NCBI GenBank assembly: GCA_044892525.1 | Contig: CM097885.1 | Coordinates: 73,656,222-73,720,000 of the forward strand | DNA from: Schmidtea polychroa | Lineage: Eukaryota | Length of the DNA stretch: 63,779 nt | Reading direction: 5' to 3' | Part shown: piece after piece, positions 1-63,779 of the stretch | Position numbering within the stretch: the first letter of the stretch is position 1 | How the letters are laid out: every line of letters starts with the position of its first letter | Position numbers and translations under genes: made by a program | The notes under the pieces: generated by a model | What the model saw: only the letters and a program-made list of their open reading frames with translations | What the model was told of the DNA's origin: nothing | Databases searched by the model: none

Positions 1-21
1 AACCATTCATTATTTATTAAG

Positions 22-3000
22 GTGATGTACTTCCTGCTGATGGAATAGTAATTCAATGCAGCGATTTAATGATTGACGAGAGTAGTTTGACTGGCGAATC
101 TGATTATGTGGTTAAATCTATAAATGCTGATCCAATTCTATTATCAAGTATAGATGTCTTCCACAGTTGAAATATAGCCATTTATTTATAATAAAGGTTC
201 TAGAGTAATGGAAGGAGCTGGGAGAATGCTAGTTCTTGCGGTTGGTGCACTTTCACAAGCGGGAATAATATTTGGGCTTCTCCAAAACAATTTAGGTAAG
301 TAGAATAAAGACCATTGTATCAAATAACTCAGGTTACTAACGTATAATTATTTATTTATTTCATAAATATCCTAAAAGTTTTCTGATCGAAACTATTACC
401 ATCTTCTCTTTGGAGAAGTTGAACAATAAACATATTTCTTCTCGACTTCAGTTTCAATAGTCATTTATAATTTCATCAAAATTATTATCTTTTATTTGTT
501 TTATTTGTAAAATGCACAAAAAATAAAATGAATAAATCATGAGTTGACTAAGGCGTGGAATTTGGTTGACTTACTTTGTCAACCCCTTGTCGATTCGAAA
601 TACAACCTCCTTTTGGAGCAAATAGGGTATTTTCTTCTCCCAAATTCTTACTACTGGCAACAGTGGCTTTGAACTGGTCAACAAATTCAGCCTGTTGCCA
701 CCACAAAACATTTCTAAAAAAGCCATTATAATTGTATGGTAGAGTTTTGTAGGATTCTAAGTTAAGTTACGGTGGTAGGGCAGCTAAAACCAATAGCAAC
801 AATGAACAGTTACATTATTGGTGAAGTTGAAGAGTCAAAATAGCGAAAACCTATAGAAAGTTATTGTTTATAAAATATAATAGATGAAGAGGCGCAAGAC
901 AACGAGAGTGTCGATAAACGAAGCAATGCGAGCAAAGCTACTAGTAACGCGATTGACCCTAAAGAAAAGTCTATTTTGCAAAATAAACTAACACTTTTGG
1001 CCATTCAAATAGGTTATGCAGGTAGCTTCCGTATTTTATTGACACTTTATCAGTTTGGTGTTAAGGAACCTTCGTTGCATTGATAACTGTGATGATTCTG
1101 ACTCTCAGCTATATATGTAACAAGTTTATACAATCTCATAGTCAATGGAGCACGGCCACAGATATTGGTATCTTCGTGAATTACTTCATAATTGGGGTTA
1201 CAGTTCTGGTAGTTGCTGTCCCTGAGGGTTTGCCACTAGCAGTGACAATATCATTGGCTTATTCAGTAAAGAAAATGATGAATGTAAATTATTATTTAAT
1301 TAATTAATTAATTAATTAATTGAAGGATAATAACCTTGTAAGACATCTGGACGCTTGTGAAACAATGGGTAATGCCACATCTATTTGTTCCGATAAAACC
1401 GGAACCCTCACTACCAATCGTATGACCGCAGTAAGCTATTTTATTATGGGGAAAATTCACACTTCTCCGGAAACTATTGGCCACCTTGACATTGAGCTTA
1501 GAAATGCCCTCTTTATTGGCACTGTTATCAATTGCAGCTATTCAACCAAATTGATTGTAATTTTACACTTTCTTTTATTTAGATTGTGCAATTTTAACAT
1601 AGGCATCAATGAAAACGGGAGATTTGGAGCTTCAAATGGGTAACAAAACCGAGTGTGCTTTATTAGGATTGGTGCAAAAGCTTTCGGGGAACTTTGAAGA
1701 AATTCGTAAACAATATCCAGAAGATAGATTGTTCAAAGTTTATACTTTTAATTCAATAAGGAAATCGATGAGCACAGTACTGGAATTGGAGAATCGATTT
1801 TATTTATATACCAAAGGTGCATCAGAGGTTTTGTTGGAAAGGTAGTTGGATAATTATTGCGTAATACAATTACATTTAACTGATATTTAATAGGTGCTCT
1901 TGGATCATTGGTAGAGAAGGAAAATTAAAAAAATTATCGCAAAATGCAATGCATGAAATTACAGAAAATGTCATTGTGAAAATGGCTAATGAAGGTCTTC
2001 GTACAATCTTGCTAGCATACAAGGTTTATGTAAAAGGTATTGTAAAAATATTATCCTCATTAAAAGGGTAGACAATGCTTTTCTGATATTGTTTATTGAA
2101 TAAGTTTTACTTGCATATTGAAGGAAATATAAATATAAATAGATTACTGGAAAAAGTACCTGTTGGATTAAGGACCTTGGTATATAATCATTATTCCTTT
2201 TTTGCACCCAACAGATGTCATTCGTTTACTTTTATTAAGATATTTGAGTTTAAAATAAACTTTTCAAATTTTATATTGGTATCTATTTATCCCAGAGATG
2301 AGCAACCCGCGGCACACCAAGCTCTTTACAGCGGCTCACCGTTTTTTGTTTATATTAAAAAAATAGTGATTATTTTATCACAGATAAAATTTAATTGTAA
2401 TTTTTAATAATTGGTTCATAATAAATACTTTAAAGCTTGTTTTTTTACTATCTTAAATTTTCAAAGAGTTTACTTTGTTTTTACCATTTAGTTATATATA
2501 TAAAACATTGAAATCATGTTCAAGTCCTCTCGGTTGTAAAAAAAGGTCACCCGCAATTCAAATTACGTTTCGTCATTTATTTAGTCTTGTTACTGCTACT
2601 ACTAATACGTGTGGCTTTCCTGCAAATCATTTAAAACTTGTATAGATTAGAAGTATTTAGAACTTTAGAACATTTTAGAAAATAACAGAATATTTTAGAA
2701 GACTTTAGAATATTCTAGAACAATTTATAGCTCAATATATACCTGCTCATCTAATTTTATAGTTATTACAGAAGCAACACATGGCGTCGTACAAGCTTAG
2801 CAATAGTAGCATTCAGAAGAAAAAGGATGTCTAAATCAATAATCTGGTAAAATTTAAAGACTCTCATAAAAGAAGAAGAATGGTCCCTTTGGAAGAATAT
2901 TCACTGGAAGAAAAGTGCAGAATGCCTCTCCAAAGGCAAATTATTGGACGCTACCATTTCCTTGGACCAAAAATCAAAGGAAGAAAGGAGAGAATAGCGG

Positions 3001-6000
3001 AAATTTCCAAAGAAGTCACCAAATTGTGGAAGAATAAACTGAATTTTCCTCATGTATCTGATCAAGTTATACGAGCAAAGCTTGATAAAATTCTGAAAAG
3101 TTATGATGAATGTGTCAAGCGGAAAGCTACGAACCCCTTGATAAAATTTTTGATATTACTAAAGTGGATGGAACATTGTTATCTTCCGAGGACAAGCGAT
3201 TGTACCATCTGCAAGTGGAAAGCCAAGGAACAGTGGGATACTCATCAGGCCAAGCGGCCAGTAAAGAATCGATCCATCCCTCTAAAAGACAAAATCTTTC
3301 TAATGAGTCATCCAACTCATCCTCTTACTATCCTGGTTTTAGTGATTCTGACTATGAGGCTGACGACAGTGAATATGAAAACAATGAAGAAGAAGATGAG
3401 ACAACTTCTACACCAAGCATAAAACCATCATAAAAGCAAAGTGGCAGTCAACATGGTGGCCGCCTCAAGAGTATCAACAAACAAAGCTGCTAACATATGC
3501 AAGTAATTGGCTCGTGAAGGCATTGACATCCAAACTCCATGTCAATGAGCTATTTACAAGTCAACAATCAAAGAGGTAATCAAGCTGAAGGAAGAAATGA
3601 TTGAAAAGTTGCATATGGAAAGTTGGTCCTTACACTTTGATGGCAAGCACATCGACAAAATGGATTATCAAGTGGTCGTCCTTGAAAATGAAAGAAGAGA
3701 AATCAAATCGAATGTCCTTGGCTTGGTAGATGGCAGGGCTTTAACTATTGCTGAAGGAATTTCTAAAGTCCTCGATGAATTTCACCTTTGGAATTCAATA
3801 CAGATGATTGTTGCAGATACCACCAGCGTTAACACGGGAAAAAAGAACGGTGTTGTTGTAATATTGCAACGAATGTTCACAGAGAAACGCATCAACAAAC
3901 CTCAGTTTATGAGTTGTCAACACCATGTATTAGATAGAAGCCTCCGTTTGGTGATGGATGAAGAACTTGGACGTAAAACACAATCGCCAAACATCGAATA
4001 TCCATTTATATCTCAACTGTTGAAGGAGTACGAACAACTGAAAATACAGTTTGATAACGGAACAGAAGTAATTCTCGAAACATCAGGCTGGAGAGATGAT
4101 ATAAAATTTTTGTTTCATCTCACTCGAGTGTTTCGATTTTTTGAGGAAAAGGGACATTTTCCATTGATCAAGTTTCAGAAAATACCCAACATCAGCAATG
4201 CGAGGTGGAACTCCAGAGCTATACTAGCGATCCTGGCCTTCATTTTAATTCCTTCAACAAGGACAGTTCAGCAGAGAGTATGTCGATTTATATCGTATGG
4301 CTGGGCAGACCATTGGTTTACACACCAACTGTACAACGAAAACGATTTTAATAACTTGGCTGAAATACTGAATCCATACAAAAAGGCTTTAAGCTCTTTG
4401 AAAAATCAATGGAAGCGAGAGCCATCCATACTACAGATACCCAGAAGTAATCAATGCGCAGAGCGCGCAATCAAAGTAATGGAGGAAATTTATTCATCAT
4501 GCAAAAATAAAGACAAATTGCACCTTCGATTCCAAGAGCAAGAGCAAGAGCAAGGTCAACTGTCAGAGTCATTGTTGGATTGAAAATGTATTGTATTACA
4601 TGACTATGACATTCTAAATACATTTGAATACATAGTAGTACTTATGTCAAAATCGATTTTTCAATGGCAGGGTGAACATTTTTGAAAAGATAAGCAAATA
4701 ATAGTTCATTTCGTGCTTTTTAGGTAAAAGTTCATCAAACTAGAGTACAGGAGCATAGGGTTNNNNNNNNNNNNNNNNNNNNNNNNNNNNNNNNNNNNNN
4801 NNNNNNNNNNNNNNNNNNNNNNNNNNNNNNNNNNNNNNNNNNNNNNNNNNNNNNNNNNNNNNNNNNNNNNNNNNNNNNNNNNNNNNNNNNNNNNNNNNNN
4901 NNNNNNNNNNNNNNNNNNNNNNNNNNNNNNNNNNNNTACAATATTAAAATATTAAATATATTACATTTACAATGTATGTTTCATTTTCATAATAAAACTA
5001 AACTTCGAAAAGTAGTTGACTTTTTTATGCGGGCCGCCTGGCTACAAAAACCTTAACATGTGGCCCAGATGCTGCAAAAGATTAAACATCCCTGATTTAT
5101 CCCAAAAAGTTATTAACCTTTTAATCCTTTAGATATTGTAAAACCCATTTAATGTTTTTCATCAGAAAAGGATTGTAAAAACAACTGTGAAAAAACTTAA
5201 CAAATACTGTCAACCATTAATTATTTCATGTCATTTTTTTATGCAAATGTTAAAATCTTTTACACAAAGGTGAGCCAGAAGCGGAAAATGAATTCAATGC
5301 CGAAGGTGTTCAGTGGGACAAGGAAGACGAAATACACAACAGTCTTACATGTTATGCAATAGTTGGAATTGAAGATCCAGTAAGACCAGAAGTTCCAGCA
5401 GCTATTGCAAGCTGTCAAAGAGCTGGTATCACTGTTCGTATGGTTACCGGAGATAATATAAATACTGCTCGTTCTATTGCATACAAATGCGGCATTATAC
5501 GACCAGGAGATAGATATGATGTATTGGATTCAAAAGAATTCAATGAAAGAATTCGTGATCCGATAACAAATGTTGTAAAACAAGAAAGACTCGATAAAGT
5601 CTATCCGAATCTCCGAGTTTTAGCAAGATCGTCACCTCAAGTAAGTGGAAAAATATAATTGCCTGAAAGTTACACCTTTATTTATAATTAAATTCTATTC
5701 ATACTTTTACTAAATTAATGAAATTCTTCAATATGATTTCTATTTTCACTTCTTTTGGCACAATGGATCAATATATTATTTGATATTTAACACGATTTTC
5801 CGGAACAACATTTTTCAAGTGTTTTTCGATAAATTTAAATTTATTACTTTGTAAATATGAATTTTGTATTTTGATTTAATTTTATTGGTTGAAAAATTAA
5901 TTTAATTTCAAAAACAATTAAAGAAAAACGAAAGAAATGAAAATCCTAGCGAAACAGAGTTTATAAGGGACTAGAATGTTGATGGAAAGTAAAATAACTT

Positions 6001-9000
6001 CTTCAGTGACCCAGCTTGGTTCATCATCTTGGTGGCCAACCCAAATCAATCAAAGGGCCAAATTTTCGGGAAAATACTATCACAGGCCACAATAAATTCA
6101 TTTAAATAAATATAACTCGTTTTTACGATTCAAGTAAACTTTTAGAATCAATTTTTTAAATTAAAAACATGCTTAATTCTAATATGAATTCTAAAAAAGA
6201 CAAATATTGATTTGATGTTTAAAATTGTGTCCGGGCCACATCAAAACGCTTCGCAGGCCACCGATTGGCCATGGCTGATCTAAATCAAAGTAATTATGTT
6301 GCTTGTATTATTTTCACTTCAAATTCTTAATTGCTTTGATAGTTTTAGCCTAATTGATACATAAAATGATTGATGAATGAACAGTTCTATTTTTGATTAT
6401 TTTTGAATATATTTACCATTATTATGGTAATAGTGAGAATTTTAAATGTAACTTAAAAATTCAAAATGCTAACCATTCCATGCATACATGCACAGATGAC
6501 ATCACGTAATTTGATTTGCCATAATTGTTTTTCCGAGGTTTTTTTCGAATATTTGTATAGCTATAATGTGGTTCTGCCATTTTTATTGCCGTGAGATGTT
6601 GATTATATTTAAGTGTCACGTTATAATTATAATTCTGCAATTATTTACAGATTCTTGAAAGTCTTTTGTCATGATAATAATAATTCAGACATTAAGAAGT
6701 TAATATAAAAATGTTTTATTAAAAATATATCTTAAAATGATAATAGGAAAATCTGGAAAGTCTATCAAAGATTAAGATGGTGGAAATGTAAAAAGAGATT
6801 TCACAAAAGAATGAGATTTATTTTAAAAATATTTTACTGAATTTGAATCACAGGGCTGTTTGATGATATTGAAATAATAGTAATAAATGAACTAAGTATT
6901 TCAGTTTGATAATGACATAAATCTGTATTTGAAATAAATCTATATTGAAAATTTAATTATTATAAATTCAGAAATCAATAATTGCAATGTTATTACAACT
7001 GATAGTAAAAAAAATTCATATTTTGACCAATGTTCCCTGTAAGCTGTGTGCGTTTGGGCGCAAACACAGGGAAAACAGCTGCGCACAGTTGTAAAATGTC
7101 TACGCACACAAAAGTTTCTTACTGAGAAAAATATTGGCTCAATGTCAAAAACATTGTTTAAATATCGGTTTTGAGAATGTGATTTTTATTTCTTTAGCAA
7201 CGAAAAAAAATTATTTAAGTATGGTTTTATGATTGTTGAAAACAATGGCTATGTGATAATCGTACATCAAGGTGCGTGGTGTAGTAAATTGCCCCTTCGT
7301 CGTTCATTGTGTTTGCTCTGTATTGTAGGCAAAAATTTATGCACATGGTACCAAGTCTGTTTACTTAAAGTTGTGGATTTGAAGGAAGGTTGAATAATGA
7401 CTTGCAACTTGCAAAGCTAGTTTTATAAAAGTAGTGTAATATTACACATGGGTTTTATGTTTATATGAAAAAAATTTCATTGCGACATTGAAAAGTTTTA
7501 TTTTCTCTATCGGAGGTTCTGACAGTAAGAAAGAGTATACTCAATAAAAACAGTCTAATAGTAAAATGAATAAATTGTTATCTTGTCTTATGTTCATTCT
7601 TGTGCACACAATTAATTTCAGTTTGTCATATTTTGCACGGCACCAAATATTGCGCACAGAGACTAGCAAAAATTAGAGGGAACTTTGATTGTGACTAATT
7701 AATTTTGTATTTATTTTCTGTTTCATATATGCTAACTTTGATAAACATAAGTTGTATATCGACTGAATTCTTTAATTACAAACATTGGTCATTAAATATG
7801 AATATCCATGTACCGTATTTCCCCTATAATAAGACCTACCTCGAAAATAAGATTTAGCATGAATTATTCGCCCACAAAAATTATAAGACCTACCCTGAAA
7901 ATAAGACCTACTTTGAAAGATCTGTTTACTTATTTGCATAAAGAAAAAAATAGTAATTTTAATTCAAATTAGCCATAAATATATGCTTTAAAGTGTCAAA
8001 TACTGGCAAATCTGTTAGTTATTCAATCCCCAATCCAATGATCATGACCATAATTTTAAAATCACATGTGTCGGTTTTACATGGGTTTTTAGGTATTTTA
8101 ATACATGTTCTGTTCAGATGTCTTACATACACCTCCTTCACGTGTAGTTTAGGTTCGAACATATTGAATTGCTCGGGCAATTGCATTTTAGCATATTGTT
8201 ATAATATAAATGTCTAGTTTTTAAACGTAATAAATTTGTTTTGAAAATATGACCCGAAAATAAGCTCTAGGTAGCTTTTTTTCTGAAAATTTGAAGTAAG
8301 ACAGTGTCTTATTTTCGGGGAAATACGGTATATGTGTTTAATAATTATTAAATAATTCAACTAATTTATTTTAAGGATAAATACAATCTAGTCAATGGAA
8401 TTATCAATAGTTTCTTGTCTACTAATCGGGAAATCGTTGCTGTTACTGGTGACGGAACAAATGATGGTCCTGCTTTAAAAAAAGCGGATGTTGGATTTGC
8501 AATGGGAATCGCAGGTACTGATGTGGCCAAAGAAGCGTCTGATATAATTTTAACCGATGACAATTTCAATAGTATAGTCAAAGCTGTGATGTGGGGAAGA
8601 AATGTTTACGACTCCATCACAAAATTCCTCCAATTTCAATTAACTGTCAATGTTGTGGCTATTATAATAGCCTTTATTGGAGCTTGCTTTATTTCGGTAT
8701 CTTTCTAGTTACATATTTAGAAATAAAATATGTTTTCAGGACAGTCCTCTAAAAGCAATTCAAATGTTATGGGTGAATCTGATAATGGATACGTTGGCTT
8801 CTTTAGCTCTTTCCACTGAAATTCCGTCTGAAGAATTATTAGAAAGAGCTCCATATGGAAGAACGGCTTCTTTAATTAACAAAACAATGATTAAAAATAT
8901 TGCCGGACATGCGCTTTATCAAATTAGTATTATAACCTTTCTACTATTTTATGGTACTTTTTAAATTATTGATATAAGTACTATGAGTGATTTTAGGAGA

Positions 9001-9606
9001 TAGAGTGCTTCATATTGATAATGGCCAGTCTCTTCTTTTACGGGGAATTAAAGGCCCCAATAAGCATTATACGGTTATATTCAACACATTCGTATTGATG
9101 ACACTGTTCAATGAATTCAATGCCAGGAAGATTCACGGTCAACGAAACGTATTTAGTGGGTTGCAAAGAAATCCAATTTTTTTAATCATATGGATAGTCA
9201 CAATAACAAGTCAAATACTAATTGTACAATATGGGGGCTCTGCTTTAAATACAGAAGATTTGGATTTCAATGAATGGATGTGGTGTTTATCATTTGCAAT
9301 CGGCGGGTTGTTGTGGAGTCAAATAATTATTTCTATTCCAGATTCTTTTTTGCCAGAATTTAAACTAACGGATAAATTATCCGACAGCACTTCTTTACCA
9401 GTTCTATTTTCTAAGGAATCATTGGATTCACAACAGTTGATTGGTCAGGTCTTGTGGCTGAAGGGGTTGAAACGAATCCAATCTCAAGTATGTTTTTTCA
9501 TTATTTCTCAAGTTATTAATGTGAAGTTTTCTCATATTTATAGATTTTGACAGCTCTTCAGAAATCTAAAGAACCTTTTCTTTACGAACTATTTTTAAGA
9601 CTATAA
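22..9606 (+). CDS. PMCA (ATP2B): Plasma-membrane Ca2+-transporting P2B ATPase (5' end outside window), multi-exon
   Basis: Exons read by hand: 22-147, 197-295, 884-1021, 1066-1283, 1326-1556, 1603-1841, 1894-2036, 5270-5640, 8376-8696, 8740-8953, 8997-9487, 9544-9606, all with GT-AG introns. Motifs: [21 protein letters not shown], phosphorylation site [62 protein letters not shown], calmodulin-binding [15 protein letters not shown]. Confidence 0.97.
2880..4583 (+). pseudogene. Disrupted hAT-like (hATm-type) DNA transposase inside a PMCA intron
   Basis: Frameshifted/stop-interrupted ORFs with [22 protein letters not shown] and [10 protein letters not shown] motifs (D..D..CxxH..RW..E pattern). 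The right end of the element runs into the N gap at 4763-4936. Confidence 0.7.
6029..6279. mobile_element. Degraded hAT (Charlie-like) MITE
   Basis: Left ggtggccaacc...gggcca and right gggccac...ttggccatggctg ends resemble Charlie-type termini; no TSD resolved. Confidence 0.35.
7028..7687. mobile_element. Non-autonomous hAT element
   Basis: TIRs caatgttccctgtaa / ttagagggaactttg; 8-bp TSD attttgac / attgtgac (7/8). Confidence 0.85.
7813..8328. mobile_element. pogo/Tc2-like MITE
   Basis: TIR ccgtatttcccc / ggggaaatacgg flanked by TA on both sides; internal aataagacctacc subterminal repeats. Confidence 0.85.
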
Positions 9607-10274
9607 GGTTCCGAATATGAGTGATTTAAGAATGGAAGCTCAGGCTTCTTGTAACAAACATGCGTGGATAAGTTTATTGTCATATAACACAGTAAAACAT
9701 ATCGAAACATTTGTAAGATCCCTTATCCTTTGTCTAATCACGCATGAAGATGCACAGCAATTGGAAGGTCTGAATATAAGACAACTCATGTTTTTTAATT
9801 ATATTTCCGGGGAAAATTATTTTCAAAGATATTAAAAATTTAAAATATTCTAAAAAATATTTGGCCTCCAAATTCGCCATCAAAATTGTTATAAATACAA
9901 AGGGGAGGGTTCCATTGTTCCAAAGGACCTTCAGAAAATAAATTAATAAAAAAACTAATTTAATTGATAATTTAAATTTAGATGCTGGTTGTGAATGCCT
10001 TTCAATATGCAATCGAATGCAAATATGAAACATTGAATGCAAATTTTAATAATTTAAGACGTCGAAACAATACCTTAAAAGACAATATGAAAGGAAAGTT
10101 GACGTCGGGAGATAATGTAAATGTTAATATTAAGATGAATCAAGTTTCTATATAAAATATTTGATCCTGGTTTGATCTTATTGTTATAATAAATAAATGC
10201 TCATTATTTCTAATTATTTATTATTTAATTAAAATGAAACGATTTAATTTAAAACAAATAAACATAATAATTCA

Positions 10275-10533
10275 GGTTACCCCGTCAAAATGGCCCTGAT
10301 AAAAAGGCATAAAGGCCTTTGACAAAAAAGCCCTTGGCAAAAGAGAGTTGATGTATCAGGCTGGTCAGGAAGAGAATATGTGGCGATGCGGTGTAAAATA
10401 GAATTTAGGGGTATCCAGAGCGAGTGGTGATAAGTGTATAGTTTTGATGGGGTGTGAAACTTCCGGAAACAGTGTGTTTTTGTTTACTCAGTGTTTACGT
10501 GCCTTTTTGTCAGGGCATTTTTGACGGGTCACC
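10275..10533. mobile_element. MITE with TIRs (MULE- or Merlin-like)
   Basis: TIR ggttacccgtcaaaa / ttttgacgggtcacc; direct repeat taattcag at 10268-10275 and 10534-10541. Exact TSD length (7-9 bp) is ambiguous. Confidence 0.7.
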
Positions 10534-10985
10534 TAATTCAGTTGTTTTTTAGCTTCAAATTGTTAATATTTATAAATTAAAGATTTTTGACCAAATTTAT
10601 TAATTATATTTGTGAATTTTATTTCGAAGAAACAATGTATCAGAAATCAATAAATTTGATTCGCTCAAATTAAGAGTAACATTTACGGTTCTGAGAGCTT
10701 CATCACCACCAGGGTTTGGATAGTCACCATTATTGTCTGCATCATTGATATTAATATTTTCAATTGTTTCACTGTCGTTAATCAATTATCTTGACATTTC
10801 ATTACTTCCTCTAGCCCAATTCAATATTTCCTCGTCATTCATTCAACTACATGTGGCTAAAAGCCTAGCAATGGAATTTCGGCTTCTTCTTAAAAGCGAT
10901 TCTGTGGAAAATTAAAAATTATTTCATCAATTGAGCAGAATAGATGTTTAAAAATAGAATTGACAGTTTGAATATTTACTTGGAA

Positions 10986-12030
10986 TATCAAGTAATAGCC
11001 ACGCATCGCATGTGGAAGAAAGACAGAATCGTCAATAATATACTAAAAACACCAGTGCCATTCTCCTCAGAAGACACTACATTATATATGGCATAGTAGA
11101 AAAACTATGGGAAGAGGTGATCAAATTGTAAATGATGGCATTCCAGAAAAATCATAATAGCGAAGACATGGGACATTAACTAAGTACGATTGACGAAGGA
11201 GTTGAATGGAGTTGAAGTTCAAAAAGAACATTCGAGGACAAACTGGTGGATAGTTATGATAATATATTTTTTTTGAGAGAAGTGAAAGGAGTCCAGCCAG
11301 CAATAACAACAGTCAAGGTGGAACCTAAAGCAATGAGAATTTTCAATAGTGAGTATTAGAAGCTGCTAAAACATCTTCTAAATTATTTTTTTAAATCCGG
11401 TTCAAAAGTCAACGACATAATTCCAAGTATTTATTTAATGAAATAATGTATAATTTCCAAACAAATTTTTCGCGTTGAATAAAATATTTTCAAAACTATT
11501 TATCAAAATATTTCAATATTTAAAACATATTTATTTAAAAATTTTTCATTAATAAAACTTCTTTTTTAAAAAGCTATTTTAATTTTTAATTAAAAATTTC
11601 AACTTAAAAAATCCAATTTAAAAATTATTTAAAAGTTATTTTAATAGTCAATTATTTACAATTCAAAATTATTTTGATAAAACATTGAAATATTTGACTC
11701 TCAGCTGAAAACACCTCACAGTGAGAAATGTGATTTGGACTCAGATGAAGAATATTTCTCCATATATGAGGAAGAGATGCAGGAGGAGTTCAACAAAGCT
11801 ATGCAAATTGAGGATGGCCTAGGACCAGAATTAGATATCGTGCTAGAGGAGTCGAACTTCGTTCTTGAGAGGAACAAGAGTGTAGCCTCAGAGAAGGATA
11901 TATAATGAGGACATTACCTTGACGGCCCAGGGGGAATGTTGGATGACTGAGAAAGGGCAATTGAAAATTTTGATTTAACAGAGTATGGGCAAACACATAT
12001 CACGTAAATATATATGCTGAAAAGAGGTGA
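10986..12030 (+). pseudogene. Decayed relic of the 3' accessory cassette of an element related to the 50344+ LTR retrotransposon
   Basis: Translates to YQVIATHRMWKKDRIVNNILKTPVPFSSEDTTL, IVEKLWEEVIK, RTFEDKLVDSYDNIFF, CDLDSDEEYFS, AMQIEDGLGPE, NEDITLTAQGGMLDD and VNIYAEKR*, matching ORFs 51909-53222 and 51343-51912 in the same order. Interrupted by an AT-rich stretch at ~11340-11700 and by stops. Confidence 0.9.
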
Positions 12031-12749
12031 AGCAAGATGACAGAATCAGAAAGAAAACAAAAATACAATCGGTTTTCAAATTCGAATCAATTCAATTTCA
12101 TCGACACTTATTTATTACGACATTTCTTTTTGATGTGACTTATTCAGTTTTATGACATTTTCATAATTAATCTATGTGACTTGAAGTTTAATTACTTTAT
12201 ATTGTAAATTATATTTTATGAGTTGTGGTGGAATTAATAATTATTTGATATCATTATATTTGCGAATGTGGATATCACTTAATTATTTGATATTAAGTTA
12301 TGAAAACATATAAACTTAATAATGGGGCTATTAATTAATATAAAAAATTAATTTTTGAACTGACTAAAGCTTGCTGATATGAGATGTTGTGCGAAGAACA
12401 TGGCTTCATTTTTTGATGATTGATGGTGATTGATGAAATCTGTAATATTAATATAAATTTGCCTACTTCAGTAGCCTTGTTAATCATTGTTTTAGCGATA
12501 GGAGTTAACTGAAACCGGAGTGGTATGAATAAGTAATAGGATCTTTGTTGGTATAACGAGTAAGATAATCATCGTACATAAGACCTTCTAACGGCCGTCG
12601 TGAACCCACTAGAAAGTACGTGAGAGTAGTTGTAAGGCAGCAGCTCACCTGTCTCCTGATTTTCAACGACAGTGAACAGCATCAACATTACGGTCATCAT
12701 GGGTACATCGGTCAGAAACTCGTAAATCATAGACGTTCTAATAAGAGCC

Positions 12750-13350
12750 AATAAGTCGTCGCCTAGTGCTTTGTTTATCTTTTCCACAAATGCCAACAGT
12801 AGTTTATCCTGGCCAGTTGCATTCATACATCCAATTACTGTAATCAGATATTTTCTAGTTTTTGTGAATGGTCACTGAAGTTTTTTAATTCAAATTTTTG
12901 ATAATTATTTCGGTTTCATCTGCGTTGTAAATTTGTTCAGGTCGCAATCCCAATCATCTAATATTAATCTTGAAACTTTCAATAAATACAAGCACAGCAG
13001 AATCATTTACGGATTTTTGAAGATTTTAAAGATTCAAAATAAATGCCGTTTTTCTAATTTTTGATTCCAACCTAGCTGAAAACAAAATTTCTAAGTTCAA
13101 ATCACTCTGAAATTCTAACGCTTTGATCTTAATCAATTCAAAACCACTGATAAAGGCTTTTTCAATACATGGAAATTTAATTGTAAAAATTCTCTAGAGT
13201 ACGAGTTCTTTTATTCTTTCTTTTCTATTTCTGATATTAGAAATTATACTTTTTTTCACACCGTATTATGCGGAAATATTATTGGCTTCCAAATCAGCAA
13301 AGATCTTACCTTTTTCTTCAGATGTTTGTTTTGGTTTACCTGAATTCATT
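12750..13350 (-). pseudogene. Degenerate pogo/Tigger transposase fragment
   Basis: LRPEQIYNADET and TVIGCMNATGQDKLLLAF motifs on the minus strand, with many stops. Confidence 0.65.
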
Positions 13351-14154
13351 TTTGGCGCACAGGCTCAGGTTAGGCTTTAAATTTTACTGCGTTTAAACTG
13401 GATTCGTTCTAAAATATACAGAATAATCCTTTCGATATTATTTGAAGATTATTACTGAATTCTAAATAAGCAGCATCTTTTAAACTGTAGATTCTACAGT
13501 GTAGAATGTCCGGAATTACAATGAATGTTTCTGTTGCATTTTCTGTACTTTTCGTTAAAATAAAAATATTATAATCTTAGAAAAATTAAGTATTCAGAGA
13601 GGATATTTGTATAAGAAAATATTTGATTGATTTACTGTAAACATTATTTATAACGTATTTTATCAGACAAATCAAGAACGGGAATAACTAATAGCATTGC
13701 AATAATTATTAATTTAAGATATAATTCCCGAAAGTCGACCAAAATAAAAATTATCCAGAAAATCCAGAATGTTATTTGTAAATATCTTGAATTAACATAC
13801 TTCATATATAGCTTCATATCTCGAGTATAATAAATTAAAGAAATTCAAATTGAAAATCTATCATTTTAATTGTTAGCACGTAATAAACAAAACAAAAATT
13901 TTCAAACAATTTTAAAAAATCAATATTTTTTACTGAATAAAAAAGTTGATTTTTTGAATCTTTACTGTAGTAAATTTACTATAGAAAATAAATATTCTGA
14001 TTGGCCAATAACTAGTTTCACAGCACGCACTCGACAGCGAATAATCATTGATATCATAACAAACCAATCAAAGACGACAATAATTTTTTATTAAAGTAGA
14101 ATTCATCTACAAAGTTATACATGCATATAAATGAACATATACACAATATAATCA

Positions 14155-17100
14155 TTATTCTGGAACTGAGGAATCCAACCGCGACGAAGCGATTCGTAGC
14201 AACATCGTGACTTTGTCCTTCAATATCGGGCTGTTCTCCCGGTCGAGATAAACCTGCAACCTGCGCACGACGCCCTTGAGCACCTTGCCAGCGTGGGCCT
14301 TGATGCCTGCCTCATTCGTATCCAAGGATAACAGAGCGTCAAATAGGTATCTAATTAATATCCATCAATGGATATAAATCGGTTGTCAATGGCAACTAAC
14401 TCGAATTTTATCTCGAAACGATCATGAAAGTCCCTGGACAGCTGTTGGATGAGAGCTAGAATGCTGCTGCTGTGTAATAGCGACGGTTTCTGGGAATTGC
14501 AGCTGAGCACCGCCTTGGTATTGATCCTGCTGCAAACCTTGAGGAGGAGGCGCATATCAGTCATTGCGAGGGCCTGGGCAATTATCATCATTCACAATCA
14601 CCAATCGCCATAAATTCTCACCTCATTCAATGCGCCCTGATAATCACTGGCAATAATCAATTTGTCCAGTTTCTGTTCCCGTGTCGCCTGCTGGTCGTGC
14701 ATATTGATATTCATCATTGAGTTGGCCTGGCTGAGATGCACTGAGTTTCTGGTTCGGTAATCAGCACTGCTGTTTATTGATTCCTGGATTACAATGGTAA
14801 CGGTTACATTGTTGCCATTGGCAATGGTGATTTATCAAATATTTGTTTCATTATTCACATTTATAAAAGAAACGGTAATCAATACTATCCACTTTTGTTA
14901 TAGTAATTATAAATATTAAATAATAAAAAATTATATAAAAAAATTATTAATAAATAATAATAATAATAATAATTAAATAATATATATATATATTTTTAAT
15001 TATTATTTTTATTATATTTTTTTTTATTATTATTATATATATAATAAAATTAATAATAAATATAATAATAATATTAATAATATATAAAAAATTATTAATA
15101 AATAAAAATAATAATAATTAAATTATATATATATATTTTAATATATTATTTTTATTATATTTTTTATTATTATTATATATATAATAAAATTAATAATAAA
15201 TATAATAATAATATTAATATTAAATAATGATAATAATAAAAAAATATATAATNNNNNNNNNNNNNNNNNNNNNNNNNNNNNNNNNNNNNNNNNNNNNNNN
15301 NNNNNNNNNNNNNNNNNNNNNNNNNNNNNNNNNNNNNNNNNNNNNNNNNNNNNNNNNNNNNNNNNNNNNNNNNNNNNNNNNNNNNNNNNNNNNNNNNNNN
15401 NNNNNNNNNNNNNNNNNNNNNNNNNNNNNNNNNNNNNNNNNNNNNNNNNNNNNNNNNNNNAACGCCTGATTCACTTGCGTAATTTCGCCATGTTGCTTGT
15501 TGAAACCGTCAGTGAGAATTGATCGACTGGTTGACACCTCGCTTACTAACTGTGTCAATCTGGCGTTCAATTCTCCAGTAACGGCCAATCCGAGTGATTT
15601 GTGAAGGGTTGTCATGCCAGTTGTCAAGTGTTCGTCAACATTCCTCAGCGACATTTTATTTGCATCACTAACCGAACCGAGAACTGGAAACATAAGCAAT
15701 CATTACCGATTGTCTTCATATCAATTTTCTAACCCTCCTTGATTCCATCACCAAATACTTCTCTCGTATCGATAAATAATCGATCGATCGTCTTAGACAA
15801 CGCGGGAGCGAGCTCTTTGCGGCACATGTCGAAATAAGCAGCTCTCAGTGGCTTATCGAGGCAATCAGCAATGATATTGGCAATGAAGGAAATGAATTTC
15901 TACATTTACCATACCGATTACGTCATGGAATTACTCAACAACCAATATAGTAAGTACCTTATCGTGCAATAAACTGCTAAGGAAATCCCGACAACCTGAT
16001 TCAACAGATGCCAACTTGATCCGGATCATATCATCTAGACGTGCATTCATTTCCCCAATCAAACGCGATATCACTGAATTACCATTATTTATTATGTTAC
16101 GTAATCACTCGGTAGCAATGATAATCAATCAATCAACACGAGAAATCATACTCACCACATTCTATCATCTCTGTAAGCCGCATTTGTTCCAACCATTCCG
16201 TAACCGATTGCTGGCATGACTTGATCAACTGTTCAATCATCCGCTCTCCTGACTGTTGCTGTTTCTGACAGAGTTCCTTGCATCCGCACCGGCATAAATT
16301 ATTGCCACGCCCATTCTGCAATTCTTTTACAGCTTTTGTTAGCATTTCCAATTGCTGGGCTTGCATTATTATCATTGATTCCAATCGCGACAAGATCGCC
16401 AGTTCACTTGTTCCATTCACCATATAGTCTTTGTTTTCTTTCGGCTGATCTGCCGTCACTGGTCTTAGCGAGGAATCGAATCGGACATCACTTGCAGAGT
16501 TCCTTAATTATTATTATCAATTTCGTTTGATTTCTCTTTCTTTCTTTCTCACCATGCAGCATTCTCGGTACAGGGTGGCATCGGGAATCCCCCACATTCT
16601 TCATCCATGTCACTGGAAACTGGGAATTTATTTTCAGGAATAGGGATTTCATTTTGTTTACGACATGTATCTTCATCCTCTTCATCATCGTTTGTATCTT
16701 CTTTGCGCTGCCTTAATCGACCAATAAGAACTCGTCAATATCCATCATTATATATCCTAACATTAACAGCTCCACAAGTGACGCCTCATCACCAGATTCA
16801 TCACCGGAATCATTCACGACCGGCTTCCTATCTTTTGATCCTGAAAATAAATGCTGCAAAGTCGGAGGAATTTCTGTGGATAAAGATGACAAAATGCCAA
16901 TATTTGAGTGCATTTGTGTGCTAATAATTGCAGGGTCCTGAAAACTGCTGTTTGCCGATGGCAAGCTGGATACCTAAAGATAGAGAGATAATATATGATG
17001 GGTGAGTCAGGTAAAAAGGAGATTAACATGAGTCAATAAGCTGGTTGATACTGGCAATTGATCAAGTTCAACGTGAGGCGTGTCGCGATCAACAATTTCG

Positions 17101-20100
17101 TCATTGATATCAACAAGAATCTCATTCAAACGGTGGCCACGCGACACATAAGATACGCGCATCTTTTGGAATGCTCTACAAGGTAGTCAGTCATCTAATT
17201 AAATCCCCGAAGTCCCTTATCACTTACCCTTTAGTAATGGTGAACATTTTGATGACGATTTGGTTCTCTTCATCTATATAATAATAATAATTTAATGTCA
17301 AAGCTGCCAGAAATTCATCAAATCGACTCACCGGAACTTGCAGTGTGAGTGATTACATTGATATCAAACGATAACAGTGATTGGGTAAGCACAAACTCTT
17401 GGACATTTTTGAATAATTTCGTTTTATTGTTATCAATTGAGTCCAACTCCAACACATACAGAGCTTTGCGTCGGATATCGGACATGATTAGAAATCGTGC
17501 TGATTGGTCGATATGGGCAGATAATAAACACGGCGTAACCGGAGATTGAAAGGAAATTGTTTGTATGCAATCCCATTTGTCACATCGGAACAATTTCAAT
17601 TCCCGATTGAATGCACCGCCGACAACGACATGACACCAAAATGAATCACTAATGATGATAAATTCAAATCGAGAAATAGTTTTGTAGTAATAGCCTAGCT
17701 TACATATTGGTACCGGGCCGACAATCATCTAGAAATAGCAAACTCCATACCGCTTCTCCGTTAAATGGTCGCCACGAGTATGCCTCCCTAATACACGCTT
17801 AAAATTACTGTGGAATTATGATTTAGAGCAGTGGTTCCCAACCTGTGGTACGCGTAACGGTACAGGTACGCGATAAATAATAAGGAAAACAATATTTTGC
17901 GTAAAATAATGTGTTTTTATACGATAAATCATCAAACCAATACGTATATATAGTGGTTGGTAACAATGTGGCACATAATCATGAAACTGAGGCAGAGCTG
18001 TCATTTCTTAACAACCAAAAGCCGAACAAAGCTCGTGTCTCTCCGACGATTAACGCACGTGAATCATGTTCTTACATGTTTGGTATTCGACTTTAGTCGC
18101 ATCGCACACTTTTTCGCGCTATAACAGCTCTGAGGGGTAATTTATAATTACAATTACTTATAATTACAATAGTAACCAATGGTGTAATGGTACAACTCGT
18201 ACGCAACTAATATCCCGTATTGCACAAAATTGAGTAAGTTAAATATTAAATAAATTGAGTAAGTATATTTACATACTCTCAATTAATATTTCATGTTTTT
18301 GAACTTTATTGTTTTTCTTGTTTACAGTAAGCGGCCTGCCCCTTTTCTTTTAGGACTGCACCCCTTTTTAGGACTCGCTTTTCCTAAATTATTTATTTAC
18401 AGGTACGCCACTACATACCGGAACAACATTTTAAAAAGATTGAGAACCACTGATTTAGAGCATTAAGTAGTTCATGAGTGTATGTATATATCTATTTTGA
18501 CAAGAATTTACATGTTGAAGAATAAACTATTTATGATTTGACTCCAGTCACTGTGATGATTGATAAACAAATTTCGTTATTATCATGTATTTATTTAATC
18601 TTTTCCATTTACTTTCTCTTAAAGCTGAATTTCGTGATATATATGTCGTAGGCAAATGGTAATTTTAGGAAAATAACATTTGGCTAGGCAAAATTCCAGC
18701 TTTAGCTATTATTTCATTTCCATAATTTGTCCCCCTAGGGGTACGGGTCACAAGGGTACACGTACATTCAACACCANNNNNNNNNNNNNNNNNNNNNNNN
18801 NNNNNNNNNNNNNNNNNNNNNNNNNNNNNNNNNNNNNNNNNNNNNNNNNNNNNNNNNNNNNNNNNNNNNNNNNNNNNNNNNNNNNNNNNNNNNNNNNNNN
18901 NNNNNNNNNNNNNNNNNNNNNNNNNNNNNNNNNNNNNNNNNNNNNNNNNNNNNNNNNNNNNNNNNNNNNNNNNNNNNNNNNNNNNNNNNNNNNNNNNNNN
19001 NNNNNNNNNNNAGAAAATATGTAACAAGGACTTTGATCGATAATATTTCAATGCGTGCCATCAAAACAATGAGGAGTGTTACATTTTGAGACAAATTCCC
19101 TTTATTTTATTCACTGTATAAAGCATTTAGTCTATGCCAAAGATAAGATTGCATTGATGCCCGAAGATATTATAATCACTTCTAGATATAAATTTATGTT
19201 TCTCCGATTCTTCTATTCCTCATTTCTGAATTCAATCGAAAATTGTTTAACAAAGCAGAAAGGTTATGTTAGAATTTGTAGTGCTTGGGACAGAGGTGCT
19301 TTTCAATTTAATTTTTTTCTGCCTATAAATTTTAAAATGGATATTAAAGGACAATCAAAAAGTAAAAGATTTATGGGGAATTAAATATATAAATATAACG
19401 AAATTGATCGGTAATCATTATGTTGTATAAAATAAGATTTTTAATCATTGTAGCTGTGCACATTAAAATTAAAATGATAAAAATTATGAACATTTTATTT
19501 TTCGTGGTAAATATAATTCATATTGATTTTTCAGTGTTATTTGATTTTTATTGTGGGTTTTATACCTTATTAAATATTCATTAAATAAGTTCCCAATTAA
19601 AGACCATCTTGAAGCACTCCTACCTCGGGTTCCATTGAATTCTTTGAATTTGTCCCCCATCGTATTAAGAAACATAAATTAAAGCATTTTTATCCTTTTT
19701 AACGAATATAATTCAAATTTGTGTTTAAATATCGATTTTTAAGTGCTAAATTTAATTTTTATTTACCACGTTATCAAAAAGTTAGTTTAATACATTATGA
19801 AACATTCATAGATGGCGTGCCTTATAAAAAAGACATTAACCCCTACCCACCCTTTCCCAGTCCTTTGAATTGTCCCTTTTGTGGTAACCTCTTCTCATAG
19901 ACATGGAATGTCCATAACTCTTTGTAGAAGCTTATAGAATTGATAAATTGAAAATAGGAACTAACCAATATAGAGAAATCACAATTCCAACAAATCCATT
20001 GATTTGTCTTTCATATGTCACCCGACGGTGGAAAATAATGAAAAGAAAGAGTAAAGATCTTAAAAGCAGCTTACTAACAAAAAACAACATAAACTGGATA

Positions 20101-21501
20101 AATATGTATGAAGTGAACAAAAGTAATAGAACTTTATAACAAAATATCACTAATGGATAAATGTACACATTTACTCCAACCTTTATGGGACTCGCTAAAT
20201 ATCCTATCAATGAGTGAGACTAACTTTAATCCAGACGAGACACTGCCATCCAAGGTGAAGAATCTAACAGTTCCATCACGCAATGCTACCGCAAACGCCG
20301 CAGCGTCACTGCTGATGGCGAGACTGGTGATTTTTGAATCGTCACCAGGAGCCGTATACACCATATACGGAAGAAATAAATCAGCAAGGCTTTCACTCTC
20401 ATAAAATTGCTCTTGAAAACTAATGGAAATTGCACGAAGCCCGGCTCGATCAATGCGTGGTTCGTATTGTCCGCTGACAGATTGGGTCAATAAATCATTT
20501 TCGATTGTATCAATTTGCATGACTTCGAACTGAATCATAGATGAGAGAAAATGTCAACAAACAATGTTCATCTTACAGTTGATCCATGGACAACGCCGAG
20601 CAGGAGTGAGATATTTGTCCCTACTACATCTGTTTCTTCAATTCCATTTTCGTCGATATCATTATGCCAACACCACATCACCCGACTGTATGAGACTTTC
20701 ATTGATTTAACGGATTCCATTGACGGAACCGCTTTGATATGCAAAATTAATTGAGATTCAATAACTTCTGCATTTATATTGATCTAAATTTTGAAGAACA
20801 ATAATAAATAGTACACTGAATTAAATTATAAAATCATTTTGCAAAATAGCCAAATTTTCATTAAATAAAGTATGCTCTGGTCTAGCAAAATTTGATTTTA
20901 TTAAAATTTAAATGTAAATATTAATGTATTAGACATAATCAGACTATTTCATAATATGAATTACCACTTTTTCATCAGAATTTCATAGCTTTTATAGCCT
21001 TGATATTTATTAACTGATAATTCATAAATTCAAATTAATTTTTGTCTTTTACCTTATTAACTTTCACACTTCCATTGATATCAATTGAAGCTACATATGG
21101 TATATGACTTTTACTAAATGCTATATCTGTAATTTCTCCTGTAAAATCTTTAATTAGACATCGAGCTGAATGCTGTTCATTGAGAATTCTGATCATGTAA
21201 TTATTCGATATGGATAAAACATATGCTATTAAAGAGGTGTGCGGATGATACGATATCAAATGCCCCAAGGTGTATCTATCTTCCCAAGAATAATCCACAA
21301 CGTTTTTAGTGGTGATCTTATTACTAGCTTTAGAATCATCTTCTAAAGTTTTCGAACTAGGTTGAATAACCACATTGCGTGAATGAATAAGAATAGGTGA
21401 TCCTTCATCTATTTGATCGAAATTTCTAAATGCATTGATTCACAATCTATTTAATACAAATTAAAATGTTACATGACTTGTTGACTTTCACGGCTATTCA
21501 T
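14155..21501 (-). CDS. EDC4: Enhancer of mRNA-decapping protein 4 (Ge-1/Hedls), multi-exon
   Basis: ATG at 21501 (MNSRESQQVI-intron-NFDQ). WD40 segments VVDYSWEDRYTLGHLI..RCLIKDFTGEITDIAF, SLAISSDAAAFAVALRDGTVRFF, and FWCHVVVGGAFNRELKLF..CIQTISF..FLIMSDIRRKALYVLEL. Coiled-coil middle; conserved C-terminus ALAMTDMRLLLKVC..ILALIQQLS; TAA at 14155-14157. Confidence 0.93.
14930..15252. repeat. Pure-AT low-complexity tandem duplication next to an N gap, in an EDC4 intron
   Basis: A ~120-bp taa/tat-rich block occurs twice (~14960-15080 and ~15105-15220). Confidence 0.75.
17829..18452. mobile_element. hAT Buster/Charlie-type non-autonomous element in an EDC4 intron
   Basis: TIR cagtggttcccaa / ttgagaaccactg; perfect 8-bp TSD atttagag with central TA (Buster consensus). 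Confidence 0.93.
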
Positions 21502-22039
21502 AATTTCAAAGTTTTGCGAATTAAGTGTGTTTATTAAACAAACGTCTTATAATCTCAAATTACAAATTATTCAACATATATGAATTAATTTATGCTTAAT
21601 TCAAAATTAGAAAAATAATTTTATTTATTTTTAAATTTATAATAAAAAAAATTATACACCTTACTAAAATGGTATAAAATTTAATTGATTGGGTTATTAT
21701 TTAGGATCCATCAATTTCAAACTCTTTGATTCCATTATAACATTGATTCTTGCTAAAATTTCAAAGATCAAGTTGATTAATAAAGAAGACCACTTTTTTT
21801 ACAATAATAAAACTTTATAATTGTGTTTGGTTACTATTGACAAATGACTTCATTGTACAAGTAGTCTAGGCAGCGGAATTGCGTTATTTTGATTTCCTAT
21901 TTGAGGTAAAAGCAGGGATGCTTTCCCAAAATTTATCAACCGTTTCGCAGTGATATTTTCTTACAATTTTTTTTATTTTTTTAATATTAATATTTCCATC
22001 AAAATATTATGGTTTGTCAGAGTAGCAGACTTAGTCAAG

Positions 22040-22400
22040 AATGTTTCTTTTCGCTAGGCTGTAAACAGTGTTGAAGATTCTTGTAGTAGAACTAATAAAT
22101 TTCTCGTTCATATTATCGATGCATGATGTAAAAGTTTGTTTTTCAAGTATCTTGGCATGTTCAACAGCTAGTTTGTGTGCTTTTGATGCAAAATGTTCAC
22201 TCATTTTTTCCTTAAAGATGCTTGTTGCACTATTTTGTCTTTCCCCGATGTATTGATTCCATTTTTAAACAATACTCACATCCCAATTTCTGATTACTGA
22301 CAAATAGCCCATCATATTTAATTTTAAACTCCTTCAACTGTTTCACATTCCAACAGCTTGATAAATTATTATTGTCCTCATTTTGGGAACTAGGAATCTC
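22040..22400 (-). pseudogene. hAT transposase N-terminal remnant (KIAA1586/ZNF862-like)
   Basis: SCWNVKQLKEFKIKYDGLFVSNQKLGCEYC..QASLRKKMSEHFASKAHKLA..RIFNTVYSLAK. Confidence 0.6.
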
Positions 22401-22708
22401 TAGTATTTGTTCCTGTAAAGTTATTGAAACTGCTTCTTTCTCGGTTATAGTCGACCTGCTATCATTACTTACTGATGTTTCCTATCTTATTTTTTTCGAG
22501 AAATATGTGGTTAACATATTTTGTCTCTTCATCTTCAAAAAATAAAATAGGTATTTAAAAATAAATTATTTAACTTAAAGCATGAAAAAAGTTAATTGAA
22601 CTTACTTTATTAAATTTTTTAAAAATCTTCGGTTTTATTAGAAAATAAATTACTTAAATTAAAAACAAACTAGCACACACATTTAACGAATTACCACTAA
22701 AGTATAGC

Positions 22709-22940
22709 TTGAAATTAGAAAAAATCAACGGTTTCTGGTACGATGTCAACAACGAAAATTCACCAAGACTCCTACTACCAAAGGAATTCAGAAACACATG
22801 CATTTCAAAAGTGCATAACATAAAACACTTAGGAAATAAATCAACTTATAAAATAATTCATAACATATATATTTCGCCAAACACGAGAAAGGAAATTTAA
22901 ATGTTTGTAAAAACCTGCAAAGATGTCAATTCAATAAAAC
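22709..22940 (+). pseudogene. Retroviral-type integrase H2C2 zinc-binding domain remnant
   Basis: RLLLPKEFR..SKVHNIKHLG..YISPNTRKEI*MFVKTC(KR)CQ: HHCC pattern with a stop. Confidence 0.6.
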
Positions 22941-23325
22941 ATCAAAGATATCAGAAGTAGTATGTAATAAGGACTCCTGTGCATGTTCAACTCAATAACT
23001 TTTCAAGTATGTCAAGATAATCACATTGTCATGAAATATGTCAAGGTTAAATATAGATCAATTGAATAATTTTACTTTATTTTTTAAATAAATAGTTAAA
23101 CATACATGGTAACGATTTAATTATAAGAAAGCGCCACTGAAACATCAGTTTTGCGATATATTTAGACAGGTTTCATGTCATTATCAGTTAGGATATAATA
23201 ATTATATTTATTATATAAAATACCAGGAATGACGATGTCAACCTCCAGAACATATTCATGATTTCCATCAAACTCATTTCCATTCATATATCTTTTAATA
23301 ATATTTTCCATTTCAGTTTGATCTT

Positions 23326-24060
23326 CTAACAATCTAAACTCAGAAACAGTAAGTGTCTGAGATCAAGCCCATCCATTTGAGTCGACTTGTCTGCCTCAAC
23401 ATGATGTTTGTTGATAAATCTCATTCCGCCCCAAATACCTGCCTCAAACAAGCGGTACAGTTCTGGATCTTGAATACGTTCTATTGGTTTAGTGAGCTGT
23501 TTAACAACTGAAGCCCAACCCAATCCTGGGATAGAAACAAAATTTTTCAACAAATGTTTTGCTCTGAAAACTTCAAAAACATCAGCCAGCAGAAAAACAT
23601 TCAACTTAAGGTGCATTAGCATATAATCTAACAGCATCTTACAGTTGTACTGTTGCCATATTTGGATGTCATGTAAATATTCTGTTTGAGTAATTTCTGA
23701 CAAAATCGGTGGTAACTCAATTATGGTTTGAGTAATGATATTACATTAGAGGCCAAAGACCAAATGTGAAGCAGTTCAGAGTTTATTGCGTAATTCAATA
23801 CAATGTGTTAGTTATTGCTAATATACATGACTATTTAAGAATGATCAATAGGTGTTAATAATTAAATAAATCTTTAGATGGAACCGATTGTTGTAACTGT
23901 TTGTAATACCAAGATCGATGTAGCAACATCATAAGGGAATATACCTTTACCTGTCATTAGTAGCGAATTGACAGTAAGTTGAAGACTTGGTAAACTTTTT
24001 AATAAATTTGTCAAGTTGTTATTTAAAAATTGTAAGGAACCCATGAATCTAAGTCTTCTT
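23326..24060 (-). pseudogene. Protein-primed family B DNA polymerase remnant (Polinton/Maverick/adintovirus-like)
   Basis: LRFMGSLQFL..KGIFPYD (23930-24060) and LLDY..LNVFLLADVFEVFR..PGLGW..LFEAGIWGG (23326-23703), a decayed match to the DS..KG.FPY / DVLLLADVFE.FR / GIRGG motifs. Confidence 0.75.
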
Positions 24061-24414
24061 CTTTTTGTTGTCGTAAACGTGAGAAACCTTTCTGTTGATT
24101 GGAGAATAACATTTAAATTCCAATTGGTGAATTTACCAATTTAATATTTTAATGATATTTTCATGATCTTCTTTCAAAAATGAAGGTTCCACTATTAGAA
24201 TTACCTGGTAGACTAAAACCATATGCATTGATCAATATATCAAATTCATGAAAACCTTGGCATTGCTACACCACTGGAAGGCTTCCAAGCCCATAAAATA
24301 CTCTTAAGAAATCTCATTTGATATTTTATCAGTATTATTGCTAGATGTATTTATCGATTATGCTAATAATTAATTCACGTTTGCTTTGAAAGAAACTCGC
24401 TATATAAACTTATT

Positions 24415-24844
24415 CTTGTCGAGAAGGGGGCAGGGGGTGCAACTGTCCAAGGGCCCGGGTTCGATTTGTTATGTATTTAAATATAATATTACTGACACTT
24501 AAGTTGAGTTAACTACAATCAGTTTAAAATTCAAGCATCTGAATTCATTATACAGGCATCAACAAGTAGTTAGATCAACACCGGTGTCAATATTCAAAAA
24601 TAAACTAAATAAAGTTTTGAGATTTTTTTTTATTCTGGAATTAAAAACTGTTATATATACTAACCATGATTACTGAAATTGAAACCATGCGTATCATTTG
24701 TGTACTATAGAACACACCCACGGGCCACAAGCCATCACTTCAAATAAAACGTCATTTGCTATTTTATGCGTTGTACGATTAACAATTGTTTAGGGGCCCA
24801 TGAAATGCTCTGCCTAGGGGCCCGGAACAGCTGTCAGTGGGCCT
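24415..24844. mobile_element. Probable hAT-like MITE with eroded left end
   Basis: GC-rich gggggcagggggtgc..gggcccggg left end and ggggcccggaacagctgtcagtgggcctg right end; no TSD resolved. Confidence 0.35.
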
Positions 24845-24980
24845 GCCAACTACTATTGAGGCTACTATGTGAACCGACTTTGCTTATGTCTTAAACATGC
24901 GTTCTCGCGTGAAATTAAACATAAAAACTAAGACACTATCTGTAGGCATACTGATCTAAAGGAAGTGATCTCTTAGGAAG

Positions 24981-27900
24981 TGAAGTGAATTGAATAATAC
25001 GTTTTAATTCAAATATATTTTAATTTTAAATCTATTCTTTTAAAACATCTGTTTATTTAAACAATTTTAATAATATTAATTTCTTAATATTATTTCATGT
25101 CCTCCTCTAGAGCCCATTCTCCCAGTCTTGGCGGAGGTCTACGAATTCGATTGATCTTTCGAAGCTCGTTTTGAGAGGCATTGGGCATAACTTCTTCTGT
25201 CTGATCGTCGTTCATGTCTGACGTTTCATCTAGTGATAACGGAATTTCCTTCTCCATTGTTTTATTTAGCCTCTTTGGAGATAGTTGGTTGTTACTTGCT
25301 AATTTTATGATCGGGTTGTAGTCATTTTCTGAGATGACCCATGATGTATTCCTGCCCTTTGGCATGAGAAAAGTCTGACAAGAGGTGTCATTAGTTAAGC
25401 CAGATTTGTAGTCCACAACTTCGCTATGTTGGAATAGAGGTATTATCGGTCTGCGTATTAATCTCTCAAAAATCATTTCTGATGGGGATTTGCCTTCAAA
25501 ATCAGCAGATATCCGATGATTGAAGAAACTCGTCAAATTCAGTATGGCATTGACTTACCTTCCAACATTTTATACTCCTCTTGATGGTTTGAAATGCTCG
25601 TTCAACTTTGCCATTTGCCATTGGGATGTATGGCGGAGATTCCATTTACCGGCTTCTTGGTTCTCTAACCAAGACATCAATTCGTTACGACACATTCAGG
25701 GATACCGAAGCGAGTAAACACTGTTCTCAGACATTTGATAATGCCGGATGTGGTCCTCTCTTTCGTTCTAAAAGCTTCGATCCAACCCGAACCCGAATCA
25801 ACTATAATTAGAATGTTACCAACCTCCTTGGCGTATGCCCAGCCAAGATGTACTCGTAAAAACGCTTGACATCGGGCCATCGATTAACTTTTTTGATTGG
25901 ATTTGGTCAGATTTTCGAGCACATTGAACAATTTTTTTTCAAATTTCTCAATATCGTTTGTCATACCTGGCCACCAAGTTCATTATTCTGTAAGAAGTTT
26001 GCACTCCATTTTGTGTTTCTTTGTCGATTAAATTAAAAGCTTTTTGACGAAGTCTCTCGGGATTGAACACTCTAGTGCCATTATATAGCACTTGTTGTTG
26101 ATTGTGAGACTTTTATAACTTTTTTAAAATTGTGCTTCAAATTGACTGCATTTGGACCATCTTCCACTTATCACTCGTTGCATAATTCCTTTCAACCGTT
26201 CATCAATCTCAAATTCATTTAAAATTTCTTTTGGATCTAAAACATTACAAAATGTGACGTTGTAAATTTGTGGCGCATTCATTGTGTCGAAATCAACATT
26301 TTCCTTGCCTGCATCTTTGAATTTAAGTCTTGACATGGCATCCGCGTGTGGGATCTGTGCTCCCGGAATATATGTCATAGTCGTATTTCATCAGTTGTAT
26401 TGCCCATTTTGTTACCCGTGCAGAGACTTGTTCTGGGATTGCCCTGTCACTTCCAAATAAATATTTCAAAGGACAATGATCGGTCTGAATTAAGAATTTT
26501 CTTCCTAGAAAGAAATCACTCAACCTGCTTACAGACCATACAACAGCTAAGGCTTCTCTTTCTATGTTTGAATAATTACGTTCTGCTTGGCTCAGAGTTC
26601 GGGAAACATAAGGCACTGGGTAACCTTCTTGAGTTAGAACTGCTCCGATGGCGTTCAAGGATGCGTCTGTCGTCAGAGTCACTTCTTTTTCAAGGGAGTA
26701 CGATTTCACTACCGGATGATCGGATAATTCCTTATTTAGTTGATAGAAACTTTCCTAACATTTCTCTTTCCAAACAAAAATACTATCTTTCTTTCTCAGG
26801 CTGTTCAAAGATGCAATTTTGTCCGAGTATTTGGGAATGAGTCTACCAAAATAATTTGTTAGTCTGATGAAGCTTTCTACTTTTTTCCTATTCGTAGGAA
26901 CAATGATGTCTTGTAATTTTCTTACTAACTTATTATCCGACTAAACACCTCGACTAGATATATTGAACCCTAAAAACCTAATTTCATAGACGTATTCAAT
27001 TGACTTTTCTTTGTTTACGGTGATTTTCCTTTTTTGGCGTTGCTAACCGTTTTTTAAACGAAATATCATTATCTCCAAAAACCAGAACATCATCTTGGTA
27101 TATAAGAATACTTTTTATATCTGATAAAATTTCCTCCGTGGTTCTTTGAAATATCGCCGAAGCATTTTACATGCCCATCTGCAGGCAATTTACATAGTAT
27201 AAGACTTTTGATGTATTAATGATTGATAGTTGTCGTTCCTCTTTATAAAGCTCGATTTGCCAATAGGCCGATTTCAGGTCTACTTTGGCAAAACATTTTG
27301 CATTTTTCATGCGTGCAAATATAGCTTCTATCTTGGGTAGGTGATATGATTCCGTCTTGATATTCTGGTTTATATGAACTTTGAAATCCACACACATCCT
27401 TAAATCTCCATTCTCTTTTTTTACCCATACTACGGGAGAACAATTCATTAATGAATCTTTGCATTGTGAGATGACTCCCATTTCCTCAAGACGTGATAAT
27501 TCCTCGTTGATTCTTGTTTCCATTGCCAACGGTAAGGTTCTTGCTATACAGAATACATTCCTAGCCTCTTTTATTGGTATCATTGGGGCTTGAATTTCTT
27601 TGATTGTGGGAAGAAGTGCACTTTATTGTGACATTGTGATTGCTGGTTTCTGCTTCTAAAAGATCTCTGCCTTAAAGACCATATGTTTTATCTGATTCAA
27701 TAAAAGTTAATGTTACGACCTGACGCTTGGTTTTAGTTTCTACATCAGCAGAAAACTGACCTCGACACATCATCGTATGACCATCGTATGCTGACAATCT
27801 AACTTGCGAGAGGGTTAACTGAGGTTTACTTATATTCTCCCACATCCTGTACGATATTATGGACACATCTGCACCCGTGTCAACCTGCATAAGCACCTCT

Positions 27901-28834
27901 TGCGTGTTTATTTGACAATTTACTAGTTCCTTTCTACACGAATTAATTGCGATGATTTTTCCAATATCTGAGTTTATGCTTTCTTGATCCATAACGTGAA
28001 TACTCGGTTTATTTGATCTACTTGATGATCTACATACTCCAGCAAAATGATTTAGTTTCCCACATTTGGTGCAATTTTTCCCAAAAGCAGGAAATACTTA
28101 CATTTCTCTCTTGGAATAAATTCTTTTGTGAATAAAATGTATTCATATTTTGCTCATCTTCATTTACTTTCTCGAAGTTTGCAGTGAATATCTTAAACTG
28201 TTCCATGTCTTGTATGATCTCTTGAATATGATCCACCGATAATTCGACGTGTCCTATTTTTTCAAGAAGGTATAATTTCGTTTTGTCGTCATAAAGACCG
28301 GCTATAACTGGCATTCTTATCATATCTTCTACTGAATCTTTTGATTCTTTTAGTTTCTCGAACTCACAGAATTGTGCGCCTTTCCGAATTCATACAATGA
28401 AATCTGAAATATTTTCGGATTTTTCATGTTTTATCTTGAAATATCTGCTTCTTTCTGCTACAACCAACCCTGATTTCGGATGTAAGTATTTCCGTATTGC
28501 TGATTCGATTTCTTCATATCTGCTCGTTTGAATGGTTCTTGGGGATAGAATGGATCGGATTTTGTTGTTCCTCGAAACCACATAAAGCCATGAAGTTGTC
28601 TGTAATTGATAATTTTGTTTCGGAATCAGTCCATTGGTTTATCCTAATTATCGCATTGAATGTGACTAGCCACGTTTCGCAATGGTCTGCATTTGTGAGA
28701 TCCATAGATGGTAATCCTGCTCGTGACGTCATTGAAGTGAATTGAATAATACGTTTTAATTCAAAAATCTATTCTTTTAAAACATCTGTTTATTTAAACA
28801 ATTTTAATAATATTAATTTCTTAATATTATTTCA
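24981..28834 (-). mobile_element. Degenerate Ty3/Gypsy LTR retrotransposon (Mag-like) with very short LTRs
   Basis: LTRs 24981-25097 and 28733-28834 (TG..CA, near-identical apart from a ~15-bp indel); flanks ggaag / gaaag (4/5). PBS 28714-28731; PPT agaggagga next to the left LTR. Broken gag (WL..F), protease DTGAD, RT SPVVWVKKENGDLRMCVDF, RNase H TDASLNAIGAVL..EREALA, integrase VDSGSGWIEA. Confidence 0.92.
28714..28731 (-). promoter_or_regulatory. Primer-binding site of the Mag-like element (tRNA-Ser-like)
   Basis: TGaCGTCACGAGCAGGAT, 1 nt after the LTR; resembles TGGCGTCACGAACAGGAT, complementary to the tRNA-Ser(CGA) 3' end. Confidence 0.6.
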
Positions 28835-29174
28835 GAAAGACTTACAATACTTCCGAGAATAAATATATCTCTGTAAAATCTTTTAAATTAAAATATTTGT
28901 TTAATTTGTATTGTAAGTAGAGTTTCGATATTGTTTGGTCTTAATTATTAAGTAATGAACATGGACGACAGCAAAAATATAATTCCTACCAAAATATCTT
29001 TGAACCCAAAAATACTATATGAATTTTCTTTGAAAATTATTCGATCATTTGATTATTTTATTGTCATTCAATTTCTCACAAGTCCAAACCGAAGAATGAA
29101 CAAAATTATCTCTATTTGATATATATATATATAGTGTCCAATTTCTACTCTAAATAATCTCAAAAAACATAGTT

Positions 29175-32100
29175 TCAAGAATTTTCTGCACGTTTTGCAG
29201 AATTTCTTGGATGACTTTTCAGAGCATTGTACATGAATTGAATGTAGGTATAGACGCATTTCTCATCGGGCGATTCCAGGATTATCATGTCATCTGGTTC
29301 AATCAAAGGTTCGATATCAGCATATTTCCTATATGAAATTGTAAATGTTTTACCAAATAATTTAATAAAATTAACTTAGCAGTTTCAAAAGCCAGGGTAA
29401 AGTTTTTCAAAGGTTCATCTGATGAAAGGACGTTGTAATCAAATGATTCGGGATAAAAATGATGAATCAATGCGCAAAATGCTAATCCGTCGGCCCAACT
29501 TTTGGAATAATTGGTAATTTTTACATTCTAAAATAATTTGATTTATTACCTCATGTAGGTATTTAATGTTAAATTTAAAGAGATTAGCATGCATAGTTTG
29601 GCAAGTTACATGAAGGAATTAGTGCAAAATCATTGTCTCATAGATGATCCCTGTGACCTTAAGACCAGCATTCGATACCGACGAAAACTTTATCAAGTCT
29701 AGATTCTCTACGTATAATTAAAAATATTAGTAGCCGCAGAAGCACCAGCATAATTAAAATTGGCTTTACTTGAAAACTGAACCACTACTTGATATTCTTG
29801 AGTGTTTTTTTCAATCCAAATAAGGAGAAGGTCTTTCAATGCATATTTCGCGCTTTTGCCGACTTTAGAATGTATTTTGCTGCCTGGATCTATCCTGAAT
29901 CAGCAAATTGATACGATATATACCACCGGATAAAATTTTCATTTCATTAAAATTGATATTAATCAAATTTTATTTGTTTATTAAAATATTTTAATGTTTT
30001 TCAATAAATACGGTTTTTAATTATATTATATACATTTATTGTAGTATTTTCAAGCACCAAGACACCAACTCAAAGTATTTATAAAAAATGTAGTGAATTT
30101 GGGCCCATTACCTCTGCTAAGATGGGAACCATGGCATTTAGGTACCTACTGAGATTTAAACATGATATTTATATTTCAATAGTACAGTAGATTTCGCTTA
30201 TAGAGAACTTGCTTAAAGAGAACAAAATCGGTTAAAGAGAATTTTTTGGTTTAAAAACGGCATTTACCCCAATTTTCGGTTAAAGAGAACATTTTTTTAT
30301 TTTGGGTTTATTTTTTTTTTAATTTAATTTAATTATTTTTGTTTTAAAAAGGTAATTGATTAAATGGTAACCTGATTAAAGGTTATTTGATTAATTGAAA
30401 ATATTATTTTACTTAAAAATTTTAGGCCATAATGAAATCAAGTTCTAGGACAATTCTAACACTCAAACAGAAATTTGAAATCATAGCACTTTTTGAGAAA
30501 GGAGAAAGCCAAGCATCATTGGCCAGAAAATATAAAATATCACCTTCATCAATATCAAACATTTGTCACAAGAAAAGGGAAGAAATACTTGAGGCCTACA
30601 GTTCCAGGACTTCATCAACCAAGAAACTGAAACAATCTTTTCATGATGATTTAGATATTCAGTTAAGGGATTGGTATTTGCTGCAACAATCCAAAAAGAT
30701 TCCCATTAACAGTGTATTACTTATTGAAAAAGCTGATCAAATTGCCAAATACCAAAAGATTCAAGATTTTACTTGCACAATGAGTTGGATCCAACGTTTT
30801 AAAACTCGGCATTCTCTTGTTTTCGGATCTATTTCTGGAGAAGCTGGTGATGTAAATAATGAGTTGGTGGCGTCGTGGCTTAAAAATGAGTGGCCGGAAA
30901 TTAGGAAAGGATATGGTAACAAAGATATTTTTAATGCAGACGAAACGGGATTATTTTACAGGCTTTTACCAAATAAAACAATTAAGGTTAAAGGAGAAAG
31001 GTCCGTTGGAGGTCAGTTATCTAAGGATAGAATAACTTTGTTATTTTGTGCAAGTATGGAAGGTGAAAAATTGCCTCCATTAATAATTGGAAAATCAAAA
31101 AATCCCCGATGTTTTAAAAATGTTGATATTACTTCCCTAAATTATAAAAACTTTCAGAATGCATGGATGACGTCAATACTTTTTTCAAATTGGATTGTGT
31201 CATGGGATTCTAAATTAAGACGTATTGGAAGAAATATTATTTTATTAGTAGATAATTGTTCTTCCCATCCTCCGTTAGGTCAATCTTTAACAAATATTGA
31301 TCTAATTTTTATGCCTCCAAATACCACAAGTAAGTTACAGCCTTTAGATGCCGGGGTTATCAATGCTTTTAAGCAGTATTATAAAAAAGGAATTGTTACA
31401 AAAATGATTCATTTTTATGATTCTTATCCAGAAGAAAAATTTAAAGTAAGTATTCTTGATGCAATTAGTATGGCTAAAACGGCTTGGTCAAAAGTTAGCT
31501 GTAATACTATAAAAAATTGTTTTAGGGATGCTGGTTTCGGCGAAGTTGTTGAAAGAATGGCAATAAATGAAAAATTTTCATCTGATATAGAGGAATATTT
31601 TGAAAAGCAACACTCGTTTACTGATTTTGTTAATGCTGAAGAAAATTTAGTAACAGAAAATGTCACTGAACAGGAAGTAGAATTAAATTTGTCGCTATCA
31701 GATAACAATCAATGTGTTGAGCTTCCAAACATTCATAAAGCATTTGAGTGCATGCAACAAGTAGTTCTTTTTTATTCAAATCAGGATAAAACTGGCCATT
31801 TACAAGAAAGTTTAATAGCAATTGAATCAGATTTGGAGAAGATTTTACTCAAGAAAAAAACCAGGCAACGGAAAATAACTGAGTTTATTTTCAAAAAATA
31901 AATGTGTTAGTTAGTAAAATTTTTTGAATATTTTTAAAATTATCCTTATTAAAAAGTATCGGTTATAAAGAAGTATCGGTTATAAAGAAGTATCGGTTAT
32001 AGAGAACATTTTTTCAAGTCCCAAAAATGTTCTCTTTAAGCGGTATCTACTGTATTTGAAAATTGAATATTATAATTTTAAAAAACTATAATTTATCCAA

Positions 32101-35100
32101 TTTCAATGAATAATTTTAAAATTGTTTCTTTCTTTTTCTTTTTATAACATTTCAAAAATACATTTGTTTAAATTTATAATATGATAATTATAAATTATTA
32201 TCTGGAATACAAAATCAGTCAAAGAATAGGTAAATCACATAATTTTTAATAAAAGTAATTAATAAATTATTTATCATTGTTATTTTATTGTGATTAATTT
32301 AAATTTAATCAATTTGATAAAGTATATATTCATTAGATACATTAATAATTATTAAAATATAATCATCTCAGATATCATGAAATACATTTTGAAGCTGTTT
32401 CAATAGGGCCAGAATAAAATAAAGATATTTAATTTTGATATTTTTATCATTATTCCGAAACAAGGGTTTTTAAATTAAGTCATTTTTAATATTTTGTTTA
32501 AATTGTGTTATTAAAATATTTTAATATCCATACTATCAATTAAGATGGGTTTTTGACGGAGTTAAAAATGAGAAATTTTGTCCGGTAGTATTTGTATAAA
32601 TAATATTATTTATATAAATTTTGCAATAATATAAATTCGCAGTGCAAATGGGTTATCATTGATGATGTTAACCTGATAATCTTGGGTATTTAACTGACAG
32701 AAAATGAGCAGTTGTTCCTTTTTCACTTGAATAGACGAACGAGCGATTTGGGCCTTCTTTTTCATTTGGGGAATCATCAAAATTATATTTCTAAATATTT
32801 CAAACAAAAAATATTTGAAAAAAAGTCGGACATATTTTTAATTTTTACTAATTTATTAATAATATTGATAGTGTAAAATTATATTTGTTTTTGAAACCTA
32901 ATAAATAAGAACTCACAGAATTTGCAATTGCTCTTTTTCAAGTCATCAGAGAATACGAGAACTGTTAACATTAAAACAATAAAATAAGCCAAATAAAGAT
33001 TCAGTCAACGAAATCTTGAAATTGAGCGACTTTAAGATCCTAAATTATTTCAGAATCGTGTTGCTTTTCATTGTGTTTATTAGTGGATTTATAAATCCTA
33101 TTTAGATCATGTTAAGATTTTTTAGTATGAATTATAATTTCATGGACACAATGCCACATAAATAGGAATGACTACTCATCATCTCCGTTCTCAAATTCTT
33201 GATCACTGTCTACTGAAGGAATTGATCAATATTAGAGGATACAATACATGATTGAAGAATATGGTGTAAGCAACGAATGCTGAATTTGTGTATTGAAGTA
33301 TTTGAAGTATTTGAATGATGAAATTTGAATGATGAAAGTATTTGAAAAATGAAAAAAAATATTAAATTTAATAAAAATGTTTTTAATTTAAAATTAAAAT
33401 TTTTGTAACGTTTTAAACATTAAAATTTAATTTTTAATAAAAAATATTTTTTTAAAATTAATAAATTATTTTGTTTATGATTTTTAAAGTAGTTTTTATA
33501 TAATTTGGTTGAAATCTGTTTAATTTTTACGTTTCTACCTGATTATGACAGTGAATCTGTCGAAATATATAGCATAATGATGTTCGAGTGGCGTTTTTAT
33601 TATTTTTTCAAAAAGTTAAAAGATTTTTTAATTTCTTTTTTCTAAGCATTATTTTTTGTTAATTTTATTTTTTTTACGAAGATGAGGATTGGTTTTCTTT
33701 TTTATTGAAAAACTTTGGAGTTATACATATACAAATATGTAAAAATTAATTATTGAGAAAATTAATTAAAACTAAAGAAATCCATTGTGTAATGAATCCA
33801 TATTGTTCAGGAAGGACGAAGTCGTAACTGCTGTAAAAGTTAATGTTGTTGATGAATAAAATAATTTTAAATTAATGGGAGCTCCTAAATTAAACCTAGA
33901 GTGCAAATACCGTTTAATTAATTGTTATCATAAATCAATTAAGTAATTTCATCAATCCTTGTGAAATAATCCCAGATTTGGCAGGCCATAAAATGAAAGA
34001 ATTACCTATCAGTTTCTAAGAAGGAAGCTCGAGGAGTGTAAAAGTTATGTAAAAGTTATACGTCAATCGAATGAAACTTCGAAATGTTGATTTCCTTAGG
34101 ATTTCTATCCTGAATTGAAAAAAAAATTGTGAATTTTAGAAATTCTAATTGTCAATTGTAATTTGCTAATAAAGTTTAATTTGATTGGAGTCATAATTTT
34201 ATAATTTTATTTTTATAATAAATTTAAAAAAAATTATTAAATTAAAAAAAAAATCATTAATATAATCTCATTCCACCCTAATAAAACAATATATGTTATT
34301 CTTTTAAACAATCTGCCAACAAATTTCCAAATAAAAAAAGAAAAAGAAAATAAAAATAAAGGTTTTGTTATTTTTACAAGATTGAATAATAATAATTATT
34401 AACTAATAATGAATGTGCATATCCACGTGAATATGAATTACAGTCACTTTGCAACCTTGCAAAAAATTAGTTTTTCTATTCAAATGATGTCCCCAAAATT
34501 AACTAACAAAAAAATGGTTAATTATTTATACTGTATGAAAATGATGTGTGATAAAGGGTAGTTCGACTCACAGTGGCCTGTTGGAATGGTGTTGCCAGGC
34601 GTCCCGGTATAAAGTTTTTGAAAAAAATGACGAAATCCAATAAAGTTAGGTCCATGTCCAGTAAGGGTTTCGTTTTTTGAGGTTTTCTTTCACAATTTTA
34701 CTTTTTTGATCGATGGTTTTACACTGCTGAATTTTAACTGAGATGATCTATTGAGTGAGATTGATAACACAACCTCAAATAATTGTCAATTCATTCTATA
34801 TTAAATGTTCATGTTTTTTCTACTTTTTTAAAAGATTTTTAATTGTATCCAATTAAATTAGGTATGTTCGAAAAATGCGACTTGATATGACTTAAAATTA
34901 GAGTTGTTAATATCGTTTTTGGCAAACCGATTATCGTTTATCAATCATATTTAAAAGCATGAACAATACAGATAAAAAAATGATTTATGATTCAAAATAC
35001 ATCGCCTTGCTCAGCTATAGACGGCCAATAAATCTGCCCTCTTCTATGGAAATGATAAGTTAATTCTTTCTATCCAACTGTTGAAATTTTTATATCCATT

Positions 35101-37661
35101 TTCTATAGGTCATATATAAGCATGTTTATTTTCTTCAACAAAACAATAAATTTTCTTAAAGTTTATGAAAAATATCTCCATAAGAAACTACAAAGAGGTA
35201 TTATAAGCATAATATATTGTTATTAACCCCTGAATATATGCTATGCATTTGGGAGGTAACATGAATCTTCTGAATATTTTATTTAAAAAATCATTTTGTG
35301 ACAAAATAAAGTTTTATATCGAATAAAAAAAATGGTAAACCTACTGTTGGCTAATCTTTCGAGACCGGCCTTCTGGAGCTGTAAGATTCTTATCATTTGA
35401 AGCTCCTTCATTAATTCATATAAAAATTTAGATAAAATACATCAAACCTCTATTTGGCTTGGATGTTACTTCTTCTGGTTTTAAAACTGCATTGAGAATG
35501 TCATTTATTTCTTTTTCGCTAAATTTAGCGGAACCTTTAGCTTTGGTAGTAATACCTGTTAAATAGGGCAAATGAAGTATTTATAAATGATAAAACATAT
35601 CACACTGGGAACTGATGGGTTTTCAAATTTTTCTCTGACACTGCTAACTCGAGAAATATTTTTTTTAACCGGTATTTCTGGAGTTGGCATTTGTGGAAGA
35701 GGTTTTGAGGTGGACAATTCATTTGTAAGGGGTCTTGGTTTAGTTTTTGAATCATTAGACGGGTAAACAGAACGGGGTTGAGGTTCGAACTTTGGTGAAT
35801 TGTGAAATGAGTTGTTTATTGGAGTTTCTGAACGTAAATATCACGAGATACAAAGTTTTAGTCTCTTACCTTGAGATGGCTGAGTATATTTACTTGTATT
35901 TTCATCCTGACTAGAGATGAGATTTTTTTTATCTGCTTTATTCTGATCTATTCCAATTAAGTTAGAAACTCTGCTTTTCTCAGAATTCATTTGTTGGATT
36001 TTTGGGAAGTCTTCTGTCAAACTTTGGGAATTGACACTGTTCGTTTGATTATTTCTGCTTTTCGTTGAATTTGGTAAACATTCAGTCGAAATTTTATTAT
36101 TTTTATCATCATTGGATTTGTTACTCAAATTTCGAATCTCATGCTCATTTATATTTATAGAATGAACATTTTTATCTGGAGTTTTGATGAAATTAAATTT
36201 GGGCTTGTTATCTGAGGTAACTTGGTCTTTTATGTCGGTAAGAAAATCCTTTGAAGAAGAATTCATATTCTCAGTCTAAATTGCTATTAAGCATTTCAAA
36301 TAGTTCCAAAGTTGATACTTTGATTTTCTTTTCCAATTCTGGTTTTTGCTTACTACCATTTGACGTTTGATTTGATTCTGTATTCAAAGAATTTTGGGTA
36401 TTCTGATTTATTGTACTGAAAATAATAATTATTCGGTGATTTTCTTATCTTAATAATACTTTTGTTGTTTTTCGCATTCATTTTCTAAATTCTGGATTTC
36501 TTTTCGTAACTCTTTCCTTTGCGTTAAATCAACCGCATCGTGAAGCTGTATATGTATTTTATATTAAATAAAGACATATTTCTCTACTTGTTTTCGCTTT
36601 TCATTCAATTGTTTTAATGTATTTTCGTCAGTATTTTTTAATGCTAGATTTGGAATATTTTTCGTTTTATTTGTGTCAGTCTGAAAAGTAATAATTTATG
36701 TAATAAAAATGAAGGATAAATACGGTGTTTTCTTTAGTATCGAGATTGTTGAGCCTTGAGGATAAAAATGAATTATTTGAGATATCTGATGAGTTGCTGG
36801 ATTTACATCTCATAACCTTTCGTAATAACCTTCTTCTGTTGAGACACTTTTCTTGAGTTAGCTGAAATTTAGTGTAACGTTATTTAGTGAATTATTATAA
36901 ATGTAAGTTTATCCTTAACTTGGGAATAAGATCGCGGAAACAAGAGAGAGAGGCATTATATTTCCTCCAGGCTTGATTTTAAAATCAAGAAAAAATTTCA
37001 TTTTCCCATTTTTCTTTAGGAAAAAACATTTTGTTTCCATTACAAATATATATATATTTTTTAAATTTGATTTTAAAAGTATTTCGTGAGTTGAAAAAGC
37101 TCAAGAAATATTAAGAATAGGGTGACCATCTCTCCGGTTTCACCCAGAGATCTCCGTTTTCTCAACATGTCTCAGGTCTCCTATGGTTTTTTATAGTAGT
37201 TCGTTAAAAGTGACTTAAAATATTTTAAATCAGAAATTTGAAATTATACTTTCATTTAGGTCCGTTGGGTATTTAACGAGAATAATTAAACCCCGTTTGC
37301 AAGAACTCAGGGCTAAAAATATGCGTTTAAATTTAATAAATAATTTTTTATTTTACTAAATGCTTTATCCAATTATAATATTGAATAAAATGAGAAAAAA
37401 ATTATTGAAGATAAATTATCCATTTTTCTTTTAAATTATCTGGGTTTCTATGAAAGAATGTAAAATTAAGGTGGTCACCCTAATTAAGAATAAAATTGAA
37501 TAGTAACCTACATGTTGTTTAAATTTGCTTTTAACATAACGACTAAATGCATTGACAAAATTGAATTATAAACTTACCATAGATTGAAGATCTTCCATCG
37601 TTGCACAGTTGTATATTTCCTCGATTTCAGCATCTGTTTTGTTATCAAGGAAATTCGACAT
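29175..37661 (-). CDS. SMTN-like: Smoothelin-like protein with C-terminal calponin-homology domain (5' exons uncertain; missed by the ORF track)
   Basis: CH exons: 29789-29894 (ALKDLLLIWIEKNTQEYQ), then NVKITNYSKSWADGLAFCALIHHFYPESFDY..NFTLAFETA and KYADIEPLIEPDDMIILESPDEKCVYTYIQFMYNAL; TGA at 29175. Smoothelin-like repeat LHDAVDLTQRKELRKEIQNL at ~36490-36545. Low-complexity exons at 35340-36900; candidate ATG at 37661. Confidence 0.7.
30185..32052 (+). mobile_element. Full-length Tigger/pogo DNA transposon
   Basis: 24-bp TIRs cagtagatttcgcttatagagaac / gttctctttaagcggtatctactg, TA TSD, subterminal ggtta(t/a)a(a/g)agaa repeats. Confidence 0.95.
30432..31901 (+). CDS. Tigger/pogo transposase (CENP-B-type HTH + DDE_1), intact 489 aa
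   Basis: HTH LTLKQKFEII..SLARKY, WIQRFKTRH; catalytic NADETGL, LLVDNCSSH, QPLDAGVI; C-terminal QRKITEF. Confidence 0.95.
   Translation: MKSSSRTILTLKQKFEIIALFEKGESQASLARKYKISPSSISNICHKKREEILEAYSSRTSSTKKLKQSFHDDLDIQLRDWYLLQQSKKIPINSVLLIEKADQIAKYQKIQDFTCTMSWIQRFKTRHSLVFGSISGEAGDVNNELVASWLKNEWPEIRKGYGNKDIFNADETGLFYRLLPNKTIKVKGERSVGGQLSKDRITLLFCASMEGEKLPPLIIGKSKNPRCFKNVDITSLNYKNFQNAWMTSILFSNWIVSWDSKLRRIGRNIILLVDNCSSHPPLGQSLTNIDLIFMPPNTTSKLQPLDAGVINAFKQYYKKGIVTKMIHFYDSYPEEKFKVSILDAISMAKTAWSKVSCNTIKNCFRDAGFGEVVERMAINEKFSSDIEEYFEKQHSFTDFVNAEENLVTENVTEQEVELNLSLSDNNQCVELPNIHKAFECMQQVVLFYSNQDKTGHLQESLIAIESDLEKILLKKKTRQRKITEFIFKK
37118..37482. mobile_element. hAT (Tip100-like) MITE
   Basis: TIR tagggtgacca / tggtcacccta; perfect 8-bp TSD attaagaa. 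Confidence 0.93.
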
Positions 37662-38499
37662 ATTCGATTCGGTATGAAAATCCAAAATTCGAGAAAGTGC
37701 TACTGTTGGCAAATTTTGGTAGAATAAAAACTGAATTGATCAAATCAGTATTCTGTTGATAGAATAAGAGATGATGATGATGATGGTAATGATAATGATG
37801 ATTTAATAACACACTTGATCTGCATATCAATTGAAGGTCATTGTTGAATATTTATGGCCATCAATCTGTCCATGATATTTGTTCTGAATGTTTAATGTTG
37901 TTTACTCATATTAACTCTTCTTCGTAAGTTGTACTGAGTTTTCGGAAATGATTTTATAGCGACTTCAGCTGTGTTGATTTCGATTAATTTATTTGTATTG
38001 ATGTAATTAAGGTCTTGATCGTATCAATTATTCCATAATGATTTTTTTTCTCACAGAAATGATTGATTGGTAAACAGTTCTCATTGGTCTGTCATGTCAA
38101 TTAAAGGTTACCATCGAATGAACGCAGCCAGCGGAAATTACCAATGAAAATTTACCAATGAATAATATAATTCAAATTTAAAAAAAAATAATATCATTTA
38201 TTTTAACAATACAAAAGGCCTCTACAAAGAGTATGCAAGTTCATCCGGACAATTTAGAGCACACCAAATCACAAGTACAGCTATAGAAATTAATCTGTTC
38301 AACCAAAAATCAAGCCCAGTAACCCTCCTTTAGAATAAAAATAAATATAATAAGATATTCATAAAAATTCTAAAGTTAACCGCTACTCCATTTATTTATT
38401 TCATTAGTCCAACCTTTCCAACATTTTGTCTTTTCCAGCTACCATGATCCCATCATTTCAACAATCATTGTATATGGGTTTGTTTTCATTTTTATATTT

Positions 38500-39592
38500 T
38501 TAATGAGGTTTGTTATTAGTAATTGTTCGGAAGAGCATATTTTTAATTTATTTGTCAAATCATGCTACATCGTATCGAGTATCGAAGAGTGATTAAATTA
38601 TTTGTTTTACTTTGTAAAAAACAATCAGCAAATATTGAATCAGTTGTAGACAATTTTGCCAATATTTACCTCTCAATTAATCACAACCTACGATTGGATA
38701 ACCATTTCAAACATGGTTGCCAGTTAGTGTTTGAAGGTGAGAAAGTTGGTCTTCCTTGTGAAATTTCTGACCAAAAAATAGAGCAGTGGTTGAATGTCAG
38801 TACCGGAAGTGTAAATGTCATCCTGAATGATCTACGTAAGAAAATTGGCATTCAGATTCATCGCAAGTTTTCTTTCCTCATAGATGTGTGAAAGCTGTAA
38901 AGAATACTGCCAGGCAAACTTTATCATTTTTGATGAACATTATGGCCAATTCCTCATAAATATCATTACTTTAGATAAAATCTTAGTATGTTCTTGAGAG
39001 AACGCGAATGAAAAATCCTTGAAGAAACGAGTTCCAGAAAGATGAGATTTCGAACATATCATCAAAAATCATTGATATTGACTATCTTTTGATATCAAAG
39101 TGGTATAATCTGTACATATTTCACTGAAAGAGTTCTGCAAATTAATTCCGCTTACTTCAGCAGACATACATGCAGACATAATCTCTGAAACTCATATGAT
39201 CTCACTTTACGGCATCCAAAGTCAACGCCTAAATCCACAAAAAGTGATTGAGAGAAATGAATTTTCTCTCTTTGATTACCCTCTCTACAGTTCCGATTTT
39301 GAGTCCAGCAACCTTTATCTATTCAGATATATGTAGAAACATTAGTGAGGAAAAATCTACCAAAATGATACAGATTTGCAAAAGGATGTGGAAATTATTT
39401 TGAAAAAACAAAGTTCAATTTCCTTGGAAAAATCCCTTTTTTGAACTCTTGCATCACTGGAGGAAGCGTGTGAACCCACAGTGGGTCTTACATTAAAAAA
39501 ACCTACATTCCTTTGTTGTTTTTATTTTAAAATATACTGTCCATTATAATTTCCTTTAGCACATAGTCCAGATAATTATTAAACGCACGACG
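38500..39592 (+). pseudogene. Degenerate mariner transposon
   Basis: EYRRVIKLF.., FKHG..GLP, LNVSTGSVNVIL, PLYSSDF (decayed YSPDL) and HWRKRV..SYI (decayed RWQKC..G.Y); end resembles ...attatt....gacgta. Confidence 0.65.
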
Positions 39593-40240
39593 TATCAAGA
39601 CTAAAAATTATTGGATCCTAATTTTAGCGTCCTATTGGCTATTTGTATAATATACTAAAAACACAGAAAACCCCAAATAGTTATTATAATTAATTATTTA
39701 CTTAATTATTTATTTATGATCATAACAAATTTTATTTAATTTAAATTTTTTCTTTTATAACATTAAAGGAAATCTAGTTAAATAAAAAAAATTAATTTAC
39801 ACTTGTTAGCATTATTTCCTCAAAAATAGTTGATTATTCGTTGTTATCACGTTCATGCACCTAGCACAGGAATCCCAGCTGTTTTTTCTCATAACTCGGA
39901 GGCCGCTTCGTCAATGGATATTGCTTTTTATTTTATTCTCCGCGCTGGATTTGAAACGAACATTCATGCTTTTTTTTAACAGTTTCCAAATTTGATCCGC
40001 ATCGAGTGTGTTAATTTTAATTTTTCGCGTAATGCAAACAATTATAGAAAAGCTATGTACATTCAGCATCTTATTCATCTTTTGGTATCCAGATCATCAA
40101 GTAACAATTGAACGAGGACTTTTCTGAAAAGGTTTCATTTAGGGTTCCGAGTTACATTGATCCTTAGATATCTCATTAAAACAAGTTTGTCAATTCTAAA
40201 ATAACAATTTTAAAAAAATTCTAAACTTTTAATATATTAA

Positions 40241-40312
40241 CCGTTTGCGGACGGTAGGCCAGCAGTGCTGGCCTTAAATGGCTTATACGATATTAATTCC
40301 GTCCGCAAACAG
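40241..40312. mobile_element. 72-bp piggyBac-type MITE
   Basis: TTAA | ccgtttgcggacgg ... ccgtccgcaaacag | TTAA (13/14 TIR); internal palindrome ggccagca-g-tgctggcc. Confidence 0.8.
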
Positions 40313-41459
40313 TTAATTAAATATTTTTGGGTTAATCTCAAAATATTTGATGATTTCAATAAAACAAGTTTTATTTTAAAATACGTCTGAAAAATTTGAG
40401 TAAAATTGAACTAGAATTGTTGGCAAATGATTTTGAGAAAAGACAATGAAAAATTTCTCTTTAGAATGAAGAATTATTTAAATTTAAAGTAATTCGTCAC
40501 AGTGCAAATATTTTTGAATCAATCAAATAAACATTAGATGATGTATTTCGAGAATTTAGGACAAAAATAGAACAAACATTACATTTAAAATTTAAATTTT
40601 TCGTAAATTGTTTGAAATGAATTTTGATGTGTTAATTCGTTGCACTGTAAATATTTCTATGATGATCTTCGAAAACAAATATCGAATGATAAATCGAATG
40701 TCAACCGAAAAGAAATTAGAGGTGAAAATGAAAAAAAGTTCTTATTACTTCACACAAGAAACAGTGGCGTCCTATAAGTTATGTATGCATTGCTTGCATT
40801 TCAATTTTGAGAAACTTATTACTACTAAAGACAATTTTTATGATTTAGTAATAAAGAATTTTGTAGAAAAACAAGAATTGAATTTTTTTTATTGCTTTCA
40901 CAAAACTTTTGAGTACGAGCCGTCACTGACAAGAAGCATATATAGATGATGCCTACTCTTACATTTGAAAGAACTTGTCACATCTAGGCACCAAATAACC
41001 AAATCATTGACAAGATCTGCAGAATACAGACAATAAACTACTTTTTTATCACTAAAACCTTTTGCCCATAATAATGAAAATTATTCTTAAAAAAAAAAGT
41101 ACGATTAATCCGTTAAATAAAAAGTAGATCATTTGGATGCATTAGGTATGCCATATGAATTCTTAAGTAAAATATGAGTCAAATCAAAAGATTTTTATTT
41201 TTTTTACCTTTTAATTTCTGATGGATAACAAATTAATTATAAAATAAGGTTACAATAGTATATAAAATTTTCTCGACGCTTTATGCTGCTATACTAAAAA
41301 GCTTATCCATTTTTACTAATCCTTACTTACAACAGCTCAATCTGACGGAATTCAGTCTTTGCTTGAAGGGTTACAGACTGATAGGTTTCATGCAATATAA
41401 ATATATATAAATATGGATCAAACAGACCCACGAAAAGTTTTAACAAATCAACATTCTTA

Positions 41460-41939
41460 TAGGGTTGTCAGACGTCCCGGTTTTCCGGGATTGTCCCGGT
41501 TTTGAGTTTTTGTCCCAGTGTCCGAAAGAGGTCTTCGGGACGCTCAATTGTCCCTGGTTTTTTGCATTGCAATATTGCAAATAAAATTAAAAATTCTGGA
41601 GGACACCTGCTTCCAAAGTTTCGTTTATTTAACACACTTTTTCTATTTTTCGAATTAGCTTTCTAGTTCGATGGGTTTTAATATGAAACTTTTCCTGTTG
41701 GGTAGTTTGTTTTTGTTATGAATGACAGATGGTTACGTTTTGTTTATGTTTAATTTAATCTGTGGCCGTCGTGGGAAAGTTACTTTTTATTTACAATATT
41801 TAAGGCTATTAAATTATTTAAAAATATGTGAGTTTATTGACTTTTTATATTTATACTTGGTTTATTATTTTAATTTTTTATATAGTTACTAGGGTTACCA
41901 GAGGTCCCGGTTTGTCTTCTTGAAAATCTGGCAACCCTA
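41460..41939. mobile_element. hAT (Tip100-like) MITE
   Basis: TIR tagggttgtca / tggcaacccta; perfect 8-bp TSD cattctta; internal gtcccgg repeats. Confidence 0.93.
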
Positions 41940-41994
41940 CATTCTTAAGACAAGAATATGTTACAATCCTTTTTGAGCACGTTTAAAACACGTA

Positions 41995-42744
41995 CAGTAG
42001 TCCCTCGTATAAAACGGTATTTGTATAACACAGTTTCGATATTACACGGTATAAGACTTGAAATTTATAAAATAACGTTTTCAAAAAATTAAATATATAT
42101 ATATATATATATTCCGTTGTATTTTTTTAAATTGCGTTTAATATTAGCTCCTTATAGAGAAATTCTGACAGAATTAAGAGATCAAAGCAGGCAGGTAATT
42201 GAAACTACGTCAGGTAGTTTTTGTAATGAGGAAATAACTAGTCAAGAGGAGTTTCAACCAACTTTGAAAAAAAGAAATAAATCAGCTGTAGTTTTTGATG
42301 AGTGACAGTGATGATGAAAATTAATATTGTGGTCGTAAGAACCTGTTTTTATTTAATTTATTATAATTAGAATTATGATTTTTTGAATATTTTTTGTTAT
42401 ATTTTTAATTTTTTTTTCTCATGCTGAATTTTTTTTTAATTGAAGTTAACTTAGTTTTTCATTTATATGTATATTTTGAACGAAATTTCAGCTGTAATAA
42501 AATTTTACACCTTAAGACTTGGTTTCGATATAACACGGTACACATTACCTTGATTTATATTATTTCAAAGTTTCGTATAACACGAACAAGGTTTCGATAC
42601 AACACGGTAGACTAGAATTAAATATTACGTTTATTTATTTTATATCTAAGTTTAAATTATATTATTACATATATATCATATCTTAGTTTAAAAAAGTTTC
42701 GTATAACAGGGTTCGAATTAACCGTGTTATACGAGGGACTACTG
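41995..42744. mobile_element. Non-autonomous Tigger-like element
   Basis: TIR cagtagtccctcgtataa / ttatacgagggactactg with TA TSD; internal tataacacgg-type repeats. Confidence 0.9.
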
Positions 42745-42746
42745 TA

Positions 42747-42993
42747 CTGCCCTCCTTATCAAATAGACCGTAACTGACAAAACTACAAAAATCGAGTTAG
42801 AGGCGTCAACTGTATGCAGTTGCAATTAACCTTCATTCTGCTTAGCGATAAGACCGTATCTAGTCCGAGGCCTTAGAAATATAAATGGATGATTGGTTTA
42901 GGTTAACTGGTTGGCAGAATTGAAAACACGTTTTGCTATTTATCTCCTAAGTGTATTTTTGCCGTTACGGTCTATTTGATAAGGAGGGCAGTG
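42747..42993. mobile_element. Tc1/mariner-like MITE abutting the Tigger element
   Basis: ~28-bp TIR ctgccctccttatcaaatagaccgtaac / gttacggtctatttgataaggagggcagtg, followed by TA. Confidence 0.7.
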
Positions 42994-43490
42994 TAATGGA
43001 GCAATGTAATGAATAATGTCTATTATACTACTTAAACGAAAGTTTGATTCACAAAAAAATACTAAGGTTTGACAGCGGTAGTACCAAATTTTGATTAACT
43101 TAATATCCAATGATTGATATTTACAATTCTTATTACAGTACCGAAGAGTTAGGTCATTTTGAATGCAGGAAAACCACATATGGCATGACAACCAATCAAA
43201 ACGCAGAAACGAAAAATTAATCCAAATAAATTACAATTTATTCATAATTACTATTACGACAATAAAAGAATTACATGTCAATTATATACAAATAGGCAGG
43301 TGGAGCAACAGTGAGGGCGCGGCGGCGAGGCAGTAACGGGGGATAAATAGTCACAAAACAACGGTTATTATAAATGCAGCATAAAGAACACAATGTCATA
43401 TTATTATTATTATATATTAACAATTTTCAGGGATAACATAGAATCTACAGAGCTTCTCCTCAATTTGTCGTGTCGGTCATTCTCGTATAC

Positions 43491-46400
43491 TCAACTCCTG
43501 GAATGCAAATCATTGATTAGAGATAATAACGGAAACCAACCAATCAAACCCTTACCGAACTCGTATTTACTATAAATGCCTTTGAAGAACTGCTCAAGGG
43601 TGATCGCGAGATTCATGATATCACTGTCTGGCATATTGTAAACCTCAGCATTGAAGAACATTTGCCCGACATCGGAAAGAAAAGTTTTGAGAGAATCAAT
43701 ACCGGACGCATAGATTCCCTGTTTGTATTTGTCCATCATTTGAGCGAGATTAATCGGATCGGTAATAATCTGATAATAATCCGGAACCTAGACAGATCAA
43801 TAGATGATAGGTATAGATGTAATACAAGTTGTCCCCAATTACCTCTTCTGGATCGACGGGATCAATGAATGGCCAGGAGGCCTTGTGATTGATCATATTT
43901 TTCAGCATATGATAGCAAGCTTTCTCGATCTTTTCCGCTGACATTCCATTGCTGGATTTCTTTGGGGCTGGAGCCTTATTGTTGACATCTTCACCGTCAC
44001 CGCTACCGTTACAGTCCTGTTGTTCCTGCTTAACGTTTCCTGTACTGGCGATTGAACTGCGTTTCCGATTGGTGGAACGCTTAGTGCTTGTTAAATATGA
44101 CTCGATTTTATCCACTGATTTTATTCCGTTGCAGGATTTTTTCGGTGCTGGAGCTTTATCATTGTCACCATCTCCACCGTTACAGTATTGTTCCTCGGGA
44201 TTCTTCACGTTTCCTGTACTACTGGTGGTGAGTGAACTTCGCTTCCGATTGGTGGTACGTTTAGTAAACAGATATGGCAAATTATCGACATCTTGATCAG
44301 ACTCGTCGGAATCGGAATTATTGATCGGATCCAATTTTATTGATTCAACTGCCGGTTTTGATTCCTCCACAGTTTGATTGGTTTTCGCAATTCTCGATTT
44401 CTTTCGCAATGGAGGTTTCACTGATGACTTCTGAGATTCCCCTTCGCTGCACTCTCCAACGTCCTCTTCGTCGTCCTTTTCAATTTCACTGAACGGTTTC
44501 TTTTTCACTAACCCGTACTTGGTGTTGTTGCGTTTTTTAGTTCTGTTACGTTTTCTGCTGTGGTTTTTGTCGGGATCTTCATTGCTCGAGGAGTTCTGAT
44601 CGTCTTCGTTACCATCGGAATTGTTATTGACATCGGCAGCACCGACAGTTGAAATCGAACGTCTCGATAGTTTGCTATTGGTTTTGGTAGCCTCATCCAA
44701 TCGGCATTGACAACAGTGCCAATTGGTTCGTCTGATTTGTCTGAGAGGGGGCTCATGGCAATGAGCGTGGAATAATTTATTGCACGAGGTACATTTAGCT
44801 AATTGCTGTTCACCGTTGGAACTGTGGCACACAAAGCACTGTTCATGATGTGAGGTTTGTTGTCGGGTTTTGGATTTGATTGACTGGGTCACTGACTGGG
44901 CGGATGGGGCAACTGTCATAGCAACGGTGTCTGAGTCAGCATCGCGGGCCCTGGAAACGGGCTTGCAATGGGGACAGAACCACTCGCCATCTGGGACATC
45001 GTGTAAGGCCGGTCGCAGGCAAAACGTGTGAAATGCGTGATTACAACTGTCACACAGGAGCATTGAGTTCTCATCTGACGCCTTTCTGCATACTCGACAT
45101 TTGTCGTCCTTTGCCGATTTGCTCCAGCACACGCAAGCATCCAGGAAGGATTGCAGCATATTCAGTCTGGCTTGTGTTTGTGCCTGTTCAACTGCGTTAA
45201 GGAATTCGTTGCGCCCATTGGCTGATTTCAAGGGCACGTTCCAGAACCGCTCATGAACACCGAGGAATACCGACACGAGGGTTTCTTTCATTTCGTTGAG
45301 GGAAACCGCTAAATTGACCCGTTTCTGCCACTCGACATAATCCTCAACACCACCGAGGCTACCCTGTCTGATTGATATTTCTGTTTCCTTCAGTTCCCGC
45401 TTGAATCCCGCCACGAGAAATGACTGCTCATTGGAATCGGCTCCTATCGATGAGTTTGATCGAGTTGCCGGTTCAGTGATTGCTTTGGAAACCGACTGGA
45501 ATTCATCGGCCAATTTAGGCAGTAATGCCTCGAGTTCTGATTTCAATAGGCTCTCCCGGATGCCCTTATCTGAGAGGCAATTGAGCAATTGCTTGAGCTC
45601 ATCGTGAGTTGTGAACATGTTCCATTCGGTGAGCACGTGATCAGTAGGCACCGTACTGCTGCCGACATTCCCAGTACCGGTGTTGACTTGCTGCTCCATT
45701 TCGACATAAATGGCGCCCGGTGCTGAAAGAAAGTGCCAATATCGCCGGAAATGTCGATCGGAACCGAGTGGTTGTATTCGCATCAATTGCTTAGCTTCAT
45801 TCATTGCTGTAAAGTAAGATTTCTGAGATTGTTCCAATAGCTTCTTGTACTGGGTTTCGTCTTTCTCAAGCTTCTGATATTGTCGCTCTTTCTCTAACCT
45901 GCGCTCCCGTTCTTCGGACTCTTTGAGCTTCATTTCTATCGATTGACGCCTTCTGACAACTTGACTCGTGTCGTCAGTCGCTAAGGAGTCGGTTACATCC
46001 CCAGCCGTCGATTTGAGGGTGACATCATCAGTGCCAAACTTGCCCACGATCAATTTGCACATATCCTGCTTGCTTTGTCTGAGGGCCTTCAATTTGTCAT
46101 TGAATTCCTTTGTATCGGCAATCCGTTTCTTATACGCCTCGCACACATCCCGCTGGTAGTCATCAATGAATGAGCTGACAATGTCCAACTCGAGGATTCT
46201 ATTCTGCAACAGCTCCAATACACCGATTTTATCCTCAATGCTCAACTGCTGCAATTCGACAGTTTGTAGTTTCTCGCAAATAGGGCCAGCTATCCGCTTG
46301 TTATGGTTACAGTTCCAGATTTCTGTCGATGTCTGAATAGTAGCGGCAATCAATACCTGTTATTTATGTCCCAAACCCATTCAATCCTACCTCTTCATCA

Positions 46401-48823
46401 CCTGCATCTCCGTGCTGTTCCTTTATCTCATCGTTAGCATCCTCATTGCCATCATTGTCGATGGCTGGACGAGTTTCTCGCTTATCAATCCCGAGTAACA
46501 GAACGAGCCGCAATAACTCACCGGCAGTGCACACAGTGACTGGCAACTCGGTCAATGCCAATCCCATTTCTTTGCGACTCTAGAAATAACAAATGAAAAC
46601 TAAAAATATTAAAATCATCTCCCAAACCCTGATCCGACTGTCCTGTAGCAACGGTTTCAGGAGGACACACACGAATTCCGCCAGCATTTCATGGGAGTTG
46701 TCACAATCGTTGATAACCGACTGACAGAGATCACGAGCAGTCAGCACTTTGCTATCATCTGACGCTTCACCGGACGGCATGAGCAGCCGTTTATAGCAGC
46801 GCACGAATTCACACACCGATACCAATCGTGCCCATTGATCCTGGCTCATGCCACCTTCAACAGAGATCGGAGTTCCTTCTGGGACTTGTTCCGCATATTC
46901 CAATTCATTATCTTCTAATTTTGTGTTTTCTTCGCGTCTTTTTTCCCGTAACTGGCGTCGCATTTGATTGCGCCTCTCATTGAGATAGGCCTCTCTTTGA
47001 TCGGCAGTCATGGCGTCCCTGAATAATGCTCAATGTTAGCTAGGATTCAAAAGCACTGATTGATTGTCTACAGCTCCGCCAAATCACAGAAATACCCTAC
47101 CCCCTCCTCCCATCCTATAACAATTCATTCCTACCGCGTATAATCAAGATATATTGGAATATAGTCAGATACCCCCCCTAACTATACAAGAGTTAATACT
47201 ATTAAAATCAATAACATATCCCCCCCCACATTGAAACAAAATCTACAGATACGCCCTCACACAAAACCAATAACCAATCAAATCACTTACAGTCGTTTTT
47301 TCTCCTCGTATTTCTCTTTCCTGTCAGCAATCGGTACCCTAATCAGATCCGGGAACTTGGCAATCTGTTGATTACTGAACAGCTGACCACATTTGAATAT
47401 CAATTGCTTGACGTTTGGATCCGCTGGATTGTCCTTCATTAATTTCAACAATCGTTGAGCCAATGGCGGCAACGAACGCGTTGGACTGGACAGTGGCGAC
47501 CTTATTGCATTACTCGAGCTGGAATTGCGTTGACTAGCATTGCTTTGTGTTGTAGTTGACATCGGAACATCAAACAGTGTTGTTTGTTTTAACTTTTTAT
47601 TTTTAACGAATTTCTCTTTTGATTCATTTATCTGTGATTTTCGCTTGATCAATAAATTGTTCTCCTCATCGTCACTCCGAGTCAAATCGACCGTCGTGTC
47701 TTTGTATTCATCTTTCATTTTATTAAACATTTGGATTTCTGTCGCCTTTGATAACTCTTTCATCTGAATTCACAGAGGAAATTTATATTTTTGTCAAAAA
47801 TTATCTTCCCCACCTTTTGTTTGTCAACAGCGAATTCTGGTTCCAAATTCGGTAATCGATATTTCTTGACAAGTTCTTCGTCAACTACCCATGGATTATT
47901 CTGTTTACCAGAGTGTCTGATTGCGTGGGCACGAATGAACATTCGGATCTGATCTTTCGAAGGAGGCCTCAAGGTTCGCCTGAATATTTATTTTGTCAAA
48001 GAATATTCATAATCCAAATCAATTATTACTCAATAGTTTCTGATGGAATATCTTTCACTAATTTTTCCATTTCAAAAATTTTAACACTGTAAAAATAGTT
48101 CTTCTATACCCGAATAAGATTATATTTGAAAATATGGAAATTGCAAATTACTTTGACAGGAATAATTTTCTTTTTCATATTTTCTTTATCACTACTTGAG
48201 GCATCAGAATTAAGTTTAATTGGAGAATTCTATTTTACAAATTTATTTATAAGTTTTATTATTAATAAATATACTTCTTGATCTTCATTTGATCGAGATC
48301 TATCAACTTTGACTACTACACCTTTAAGACTATAAAAATAAGCCTTAAATATATATATAAAAAGAATGAAATCCTACATCATTTCTTTTGGTGCCGTTAG
48401 CTTAATTGTCACCGGTTCATTTACACAATACTCTTGATGAATTTGAGTCCATGCTTTATGTATAAGTGTATCTAAACTTTCCTTACCTGTATTAATAAGA
48501 TAAATACACGATAAATAAATATATATCAATTTACTGTGATGAACAAATTGTAAAACTGCAGCTTCAAAACATTTCTTAAAGGAGTTTTTTAACATTTTTG
48601 AACAACCTTGTTCGGATTTTAAAGCTTCTTTAAAAGTTAAATTAATTTGTCCAGTAATTCTACAAGTCCATATTTTCTGATTGTATAAAAACGTTTTTCT
48701 ATTAAATTCCTCATCATTTTCACATATTTCGTTAGTAAGGGAATGGCAAATTGTAGCATCCTCGTCCTTTTTGTCTTTTCTAATCTTATTTAAAATGTAG
48801 AGCTTATTGGATAATAATGGCAT
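43491..48823 (-). CDS. BAZ1B: BAZ1-family chromatin remodelling subunit, closest to WSTF (WAC-DDT-WHIM-PHD-PHD-bromodomain)
   Basis: MPLL..KIWTCRITG..LTFKEA..VLQFVHH (WAC); IRMFIRAHA..PWVVDEELVKKY; DDT LVSVCEFVRCY; LGSDRHFRRYW; two PHD fingers; bromodomain SWPFIDPVDPEE / VPDYYQIITDPINL..FFNAEVYN. The motifs match WSTF better than ACF1/BAZ1A. Confidence 0.85.
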
Positions 48824-49894
48824 CTAAAATCTAAATATTCAAATAGTAATTTAAGTTGAACAATTTATAAAAACAAAATAACAAGAAAACATCCCGCCAA
48901 AACTAGAAATTTAAAATATCAGAATTTAAAATAAATAAAGGAATTTACATAACTTACATGAAAATGTGACTAAATATAAAAAAATATTAATCAAACAAAT
49001 TTTTAATTGAAAAGATATCCTAAAATAATTCAAATTTAAATAAAATTTCAGGAATATTGAACATTAAAATAAAATAAATTGTATAAAACAATCTATATAT
49101 GATCATCAGAAATAATAGCGCATGTATTATAAAAGAATTATTAAAATTTTTCAAATTTCCATTAGTTATTAAATATAATTGTTTTGTTAAAGGTGAAGGG
49201 ATTCCGACTTCCTTTTTAAGAAGATATAGCATTCATATAAATAGGTACCAAATGTCAATAAATATTACCTCATCAACGCCAAGTTATAAAGTTGTAAAAG
49301 TTATATGTGATTCTCGTTTCTATAGCCTCCTTAAATGCCTTATTAGTATTAGGATATGTCCCCTACAGAACACGCCCCTACTCCCTGCTAAGGACAAAAG
49401 ATTTCACTAAAAAAATTTTACTTAATACTTTTGTGTAGGTCAACCGCATATCTTTTTACTTTTTACGATTTTCAGGTTTTATAACAACATTTTTTCTGTA
49501 TGTCAATTTTTTTTATAACAACATTTTTTCTGTATGTCAATTCAAATTCAATGATTTTCATAAAAATTTTCAGAGTANNNNNNNNNNNNNNNNNNNNNNN
49601 NNNNNNNNNNNNNNNNNNNNNNNNNNNNNNNNNNNNNNNNNNNNNNNNNNNNNNNNNNNNNNNNNNNNNNNNNNNNNNNNNNNNNNNNNNNNNNNNNNNN
49701 NNNNNNNNNNNNNNNNNNNNNNNNNNNNNNNNNNNNNNNNNNNNNNNNNNNNNNNNNNNGATTAAATAAATTAATTATTAAGTAGGTTACAGACGTACTC
49801 ACATACACTATATAGTTTTTTATTATTCCAACACAAAACCGGTCAAAGAAGAAAAATATATATGGTGGTAAAAAACTGCTTGTGTGCGTGTATG

Positions 49895-50343
49895 TGTTGA
49901 GGTCTCAGTATTTGAGATTCTCAAGGTTGCACTGGCTACTATATGGGTCTATCGAAATATAAAAACGAAGTCGAATATTTATTGAAATATAAAATATTAC
50001 CAATACAAATTTTCCAAATAAAATGATTCCACTGAAAAATGATGCGTGTTATGTAGGTGTTGTATGTTGTATATGCGTGTTGTGTATGATTGCAGAAGTT
50101 TAGAACGTTTCTGTATATGGATACAGAAACGTTCTAAACTTCTGCAATCATACACAACACGCATATACAATATACAACATACAACTAATAAGGATCTACC
50201 CTTTTTAGTTTGCTAAGAACGGTAAAAATTTTTGGGCGGCCACTACTGATTTTGGGTCACTATTTATATTAATTTTTCTGCGCGCTGGTGTATGGAAAAC
50301 ATATGTTATTATTAAAAATATTATGTTTTATTTGCTTTTTAAA
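49895..50343 (-). mobile_element. Older, diverged LTR fragment of the same family, interrupted by the young element
   Basis: Starts tgttgaggtctc like the young LTR and shares gaacgtttctgt, actaataagga..cctttttagt, ggt.aaa.tttt.gggcg and ctatttatatt blocks in the same order. Confidence 0.8.
50067..50170. repeat. Perfect 50-bp inverted repeat with a 4-nt loop
   Basis: 50067-50116 is the exact reverse complement of 50121-50170; loop atgg; arms extend ~9 nt further with one mismatch. Confidence 0.95.
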
Positions 50344-51446
50344 TGTTGAGGTCTCGATATTCGGGAACACTCAACTTACTGGTTCTTATATATGTACAAA
50401 TATATCAAAAGACAAAGTGATTTATAAAACTTTTATTATAAAGAAAAATTTACCAATATGAATTTGTTGCTAGATTACAAAAATCCAAAAATCCTTCAAA
50501 TATCCAACCGAATATGCTTGTATGTACTGTGTGAATGTTATGTATTCTCTTGCTGTGTTGCGTGTAGGCTTTTGAACGTTTCTGTTTGTCTGTTCGAGTT
50601 TTAGCACTAATAAGGATTAACCTTTTTAGTATGTTAACGCGGTTAAAATTTTGGGGCGAAGAAAATGAATTTTACCTCGCTATTTATATTATTTTTGTAT
50701 ATGAAATTAAATTGATATATTTTTTAAGTATACTTATATTTTAAAGTATTAATTAAAAATTAATCAAAGTGTTGATTATAGAAATTATATATGTTTTAAT
50801 TTTAATTATTAAAATGTCTAAGCATATGTTTTATAATTTTATTTATTTTGTTCAAGTGTTAATTATAGAAATATCTTTAATTTTAATTATTAAAATATCT
50901 AAGCTTATGTTTTATAATTTTATTTATTTTGTTCAAGTGTTAATTATAGAAATATCTAAGCATATGTTTTGTAATATTCTAAGATTAATTATTTTGAAAT
51001 ATCCACTTATATTCTAATGTTAATTACTTATATTCTTATTATTCTAGAAACATATGTTTTATGATTTTCAATATTATTTATTTTGTAATTCTAACTGATA
51101 TTAATTAAGATTATTTAATTAGTCCCCATAATATGTTTTATTTACATGAAATAAATAAGATACAATAATAATTGTCATAATAATAATCCACACACAATAA
51201 TAATAATCCATTCCACAACACAATAATAATTGTCAAAATAATAATTCAAAAATAAATAAGATATACAATAATAATTGTCCAAATCATGAATCAATGTGCA
51301 TAGTTAATAATCAAATGATAATCGTCATTGTTTTGACTTTGGTTATCTGGGTTCTACGTAGATGTTGACCCTGAACTTGTTGCTGCCCGTTCTGTAGTAG
51401 TGTGTTAGTTCAAATTCCTCAATTCTTCTTCCTCTATCATCCAACA
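50344..51446 (-). repeat. 3' LTR (predicted 1103 bp, TGTTG...CAACA)
   Basis: Identical to 62699-63779 through 51424. Inner boundary inferred at 51446 from inverted termini and the adjacent purine run. TATA box tataaata at 50681-50688; AATAAA near 50430 on the minus strand. Confidence 0.8.
50769..50975. repeat. Tandem ~81-87-bp repeats in LTR U3 (also present in the 5' LTR at 63124-63330)
   Basis: Units beginning gtgtt(g/a)attatagaaat at 50769, 50856 and 50937. Confidence 0.8.
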
Positions 51447-51912
51447 CTCCTCCTAGGGCCGATAAAGTAATGTCCTCATTACCTTTATCGCTGAGGACCA
51501 ATTCAATTTCGCAACCGTTTATATACATTGTTGCCCTTTGGAATCCTTTCTTTAACGCTAATTTTAACACATCACCATCAATGATTCGTCTACCGAAGTG
51601 TTGATGTATTTCTTTTTCCGAGATAGTGGATCTTCCATCTTTGATGATGAACATTGGCTCCTCCAACTCGACATTTGGCTCTGGTCCTAGTTCGTCATCT
51701 ATCTGCATTGCTTCGCTCGGTGAGAAATATTCTTCATCTGAGTCTAAATCACATTGTGGGTCAGCATAGTTGTAACTAATTGATGTCTGAGGTTCTTCCT
51801 TTATTTTGATTGCTTGTGGTTTTTTGTCCTCTTTGACGAATATGATGTCATCATCGCTGTCCATTAGTTCATCTTCAAAGGTACGTCTGCTCCCATCTTT
51901 ATTGAATTTCAA
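51343..51912 (-). CDS. Accessory ORF5: acidic protein of unknown function overlapping the PPT and U3
   Basis: 189 codons from TTG; frame open upstream to 51999; first ATG internal (MDSDDD); homologous relic at 11220-12030. Confidence 0.7.
   Translation of the reverse strand: MKFNKDGSRRTFEDELMDSDDDIIFVKEDKKPQAIKIKEEPQTSISYNYADPQCDLDSDEEYFSPSEAMQIDDELGPEPNVELEEPMFIIKDGRSTISEKEIHQHFGRRIIDGDVLKLALKKGFQRATMYINGCEIELVLSDKGNEDITLSALGGVLDDRGRRIEEFELTHYYRTGSNKFRVNIYVEPR
51447..51454 (-). promoter_or_regulatory. Putative polypurine tract
   Basis: AGGAGGAG directly before TGTTGG on the minus strand; the relic copy has AGGGGGAA-TGTTGG at the homologous position (11929-11942). Confidence 0.65.
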
Positions 51913-53222
51913 TTCTCTTTGTGAGGGTTCGATATATATATCTTCCTCAAATTCCTCTGGCTCATCCTGTTTTCTTCTATTGGACTGAGTTGATGGCCAT
52001 TATTTTCCTTTTGGAATGCTGTCATGTCCCACCTTATGACTTCTTCCCATTGCTTTTCGACCAAGAGGTAAATGACTTTTGCGATTAGTGTTGTATCTTC
52101 TGCTGAGAACGGTTCGGGTTTTTTGAGGATGTTGTTGATTGCTTTGTCTTTCTTCCATTTTGGGTGTGTTGCGATTACTTTGTATGCGAGATTCGATAGT
52201 TTGATTCTGTGTGGTGCTACATTTTTGACGAATGAACACATGAACACATCTTCAGCTAATTCTCTGACTCCCATGACATTGTACAGATCTAATGTCAGCG
52301 TCTTGAGTTTCTTTATTATTTCGTATCCCACAATGATTTTTCCGAGTAGCAGCTTCTGTATGTCGATCAGCGCTTGGTATTCGTCTTCATTTCCTCTTAT
52401 TGAATCCCTGTCTGCTCTTGTCTTCTCCGGGTAATAATGTTGGATTTTGGTGCGTGGAGTCACCTTTTTATTGTATACGATTTCTCCTCTAAAATTTCTG
52501 ATGCATATCTCTACTGGTCTGAGATTGTTATTGATGTCGCATACTTCTTTGACATCGACGAACATGATTGCCCTTTGTCGTTCGGGGATTGACAACTGTT
52601 GATGTGTGAATGACATCCGTTTCGAGATGAAATCTTGATGTATTACGATTTCCGACTGTATTATCTCTAATTCCCTGAAAGGATTGGGTATGGTTGGGAC
52701 ATATAGAATTTCGATAGCCATCACACAGGGTAAATTGTTCATTTGGATGACCAAATTGTTGAAATCGTTTGGCATGCTTCGATTCGTCTTCATCGTCTTG
52801 ATCACCACCGTGCAGTTGCTTGTTGTTATAATAGGGATTCGTTGTTGGCAAATTGAAACCTCCGTTCTGGTCATATGGAATAGTATTCTATGTGGGACTT
52901 TTCTTCCTTCATTTGCTGCGATATCTGCATTTTCGAACATATCATAGGTGCCTATTATATCTCTCAGCTTTATCCTTCGGGCTTCATTAAATTTAACTAA
53001 GTGCATTTCTCTTTCTTCGATTTCGCACTTCATTTCATTGGGTATGCAGACCTGGTTAGGGATACTTCTGATGGTGATTGGTGAGCCGTCTGAGGTGATT
53101 TTATTTTGCAAATTTTTGTAGAAACTGTGGTATAGTTTTTGAATGGAGCAGCTGTATTGTTGGACTGGACGTTGTATGGGATTGAATGGTTTGGGATTGA
53201 CTCTGGTATTGTTGGATTGCAT
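51909..53222 (-). CDS. Accessory ORF4: unknown N-terminal domain plus REX4/ISG20-like DEDDh exonuclease fold, probably inactive
   Basis: Likely start MQSNN (ATG 53222, preceded by tttttttag). FVDVKEV..VEICIRNFRGEIVYNKKVTP..IQHY..IQKLLLGKIIVGYEIIKKL..FSAEDTTL..IYLLVEKQWE aligns by eye with REX4/ISG20. Confidence 0.75.
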   Translation of the reverse strand: MQSNNTRVNPKPFNPIQRPVQQYSCSIQKLYHSFYKNLQNKITSDGSPITIRSIPNQVCIPNEMKCEIEEREMHLVKFNEARRIKLRDIIGTYDMFENADIAANEGRKVPHRILFHMTRTEVSICQQRIPIITTSNCTVVIKTMKTNRSMPNDFNNLVIQMNNLPCVMAIEILYVPTIPNPFRELEIIQSEIVIHQDFISKRMSFTHQQLSIPERQRAIMFVDVKEVCDINNNLRPVEICIRNFRGEIVYNKKVTPRTKIQHYYPEKTRADRDSIRGNEDEYQALIDIQKLLLGKIIVGYEIIKKLKTLTLDLYNVMGVRELAEDVFMCSFVKNVAPHRIKLSNLAYKVIATHPKWKKDKAINNILKKPEPFSAEDTTLIAKVIYLLVEKQWEEVIRWDMTAFQKENNGHQLSPIEENRMSQRNLRKIYISNPHKEN

Positions 53223-53367
53223 CTTTCTAAAAAAACAATATAAACATACATATTTACAGCGCATTTGAGGCTTTACCTTATACGCTTCAATATAAATAAA
53301 AATATAAATATATGTGAGTTTAAATATTATCATTGACCAATAGGAATTGAAATTATCTATATTATTT

Positions 53368-54192
53368 TTAAACCAATGAGGACATTGTGTATTGTCCTGG
53401 CCTATACTTATCCAAATGAAAATGCCCTGGTACATTTTTGACCAGTCGGTGCCGATACCGCTGCCTTTTCCATTTGTATTTTTTATACACTTGAACACTG
53501 GTGATAATAGCTAAAATACTCAATGCTAAAATGCTTGATGAAATTACATAGAAAGGCCATCGTGGTTTAGCAGGTTTTACTTGAAATGCTCTTAGTTCAT
53601 CCCAGTTATTTATGATTATGGGTTTTCCCGTAGGTAATTTTATCAGTTTCCTATCAAACTGTCTTAGATTTTTTATTATTAATTTTTTATATACTTGTCT
53701 AGTTACTTTAAATGTCGTTTCTCTGTCTGTGTTTGTTATCGTTTGTAATGACTGTTGGGTGGATGCCGAATTTGTGGTAGTTATTGTTATGGTGGTTGTT
53801 GGCATGCTATTATCTATGGGCTTATATATGTTTGTGATAGTGGTTCTTATTCTTTTGCACCTTACTTGTGATGTGTCAACTAAGGTGTTCCATTGTGCAC
53901 AAAGTGTGTAATTAGTGTTAGGCTGTAGATTTATGAATTCAACATTGTCTCCTCTTTCAAATTCATTAGTTGATCTATTCTCAATTTTTTTCATAAGCTT
54001 GGGTATATCGTCCCCAGTTTCTAGATATAAGTCTCTTATGGGTGATTTATTCAAGTTATATACTTTAATTTTATACGGTGAAATGTTGATTAAAATATCT
54101 TCCTCCATGTATTTTACTGAGTGTATGCTCTCATTTTCTACTTCAGTTGATTTACATAGCCCTATAATTGTTAAAAAGATCGATCGCTGCCA
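53368..54192 (-). CDS. Accessory ORF3: type-I membrane protein (FN3-like domain, Thr-rich stalk, TM, basic tail)
   Basis: NLQPNTNYTLC (FN3 LxPxTxY), PTTTITITTTNSAST, TM WPFYVISSSILALSILAIITSVQVY, then KKYKWKRQR. ATG at 54108, but the frame is open to 54192 with signal-like RSIFLTIIGLCKS. Confidence 0.7.
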   Translation of the reverse strand, partial: WQRSIFLTIIGLCKSTEVENESIHSVKYMEEDILINISPYKIKVYNLNKSPIRDLYLETGDDIPKLMKKIENRSTNEFERGDNVEFINLQPNTNYTLCAQWNTLVDTSQVRCKRIRTTITNIYKPIDNSMPTTTITITTTNSASTQQSLQTITNTDRETTFKVTRQVYKKLIIKNLRQFDRKLIKLPTGKPIIINNWDELRAFQVKPAKPRWPFYVISSSILALSILAIITSVQVYKKYKWKRQRYRHRLVKNVPGHFHLDKYRPGQYTMSSLV

Positions 54193-57100
54193 TCATCAGT
54201 GCTTTTTGTGATCGTAATCCATATTTGTGAGGTGGTTTTTCTATTAACTCTGTTTCTGATAGTTTGCATCTATTAACATGTACTATTATCGGATCCTCAT
54301 TTTTATGTTTTTGTAAATGCAGGTTTTCATGTACTACTTTTACTACTTCGTATGGTCCTTTAAATGGTCTTGCTAATTTAGTTGTTTTGCCTTTACCTAC
54401 CTGTGGAGACATAAGTCTAACCTTATCTCCCACTTTAAAATTATGAGGTTTGCTATTTTTATCATAATCTGCTTTATATTGTTCTTGTCTGAATTTAACT
54501 TTTAAATTTGCAACCTTATATACCTCTTGTAATCTCTCTTGCATTAATGTTACATTATCTGGCGCATCTAAATATTGTGATACTCGAGGCTCAAAAATTG
54601 TATCAATCGGTGTCGCAGGCTCTCTTAAGAACATTAGAAAATATGGTGAATATCCCGTTGTCTCATTTGGTGTGATATTATGGATGTATGTGCATTGATT
54701 AACGTATTCATCCCAATCATTTTGGTTTTTTCCCACAAACACAGCTAATCTACTTAGCAATGTCCCATTGAATCTCTCTACTAAACCATCGGTCTGAGGG
54801 TGGTATGCTGTTGTGTTGATTTTATGCATGTTAAATATGTTAGCTACTCTTTTTATAGTTTCACTCATGAAATTTTTCCCTTTATCTGTTAATAATTTTC
54901 TCGGTGTACCGATTTTAAAGATTATTTTTTCCACAAGTAATTTAGCTACTGTTTCTGCTGTTTCATCTTTTGTAGGAAATGCCTCTGCCCATTTTGTAAA
55001 ATAATCGCTAAAAACTAGTATGTGCTTATTCCCATTAATTGTTGTGGGTAGTTTACACAAAAAATCCATTGCGCACAGTTCCATTGGTGATGTTGTAGCT
55101 GGGATTGGATGTAAAGGTGCTTTAGTTTTTGTTCCTGTATTTTTTCTAGTTGCGCATATTGTGCATGCATTACACCATCTCTTGACATCCTTTTTCAAAT
55201 CGTCCCAATAATATTTTTGCATCAATCTGCTTGCTGTTTTCCTACTTGATAAATGACCTCCTAGAGCACCATCGTGATATTGTAATAGAAGAATTTGTCT
55301 TAATCTTTGTGGTACTACTATTAATTGTTTACCGCTAAAATCCTCAATAACAATTAACTTCTTACAGATTTTATACTTTTGGTTAGTTCCCTTTTTTATT
55401 TCTTCTCTTATCTTGAAGAGTTCTGGATCTTTCATTTGTTCCTCATATATTTCTATTGGTTTTTCAGTTACTAATGCAAAAACTTCTAGTGCTCCTAACT
55501 CTGGAATTCGTGATAATGCATCTGCATTCCTGTTTATTCTACCTGGTTTGTATGCAATCTTTATGTGCATGTCTTGTATTTTCATTGCCCATTTTAACAG
55601 TCTACTGGATGTATCTTTATGTTTCCATAACCCTTCTAATGGCTTATGGTCTGTTCTAATTACTACTTCAGTTCCATATATGTATGGTTTAAATTGTTTT
55701 AATGCAAAAACTATAGCATAACATTCTTTCTCAATTGTTTAGTACCTAATCTGTGCTCCTTTTAATGTTTTGCTTGCATAAGCTATTACATAATCTTTAC
55801 CCTTTTCCTCTTCTTGTCCTAAGACTGCCCCTACGGCCTTCCCACTGGCGTCTGTCATGACAATGAACTGTTTTTTAAAGTCTGGGTATCTTAGTATCGG
55901 TGCTGTTATTAATTTTTCTTTTAGTTGATCAACAGCTTTTTGGTGTTCATCTTTCCATTTCTTTTGTGGCTTGTTAATTTTATCGTTAATCTCTTGTACT
56001 ATTAACACTCCTTTACTCTCTCCCTTTGTTTTGACTCCTTTTGTTAACTCAATTAGTGGTGCTGCTATATTTGCATAATCTTGTATGAATTTACGATAAT
56101 ATCCTGTGAGACCTAAAAATCCCTGTACTTGTTGTAATGTTTTTGGAACTGGGAATTTTTTAACTACTTCAATTTTATCGGGATTAGGTATTATACCATC
56201 TACTGTAACTATATGTCCTAAGAATAATGCTGAAGGTTCTGCCCATTTACACTTAGTGGGTTTTATTTTGATTTTTGCTTTTCTTAATCTTTCTAGTACG
56301 TTAGCTATATCTTTTAGATGTTCCTCAAATGTTTTTGATGAAATTAATATATCATCCATATATACTGCGCAATGTTGTACGTCTACTAATACTGTATTCA
56401 TTAAACGTTGAAATGTTGCTGGCGCATTAGTTAACCCAAAAGGTAATCTTGTATATTCATATAAACCGTCTTCTATCACAAAAGCTGTCTTTTCCGCATC
56501 CCCTTCTTCCATTTGAATTTGCATGTAGCCTTTATTTGCATCTATTACTGTGAAATATTTAGTATCACTAAGTTTATCATATTGTTCTTGTGCTTTTGGG
56601 AATGGGTATGAGTCTTTTACTGTTACATCATTTAATTTACGATAATCAATGCACATTCGAATTTCCCCGTCTTTCTTTCTAACTGGTACGATAGGTGATG
56701 CCCATTGTGAAAAACTTTGTTTTATTACGCCTGCCTCTTTTAATTCTTTAATTTGTCGTTTTATTTCCTCCCTCAGTTTATATGGTACACTATAGGGTCT
56801 CTGTTTTATTGGTCTAGCATTCCCTGTATCGATTACATGTTTGATAATGTCAGTATCTCCTAAATCAAATTCGTGTTTTGCAAAAACATCACTGTATTCG
56901 TCAAGTAATATTTGTAGTTGTAGTTGTTGTGTTTCATTTAGATAATTATTATTTATTTTAATTTTATCATAAAATTTGATATTATTCGCTCTACTCTGTT
57001 CGACCATTCTTTCACTGACATCCTTCGTCATCGACATCTCACATACTTCAAATGTTTGTTCTAATTCACCTTTGAACAACTTTCCCAATTTTGTACCTTT

Positions 57101-60100
57101 ATGAATTTTTACTTTATTTCTTTCGTAATTCGCGATTCTTATTGGAATTATCCCATTATTTGGAATTACACACTCGTCTGTTAACATTACATTATGATTT
57201 CGTGATATTGCCGTTTCAGGCTCAAAAATGAAAGTGTCCTCACTTTTAACATTAACTTTTACTGGAATTATATGATCACTTTGATACTCTAGTTCAAATG
57301 TCTCTAATGCAATTACCTCAGTAAATCTTGCGTCTTGATATATTGCCTTCCGTTTGACTGTACTATCCGTTAAATCGATTACACAGTTTTTTAACTTTTT
57401 GAGTATGTCCATCCCAAGGACACATACGCATTTACATTCTGCTACTACCTTGAAGACATGTTCAACCACTTGATCCGAAAAGTGGACTGTTAATTCGATA
57501 TCTCCTTTTAATGGTATGTAATGTGATGATAATGAAATTACTCTATCTCTTGTGCTCACGATATTTTTCTTTTGGTTTCCGGTTAACTGATCTTCACGAA
57601 TCATAGAAGCTGCTGCTCCTGTGTCACATAATGCCTTTATTATCGTATCATTTATCACTATTTGTAATTTAGGCCTTGCTTCATTTAACCCTTCTAATAT
57701 ATCGTCAAGTTCTAACCCGTAACATCCATAAGTTTTCCTTGGAACACAATGACAATTACCATTTTCACCTGGGATTCTAATTTCAATATTATTTCTTAAT
57801 TCTGTCAATTGTTCTCTTTGATTATCATATAACCCAATATGTGGTTGATCAATATTTTCTGATTTGTTTGCCTCGTCATCTTTCTCGTTGGTGATCATTA
57901 TTTCACCCTCTTCCCTTCGACTTTTCATCCGTTTGATTTCCTTATCGTGCCTCGCAGTGATCAAATATTTGGCTATAAATGGACATAAACATGCTATCAT
58001 TTTATATGAATTACCAAAAACTTGTCTCAGTTGTCTTAACGAAACTAATGATGAGCAAATCATTTTCAATAGTGCTAATGTATAATATATACCCAATATA
58101 GTGGAAAACGTATTTCCGAGAATCGCAAAATATCCCCATATGCTGTATAATACTCTATACACAACTTTCTTGAAGTGCTCTTTTGATAATAATACGTCAA
58201 AGTTGTAATTTCCTCCATAACTATTTTCGATGATTTTGTTTACCATGATAGAAAGAACTTTTTCTTTTTCATGAGGAAATAACATATGTTTTCTGGCGCT
58301 CTCTATCGCCTCTCTCGTATACATCCCATTGTTATCCATTTCGTTGACTTCCTGAAATTCTAACTTTTTCTCAAGTTCAGTTAGTTCTAGTTTTTGTGGT
58401 TTAGTCGCTTCTTTTCTATCTGACATTGTAATCCACATATCATCATTTATTTTGTATAATGGATCTAATAGATTAGTACATTTATCAATTTTTCTCGGAA
58501 CATAGTCTTTATCTGTTAATATCCTTGTTATTGGTTGGAGGTATACAGTTTCTCCTTTATACACTACTGGCAATTCGTTTGTGCACTTATTATTCGTTGC
58601 TAACGATACGCTAACCGGTTTACACTGAAATGTTTGTATTACTTCACCGACAACTCTTGCAAATGTCCCTTTTTCTGCAAATAAAATTGGTGCCATTAAA
58701 TCTGGGTTTGTGACTGCAACCGCCATCTTTGTCCTTAATATTTCTCTATTAAGTTTACAATCGTTTGCGATAGTTGCTTGGTACACCTTGTCCAATTGTA
58801 CTAACTGATGATGATAGAAATAGTCAATTTTATTATTAAAATATGATGCTAGCTTGACGTCGAATTTATCTATTCTCGATTTTGCCTCTTTAATTTCACT
58901 TCCGCTGATATAAATTCCCTCATAATTTGTTTGTACGACTGCCTTGCCGCATTTTATACTTTCACCTTTTCCCACAAATCTCATCGCTTCTGTCTCAGAA
59001 TCTGACATGTATATTGTTGGGGTATCTCTCTCTTGAATTATCGTAGCTCGTCGCTTTTGATCTTTGATGTTCTTGGATTCTACATCCGTAAACTGTTTAC
59101 CTCGTATCGTTCTGAATTTCAGTGTCTTTAGTTTAGTTAGATGGCATTCGTATTTATTCACTCTGTATATGATCATTGACTCGCCTGTATCACAGCTTGT
59201 CTCATCTAATGTGCAGAACTTATGTGTCATCATTTTCTTTGATGCACTATCAAATGACGCTTTGAATTTCCTTAATTCAATGTAATACTGCCGTCTCACT
59301 ACAATATTGTCTGCCACATGCCCCCATATTTTATACCTTCCTCCTTCACAATATCCTCCTGTTGATGACCATCCCACGACATTTACTAATTGTCTTACTC
59401 GTGCTCCTACTTGAGCATCTAACTCAAATCCATCCGGCGTTTTTATCTTTTTTGTTTTAAATGCATTTTCGCATTCAACTGGCGTTATTATTATTGCTTC
59501 TGGTGCCCATGTTGGAGTTAATATTGTTCTCGCTATTTTATTACATACAAAACTTTCCTCTGAATATTTAACGATACATTCTCCTGCCTCAGTGTGAATG
59601 AAATCAGATTCCTGATATATATGGAAAATCTTGGGATCTGCTACAATTAATTTTGTTGGATTAGCCTCTGGGCAATTTTCTACATCTAGCAATGAATATT
59701 TTTGTCCCCACTTGGGATTCTGACAATCATACGCTATGATCGCATTATTCCCTTTTATCAGATCTAATAACAATGTTATTACTATAATTACTATTGACAT
59801 TGTCGACTTTCTTTCTTTTTGACTTGGTTTCATAGTTGTTTTATTTACTAGATTTTTTACTGTTTCCTCCGTATCATCTATTTCTACGTTAATATTATCT
59901 TCTACGCTTTTTTGAGCACTTTCGATTAGACTCTCATCATACAGTATTTTCCATCCTCCCTTTAATTTTATCCATGGCATAGCATCTATCTTTAGTTTAT
60001 TATATATCATTTTAGCGATATTTTCTATTTGATTCTTTGGATTCAATCGCAAAAGTTTCTTGTATCTTGCTATTAAATATGCCATTGCCGTAATCACTTT

Positions 60101-60334
60101 ATCTCGATTAACTCCTGTTGTAAATAATATCTTTAACACTGTCTCTTCATTTGCTTCCTCTGCACTCAATTCTCTAATCTCTTTTTCCATTAATTTAATC
60201 TTTTTAACTATATTTTCTATTAACGCTGATGGTTTTGCTTCCGGAAATCGTCTCATATTCATTGCTTTAACTAACTCTGTTATCATTTTTATATCCTTGT
60301 CATTATCCTGATTTTTTGGGACTTCCTGTCTCAT
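54152..60334 (-). CDS. env-pol: Env-Pol polyprotein: helical leader, signal peptide, chuvirus-like fusion protein, TM, protease, RT, RNase H, integrase (one in-frame TAA at 55739-55741)
   Basis: Signal peptide 59800-59750; AYDC 59734-59723; TM ~58140-58050; protease LCDTGA ~57626; RT SQWASPIVPVRKKDG..RMCIDYR, LPFGL, YMDD 56362-56351; RNase H TDASG..YASKTL..Y*TIEKEC..TDHKPL; integrase HHCC, MDF/TDKG/ERFN, GPY motif. Confidence 0.93.
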
Positions 60335-60374
60335 ATTATTTGCAATATCTCTTAAACGCTCTGCTGCCTTTCTG

Positions 60375-62453
60375 TCATCTGACTTTTCGAGGCCTTCCTC
60401 TACTTCGTCTCATCGTCTCTGCGTCCTGCATATTTGCTTGTTTCGCAATTTTTTCTATTGTCTCATGTAAATTATCATATTTAGTCTCAATAGGTTTAAA
60501 GATTTCATCGCTAACTGTTGGTGACCTCATTGCTCCTCCTGAAGAAGCATCCCATAATCTAAATAATTTGTCATAGTCATTTTCGTCGTTTATACCCAAT
60601 TCTACTGATGGAATTGATGCATCCATTTCATTATTTTCTTGCCTTTCTATTACGGCAGTAATAATATTATTATCGATAACGTTTACCCCGTAGTCGATTA
60701 TATATTCGTTATTCATCATTTCTACACCGTTAAAATACAGTTTTACTTTATCATTATCTCCCAATTTCTCGGGCCAATTAGCTCTGGCCATCTGTTTCAC
60801 TTTATTCACTTTTGTGCAAACATGTACCCCTGTACTACGCATAAGTATTCTTGAAAGGTCTTTTGCCTCAATAGTTATATTCAATGACTCATGTAATTTC
60901 TGATTTTTTCTCACAAACTCACCATAACATTTTATCATTTCTTTCAATTCTATTTCTAGTTCAAATACTCTTGTCATATTTTGTCTCTTTACCATTATTG
61001 GTATCAAATTTCTCAAATATTCTAAGTCAATTCCTTCGACTTGAACTCTATTTATTATACGCAATGTCTCATTATCATCATAAGGCCATTTCTCTAATGT
61101 CTCTTTCAATTCCTCTTTTAATTCTTTACATCTATTTGCTTCTGCAAGAAATATCTCATCCGCTTCTCTTGCTTCACGAAACTCATCATTATCTATATCT
61201 ACATCATTAGTAAAACACTGAAACTCATTTAATGACATTTCTAACTTTCTCTCAATAAGTCTCCCATATTGAGTTTTAAATTCTTTTAATTCCTCTCTCA
61301 AACTGTTTATTTCATCATTAGCTGATATCAACTCAGCACTATTAATCTGTTTTATCTCAGGCTCATTTTTAAATCTCACTCTATTAGGCGATTCGCTTCG
61401 CGCATTATTACATACTTTAGCTAAGTGACCATATTTTTGGCAATTATAACATTTGATTTGTCCATTAAAATTTACTTTATCTCTACCATCATTATTATAA
61501 GGGCTTCCTCCCCTTTCTCTATATGAATTCTGTCTATATGGACTTGTCTGTCTACGTCTCAAATCATTTGTATTATCTCCATTATCATATCTATTACTTC
61601 TATCATATTTATTATTTCTCAAATTATTTCTACTAAAATCGACTCGATTATCTCTCGTATAATTAGTTCTATTGTATTCATATCGATTATCTCTATCAAA
61701 AGTGTTTCTATTGTTTCTATTCTCAAAGTTTCTGTTTCTCGCATTATCAAACCTCCTCCTGTTTTCAGGCGATTGACTTCTATCAGGACTCGGGCTTACC
61801 CTTCGTCTATTTTTTACAAAGTTTAAATATAGTTGTTTCATCTCCTCCCAGGGGATGTTGTCATCTGACTTACCCAACTCAGATTTTACCTCTATGGGTT
61901 TTTGGATTTCCATTGCATCTACATGTGAACTAAATCTATCTCGTTGTATTGCTTCTATACGCTTAGCTTTATGAACTAATTCATTTAAATTACCATATTC
62001 TACCATAATTAGCGCTTTATATAAATATTTTTGTATACCATTCCAAAACTGATCCTCAATTAATTTTGCTGTGTGCTCACCTGCACCAAATGCCTTTTTC
62101 GCTAACTCCGTAATTGTATATACATATTCACCAACTGATTCTCTAGTACCTTGATATCTGTTTCTAAATTTTTGAACATTTATCTTTTGTAAATCGCTAT
62201 CGATTACTATTTCTGCCCTCAGATATCTTACGAGTTGATCAAAATTATTTCCTTTACACTCTAAGTTATTGTATGCCTGTAACGCATAACCTTTTAAATA
62301 TAATGGGATTCTCATTTTTAACTCATCAGGTGTCCAACCACAAGCTTCTGCATACTGAGCGATCTCAGTGAAAAAATCGTCGAACTTTTCAGGCTCTCCT
62401 CTATATGGTTCTACTGGTAAAATTTTTATGTAATTATTATTATTATTATTCAT
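60375..62453 (-). CDS. gag: Gag (capsid, R/N/D/S-rich region, CCHC zinc knuckle, coiled coil, ubiquitin-like domain), 692 aa
   Basis: LKMRIPLYLKGYALQAY..RYQGTRESVGEY (retrotransposon capsid); CYNCQKYGHLAKVC; long C-terminal extension. Confidence 0.92.
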   Translation of the reverse strand: MNNNNNNYIKILPVEPYRGEPEKFDDFFTEIAQYAEACGWTPDELKMRIPLYLKGYALQAYNNLECKGNNFDQLVRYLRAEIVIDSDLQKINVQKFRNRYQGTRESVGEYVYTITELAKKAFGAGEHTAKLIEDQFWNGIQKYLYKALIMVEYGNLNELVHKAKRIEAIQRDRFSSHVDAMEIQKPIEVKSELGKSDDNIPWEEMKQLYLNFVKNRRRVSPSPDRSQSPENRRRFDNARNRNFENRNNRNTFDRDNRYEYNRTNYTRDNRVDFSRNNLRNNKYDRSNRYDNGDNTNDLRRRQTSPYRQNSYRERGGSPYNNDGRDKVNFNGQIKCYNCQKYGHLAKVCNNARSESPNRVRFKNEPEIKQINSAELISANDEINSLREELKEFKTQYGRLIERKLEMSLNEFQCFTNDVDIDNDEFREAREADEIFLAEANRCKELKEELKETLEKWPYDDNETLRIINRVQVEGIDLEYLRNLIPIMVKRQNMTRVFELEIELKEMIKCYGEFVRKNQKLHESLNITIEAKDLSRILMRSTGVHVCTKVNKVKQMARANWPEKLGDNDKVKLYFNGVEMMNNEYIIDYGVNVIDNNIITAVIERQENNEMDASIPSVELGINDENDYDKLFRLWDASSGGAMRSPTVSDEIFKPIETKYDNLHETIEKIAKQANMQDAETMRRSRGRPRKVR

Positions 62454-62678
62454 CCTATAGACTATTCTATTTCTGAGATTATAAACTATTTCGGATTGAT
62501 TATCTATTTTATCTTTTTTTTGAATTATTTAATAATTTTCAAAACTGAATTTATTTATTTAAAAATTGGTCAATGATATTGTTTTTTTATAAATATATTT
62601 TCCCAATATAAAATACTATACCCTCTGATCTCAATTCCTATCCCCCCAAATTGTGAATAACAATAATTGATTTTAAAG

Positions 62679-62696
62679 TCCCGGTTCGCGGCACCA
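62679..62696 (-). promoter_or_regulatory. Primer-binding site (tRNA-Phe- or tRNA-His-like)
   Basis: TGGTGCCGCGAACCGGGA, 2 nt inside the 5' LTR end CA. Confidence 0.85.
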
Positions 62697-62698
62697 AA

Positions 62699-63779
62699 TG
62701 TTGAGGTCTCGATATTCGGGAACACTCAACTTACTGGTTCTTATATATGTACAAATATATCAAAAGACAAAGTGATTTATAAAACTTTTATTATAAAGAA
62801 AAATTTACCAATATGAATTTGTTGCTAGATTACAAAAATCCAAAAATCCTTCAAATATCCAACCGAATATGCTTGTATGTACTGTGTGAATGTTATGTAT
62901 TCTCTTGCTGTGTTGCGTGTAGGCTTTTGAACGTTTCTGTTTGTCTGTTCGAGTTTTAGCACTAATAAGGATTAACCTTTTTAGTATGTTAACGCGGTTA
63001 AAATTTTGGGGCGAAGAAAATGAATTTTACCTCGCTATTTATATTATTTTTGTATATGAAATTAAATTGATATATTTTTTAAGTATACTTATATTTTAAA
63101 GTATTAATTAAAAATTAATCAAAGTGTTGATTATAGAAATTATATATGTTTTAATTTTAATTATTAAAATGTCTAAGCATATGTTTTATAATTTTATTTA
63201 TTTTGTTCAAGTGTTAATTATAGAAATATCTTTAATTTTAATTATTAAAATATCTAAGCTTATGTTTTATAATTTTATTTATTTTGTTCAAGTGTTAATT
63301 ATAGAAATATCTAAGCATATGTTTTGTAATATTCTAAGATTAATTATTTTGAAATATCCACTTATATTCTAATGTTAATTACTTATATTCTTATTATTCT
63401 AGAAACATATGTTTTATGATTTTCAATATTATTTATTTTGTAATTCTAACTGATATTAATTAAGATTATTTAATTAGTCCCCATAATATGTTTTATTTAC
63501 ATGAAATAAATAAGATACAATAATAATTGTCATAATAATAATCCACACACAATAATAATAATCCATTCCACAACACAATAATAATTGTCAAAATAATAAT
63601 TCAAAAATAAATAAGATATACAATAATAATTGTCCAAATCATGAATCAATGTGCATAGTTAATAATCAAATGATAATCGTCATTGTTTTGACTTTGGTTA
63701 TCTGGGTTCTACGTAGATGTTGACCCTGAACTTGTTGCTGCCCGTTCTGTAGTAGTGTGTTAGTTCAAATTCCTCAATT
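62699..63779 (-). repeat. 5' LTR (truncated by the window; predicted to end near 63801)
   Basis: Matches 50344-51424 with no differences noticed. Confidence 0.95.

What the first reader, a model, noticed from the sequence alone, without database searches (positions are those of the whole stretch)
50344..63779. Complex virus-like Ty3/Gypsy element: gag(UBL), env-pol fusion and three accessory genes
Layout on the minus strand: LTR, PBS, gag with ubiquitin-like domain, leader/signal/class III-like fusogen/TM/PR/RT/RH/IN, FN3-TM protein, DEDDh-like protein, acidic ORF, PPT, LTR; about 13.4 kb with apparently identical LTRs. RT-RH-IN order and the GPY motif mark it as Gypsy. Known env-bearing LTR elements (errantiviruses, chuvirus-G-bearing BEL/Pao 'Anakin', nematode elements) generally place env after pol and have few accessory genes. 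I do not recognise this combination; it may be an undescribed lineage of enveloped invertebrate retrovirus-like elements.
Basis: partly seen in the sequence, partly recalled or inferred. Interest (0 to 1): 0.95.

Follow-up and report, generated by a model that had tools for sequence, protein, structure and literature searches.

The report
Enveloped gypsy-type endogenous retrovirus, extra genes
A very young, almost intact 13.4 kb retrovirus-like element of an unidentified AT-rich animal carries a fusion glycoprotein taken from negative-strand RNA viruses between gag and pol; that layout is already published, but its conserved extra modules (Bcl-2-like, ubiquitin-like, inactive-looking exonuclease, second membrane protein) seem not to be.

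Summary
Two 1084-base repeats are 100% identical. On the minus strand they bracket a PBS-like site, gag, a glycoprotein-PR-RT-RH-IN frame, downstream ORFs and a purine tract.

It is a Ty3/Gypsy element. Its envelope is a class III fusion glycoprotein (Pfam PF24664, E 6.6e-90) lying upstream of the protease.

Ten distinct relatives from metagenomes and a mislabelled bacterial MAG have the glycoprotein; all seven that also reach pol show gag-G-PR-pol. So it is neither a chimera nor a misassembly.

What I found described nowhere, yet conserved across these relatives:
- A Bcl-2-like domain just before the glycoprotein's signal segment.
- A ubiquitin-like domain at the end of Gag.
- A cupin plus ISG20-like DEDDh gene after pol. 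The window copy keeps one of five catalytic residues.
- A membrane module after integrase.

"FN3" could not be verified. The "acidic ORF" is the tail of the exonuclease-like gene.

This copy has one in-frame stop in pol, and one frame change in the last gene relative to two relatives. The host was not identified.

The parts
62699..63776 (-). 5' LTR. The identical stretch is 62696-63779 and runs to the window end. It contains about 2.7 copies of an 81-bp tandem repeat.
   Evidence: 1084/1084 identity with the other copy. Ends in CA at 62700-62699. The start is inferred from the TG beside the purine tract of the other copy.
62679..62696 (-). PBS-like site. It begins with TGG, 2 nt after the LTR.
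   Evidence: Sequence read. The cognate tRNA was not identified; there is no tRNA gene in the window.
60375..62453 (-). gag, 692 aa. N-terminal capsid-like part, one CCHC knuckle (aa 333-348), coiled/acidic middle, ubiquitin-like domain (about aa 530-600).
   Evidence: Pfam zf-CCHC. tblastn to the gag of relatives. A 4-sequence profile of the C-terminal part hits the ubiquilin-2 UBL at E 5e-4, then ISG15 and UHRF1 UBLs. The same region of L007 hits Pfam ubiquitin at E 0.0046.
54152..60334 (-). ORF2/pol, given as one part. One frame from the ATG to the end of integrase, holding leader, glycoprotein, PR, RT, RNase H and IN. Broken once by an in-frame stop. It lies in the +1 frame relative to gag, with an 11-codon overlap.
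59951..60217 (-). Bcl-2-like domain (ORF2 aa 40-128) in the cytosolic leader.
   Evidence: Pfam PF00452: E 2.5e-6, 28.4 bits, below the curated cutoff of 31.4. It is the best Pfam family for 4 of 5 homologous leaders. The leader profile against PDB improves from E about 2 to 4e-5 as members are added, and the top 60 hits are always Bcl-2 or Bcl-xL.
59732..59812 (-). Hydrophobic segment (ORF2 aa 175-201). It is the signal or signal-anchor of the glycoprotein. By position it would also be the tail anchor of the Bcl-2-like domain.
   Evidence: Hydropathy. Conserved in position in L009, L010 and L011, followed by the conserved start of the ectodomain.
57848..59731 (-). Class III fusion glycoprotein: ectodomain, TM (about aa 745-790) and the start of the tail.
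   Evidence: Pfam PF24664 Monjiviricetes_fusion, E 6.6e-90. It is 24-38% identical to the G of six relatives, with ten invariant cysteines.
57389..57682 (-). Retropepsin (DTG at aa 904).
   Evidence: Pfam RVP, E 3.4e-7; motif.
56207..56683 (-). Reverse transcriptase (YMDD).
   Evidence: Pfam RVT_1, E 1.9e-35; motif.
55316..55957 (-). Gypsy-type RNase H. This domain holds the in-frame stop.
   Evidence: Pfam RT_RNaseH_2 and RT_RNaseH; reading of the frame.
54152..55315 (-). Integrase: HHCC finger, DDE core, GPY module.
   Evidence: Pfam Integrase_H2C2 (E 2.3e-18) and rve (E 9.1e-10). HHCC and GPY motifs.
53368..54108 (-). acc1, 246 aa. About 183-aa N-terminal part with 4 N-x-S/T sites, one TM (aa 184-208), basic 38-aa tail. 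No own signal peptide. +1 frame relative to IN, with a 13-codon overlap of the open frames.
   Evidence: No homologue was found in the related loci held. It is the positional counterpart of the two-TM module at the C-end of the polyproteins of relatives, one of which has an Ig_3 match.
51343..53222 (-). acc2-acc3, given as one part. Cupin-like domain, ISG20-like DEDDh domain and an acidic C-terminal region. It is read in two frames in this copy, which is one frame change relative to relatives P0153 and P0154. The end of the gene overlaps the PPT and enters the 3' LTR.
   Evidence: 64 homologues. Profile against PDB: ISG20L2 at 5e-30, ISG20 at 1.7e-20. AF2 pLDDT 83.5; Foldseek ISG20 at TM 0.80; N-terminal domain cupin/DSBH-like. 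P0153 and P0154 span both pieces. Catalytic columns.
51423..51435 (-). Polypurine tract.
   Evidence: Sequence read.
50344..51421 (-). 3' LTR. The identical stretch is 50341-51424.

Best explanation
What it is. This is a recently integrated endogenous retrovirus-like element of the Ty3/Gypsy (Metaviridae) kind, about 13.4 kb long. It belongs to the 'gag-env-pol' type, in which a class III fusion glycoprotein of the kind used by chu-, nyami- and borna-like negative-strand RNA viruses sits between gag and the protease.

Shown.
- The identical LTRs, and the gene order and domains listed above.
- Relatives as distant as 43-55% RT identity keep the same order and the same extra modules: Gag UBL, Bcl-2-like leader, post-integrase membrane module, and cupin plus DEDDh gene.

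Inferred mechanism.
1. A full-length LTR-to-LTR RNA is translated into Gag. ORF2 is then reached either by a +1 shift or by independent initiation.
2. The internal hydrophobic segment inserts the chain into the ER. The Bcl-2-like leader and, after the stop-transfer TM, PR-RT-RH-IN stay in the cytosol. The glycoprotein ectodomain faces the lumen.
3. Signal peptidase and the element's protease would then release a tail-anchored Bcl-2-like protein, the membrane glycoprotein, and the enzymes.
4. Capsids assembled from Gag would bud through glycoprotein-bearing membrane and enter a neighbouring cell, for example the germline, by low-pH class III fusion.
5. The Bcl-2-like domain most likely keeps the producing cell alive or modulates mitochondrial or ER stress signalling.
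6. The Gag UBL most likely recruits ubiquitin-binding sorting or proteasome factors.
7. The cupin plus DEDDh protein has lost its catalytic residues in this sublineage. It most likely acts as an RNA- or DNA-end-binding factor rather than a nuclease.

State of this copy. One in-frame stop in RNase H makes it probably non-autonomous. Given the identical LTRs, the stop probably arose in the last replication cycle or is an assembly error.
For: LTR identity and termini.

Domains: PF24664 at E 6.6e-90; RVP, RVT_1, RT_RNaseH_2, Integrase_H2C2, rve; DTG, YMDD, HHCC, GPY.

Same order in relatives:
- L001, L002, L003.
- L004-6, with a 4026-aa polyprotein followed by two acc2-like ORFs.
- L007, and L008 with a single 2693-aa gag-G-PR-RT-RH-IN ORF.
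- L010 and L011, the nearest RT relatives.

Module census.
Bcl-2-like domain.
UBL.
DEDDh plus cupin.
Post-IN membrane module.

Integration in a host chromosome next to a BAZ1A/ACF1-like gene.
A second, degraded copy of the last gene at about 10980-11995.
Against: - No expression, protein or particle data exist, so every step of the life cycle is inferred.
- The outer end of the 5' LTR and the target-site duplication lie beyond the window.
- The Pfam Bcl-2 score is below the curated cutoff. The only structure model of the leader was unusable (pLDDT 36). One leader homologue (L009) lacks the part aligned to the second conserved Bcl-2 motif.
- acc1 has no signal peptide and no detectable homologue, so it may be a decayed remnant.
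- NJ trees of the RT did not robustly join the window element to the other glycoprotein-bearing elements.
- The pol frame holds a stop.
- No relative was found in IMG/VR.
Confidence: 0.8

Rival explanations
1. One-off chimera or misassembly. An ordinary Gypsy element was joined by assembly error or nested insertion to an endogenous RNA-virus glycoprotein and to unrelated host ORFs.
For: The element ends exactly at the window end, which may be a contig end at a repeat. There is an assembly gap 582 bases to its left.
Against: The glycoprotein is in the same reading frame as PR-RT. Seven distinct relatives that hold both the glycoprotein and pol have it in the same place. Five have the cupin-DEDDh gene right after pol. 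The LTRs are identical.
Confidence: 0.02
2. It is simply a member of the published gag-env-pol groups (nematode ERVs of Sacco 2022, or the 'ancient errantiviruses' of Chary & Hayashi), and the extra modules are present there too but were not annotated. Nothing would then be new except annotation.
For: Both papers describe env upstream of pol. From my own memory of the abstract of Sacco 2022, those elements have a continuous gag-env-pro-pol ORF, an env related to Nyamiviridae and Chuviridae, and additional ORFs. Relatives L008 and L004 have such continuous ORFs.
Against: Chary & Hayashi do not mention ubiquitin, Bcl-2 or exonuclease. The additional ORFs I recall for the nematode elements (a small hypothetical protein or a Upf1-like helicase) differ from those here.
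Confidence: 0.35
3. The 'Bcl-2-like' leader is a chance or convergent helical similarity. The leader would be only a spacer or membrane-proximal matrix-like region of the polyprotein.
For: All Pfam scores are below the curated cutoff of 31.4 bits. Only the BH1-BH2 part aligns. The AF2 single-sequence model failed. L009 lacks the second motif.
Against: Four of five leaders that are 20-26% identical to the window's leader each give Bcl-2 as the best Pfam family: E 2.5e-6, 9.3e-5, 1.8e-4 and 0.035. The profile E-value against PDB falls steadily to 4e-5 as members are added, with only Bcl-2 or Bcl-xL among the top 60. A hydrophobic segment follows the domain where Bcl-2 proteins have their tail anchor (the tail anchor is established knowledge of the family).
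Confidence: 0.25
4. The ORFs downstream of integrase are decaying passengers in this copy with no role. acc1 would be a remnant of the polyprotein's C-terminal module, and acc2/acc3 a dead exonuclease gene.
For: acc1 lacks a signal peptide and homologues. acc2 keeps one of five catalytic residues. acc2 and acc3 are in different frames here but form one protein in P0153 and P0154.
Against: The ORFs are long and open in an element with identical LTRs. The loss of catalytic residues is shared with P0153 and P0154, which are 58-65% identical, so it was inherited and kept rather than being recent decay. The fold is predicted with high confidence. The gene is kept after pol in five divergent elements.
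Confidence: 0.2

Closest known systems
Nematode endogenous retroviruses with env upstream of pol (Sacco et al. 2022, J Gen Virol, doi 10.1099/jgv.0.001739). Known to me through its citation in PMC13524379 and my memory of the abstract; the paper could not be read here.
   Same: Metavirus-type pol. A glycoprotein captured from a negative-strand RNA virus and placed between gag and the protease, in one frame with pol. Extra ORFs downstream of pol. Young copies with similar LTRs.
   Different: The window element has gag, ORF2 and the downstream genes in separate frames rather than one continuous ORF. The accessory genes recalled for the nematode elements (a small protein, a Upf1-like helicase) are not the ones here. 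The host here is unidentified. No nematode protein appeared among the listed hits to the neighbouring BAZ1A-like gene or among the 120 best RT hits listed.
GAG-ENV-POL 'ancient errantiviruses' of Bryozoa, Platyhelminthes and Nematoda (Chary & Hayashi, eLife 2026, PMC13524379).
   Same: Ty3/gypsy pol, class III (HSV gB-type) ENV, gag-env-pol order, multiple nearly identical copies.
   Different: That study annotates only GAG, ENV and POL. It does not mention a Bcl-2-like, ubiquitin-like or exonuclease module. Whether the window element falls in one of its clades was not tested, because the sequences are not held here.
Anakin (BEL/Pao with chuvirus glycoprotein, Dezordi et al. 2020, PMC7642597) and the chuvirus-like glycoprotein genes found next to gypsy POL in arthropods (PMC13524379).
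   Same: The same glycoprotein family, captured by an LTR retroelement.
   Different: Anakin has a BEL/Pao pol. No Bcl-2-like leader or cupin-DEDDh gene is reported for either group in what I read.
Bdelloid rotifer Vesta and Juno elements with a DEDDy exonuclease ORF3 (Rodriguez et al. 2017, PMC5408684).
   Same: A Gypsy-type LTR element with a DnaQ-like exonuclease-fold gene, and sometimes small TM ORFs, downstream of pol.
   Different: Those are RNase D-like DEDDy with catalytic residues largely kept. Here it is ISG20/REXO-like DEDDh, preceded by a cupin-like domain, with four of five catalytic residues lost in the window sublineage. The rotifer elements with DEDDy lack a bona fide env.
Viral Bcl-2 homologues of large DNA viruses (herpes-, pox-, asfar- and adenoviruses; established knowledge).
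   Same: A virus-encoded Bcl-2-like domain followed by a membrane anchor.
   Different: Here it is encoded by a reverse-transcribing element, as the N-terminal part of the glycoprotein-pol polyprotein. No function has been tested.

Membership tests
Ty3/Gypsy (Metaviridae) | Domain order PR-RT-RH-IN, with Gypsy-type RT and RNase H. | tested here: met
   Pfam RVP, RVT_1, RT_RNaseH_2, RT_RNaseH, Integrase_H2C2 and rve, in that order. 5923 Gypsy-type pol proteins hit at E <= 0.001.
Ty3/Gypsy (Metaviridae) | Integrase with HHCC, DDE core and GPY/F module. | tested here: met
Ty3/Gypsy (Metaviridae) | LTRs with TG...CA ends, a PBS after the 5' LTR and a PPT before the 3' LTR. | tested here: met
   CA end, TGG-initiated PBS-like site, and a 13-nt purine run next to a TG. 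The outer boundary of the 5' LTR lies at the window end.
Ty3/Gypsy (Metaviridae) | Target-site duplication of 4-6 bp. | not testable with these tools
   Only one flank is inside the window.
gag-env-pol metaviruses (nematode ERVs; GAG-ENV-POL 'ancient errantiviruses') | env placed between gag and the protease. | tested here: met
gag-env-pol metaviruses (nematode ERVs; GAG-ENV-POL 'ancient errantiviruses') | env is a class III fusogen related to those of Monjiviricetes. | tested here: met
   PF24664 at E 6.6e-90, with a weak BDV_G match. No solved structure matches by sequence.
gag-env-pol metaviruses (nematode ERVs; GAG-ENV-POL 'ancient errantiviruses') | One continuous gag-env-pro-pol ORF (feature of the nematode elements, as I recall the abstract). 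| tested here: not met
   gag and ORF2 are in different frames, with an 11-codon overlap. Relatives L008 and L004 do have one ORF.
gag-env-pol metaviruses (nematode ERVs; GAG-ENV-POL 'ancient errantiviruses') | RT or IN groups inside the published clades; host is a nematode, bryozoan or flatworm. | not tested
   The published sequences are not held. The host was not identified.
Insect errantiviruses | gag-pol-env order with a baculovirus F-type env. | tested here: not met
   env is upstream of pol and is of class III type.
Bcl-2 family | Sequence match to the Bcl-2 family profile (BH1-BH2 region). | tested here: inconclusive
   E 2.5e-6, but 28.4 bits against the curated cutoff of 31.4. It is the best family for 4 of 5 leaders. 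The 5-sequence profile against PDB gives E 4e-5, with only Bcl-2 or Bcl-xL on top.
Bcl-2 family | Helical-bundle fold with a hydrophobic groove. | tested here: inconclusive
   The AF2 single-sequence model has pLDDT 36 and is all-helical but unusable.
Bcl-2 family | C-terminal membrane anchor. | tested here: met
   Hydrophobic segment at aa 175-201, about 45 residues after the domain. It is at the same time the glycoprotein's signal segment.
DEDDh exonucleases (ISG20/REXO, Pfam RNase_T) | RNase T-type fold and family-level sequence similarity. | tested here: met
   Profile against PDB: ISG20L2 at 5e-30. 19 of 30 family members hit PF00929. Foldseek ISG20 at E 2e-8, TM 0.80.
DEDDh exonucleases (ISG20/REXO, Pfam RNase_T) | The five catalytic residues D-E-D-D-h. 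| tested here: not met
   The window protein and its two close relatives keep one of five. Each of the five residues is kept by 19-26 of the 30 aligned members.
Ubiquitin-like (beta-grasp) domains | Profile similarity to UBL domains. | tested here: met
   The 4-sequence profile hits the ubiquilin-2 UBL at 5e-4, with ISG15, UHRF1 and SUMO next. Pfam gives only weak hits: 0.05 in the window, 0.0046 in L007.
Ubiquitin-like (beta-grasp) domains | C-terminal di-glycine of conjugatable modifiers. | tested here: not met
   No GG at the end of the aligned domain in any of the four sequences.
Fibronectin type III | FN3 profile match or beta-sandwich model for acc1. | tested here: inconclusive
   No Pfam family even at E <= 10. 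One relative has an Ig_3 match in the equivalent position (E 9e-5).

The most novel reading that the evidence does not exclude
The window element represents a deep, conserved lineage of 'complex' enveloped Gypsy-type retroviruses of invertebrates. Besides a captured class III glycoprotein, these carry their own Bcl-2-like regulator, made as the cytosolic head of the glycoprotein precursor and anchored by the glycoprotein's signal segment. They also carry a ubiquitin-like Gag tail, a second membrane protein, and a cupin-plus-pseudo-exonuclease. This would be the first Bcl-2 homologue known from a reverse-transcribing element, and a set of accessory genes that evolved independently of those of vertebrate complex retroviruses.
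Probability: 0.5. Interest if true: 0.8.

Novelty: new variant of a known kind. Interest (0 to 1): 0.62.

Why it matters
Env-bearing LTR elements are the best models for how retrotransposons become infectious. The gag-env-pol type shows that an RNA-virus fusogen can be built into the polyprotein itself.

This element and its relatives add something further. Several extra modules are kept across elements that share only about half of their RT residues, which points to a long-lived virus-like life style rather than chance captures.

A Bcl-2-like domain in a reverse-transcribing element would be a new case of convergent evolution with large DNA viruses in handling host cell death. The catalytically stripped ISG20-like domain is a relative of an interferon-induced antiviral nuclease, and may hint at mimicry of, or interference with, a host RNA-decay defence.

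All of this can be tested with descriptive data on expression, structure and distribution.

Tried and rejected
- Host identification failed. Exact look-ups of five window proteins found nothing. The neighbouring BAZ1A-like exon has only one unnamed 47%-identical relative, and named hits at 25-30% over the longer alignments. There was no tRNA or Rfam match in the window.
- IMG/VR scans with the leader alignment, the glycoprotein and a glycoprotein alignment found no relatives. The GTDB genome scan also found none.
- phmmer of single proteins against PDB gave nothing useful for gag, the leader plus glycoprotein, or acc2. Profiles were needed.
- The AF2 model of the leader from a single sequence was unusable. 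I did not try another route.
- acc1 and acc3 have no detectable counterpart in the related loci by tblastn or phmmer. acc1 against the post-integrase extensions gave only insignificant matches.
- The two +1 overlaps (gag/ORF2 and IN/acc1) share no common motif.
- The N-terminal domain of acc2 lacks a conserved HxD...H triad, so I rejected an active 2OG oxygenase.
- NJ bootstraps of the RT did not resolve whether the window element is inside the clade of the other glycoprotein-bearing elements.
- P0153 and P0154 could not be placed on contigs.
- The Sacco 2022 paper is not held.

Full report
**1. Observation**

Direct repeats. The stretches 50341-51424 and 62696-63779 are identical at all 1084 positions, at an offset of 12355.
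- Read on the minus strand, the 5' copy ends in CA at 62700-62699.
- Two T's follow, then a TGG-initiated PBS-like site.
- The 3' copy is preceded by a 13-nt purine run at 51423-51435, next to a TG at 51421-51420.
- The right LTR reaches the last bases of the window. Its outer boundary and the target-site duplication cannot be checked.
- Each LTR holds about 2.7 copies of an 81-bp tandem repeat.

Minus-strand ORFs.
- gag, 692 aa.
- A long frame from 60334 to 54152.
- A 246-aa ORF (acc1).
- A DEDDh-like ORF (acc2, probable ATG at 53222).
- An acidic ORF (acc3) that runs over the purine tract into the LTR.

**2. Core genes**

Pfam on the long frame gives:
- Monjiviricetes_fusion (PF24664), E 6.6e-90.
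- RVP, then RVT_1 (E 1.9e-35).
- RT_RNaseH_2 and RT_RNaseH.
- Integrase_H2C2 and rve in the continuation of the same frame.

The DTG, YMDD, HHCC and GPY motifs are present. A hydrophobic segment at aa 175-201 precedes the glycoprotein ectodomain and a TM follows it.

Breaks in this copy:
- The long frame is interrupted by one in-frame stop inside the RNase H domain. That is the only break in pol.
- The last gene shows one frame change relative to two relatives (section 4d).

Frames:
- ORF2 is in the +1 frame relative to gag, with an 11-codon overlap of open frames.
- acc1 is likewise +1 relative to IN, with a 13-codon overlap.
- The two overlaps share no motif.

**3. Not a one-off**

Protein searches, contig look-ups and one metagenome scan gave ten distinct related elements.
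- L001, L002, L009, L010 and L011 come from one ENA assembly.
- L003 is a contig of a MAG labelled Flavobacteriaceae.
- L004-6 are 16-17.5 kb contigs that are 99.8% identical across three ENA assemblies.
- L007 and L008 come from JGI metagenomes.
- P0219 is a JGI protein.
- Sources.

Shared layout:
- The glycoprotein is 24-38% identical to the window's.
- The RT is 43-55% identical.
- In every relative that holds both, the glycoprotein lies between gag and the protease.
- L008 is a single 2693-aa gag-G-PR-RT-RH-IN ORF. L004 has a 4026-aa polyprotein.
- The seven closest RT sequences by identity all come from elements of this type, or from proteins resembling them.
- A quick NJ analysis did not give a robust clade.

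**4. Extra modules, tested by profiles built from the window and these relatives**

(a) Leader (ORF2 aa 1-175).
- Pfam Bcl-2 (PF00452) is the best family. E is 2.5e-6 over 84 of the 100 profile positions, at 28.4 bits. That is under the curated 31.4.
- Homologous leaders exist in L007, L009, L010 and L011.
- Three of those four also give Bcl-2 as their best Pfam family: E 0.035, 9.3e-5 and 1.8e-4.
- Against PDB sequences the best E-value falls as members are added: about 2 for one sequence, 3.6e-3 for two, 1.8e-4 for three, 4e-5 for five.
- For the three multi-sequence profiles, the 60 best matches shown are all Bcl-2 or Bcl-xL, aligned over the BH1-BH2 part.
- The hydrophobic segment that follows is conserved in position. 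It is directly followed by the conserved start of the ectodomain.
- I read this as true remote homology, with probability about 0.75. No structure supports it yet.

(b) Gag C-terminal domain.
- It is conserved in L001, L002, L003, L007, L010 and L011.
- The 4-sequence profile hits UBL domains almost exclusively: ubiquilin-2 at 5e-4, then ISG15 and UHRF1.
- There is no terminal di-glycine.

(c) acc2.
- It has 64 homologues.
- The 30-sequence profile hits ISG20L2 at 5e-30, ISG20 at 1.7e-20 and SDN1.
- 19 of 30 members reach Pfam RNase_T.
- The AF2 model has pLDDT 83.5. Foldseek gives ISG20 at E 2e-8 and TM 0.80 for the C-terminal domain.
- For the N-terminal domain Foldseek gives cupin or double-stranded beta-helix proteins. 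It has no conserved metal triad.
- Each of the five DEDDh residues is kept by 19-26 of the 30 aligned members. The window protein and its two close relatives keep one of five.
- The gene sits directly after pol in L002, L004-6 (two paralogues), L010 and L011.

(d) acc3.
- Two UniParc proteins are 58-65% identical to acc2 and cover acc2's C-terminal half and acc3 as one chain.
- acc3 is therefore the tail of the same gene. In the window it is read in another frame.

(e) acc1.
- No homologue was found.
- The polyproteins of L002, L003, L004, L008 and P0219 continue 330-700 aa beyond the integrase GPY/F module.
- Those extensions have two hydrophobic segments, the last close to the C-end. P0219 has an Ig_3 match between them.
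- acc1 has one TM, a basic tail, four N-x-S/T sites and no signal peptide. It is the positional counterpart.
- 'FN3' remains unverified.

**5. Surroundings**

- The element lies about 1.5 kb from the WAC-domain exon of a BAZ1A/ACF1-like gene, which occupies 43750-48823 on the minus strand.
- The window also holds a PMCA exon, an intact pogo-type transposase ORF, a fragment of another Gypsy RT, and a degraded copy of the acc2-acc3 region at about 10980-11995.
- The host is a metazoan with about 30% G+C. I could not name it.

**6. Comparison with the literature**

- Chary & Hayashi (PMC13524379) describe Ty3/gypsy elements with class III ENV in the order GAG-ENV-POL in Nematoda, Bryozoa and Platyhelminthes.
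- They also report chuvirus-like glycoprotein genes next to gypsy POL in arthropods.
- They cite Sacco et al. 2022 for nematode ERVs with ENV and POL flipped. That paper's title attributes the env to capture of an RNA virus glycoprotein gene. It is not held, so what I say of its abstract is from memory.
- Rodriguez et al. 2017 (PMC5408684) describe DEDDy exonuclease and small TM ORF3s in rotifer Gypsy elements.
- Dezordi et al. 2023 (PMC10084718) found no clear Gypsy capture of a chuvirus glycoprotein.
- None of the texts I could search mentions a Bcl-2-like, ubiquitin-like or ISG20-like module in such elements.
- The layout is therefore known. The module set is, as far as I can tell, not.

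**7. Verdict**

This is a real, very young, nearly intact gag-env-pol Gypsy-type endogenous retrovirus. I rate it a new variant of a known kind. The most interesting part is the conserved Bcl-2-like head of the glycoprotein precursor.

- Entry 3 lists the residues at the catalytic columns of acc2 and the overlap of acc2 and acc3.
- The output lists those residues too. Searches show the ORF bounds as the tools print them.
- I have not repeated these details here and have deleted nothing.
- The alignment tool printed consensus lines by itself.

Noticed in passing
window 10980-11995 (+): Degraded, multiply interrupted copy of the last gene (C-terminal part of acc2 plus acc3) of a related element. 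It is 34-71% identical at protein level over the matched stretches and lies downstream of a PMCA exon. It shows that this gene family has been in the genome for some time.
   Followed up: partly
window 30432-31901 (+): Intact 489-aa pogo/Tigger-type transposase ORF (CENP-B_N, HTH_Tnp_Tc5, DDE_1).
   Followed up: no
window 26572-27565 (-): Fragment of an unrelated Gypsy RT-RNase H, 27-29% identical to the element's.
   Followed up: no
window 43750-48823 (-): Host BAZ1A/ACF1-like gene (WAC, WSD, PHD). Its only close relative in 5.8 billion proteins is one unnamed 47%-identical Logan protein, so the host lineage is poorly sampled.
   Followed up: partly
window 57848-59731 (-): The glycoprotein ectodomain has no N-x-S/T sequon between aa 200 and 780. 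acc1 has four in its first 66 residues.
   Followed up: no
L001, L010, L011, P0072; L004:6319-8433: Relatives carry two or three retropepsin copies and ankyrin repeats between the glycoprotein and RT. L004 has a further retropepsin after the integrase.
   Followed up: no
L004, L005, L006: Contigs that are 99.8% identical over the 11.8 kb compared (16-17.5 kb long, among the largest of their assemblies) recur in at least three ENA assemblies. Each starts a few hundred bases before a 4026-aa ORF. This is compatible with full-length transcripts or episomal copies, but the sample type is unknown.
   Followed up: no
L003 (GCA_003506685.1, DNYW01000170.1): A 9-kb contig of a MAG labelled Flavobacteriaceae is a eukaryotic retroelement of this lineage. 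It is a contaminant contig in a bacterial bin.
   Followed up: no
P0153 (UniParc UPI00061083E2): A gene model that joins an acc2-acc3 fragment to a biotin carboxylase N-terminal domain. It is probably a prediction artefact merging the element with a host gene.
   Followed up: no
window 50795-51014 and 63150-63369: About 2.7 tandem copies of an 81-bp unit inside each LTR, possibly repeated enhancer-like sequence in U3.
   Followed up: no
P0079: A 2524-aa Gypsy polyprotein with a chromodomain and a Rhabdo_glycop (PF00974) match, on a 977-kb ENA contig. This may be another, separate capture of a rhabdovirus-type G.
   Followed up: no

Follow-up and report, generated by a model that had tools for sequence, protein, structure and literature searches.

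The accessory gene behind pol in a Ty3/gypsy retrotransposon of Schmidtea polychroa encodes a protein whose ISG20/REX4-type exonuclease domain has lost four of its five catalytic residues. This domain is very probably a pseudonuclease; it is maintained as a protein by purifying selection, is fused to a predicted cupin-like domain, and has sisters with intact motifs at the same position in other elements of the same genome. The cupin-plus-ISG20 accessory family to which it belongs is apparently widespread and undescribed. The window, that is the whole stretch of DNA analysed (63,779 nucleotides of contig CM097885.1, assembly GCA_044892525.1), contains an element of about 13.5 kb on the minus strand, which carries in order gag, a fusion glycoprotein, protease, reverse transcriptase (RT), RNase H, integrase, a transmembrane ORF and the accessory ORF:

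50344..63779, minus strand: LTR retrotransposon of the Ty3/gypsy type, ordered gag-env-pol and flanked by a 4-base target-site duplication; the 5′ LTR extends 22 bases beyond the window
62699..63779, minus strand: 5′ LTR, TG...CA, 1103 bases including the part past the window, identical to the 3′ LTR
62678..62696, minus strand: primer-binding-site-like TGG... stretch just inside the 5′ LTR, found by eye
60375..62453, minus strand: gag-like ORF with CCHC knuckle (Pfam scan)
55739..60334, minus strand: ORF with a weak Bcl-2-like match, Monjiviricetes-type fusion glycoprotein, protease and reverse transcriptase (Pfam scan)
54152..55738, minus strand: remaining RNase H and integrase (Pfam scan)
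53368..54108, minus strand: ORF with a hydrophobic, likely transmembrane segment and a basic tail (from the sequence)
50344..51446, minus strand: 3′ LTR, 1103 bases

As in an errantivirus on both counts, TG...CA LTRs with a target-site duplication accompany the order gag, glycoprotein, protease, RT, RNase H, integrase. The insertion is recent, since the two LTRs are identical over 1103 bases and the 4-base duplication is preserved. The fusion glycoprotein corresponds to PF24664 (E 7e-90, Pfam). An in-frame stop closes the 55739..60334 ORF, so that pol is broken there in the window copy, and the transmembrane ORF is continuous with pol in other copies of the element. An envelope gene between gag and pol is the arrangement of the GAG-ENV-POL errantiviruses with gB-type envelope, an order reported in flatworms, nematodes and bryozoans (PMC13524379). 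The Bcl-2-like Pfam match (E 5.6e-5, below the cut-off) lies at 60150-59950 on the minus strand, just ahead of the fusion glycoprotein; a Bcl-2-like motif ahead of the glycoprotein is also reported for planarian Burro elements, which measure 30 kb against the 13.5 kb of the window element (PMC6431247). Outside the 3′ LTR, a 90-base stretch (50184-50276) resembles the LTR-internal segment 50606-50696 (76%) and is adjoined by a 140-base palindrome (50041-50196).

The accessory ORF, located 3′ of pol, comprises an N-terminal domain of about 180 amino acids, the exonuclease-fold domain and an acidic tail, and a relic of a related ORF is found elsewhere in the window:

52629..53162, minus strand: N-terminal domain, predicted cupin or double-stranded beta-helix (fold of a sister N-domain and hhalign)
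52029..52628, minus strand: ISG20/REX4-type DEDDh pseudo-exonuclease domain (profile, hhalign, model)
51343..52028, minus strand: acidic linker and C-terminal tail of the accessory protein (in-frame copies)
10980..11995, plus strand: decayed relic of a related accessory ORF, with the exonuclease-domain end at 10980-11200 and the tail at 11726-11995

The reading continues in frame from domain to tail in 21 of 25 young copies, where the domain end was found by exact motif; the window copy is frameshifted in the linker, and its tail ORF covers 51343-51864. The final ∼33 codons of the accessory ORF cross the polypurine tract into the U3 of the 3′ LTR (51343-51446).

A preliminary description of this DNA had read a REX4/ISG20-like domain here. 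The domain is present, its extent being refined to 52029-52628 as part of a longer ORF, and the motifs FVDVKE, GYEIIKKL, PFSAEDTT and VIYLLVEKQWEE lie where they had been placed on the minus strand. Pfam matched no family in the window accessory protein, although it matched 8 of the 16 alignment members, and the window sequence alone reached E 0.08-0.1 against ISG20L2 and ISG20. A domain profile built from seven subfamily representatives, among which 73 of 200 columns are invariant, retrieved ISG20L2 (E 1.3e-6) and ISG20 (E 6.6e-5) from the PDB as its sole two matches at E ≤ 1. The first matches of the Atlas look-up were RNase_T (0.92), and hhalign connected the window domain to the intact-motif sister domains described below (99.5%, E 3.9e-22). 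A word-index protein search among near lengths confirmed 0 of 2352 candidates with the window protein and 0 of 4689 with alignment A1. An AlphaFold model of 52029-53162 (mean pLDDT 68; 67-96 in blocks across the exonuclease domain) resembles ISG20 (1wlj) best, with Z 17.8 and rmsd 2.7 over 162 aligned residues and a Foldseek E of 1.1e-7, ahead of Pan2 and SDN1 (Z ∼14) and of RNase D (rank 45, Z 8.5). Judged by profile and model, the domain is of the ISG20/REX4-type DEDDh fold, with homology beyond chance, which agrees with the fold first assigned to it. It shares with ISG20, ISG20L2 and REX4 (RNase T family, PF00929) the same order of secondary structures and the C-terminal Y..E..W helix, but differs from them by the lost catalytic residues, by a basic insertion of ∼13 residues ahead of ExoIII, by being element-encoded and by forming a separate clade.

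The catalytic positions were scored at 50 loci, namely the window and fetched copies of at least 45% identity with the duplicate of the window dropped, about 30 of the 50 being near-identical young copies. For ExoIII, the alignment was anchored on a conserved helix Tyr and Trp, which stand 13 and 8 residues behind the His and the Asp in intact sisters. Codon starts from this anchored alignment and the residues found at the 50 loci are:

52556 (D), minus strand: ExoI Asp position; D 45, E 3, M 1, gap 1
52550 (K), minus strand: ExoI Glu position; K 43, R 5, S 1, Q 1, E 0
52310 (K), minus strand: ExoII Asp position; K 50
52109 (F), minus strand: ExoIII His position; F 48, I 1, T 1
52094 (T), minus strand: ExoIII Asp position; T 46, A 2, I 2

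The active site is thus dismantled, as had been proposed from the motifs: none of the 50 loci retains the ExoI Glu, the ExoII Asp, the ExoIII His or the ExoIII Asp, and the window lineage has K, K, F and T for E, D/E, H and D. Since the anchoring puts Phe at the His position and Thr at the catalytic Asp, four of the five residues are lost and not three. The earlier reading had implied that the Asp of 'FSAED' was the ExoIII Asp; this did not hold, as the Thr after 'ED' occupies that position, and the Asp itself precedes it by one residue and varies among the 50 loci (D 39, Q 5, H 5, Y 1). The Phe is, as reported there, common to the relic, which reads 'PFSSEDTT' within 10980-11200. It is very unlikely that the domain still cuts by means of other residues. 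The ExoI Asp kept at 45 of 50 loci, an invariant Glu two residues before the His position and other invariant acidic columns would be compatible with such a nuclease, but Lys or Arg occupies two metal-ligand positions, Phe has taken the place of the general-base His and Thr that of the ExoIII Asp, a single ExoII change is reported to abolish ISG20 activity (PMC5388505), and other dead lineages lose even the first Asp.

A search of the host genome gave at least 150 matching copies (150 of 1111 candidates scored, all of which matched). Among these 150, the copies form subfamilies at ∼95-100, 75-79, 64-73 and 56% identity, and at least 38 of those listed are 95-100% identical to the window. We computed dN/dS with a Nei-Gojobori script between seven representatives (21 pairs). 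Silent sites are saturated in 16 of the 21 subfamily pairs, with replacement distances of 0.20-0.39, and the 5 measurable pairs give a dN/dS of 0.030-0.073, similar to the integrase control (0.027-0.045); the pairwise comparison shows no excess of replacements between subfamilies. These values, together with the saturation, indicate that the dead domain is maintained as a protein, and so uphold the earlier view of a retained dead nuclease in the form of purifying selection between subfamilies. That the ORF is a decaying passenger without function is accordingly extremely improbable. The window copy does carry a frameshift downstream of the domain and a stop within pol, and many genomic copies are broken; yet such breaks are private to single insertions, 73 of 200 columns are invariant, and the dN/dS values with saturated silent sites rule out neutral decay.

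A genome search with PF00929 (10 matches among 43 candidates) revealed another group of elements, which share the gene order of the window element and ∼50% RT identity with it. These sister elements encode the same two-domain protein at the same position, with the motifs D-A-E, GHDLxxE and HSAxED, and their exonuclease domain matches ISG20L2 at E 4e-14. The catalytic set D-E-D/E-D-H is retained in these sisters and also in relatives from public data. Many such intact-motif elements are present in the genome (150 of 1259 candidate copies scored).

Beyond this genome, a profile search of 1.8 billion representatives yielded 1719 matches at E ≤ 0.001. Among the best 150, which were inspected, about 60 are members of the element-borne family and the others are cellular REX4/ISG20-like proteins. 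In a quick exonuclease tree with SH-aLRT support and no bootstrap (135 of 154 segments, the 19 partial rows being left out), the element-borne family is set apart from 63 cellular-type rows by a long branch of SH-aLRT 100. The host's own REX4-like gene (L081, C2:180790517-180791276) has two exons and intact DEDDh motifs. The window domain has no tblastn match to this locus at E ≤ 1, and the intact sisters are 25-28% identical to it. Weak or no similarity to the host gene and the separation from the cellular rows argue for an old capture. The word 'captured' in the preliminary description, if read as a recent host gene, is contradicted by the same observations, and a recent capture of host REX4 is ruled out by the missing L081 match at E ≤ 1 together with the SH-aLRT 100 separation.

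Catalysis has been lost more than once in the family. In a two-domain tree of 56 rows from which the five catalytic columns were removed (quick, without bootstrap), the state changes between intact and dead four times, two of these changes being forced by well-supported branches, and the window lineage groups with the dead relative P0008 (support 98). Adding the metagenomic locus L097 raises the count to five changes, three of them forced. By these trees, catalytic loss occurred 2-5 times in the family, and the exact number is unsure because of long branches. A single origin of all dead forms, suggested by the exonuclease-only tree (26 rows, support 88, long branches), was not upheld by the two-domain trees. 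Some other dead lineages are without even the first (ExoI) Asp. Outside the active site, 18-19 of 19 dead relatives retain residues specific to the family, namely P-R behind the third strand, D83 and G-x-R. A dead relative, P0117, carries a C-terminal RING finger at residues 744-794, suggesting a ubiquitin-ligase adaptor.

A metagenome scan confirmed 8 of 61 pattern matches, whereas a scan with the dead relative P0054 confirmed 0 of 69 and viral contigs 0 of 18. The locus L097 encodes RNase H, integrase, protease and ankyrin repeats followed by two family members in tandem, a dead copy with S-T-R / Q / E...E and an intact copy with D-C-E / D / H...D, and L098 carries the same pair. These two loci are the sole context seen outside the host genome, the other confirmed metagenomic loci being too short to show an element. 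In this Ty3/gypsy-like element (L097:5539-8642, and also in L098), a second protease and ankyrin repeats lie behind the integrase, with a short direct repeat between the dead and the intact ORF and a third ORF downstream.

The N-terminal domain of the accessory protein is predicted to adopt a double-stranded beta-helix fold. The model of the N-domain of the sister L066 (pLDDT 88.8), which is homologous to that of the window (hhalign 96.8%, E 2.9e-10), finds its best matches among cupins and 2OG-oxygenase barrels, with Z 9.4 to both NMB1881 and OsALKBH1; a Z near 9 does not tell a cupin from a 2OG-Fe(II) oxygenase. In the alignment inspected by eye, only one His is widely kept and a metal-binding His/Asp/His set is not evident. 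The N-terminal domains of vaccinia C16, a protein with a role in immune evasion, are also matched by the L066 model (Z 8.2), tied with many unrelated cupins.

Compared with L037, the window element is 98-100% identical from protease through RT to integrase and 60-68% identical in the accessory ORF, and the LTRs cannot be aligned, while L031 is 79-92% identical to the window in pol, yet closer to it in the accessory ORF (66-74%). Different pol backbones have thus exchanged their 3′ ends. The exchanged cassette consists of the transmembrane ORF, the accessory ORF and the LTR (window 50344-54300 compared with L031 and L035-L038). Such a fast exchange fits a conflict with the host as well as RNA chaperoning. 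The dead domain might be a decoy against host defence, occupying the substrates or partners of small-RNA-trimming, antiviral or RNA-surveillance nucleases and so protecting the element indirectly, a role that we regard as unlikely without dismissing it. The exchange and rapid divergence of the cassette speak for it, as do the C16 domains among the cupin-like matches and the RING finger of P0117, which would be expected of a degradation adaptor. Yet selection between subfamilies is purifying, without the excess of replacements, and the C16 match is shared with the many unrelated cupins. Close mimicry of the host REX4-like protein is itself unlikely, as the domain is far from the L081 protein.

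The reading we favour, at a little less than an even chance, is that the dead domain serves as an adaptor that binds the RNA of the element itself without cutting it, by analogy with other catalysis-free nucleases. According to this scenario, an ancestor of these elements would, in the distant past, have acquired a REX4/ISG20-type nuclease that became fused to a cupin-like domain, and several lineages would then have dropped catalysis and kept binding. In the window lineage, Lys at two of the metal-binding acid positions would hold RNA phosphates without metal, and the bound protein would shield or chaperone the element RNA at 3′ ends or stem-loops, or during export or packaging. The inactive ISG20 mutant D94G retains the ability to bind an RNA stem-loop (PMC5388505), and the PML PXL pseudo-exonuclease binds RNA (PMC13659232). 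The latter, like Maelstrom and EXD1 (PMC5408684), exemplifies cellular DEDD pseudonucleases in which a catalysis-free exonuclease fold is kept for nucleic-acid binding; these are host genes of other DEDD subfamilies and do not travel with a retroelement. Our model also resembles a further pseudonuclease of this kind, Exuperantia (5l80), at Z 10.5. As a parallel among retrotransposons we propose the dead GTPase CERV acting for Cer1. CERV, from C. elegans, is a 3′ accessory protein with a pseudo-GTPase domain that is demonstrably made from a spliced mRNA and needed for genomic-RNA export (PMC10309623); the comparison with the window protein is meant as an analogy. The sister of Cer1 is a flatworm errantivirus of the gB type (PMC13524379). 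The net charge of the domain is +7 to +10, with 16 invariant K/R columns among the seven representatives. This basic character is, however, nothing peculiar, since intact sisters range from +2 to +10 and 19 public dead relatives have a mean charge of only +1.3 (range -11 to +10), so that charge does not support RNA binding as a family-wide trait.

The dead domain could also be a scaffold or partner subunit, holding the cupin-like domain or the tail, or regulating an intact paralogue in cis or in trans; we consider this rather improbable. The tandem of dead and intact copies behind pol in L097 fits a partner or regulator equally well as RNA binding, residues off the active site are conserved in 18-19 of 19 dead relatives, and the many intact-motif sister elements share the genome. 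The window element, on the other hand, has only the dead version and has been amplified alone, and a scaffold by itself leaves the ExoII Lys, invariant at all 50 loci, unexplained. Returning to a binding or counter-defence role, a broader picture is possible although it is more likely wrong than right: the family would have repeatedly split into an active nuclease and a dead partner, the dead form being a counter-defence or RNA-export factor exchanged as a 3′ cassette and, in some lineages, a membrane-tethered extension of pol.

How the accessory ORF is expressed involves two features upstream of its ATG:

53227..53236, minus strand: candidate splice acceptor formed by a T-rich AG, 4 nt ahead of the ATG (53222)
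53223..53510, minus strand: upstream continuation of the exonuclease frame without stops; it overlaps the end of the transmembrane ORF and includes a conserved in-frame ATG and an acceptor-like AG

The acceptor-like AG that had been noticed just before the ATG is therefore real as a sequence feature. A T-rich AG of the same phase lies upstream in 48 of 55 frames, the sisters have an AG shortly before the ATG with stops further up, and in the intact ORF of L097 an AG directly precedes the ATG. One X1 contig leaves the element at 53228, the candidate acceptor, and the contigs, from runs presumed to be RNA, contain no joint to a donor; contigs from such runs cover the accessory ORF, a coverage that does not show expression. 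Splicing is unproven, because the frame also stays open over ∼95 codons ahead of the AG, a stretch shared in part with the end of the transmembrane ORF. Over the 50 codons from the end of the upstream ORF to the AG, six of eight copies have an exonuclease frame free of stops, although their two other frames contain 3-5 and 7-10 stops, and length differences between intact subfamily copies in the stretch before the AG are multiples of three. In the subfamily L031-L034 the transmembrane ORF reads straight into the open stretch, and a conserved Phe-Arg codon pair would by itself yield a TTTAG of the same phase. Candidate routes are thus splicing, a start at an upstream ATG or frameshifting out of the transmembrane ORF, and 53223-53510 is, from its reading frames, a candidate programmed frameshift or overlapping-gene region. 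Both frames of this minus-strand region are stop-free in several subfamilies, making it dual-coding, and a G+C-rich segment of 28 bases within it is nearly invariant.

The closest published counterpart is ORF3 of the Juno and Vesta LTR retrotransposons and Terminons of bdelloid rotifers, which like the window family is a DEDD 3′-5′ exonuclease ORF behind a Ty3/gypsy-like pol, with the DEED motif variant also seen in many intact sisters here; it is RNase D-like (DEDDy), keeps its residues and replaces env (PMC5408684), and is cited as an example elsewhere (PMC6338049). The family described here is instead of the DEDDh ISG20/REX4 type, is fused to a cupin-like domain, stands alongside a fusion glycoprotein and includes long-lived dead lineages. 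A DEDDy assignment does not apply to it, as the sisters carry His (HSALED) and RNase D ranks so low in the structural comparison. The word 'nuclease' is absent from the main text of the gB-errantivirus paper (PMC13524379), and the available text of the Burro paper names DEDDy exonucleases for rotifer Terminons only (PMC6431247). We found no earlier cupin-ISG20 accessory protein, nor a dead form of it, in the openly accessible main texts searched.

Hardly any work exists on the accessory genes that accompany an envelope gene in invertebrate retrotransposons, and the exonuclease ORF3 in print has, in the accounts available, intact residues and no shown function. In vertebrates the ISG20 fold is that of an antiviral nuclease. 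Because related elements of one genome carry matched intact and dead versions at an equivalent place, and another element has both in tandem, what an element gains from an ISG20-like domain is directly testable, whether it trims RNA, protects or exports it, or interferes with host defence.

Several other features are found in the window, which contains no tRNA genes. Two ORFs of 180 and 328 amino acids without Pfam match lie at 2880-4583 on the plus strand, more distant RT/RNase H fragments at 26326-27992 on the minus strand, and an apparently intact pogo/Tigger-type transposase (CENP-B HTH, DDE_1) at 30432-31901 on the plus strand. A host BAZ1A/ACF1-like gene with WAC, DDT, WSD and PHD domains (43750-48823, minus strand) is located 1.5 kb from the insertion, and its 770-codon exon has a G+C content of 47%, above that of its surroundings.

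Follow-up and report, generated by a model that had tools for sequence, protein, structure and literature searches.

The window, by which we mean the whole analysed stretch of 63,779 nucleotides, is AT-rich animal DNA with short introns. On its reverse strand lies a retrotransposon in which the usual env position, after the integrase, is occupied by an open reading frame, ORF3, while the fusogen is found instead upstream of the protease and does not adjoin ORF3. This arrangement raises the question of what ORF3 encodes and what its product does. A first-pass annotation had proposed a second membrane protein in the env position, with a hidden signal peptide that overlaps the integrase end, and possibly captured from a host receptor. 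The position of this protein was confirmed. As for its nature, we consider it fairly likely that ORF3 is the last module of a family-wide polyprotein, namely an old second type I glycoprotein that faces the host and may act as the attachment partner of the fusogen. The anatomy of ORF3 as a polyprotein module can be regarded as very probable; attachment as its specific function, which is suggested by analogy, is plausible and falls somewhat short of probable.

The element carrying ORF3 is a young Ty3/gypsy LTR element, and its order gag-Bcl2-gB-type fusogen-PR-RT-RH-IN is the known GAG-ENV-POL or Burro-like layout. The LTRs, the PBS and the pol order PR-RT-RH-IN place it in Ty3/gypsy (Metaviridae), and env lies between gag and pol (PF24664 upstream of RVP), as in the gB-type GAG-ENV-POL elements. 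A stop in RNase H interrupts the ORF that spans RT and integrase, and the element also has two frame breaks. The repeats at 50341-51424 and 62696-63779 share 1084 nt at 100% identity, the second being truncated by the end of the window; the LTR spacing is 12355 nt, and the element measures about 13-14 kb. Its parts are as follows.

62699-63779, reverse strand: 5′ LTR, cut by the window end, terminating in CA
62679-62696, reverse strand: PBS-like 18-mer that begins with TGG, 2 nt past the LTR end
60375-62453, reverse strand: gag with a CCHC knuckle (zf-CCHC, E 5e-4), terminating at a frame break where the relatives run on
59951-60217, reverse strand: Bcl-2-like domain ahead of the fusogen's signal segment (PF00452, E 2.1e-6, 28.7 bits against a cut-off of 31.4)
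57848-59740, reverse strand: gB-type (class III) fusogen (PF24664 Monjiviricetes_fusion, E 6.9e-90), in frame upstream of the protease
55742-57682, reverse strand: protease, reverse transcriptase and first part of RNase H (RVP, RVT_1, RT_RNaseH)
55739-55741, reverse strand: in-frame stop within RNase H, where all 6 relatives with the region are continuous
54152-55738, reverse strand: rest of RNase H and integrase, with YxLR near the end (RT_RNaseH, Integrase_H2C2, rve)
53368-54192, reverse strand: ORF3
51909-53222, reverse strand: ORF4, 437 aa from the ATG, with a weak ISG20-like exonuclease resemblance
51343-51999, reverse strand: ORF5, acidic, extending into the 3′ LTR, possibly a continuation of ORF4
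50344-51424, reverse strand: 3′ LTR, whose start is not determinable since the 5′ LTR is cut

The PBS-like 18-mer had no match in the element table of Chary & Hayashi, as far as that table was accessible (PMC13524379). For the Bcl-2-like domain, a PDB sequence search gave no Bcl-2 match, and weak Bcl-2 Pfam matches were also found in three relatives (P0001, P0007 and P0002). The N-terminal part of this domain lies upstream of the first ATG of ORF2, and the fusogen's signal could stay on the domain as a tail anchor. The exonuclease likeness of ORF4 (ISG20/DEDDh) was seen with ISG20L2 (E 0.064) and ISG20 (E 0.091), and no Pfam match was obtained for ORF4.

The ORF3 frame is open over 274 codons, and its first ATG is codon 29, so that 28 codons lie upstream of it; relative to the integrase tail the frame is +1, as had been annotated. 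When the 10.5 kb coding strand was shuffled 300 times, the longest open frame obtained had 160 codons. The following parts were recognised in and immediately before ORF3.

54154-54202, reverse strand: putative internal signal segment, split over two frames (the relatives' runs have 10-19 residues, n = 5)
53824-54102, reverse strand: predicted FN3/Ig-like beta-sandwich (ORF3 aa 31-123), complete from the ATG, with 2 Cys and 4 sequons
53928-53908, reverse strand: LxPxTxY motif inside the FN3/Ig-like domain
53713-53802, reverse strand: Thr/Ser-rich stalk (aa 131-160), 53% Ser+Thr
53494-53553, reverse strand: single transmembrane segment (aa 214-233), from hydropathy
53368-53484, reverse strand: basic stop-transfer (net +7) and cytoplasmic tail of about 40 residues

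Five sequons are present, NES20, NIS36, NKS48, NRS72 and NYT94, of which NES20 lies upstream of the ATG; the first-pass annotation had listed four of them and missed NIS36. Its Thr-rich stalk, single TM and basic stop-transfer were all recovered: the best 17-mer of the TM (aa about 214-233) has a KD of 2.35, the 15 residues C-terminal of it carry a net charge of +7, and the tail has 41 aa. The signal-like segment that it had placed upstream of the ATG was found as well, as a hydrophobic 9-mer with a KD of 2.81; with the threshold set at this observed value, 2.8 was reached by none of the 498 windows of 14 codons taken off-frame from the element, 100 of which are stop-free. Hydropathy, sequons and flank charge would thus fit a type I membrane glycoprotein whose signal is split by a frame break.

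The relationship between this frame and the integrase can be clarified by inspecting related polyproteins. With the fusogen as the query, 7 relatives of 855-2723 aa and 4 of at least 2724 aa were collected, which are 33-40% identical and are known as predicted proteins, not as DNA. The integrase end is reached by 6 of these 11; P0001, P0002, P0004, P0005 and P0007 stop before the integrase and are not counted. Five of the six (P0003, P0006, P0008, P0009 and P0011) run on in frame: a hydrophobic stretch of 10-19 uncharged residues comes first, next an ectodomain that measures about 125-370 aa, and last a TM followed by 27-99 aa of tail. The search limited to at least 2724 aa favours long C-terminal extensions, and the less biased set of 855-2723 aa gave two out of two. 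The sixth, P0010, is without the module and has a protease-like domain and no TM. A YxLR motif past the integrase anchor occurs in all six.

In the present copy, two uncharged runs abut. The first belongs to the integrase frame (54202-54182; 7 residues, mean KD 2.5) and starts 7 residues after YxLR; the second belongs to the ORF3 frame (54183-54154; 10 residues, mean KD 2.45). In P0011, a single 19-residue uncharged run begins 6 residues after YxLR. In the simplest reading, one signal segment has probably been split by a frame break near 54183. The first-pass annotation had noted that the removal of one G in atgatggcag fuses the frame to the integrase, and the fusion agrees with the ancestral state indicated by the five relatives; the break itself, judged from the abutting runs and from the P0011 run, probably lies a few codons further downstream than that site. 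A separate gene with a hidden overlapping signal is probably not what ORF3 represents, as the relatives' module is continuous with the integrase.

This junction is not the only one at which the copy departs from its relatives. Besides the stop in RNase H, gag and Bcl-2/env are in different frames here, with a +1 junction, while gag and env belong to one protein in seven relatives (P0001, P0005-P0009 and P0011). A decayed sister fragment at 10980-12030, which joins ORF4 and ORF5 in one frame, hints at a fourth break. Since at least three breaks occur where the relatives are continuous, the copy is most likely defective or mis-assembled. The identity of its LTRs is odd for a copy with 3-4 breaks, and the combination suggests that either the assembly is in error or the copy is defective and was mobilised in trans. 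Every round of retrotransposition makes the two LTRs identical again, and a trans-mobilised defective copy would look no different.

Three explanations of the junction compete with simple decay of a polyprotein. If the breaks were errors of assembly or sequencing, the real element would be an intact, active single-ORF provirus; the identical 1084-nt LTRs and the openness of every downstream module speak for this, but two other long frames of the window, a host exon of 770 codons and a transposase ORF of 489 codons, are unbroken, and the LTR identity would be the same for a copy mobilised in trans, so that we regard this explanation as unlikely. A programmed frameshift at the +1 junction, by which the glycoprotein would be made at a lower level than Pol, is in line with the likewise +1 gag/Bcl-2 junction and with the frequency of recoding in LTR elements. 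It is nevertheless improbable, because the relatives are in frame at both junctions, the RNase H stop shows damage in this copy, a shift in mid-signal would be an odd design, and no known slippery site was recognised by eye. Slightly less improbable is the translation of ORF3 from a subgenomic RNA spliced to an acceptor near 54162, in which the signal would come from an upstream exon and the T-rich tract would be the acceptor. The AG at 54162 is preceded by 11 pyrimidines in 18 positions, and the element probably splices, as its best acceptor-like site (14 of 18 pyrimidines, 1 of 357 YAG sites) lies 5 nt before the ORF4 ATG; moreover, the post-integrase ORF of Cer1 is in the polyprotein frame and yet spliced, according to the accessible part of its description (PMC10309623). 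On the other hand, 33 of the 357 YAG sites of the element score as well as 54162, and splicing there would remove the hydrophobic run that the relatives keep in frame.

We therefore return to ORF3 as the last module of a polyprotein, and consider the contents of the post-integrase slot. In P0009 the parts follow one another as in ORF3: a single domain with the motif, then a Thr-rich stalk, a TM and poly-Arg. The ectodomain of P0011 is without the motif, and that of P0006 is different and Cys-rich. The motif LxPxTxY, which we take to be the FN3 tyrosine corner (before strand F), occurs in ORF3 at aa 89-95 and also appeared in 108 of 20000 shuffles. In its strict form, LxPx[TS]xY, it was found in three of six ectodomains (ORF3, P0003 and P0008), a number reached in none of 20000 joint shuffles, and it is absent elsewhere in those six polyproteins. 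Apart from this, ORF3 showed no significant similarity to the relatives' ectodomains: the pairwise z was 0.7, and in the profile tests 188 of 2000 and 445 of 1000 shuffles scored at least as well. In contrast, the ectodomain units of P0003 and P0008 were linked by profile tests (0-3 of 1000 shuffles). The common descent of the ORF3 domain thus rests on position and one motif. The RT of the element is at most 55% identical to those of the relatives, and trees with 6-10 relatives leave its position unsettled. Because the slot is nevertheless common, it must be old, and its content diverges or is exchanged.

Some further features of the relatives were observed. The P0008 ectodomain (3314-3615) consists of three units, two of which have identical Cys spacing (13, 13, 3), and this internal repeat is related to the first unit of P0003. 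Aspartic-protease-like domains occur after the integrase in P0008, P0009 and P0010 and after env in P0001, P0002 and P0005; several relatives have two or three of them, one right after the integrase. P0001 has ankyrin repeats, P0010 has C2H2 fingers, and P0007 gave a weak ubiquitin-like match. P0003 (HBK71150.1) is a eukaryote-type retrotransposon polyprotein labelled as a Flavobacteriaceae MAG protein, and this label is probably due to a binning contaminant.

For the FN3 fold that had been annotated, the motif was verified, and membership is likely without being established. Pfam fn3 (PF00041), the sole family reported there, matched ORF3 with E 0.14 and 12.9 bits against a cut-off of 25. Single-sequence models reached a pLDDT of 46 when built for aa 16-210 and of 62 when restricted to aa 16-123, and show seven main strands. 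The best VIA-align Z for the ORF3 models was about 7.2-7.3, and none was 8 or higher. With the domain model, 20 of the 50 VIA rows carried a title naming FN3, fibronectin or monobody, and other beta-sandwiches were tied with them; two entries reached the top Z of 7.2, an Ig-like DUF3244 protein (rmsd 3.0 over 89 aligned residues) and IFNAR2 D2 (rmsd 2.9 over 75). Foldseek placed FN3 and further Ig-like domains at the top of its list; E ≤ 0.001 was reached neither there nor in a viral fold library. FN3 domains have a conserved Trp in strand B, which is absent from the ORF3 domain; its only Trp lies in the sixth strand. Judged from these models, the domain is probably Ig-like and likely a degenerate FN3. 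We had considered that its first beta-strand lies upstream of the ATG, but this was withdrawn: the FN3 alignments begin at the ATG, and the fold is thus no proof that the upstream codons are translated.

Two readings accept this anatomy and assign it another origin or another job. The proposed capture of a host receptor gene would, if recent, make ORF3 a piece of such a gene. The FN3-stalk-TM plan is common among animal receptors, animal FN3 domains fill the structural lists, and a replacement within the slot is possible, given that ORF3 is not detectably similar to the relatives' ectodomains. The closest host FN3 protein, which the first-pass annotation had proposed to find, did not emerge, however: no homologue was obtained among 1.84 billion representative proteins at E ≤ 0.001 or among 522 word-sharing candidates, sets from which the host proteome may be missing, as five proteins encoded in the window are absent from them. 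A PDB sequence search with ORF3 returned one irrelevant match (E 1.3), and two scans of bacterial and archaeal genomes for contaminant copies found none. In addition, third-position base use in ORF3 is A-rich like that of the element's env, and the slot is common to elements that are at most 55% identical in RT. In the absence of a homologue in the protein sets, recent receptor capture is unsupported, and we judge it very improbable. The same anatomy may alternatively serve host modulation, as a ligand decoy, in receptor blocking and superinfection exclusion, or as a glycan shield. This is compatible with the other host-modulating cargo of the element (the Bcl-2-like domain and a possible exonuclease), with ectodomains that differ among the relatives, as expected of exchangeable cargo, and with the tied structural matches, which include FN3 domains of cytokine receptors and an interferon-binding protein of a poxvirus. 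Those matches, however, are tied with many unrelated beta-sandwiches at Z 5.9-7.2, and the TM anchor and stalk in five of six relatives, in one chain with the fusogen, would fit a role on the particle surface. Host modulation is thus somewhat unlikely, though it is the most credible of the rival explanations.

How rapidly the module changes was examined in near-copies of the relatives, in which its frame stays open. Between P0008 and P0014, 53 of 371 ectodomain residues differ as against 16 of 478 in the integrase (p 8e-9), while 12 of 12 ectodomain Cys are kept. In four P0009-type copies, 17 of 340 module sites vary, whereas env varies at 2 of 650 sites and pol at 0 of 1141. In five full-length P0008-type copies the excess was not significant (4/471 versus 1/626; p 0.17), and two P0011-type copies are identical in the module. 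In two of three near-copy comparisons, pol thus changes far more slowly than the module, and so does the fusogen in the single significant case for which env is covered. By analogy, a conserved fusogen and a variable stalked partner would look like a system with an attachment or host-interaction protein. The fast change fits relaxed constraint equally well as a host arms race; the TM and tail also vary. For the P0014 ectodomain, the Atlas gave no usable match.

Taking ORF3 as the second type I glycoprotein of a polyprotein, we propose the following scheme. The translated order would be Gag-(Bcl-2-like)-signal-gB-type fusogen-TM-PR-RT-RH-IN-signal-ectodomain-stalk-TM-tail; this in-frame layout is seen in the relatives' predicted proteins, and the present element has these parts in this order. 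As expected from standard membrane-protein biogenesis, the hydrophobic stretch past the integrase would act as an internal signal, and the polyprotein would cross the ER membrane at two points, first for the fusogen and again past the integrase. The FN3-like domain and the stalk would enter the ER lumen and become glycosylated, the TM with its basic flank would halt transfer, and signal peptidase would free a type I glycoprotein, a head on a stalk, alongside the fusogen. In the least certain step, the ORF3 protein would be displayed on the particle or the producing cell and bind a host surface molecule, as the partner of the class III fusogen in attachment and tropism. In this copy, the link to the integrase would be interrupted by the frame break inside the signal.

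Herpesvirus class III fusogens depend on separate receptor-binding partners, and herpesvirus gB with gD/gH-gL and paramyxovirus F with HN/G are two-part entry systems. The element resembles them in that its conserved fusogen is accompanied by a distinct surface protein that is variable and stalked; the resemblance is no more than an analogy, and no sequence or fold link between ORF3 and their attachment proteins was found. On this analogy we tentatively suggest a two-glycoprotein entry in gB-type Ty3/gypsy elements, in which a conserved class III fusogen would be combined with a swappable, fast-evolving FN3-like receptor binder after the integrase that sets tropism. The elements using it may, with the same reserve, form a deep-branching group with both proteins in one polyprotein. 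If true, this would be a division of labour as in herpes- and paramyxoviruses, which is undescribed for retrotransposons in the literature searched. For the recognition of target cells by gB-type errantiviruses, the slot for a second glycoprotein is a concrete candidate, both for tropism and for soma-to-germline or host-to-host spread. Surveys that annotate only gag, env and pol overlook one module, and in this group an "ORF in the env position" should not be equated with a "fusogen". Should the function instead be that of a decoy or shield, a surface protein would be added to the anti-apoptotic cargo known from Burro-like elements.

The type of element and the Bcl-2 cargo are already known, while the slot itself seems new: a description of a second type I glycoprotein after the integrase was not found in the literature searched. 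The report of Sacco et al. 2022, said to concern nematode gag-env-pol elements, that of Grohme et al. 2018, reportedly on Burro, and figures and bioRxiv supplements could show one. The planarian giant gypsy Burro/GYPSM1 is described, in the accessible part of PMC6431247, as having Gag, a BCL2-like domain and an in-frame mononegavirus-like env, then PR-RT-RH-IN, in one ORF. Like Burro, the present element has a Bcl-2-like domain (here below the Pfam cut-off) and then an in-frame env before PR. According to the same text, the two differ in size (about 13-14 kb versus more than 30 kb with an ORF of about 4900 aa), and the dUTPase, BIR, MATH and ankyrin domains of Burro have no Pfam counterpart in this element; the text on Burro there mentions no membrane protein past the integrase, on which its figure may differ. 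GAG-ENV-POL errantiviruses with an HSV/gB-type env occur in Nematoda, Bryozoa and Platyhelminthes, as far as the accessible part of Chary & Hayashi indicates (PMC13524379), and share with this element the Ty3/gypsy pol order, the gB-type env upstream of pol, the LTRs and the PBS. Intact ORFs were required there, unlike in this broken copy, and "Fibronectin" and "Bcl-2" are absent from the main text and 7 supplements.

Accessory proteins in comparable positions are known from other elements. Bdelloid LTR elements have small TM ORF3s and DEDDy exonucleases downstream of pol, according to the accessible part of PMC5408684, from whose text "Fibronectin" is absent; their ORF3s replace env, whereas here the TM protein is additional to a full fusogen. 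CERV of Cer1 in C. elegans, as the part of PMC10309623 mentioned above describes it, is a nuclear RNA-export factor made by splicing. In Cer1, too, the env position after the integrase is thus held by an ORF other than a fusogen, but ORF3 differs from CERV in its signal, sequons and TM. The sORF2 of the Drosophila MDG1 group is an accessory TM protein tied to cell-to-cell spread (PMC11952523, in part); unlike ORF3 with its folded, stalked ectodomain, it is a short fusogen-like protein in env-less elements. Troyka was set aside as a match for the element, as its LTR terminates in CG in the portion of the source available, and that of the present element in CA. The accessible part of PMC3315495 contains nothing on env.

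Several minor features of the window were also recorded. The sister fragment at 10980-12030 (+) comprises the end of ORF4 and the start of ORF5 without an ORF3 part, with amino-acid identities of 55-71% and 34-43%, respectively. Both LTRs of the element contain an 81-nt tandem duplication (50795-51014 and 63150-63369). An inverted repeat with 76-nt arms (50041-50196) lies beside the 3′ LTR, and a related LTR-like piece, 76% identical over 93 nt (50184-50276, within 49880-50340), adjoins it; the element may have inserted next to an older relative. A second, decayed element at 24980-28830 (−) retains protease and RT remnants, flanked by short direct repeats about 3.74 kb apart. An intact-looking Tc5/pogo-like DDE_1 transposase ORF of 489 aa is found at 30432-31901 (+). 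Host gene pieces with short introns lie at 9098-9550, 17318-20538 and 43750-48823, and represent a plasma-membrane Ca-ATPase, EDC4/Ge-1 and a BAZ1/ACF1-like gene (WAC, DDT, WSD, PHD).

What the first reader, a model, noticed from the sequence alone, without database searches (positions are those of the whole stretch)
57360..60334. Chuvirus-like fusion protein fused in frame upstream of the protease: Pol tethered to the envelope tail
After a 178-aa leader come a signal peptide (MSIVIIVITLLLDLIKG|N) and an ectodomain with the AYDC, LLDVENC, YCEGG, CKLNREIL, GEVIQTFQCKPVSV and CTNELPV..YLQPITRIL pattern of chuvirus/Jingchuvirales glycoproteins (class III, gB-related). A TM and ~100 aa of tail lead with no stop into DTG protease and RT. 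Predicted topology is cytosol-lumen-cytosol, leaving PR-RT-RH-IN anchored on the inner membrane face. Pol could then be packaged via Env instead of Gag-Pol, as in a flavi/alphavirus-style polyprotein. I found no N-x-S/T sequon in the ectodomain apart from NPT, which is odd for a viral glycoprotein.
Basis: partly seen in the sequence, partly recalled or inferred. Interest (0 to 1): 0.92.

Follow-up and report, generated by a model that had tools for sequence, protein, structure and literature searches.

The report
Retrovirus-like element with mid-genome envelope gene
This is a very young, nearly intact copy of a gypsy-type endogenous retrovirus whose envelope gene, taken from a chuvirus-like RNA virus, sits between gag and the protease in the same reading frame. 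That layout is real and conserved, but it was already published for nematodes, bryozoans and flatworms.

Summary
On the minus strand, one reading frame starting at 60334 runs without a stop through five parts. These are a 178-aa leader, an internal hydrophobic signal, a 535-aa ectodomain, one membrane helix with a ~118-aa tail, and then the protease and RT. The ectodomain matches Pfam Monjiviricetes_fusion at E=6.6e-90. Its AlphaFold model (pLDDT 86) matches chu-related virus glycoproteins (Foldseek E=1e-42) and herpesvirus gB (E=8e-15).

The gene lies inside an LTR element of about 13.5 kb. The element has LTRs that are 100% identical over the 1,081 nt that can be compared, a tRNA primer-binding site, a gag with a zinc knuckle, PR-RT-RH-IN and two further ORFs.

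At least ten divergent relatives from metagenomes (25-39% identity in G) have the same gag-G-PR-RT-RH-IN order. Several hold it in one ORF, so this is a family trait and not a chimera.

The cytosol-lumen-cytosol topology is supported. Packaging of Pol through the Env tail is untested. Relatives fuse gag to env as well, so a Gag-Env-Pol polyprotein is the simpler reading.

The layout is published: Sacco et al. 2022 for nematodes; Chary and Hayashi 2026 for Nematoda, Bryozoa and Platyhelminthes. I rate it a new member of a known kind.

The possibly new point is that the leader looks Bcl-2-like (Pfam E=2.5e-6, below the curated cut-off).

The parts
62699..63779 (-). 5' LTR, cut by the end of the window (about 22 nt missing)
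   Evidence: 100% identical to 50344-51424 at an offset of 12,355 nt. The full length of ~1,103 nt is inferred from the 3' copy.
62679..62696 (-). Primer-binding site, 18 nt, two bases after the LTR end
   Evidence: Read from the sequence next to the LTR end; it starts with TGG. No tRNA gene lies in the window to match it against.
60375..62453 (-). gag (692 aa) with one CCHC zinc knuckle
   Evidence: ORF. Pfam zf-CCHC at aa 333-348, 20.6 bits against a cut-off of 20.8. Homologous to the N-terminal parts of P0002, P0003, P0008, P0017 and P0018, which continue into G.
54152..60334 (-). env-pro-pol gene: leader, G, tail, PR, RT, RNase H, IN. Broken once by an in-frame stop; no frameshift.
   Evidence: 2,061 codons with 1 internal stop. 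Colinear and of equal length with L001-L003. Domains.
59801..60334 (-). Leader, aa 1-178, possibly a Bcl-2-like domain
   Evidence: Pfam PF00452 E=2.5e-6, 28.4 bits, below the cut-off of 31.4. A two-sequence profile against PDB gives mostly Bcl-2 family chains at E 0.03-0.6. Its C-terminal half is kept in frame with G in L004.
59744..59800 (-). Internal signal sequence or signal anchor, aa 179-197
   Evidence: Hydrophobicity peak 1.96. Helix in the model. Nine of the eleven fused relatives scanned show a hydrophobic segment here at the threshold used; in the other two it is seen by eye. In most relatives it has no Met in front.
58139..59743 (-). Ectodomain of a chuvirus-like class III fusion glycoprotein
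   Evidence: PF24664 E=6.6e-90. AlphaFold2 pLDDT 86.4. Foldseek: chu-related virus G at E=1.3e-42, herpesvirus gB at E=7.6e-15. 14 conserved cysteines.
58037..58138 (-). Transmembrane segment, hydrophobic core aa 733-766
   Evidence: Hydrophobicity. It lies within one continuous predicted helix, aa 718-773. One such segment is present in every fused relative.
57683..58036 (-). Tail between the membrane helix and the protease, aa 767-884
   Evidence: Its first ~45 aa are helical, are modelled at pLDDT ~90 and are covered by the Pfam G profile. The rest has no match.
57389..57682 (-). Retroviral aspartyl protease
   Evidence: Pfam RVP E=3.4e-7, 30.9 bits against a cut-off of 20.7. The D-T-G triplet is seen in the translation.
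56207..56683 (-). Reverse transcriptase
   Evidence: Pfam RVT_1 E=1.9e-35. The Y-M-D-D box is at aa 1325.
55508..55957 (-). RNase H domain (approximate bounds)
   Evidence: Pfam RT_RNaseH_2 E=3e-23 and RT_RNaseH E=6e-12. Colinear with relatives.
54797..55315 (-). Integrase: H2C2 zinc domain and catalytic core
   Evidence: Pfam Integrase_H2C2 E=2.3e-18 and rve E=9.1e-10.
53368..54108 (-). Downstream ORF, 246 aa, threonine-rich with a C-terminal hydrophobic segment; +1 frame relative to IN
   Evidence: No Pfam match even at E<=1. No BLAST match in the relatives.
51909..53498 (-). Last ORF, 529 aa, +1 frame relative to the previous one, function unknown
   Evidence: A homologue follows IN in L002 (25% identity, E=5e-16). 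Weak PDB matches to ISG20-type exonucleases (E 0.39 and 0.97) are not significant.
51447..51454 (-). Short purine run directly before the 3' LTR, a candidate polypurine tract
   Evidence: Read from the sequence. It is followed by the inverted copy of the LTR's terminal bases. Inferred, not tested.
50344..51446 (-). 3' LTR, about 1,103 nt, with TG...CA ends
   Evidence: The inner end is inferred, because the 5' copy runs off the window.

Best explanation
The finding is the env-pro part of a young Ty3/gypsy-type (Metaviridae) endogenous retrovirus of the published 'gag-env-pro-pol' layout. Its envelope gene was captured from a chuvirus-like negative-strand RNA virus. It encodes a class III, gB-like fusion glycoprotein that sits inside the polyprotein.

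**Most likely working (inferred)**
1. Ribosomes translate gag. A minority continue into the env-pol frame, which overlaps the end of gag in the +1 frame. Alternatively, they start at its own ATG.
2. The internal hydrophobic segment (aa 179-197) takes the nascent chain to the ER membrane.
3. The ectodomain is threaded into the lumen and folds with seven disulfides.
4. The single membrane helix (aa ~733-766) stops transfer.
5. The tail, PR, RT, RNase H and IN are therefore made on the cytosolic face, next to Gag.
6. Signal peptidase and the element's own protease then cut the parts apart.

**Shown:** the reading frame, the domain identities, the fold, the two hydrophobic segments and the conservation of the order in relatives.

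**Inferred:** the membrane topology, the processing and the way the env-pol frame is reached.

This copy cannot make full-length Pol by itself, because its env-pro-pol frame carries one in-frame stop.
For: - **Element anatomy:** LTRs identical over 1,081 nt at a spacing of 12,355 nt, TG...CA ends, a primer-binding site, gag with a zinc knuckle, and PR-RT-RH-IN with H2C2 and rve domains.
- **G identity:** PF24664 E=6.6e-90. Of 1,207 library hits, the nearest are G domains embedded in polyproteins, followed by free ~650-aa G proteins at 22-26% identity.
- **G fold:** the model has pLDDT 86.4. The top BFVD matches are chu-related virus glycoproteins (E=1.3e-42, TM 0.52-0.66). The top 50 PDB matches are all herpesvirus gB (best E=7.6e-15 over ~630 columns). 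A family profile against PDB sequences hits only gB (E from 0.013).
- **Same order in relatives:** P0004, P0007 and P0016 are G-PR-RT-RH-IN in one ORF. P0002 and P0003 are gag-G-PR. P0018 holds gag, G and IN.
- **Topology:** there are two hydrophobic segments here. Nine of the eleven fused relatives scanned show both at the threshold used, and the other two show the N-terminal one by eye. The internal signal has no conserved Met in front of it, which points to polyprotein expression. The C-terminal membrane region is a single helix in the model.
Against: - There are no expression or protein data, so topology, cleavage sites and the route into the env-pol frame are all inferred.
- gag is in a different frame here, while several relatives have gag and G in one frame. 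The junction may therefore be a defect of this copy and not a programmed shift. I found no shared shift motif at the ORF ends.
- The copy carries one in-frame stop in env-pro-pol.
- The host could not be named. Assignment to the published nematode, bryozoan or flatworm clades is therefore untested.
- I ran no dedicated signal-peptide or topology predictor.
Confidence: 0.8

Rival explanations
1. Pol is not brought into particles by a Gag-Pol fusion. Instead it stays tethered to the cytoplasmic tail of Env, and budding through Env-rich membrane carries it in.
For: In this copy gag ends with a stop, and the env-pol frame has its own ATG 41 nt downstream of it. G, tail, PR and RT are one chain with an odd number of membrane passes after the ectodomain.
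Against: Relatives fuse gag to G and PR in one ORF. Here the env-pol frame is open for 25 codons upstream of its ATG and overlaps gag by 35 nt. A Gag-Env-Pol chain is therefore at least as likely, and nothing tests packaging.
Confidence: 0.12
2. The in-frame fusion has no structural role. Env is made from its own spliced or internally initiated message, and Pol comes from another message or is cut off at once. Pol is then never membrane-tethered in any useful sense.
For: A Met directly precedes the hydrophobic segment in this copy (aa 179), so a free-standing Env with an N-terminal signal peptide could be made. Retroviruses normally make Env from a spliced RNA (established knowledge).
Against: Most fused relatives have no Met at that place. 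The tail-PR junction is kept in frame across relatives at 25-39% identity. No splice evidence is available in either direction.
Confidence: 0.2
3. A chance chimera or assembly artefact. On this reading, a chuvirus-derived endogenous viral fragment lies inside an unrelated retrotransposon only in this copy.
For: Chuvirus glycoprotein fragments are common in invertebrate genomes and often lie near LTR elements, according to the abstracts of PMC7642597 and PMC10084718 listed.
Against: The same order and frame are found in at least ten divergent relatives on separate contigs. There is no stop across G-PR-RT, all 14 conserved cysteines are kept, and no N runs lie in the element.
Confidence: 0.02
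4. A host-domesticated fusogen (syncytin-like) that merely lies next to transposon remains.
For: The intact ectodomain with its conserved cysteines would also fit a gene kept by the host.
Against: The gene lies between identical LTRs, is in frame with PR-RT, and is followed by IN. Identical LTRs point to a very recent insertion, not an old domesticated locus.
Confidence: 0.02

Closest known systems
Nematode endogenous retroviruses with a captured RNA-virus glycoprotein (Sacco, Lau, Godinez-Vidal and Kaloshian 2022, J Gen Virol 103:001739; title and citation seen; paper not held)
   Same: A metavirus (Ty3/gypsy) backbone with env placed before pol, and a glycoprotein gene taken from an RNA virus. 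From my memory of the abstract, unverified here: a continuous gag-env-pro-pol ORF and a G related to nyami- and chuviruses.
   Different: The host of this window is not identified. Here gag is in a separate +1 frame. The leader in front of G looks Bcl-2-like, and two further ORFs follow IN. Whether these points differ from the published elements could not be checked.
GAG-ENV-POL 'ancient errantiviruses' with HSV/gB-type Env (Chary and Hayashi, eLife 2026, PMC13524379)
   Same: Ty3/gypsy elements with a class III gB-type Env between gag and pol in Nematoda, Bryozoa and Platyhelminthes. [quoted passage not shown]
   Different: The paper treats the three genes as ORFs with gaps allowed. Its text holds none of the terms 'fused', 'single ORF', 'polyprotein', 'in frame' or 'same frame'. 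I could not test membership of this copy in one of its clades, because no supplementary files are held.
Mosquito BEL/Pao elements with a chuvirus glycoprotein ('Anakin'; Dezordi et al. 2020, PMC7642597)
   Same: The same glycoprotein family was captured by an LTR retroelement.
   Different: The backbone is BEL/Pao, not Ty3/gypsy. The element here has RT_RNaseH_2 and Integrase_H2C2 domains and no BEL/Pao-specific Pfam family. As far as I know, env in those elements is not embedded upstream of the protease.
Glycoproteins of Jingchuvirales (chuviruses) and other Monjiviricetes, Pfam PF24664
   Same: Family membership by profile (E=6.6e-90), the same 14 cysteines and the same overall fold.
   Different: Sequence identity is only 17-26%. 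The viral proteins are free-standing, ~650 aa long, with an N-terminal signal peptide. Here the protein is an internal segment of a retroelement polyprotein.
Herpesvirus glycoprotein B (class III fusion proteins)
   Same: The fold matches over ~630 aligned columns, including the long central helix and the membrane-proximal helices.
   Different: Identity is 10-12% and TM-score only 0.37-0.45, so the domains are arranged differently or sit in another conformational state. Trimer formation and fusion loops were not examined.
Atlas virus of hookworms (Merchant et al. 2022, PMC9094657)
   Same: A nematode retrovirus-like element whose Env was taken from a negative-strand RNA virus (abstract).
   Different: That Env is a phlebovirus-type GN-GC (class II) protein, and the element belongs to a different clade.
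Polyproteins of flaviviruses (established knowledge)
   Same: It works like them. Internal signal and stop-transfer segments thread one chain back and forth, so that envelope parts face the lumen and enzymes face the cytosol.
   Different: There is no sequence or evolutionary relation. Here there are only two membrane segments, and the enzymes are retroviral.

Membership tests
Ty3/gypsy LTR retroelements (Metaviridae) | Long terminal repeats with TG...CA ends, and a tRNA primer-binding site next to the 5' LTR | tested here: met
   The target-site duplication is not testable, because the 5' end lies beyond the window.
Ty3/gypsy LTR retroelements (Metaviridae) | Domain order PR-RT-RNase H-IN, with a gypsy/retrovirus-type RNase H and an H2C2 plus rve integrase | tested here: met
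   Pfam RVP, RVT_1, RT_RNaseH_2, Integrase_H2C2 and rve in that order.
Ty3/gypsy LTR retroelements (Metaviridae) | RT groups with Metaviridae in a phylogeny | not tested
Only the domain content speaks for it.
gag-env-pro-pol endogenous retroviruses (nematode NERV; GAG-ENV-POL errantiviruses) | env lies between gag and pol | tested here: met
   The same order is seen in L001-L003.
gag-env-pro-pol endogenous retroviruses (nematode NERV; GAG-ENV-POL errantiviruses) | Env is a gB-type class III glycoprotein of RNA-virus origin | tested here: met
gag-env-pro-pol endogenous retroviruses (nematode NERV; GAG-ENV-POL errantiviruses) | gag, env, pro and pol are in one continuous ORF | tested here: not met
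   env, pro and pol share one frame, which is broken by one stop. gag is in another frame (+1) with a 35-nt overlap. Relatives P0002, P0003 and P0018 do have gag and env in one ORF.
gag-env-pro-pol endogenous retroviruses (nematode NERV; GAG-ENV-POL errantiviruses) | Host is a nematode (or bryozoan or flatworm), and the element falls within the published clades | not testable with these tools
   Host unnamed. The window's proteins are not on record. The host BAZ1A-like exon has only distant named relatives. No supplementary sequences are held.
Monjiviricetes fusion glycoprotein (Pfam PF24664; chuvirus G) | Profile match above the curated cut-off over most of the profile | tested here: met
   302 bits against a cut-off of 27; the best stretch covers profile positions 239-634 of 653.
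Monjiviricetes fusion glycoprotein (Pfam PF24664; chuvirus G) | Conserved cysteine framework, a signal sequence and a C-terminal membrane anchor | tested here: met
   14 of 14 conserved cysteines. Hydrophobic segments at both ends.
Class III viral fusion proteins (gB, rhabdovirus G, GP64) | Multi-domain gB-like fold with a central helix | tested here: met
   Foldseek probability 1.00 and E=7.6e-15 to gB. The model has a 48-residue central helix.
Class III viral fusion proteins (gB, rhabdovirus G, GP64) | Trimer with two hydrophobic fusion loops, and membrane-fusion activity | not tested
   Only a monomer was modelled, its coordinates could not be inspected, and activity is not a computation.
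Bcl-2 family (Pfam PF00452), for the 178-aa leader | Profile match above the curated cut-off | tested here: not met
   28.4 bits against a cut-off of 31.4, although E=2.5e-6. The L004 fragment scores E=0.021.
Bcl-2 family (Pfam PF00452), for the 178-aa leader | Helical-bundle fold with conserved BH1 and BH2 regions followed by a tail anchor | tested here: inconclusive
   HMMER aligns aa 64-133 with the BH1-BH2 half of Bcl-xL and A1. A hydrophobic segment follows ~50 aa later. The single-sequence model is useless (pLDDT 40.6), and its fold search is meaningless.

The most novel reading that the evidence does not exclude
The 178-aa 'leader' may be a captured Bcl-2-family domain. Its tail anchor would double as the internal signal or anchor of the captured glycoprotein. 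The endogenous retrovirus would then carry a cell-death regulator fused to the front of its Env. In addition, this family may reach its downstream frames by programmed +1 shifts placed at different points in different members.
Probability: 0.3. Interest if true: 0.7.

Novelty: new member of a known kind. Interest (0 to 1): 0.38.

Why it matters
This is a clean and very young example, with identical LTRs and only one stop in 2,061 codons, of a retroelement that placed a captured RNA-virus fusion protein inside its polyprotein. Copies like this are the best material for describing three things from transcripts and peptides. They can show how such a chain is threaded through the membrane and cut. 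They can show how the Gag, Env and Pol amounts are set. They can also show how often retroelements have become enveloped by gene capture.

It does not open a new category, because the layout is published. The leader's likeness to Bcl-2 would add something new if deeper alignments confirm it: a retroelement that carries a regulator of cell death.

Tried and rejected
- **Exact look-ups.** I looked up the window's env-pol product and gag in the public gene index. Neither is on record.
- **Naming the host.** I tried a BAZ1A-like exon. The best named relatives are only 25-30% identical and come from insects, fish and a rotifer. The nearest hit is an unnamed run assembly. The window has no tRNA or Rfam match.
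- **Leader homologues.** A word-indexed search found none. Two scans of metagenome contigs, one with the protein and one with a two-sequence alignment, found nothing and did not even recover L004.
- **Leader structure.** The single-sequence model has pLDDT 40.6. Its fold search has no match at E<=0.001.
- **G against PDB.** The single G sequence against PDB sequences gave nothing. Only the family profile reached gB.
- **Downstream ORFs.** Neither has a Pfam family, even at E<=1. The ISG20-like matches of the last ORF are not significant.
- **Frameshift motif.** A common motif at the ORF ends of this element and three relatives was not seen.
- **Troyka elements.** Considered from a literature hit and rejected. 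They have CG...CG ends and 3-bp duplications, and none of them has an envelope gene.
- **Sacco et al. 2022.** The paper is not in the held library.

For a gene that I later recognised as broken, and for junctions in relatives that may be breaks, these amount to places of breaks.
- None was entered into a tool or used as evidence.
- The consensus lines that the alignment tool printed were not used.
Full report
**1. What is there**

The finding lies on the minus strand. ORF listing and translation show a frame that opens with an ATG at 60334. It runs without a stop through the whole range of the finding and on through the reverse transcriptase.

Pfam places these domains along it:
- Monjiviricetes_fusion (PF24664): E=6.6e-90, 302 bits against a cut-off of 27.
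- A retroviral aspartyl protease at aa 885-982.
- RVT_1 at aa 1218-1376.
- RT_RNaseH_2.
- Further on in the same frame, Integrase_H2C2 and rve.

A hydropathy scan finds three strongly hydrophobic stretches in the chain, and one of them lies inside the protease domain. The two that flank the ectodomain are aa 179-197, directly after a 178-aa leader, and aa ~733-766, at the end of the glycoprotein. About 118 residues separate the second segment from the protease. This includes the lack of N-glycosylation sequons in the ectodomain. There are 0 observed, shuffles give a mean of 3.1, and P(0)=0.034. Three relatives have 1-2, so it is a mild family trait.

**2. The surroundings: a complete LTR element**

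- **LTRs.** Direct repeats at a spacing of 12,355 nt are 100% identical from 50341/62696 up to the end of the window. The repeat ends in ...CA. In the 5' copy it is followed, two bases later, by an 18-nt primer-binding site that starts with TGG.
- **3' LTR inner end.** It is most likely at 51446, where a short purine run is followed by the inverted copy of the LTR terminus. That gives LTRs of ~1,103 nt and an element of ~13.5 kb. The last ~22 nt of the element lie beyond the window.
- **Genes, in order on the minus strand:**
  - gag: 692 aa with a CCHC knuckle.
  - env-pro-pol: 2,061 codons.
  - A 246-aa threonine-rich ORF with a C-terminal hydrophobic segment.
  - A 529-aa ORF.
- **Integrity.** The env-pro-pol frame is broken once, by an in-frame stop, and has no frameshift. 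It is colinear and of equal length with its relatives. gag is in another frame. The env-pol frame is +1 relative to it and overlaps its end by 35 nt. Identical LTRs mean a very recent insertion.

**3. Identity and fold of the glycoprotein**

- **Library search.** A search of 1.84 billion representatives with the G segment gave 1,207 hits at E<=0.001. The nearest (25-39% identity) are G domains embedded in long polyproteins. About a hundred free-standing ~650-aa proteins follow at 22-26% identity.
- **Cysteines.** In an alignment of 103 of these, all 14 ectodomain cysteines of the window's protein fall on invariant or nearly invariant cysteine columns.
- **Model.** AlphaFold2 with that alignment gives a confident model (pLDDT 86.4). 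It has a 48-residue central helix and one continuous helix over aa 718-773.
- **Fold searches.**
  - Against predicted viral structures, Foldseek returns chu-related virus glycoproteins first (E=1.3e-42, TM 0.52-0.66).
  - Qin-, xinmo-, nya- and rhabdo-like glycoproteins follow, and then gB.
  - Against PDB, the top 50 are all herpesvirus gB (best E=7.6e-15, ~630 columns).
- **Sequence profile.** The family profile against PDB sequences hits only gB (E from 0.013).

'Chuvirus-like, class III, gB-related' is thus supported by independent sequence and structure tests.

**4. Is the fusion to the protease a family trait or an accident?**

It is a family trait.

- A search restricted to long proteins found three relatives with G and protease domains in one protein.
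- Their contigs read as follows:
  - L001: gag-G-PR, then PR-RT-RH-IN, then further ORFs.
  - L002: gag-G-PR, then RT-RH-IN followed by further PR-like and ankyrin-like matches, then a further ORF.
  - L003: the same order, split over more ORFs.
- From the representative search:
  - P0004 is G-PR-PR-RT-RH-IN in one 2,855-aa ORF.
  - P0007 and P0016 carry G, RT, RNase H and IN in one ORF. P0007 also has a protease match; P0016 had none at the threshold used (E<=1e-4).
  - P0011 and P0013 are partial versions.
  - P0003, P0008, P0017 and P0018 carry gag homology upstream of G in the same protein, and P0018 also carries IN.
- All of them come from metagenome or run assemblies. One was binned by mistake as a Flavobacteriaceae MAG.
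- Nine of the eleven fused relatives scanned show a hydrophobic segment at the start of G at the threshold used; the other two show it by eye. All show one at the end of G. In most of them no methionine precedes the first segment. It therefore acts as an internal signal of a polyprotein and not as the start of a separate Env.

**5. How it most likely works**

*Shown:* one chain holds leader, signal, ectodomain, one membrane helix, tail, PR and RT.

*Inferred:*
- The internal signal targets the chain to the ER.
- The ectodomain folds in the lumen.
- The membrane helix returns the chain to the cytosol.
- The enzymes are made on the cytosolic face beside Gag.
- Signal peptidase and the element's protease separate the parts.

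Relatives join gag to env, and in this copy the +1 overlap would allow a Gag-Env-Pol chain.

One pattern is unexplained. All 3 frame changes between successive ORFs in this element are +1, and so are all 9 in L001-L003. That makes 12 of 12, or about 0.0002 by chance if +1 and -1 were equally likely. Two caveats apply: one of these is an intergenic gap rather than an overlap, and some downstream ORFs may be independent genes. L001 and L002 have exactly one such change between gag and RT, at the PR/RT border. This element also has exactly one, at the gag/env border. This would fit programmed +1 shifting placed at different points. However, I saw no shared motif at the ORF ends, and assembly errors in the metagenome contigs cannot be excluded.

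**6. The leader**

The 178 residues in front of the signal are not anonymous.

- **Pfam.** Pfam Bcl-2 (PF00452) matches them at E=2.5e-6. The match covers profile positions 17-100 of 100 and scores 28.4 bits, just under the curated cut-off of 31.4.
- **PDB, single sequence.** HMMER aligns aa 64-133 with the BH1-BH2 half of Bcl-xL.
- **Closer relative.** L004 (G 43-64% identical) keeps the C-terminal half of the leader in frame with G, and gives a weak Bcl-2 match by itself (E=0.021).
- **PDB, two-sequence profile.** A profile of the two leaders returns about 50 Bcl-2 family chains among its best 60 PDB matches. All align to the same region, at E 0.03-0.6. A ribosomal protein S8 match at E=0.011 competes with them.
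- **Position of the hydrophobic segment.** It follows about 50 residues after that region, which is where Bcl-2 proteins carry their tail anchor (established knowledge).
- **Evidence against.**
  - The 36-38% relatives show no match to the leader.
  - No free-standing homologue was found.
  - The structure model failed.

I rate a true Bcl-2 fold at roughly even odds. I found no paper in the held library that describes such a domain in an LTR retroelement.

**7. Comparison with what is known**

- Chary and Hayashi (eLife 2026) report that Ty3/gypsy elements of Nematoda, Bryozoa and Platyhelminthes carry only HSV/gB-type Env, arranged GAG-ENV-POL. They also report that these elements are not monophyletic. 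Some gB-type ectodomains in their set are flanked by two transmembrane domains. [quoted passage not shown]
- They credit the first report of the flipped order to Sacco et al. [quoted passage not shown] That paper is not held. My memory of its abstract, unverified, is that it describes a continuous gag-env-pro-pol ORF.
- The layout is therefore known.
- What I could not settle is the host phylum. The window holds animal genes: a BAZ1A-like exon, a PMCA exon and a pogo/Tc5 transposase. The nearest named relatives of the BAZ1A-like exon are only 25-30% identical.

**8. Verdict**

- **Observation:** confirmed.
- **Interpretation:** partly supported. Identity, fusion and topology hold. Packaging through Env is untested and is not the simplest reading.
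- **Novelty:** a new member of a known kind.
- **Interest:** modest. It is raised somewhat by the youth and near-intactness of the copy, the possible Bcl-2-like leader and the +1 pattern.

Slips on my side are listed under 'tried and rejected'.

Noticed in passing
window 59801-60334 (minus strand): The leader in front of the glycoprotein signal matches Pfam Bcl-2 (E=2.5e-6, 28.4 bits, cut-off 31.4). It aligns with the BH1-BH2 half of Bcl-xL and A1. A hydrophobic segment follows where Bcl-2 proteins have their tail anchor..
   Followed up: partly
window 51909-62453; L001, L002 and L003 (whole loci): Every frame change between successive ORFs is +1: 3 of 3 in this element and 9 of 9 in three relatives. 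The overlaps are mostly short and no shared motif was seen at the ORF ends. It could be programmed +1 shifting or assembly error..
   Followed up: partly
window 51909-53498 (minus strand); L002 17080-17979: The last ORF of the element (529 aa) has a homologue after IN in L002 (25% identity, E=5e-16). It has weak, non-significant PDB matches to ISG20-type exonucleases (E 0.39 and 0.97)..
   Followed up: partly
window 53368-54108 (minus strand): A 246-aa ORF after IN has a threonine-rich stretch and a C-terminal hydrophobic segment followed by a basic tail. It has no family match. The long relatives P0004, P0007 and P0016 also have hydrophobic segments after IN..
   Followed up: partly
window 10980-11200 (plus strand): A short decayed fragment is 55-71% identical at protein level to the C-terminal part of the element's last ORF. 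It lies far from the element, near a PMCA exon. It is probably a remnant of a related copy..
   Followed up: partly
window 50184-50276: Just outside the 3' LTR lies a 93-nt stretch that is 76% identical to an internal part of the LTR. The element may have inserted beside the remains of an older related LTR. An N run lies at 49578-49759..
   Followed up: no
window 26572-27583 (minus strand): A fragment of a different retroelement: RT and RNase H at 27-29% identity to this element's..
   Followed up: no
window 30432-31901 (plus strand): An intact-looking pogo/Tc5-type DDE transposase ORF of 489 aa, with CENP-B_N, HTH_Tnp_Tc5 and DDE_1 domains..
   Followed up: no
window 43750-46353 (minus strand); 8987-9550 (plus strand): Host genes. 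One is a 2.6-kb exon of a BAZ1A/ACF1-like protein (WSD plus PHD) at ~47% G+C in a ~30% G+C background. The other is the C-terminal exon of a plasma-membrane calcium ATPase. The nearest named BAZ1A relatives are only 25-30% identical..
   Followed up: partly
L001, L002, L003; P0002, P0004, P0005, P0013: Relatives carry two or three aspartyl-protease-like domains in a row, and some show weak ankyrin-repeat matches within pol. In the window's protein, a weak second protease-like match (Spuma_A9PTase, E=7.7e-5) lies between PR and RT..
   Followed up: no
P0007 (NCBI HBK71150.1): A 2,627-aa G-PR-RT-RH-IN polyprotein is deposited as a hypothetical protein of a Flavobacteriaceae metagenome-assembled genome. 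This is almost certainly a binning error, a eukaryotic contig placed in a bacterial bin..
   Followed up: no
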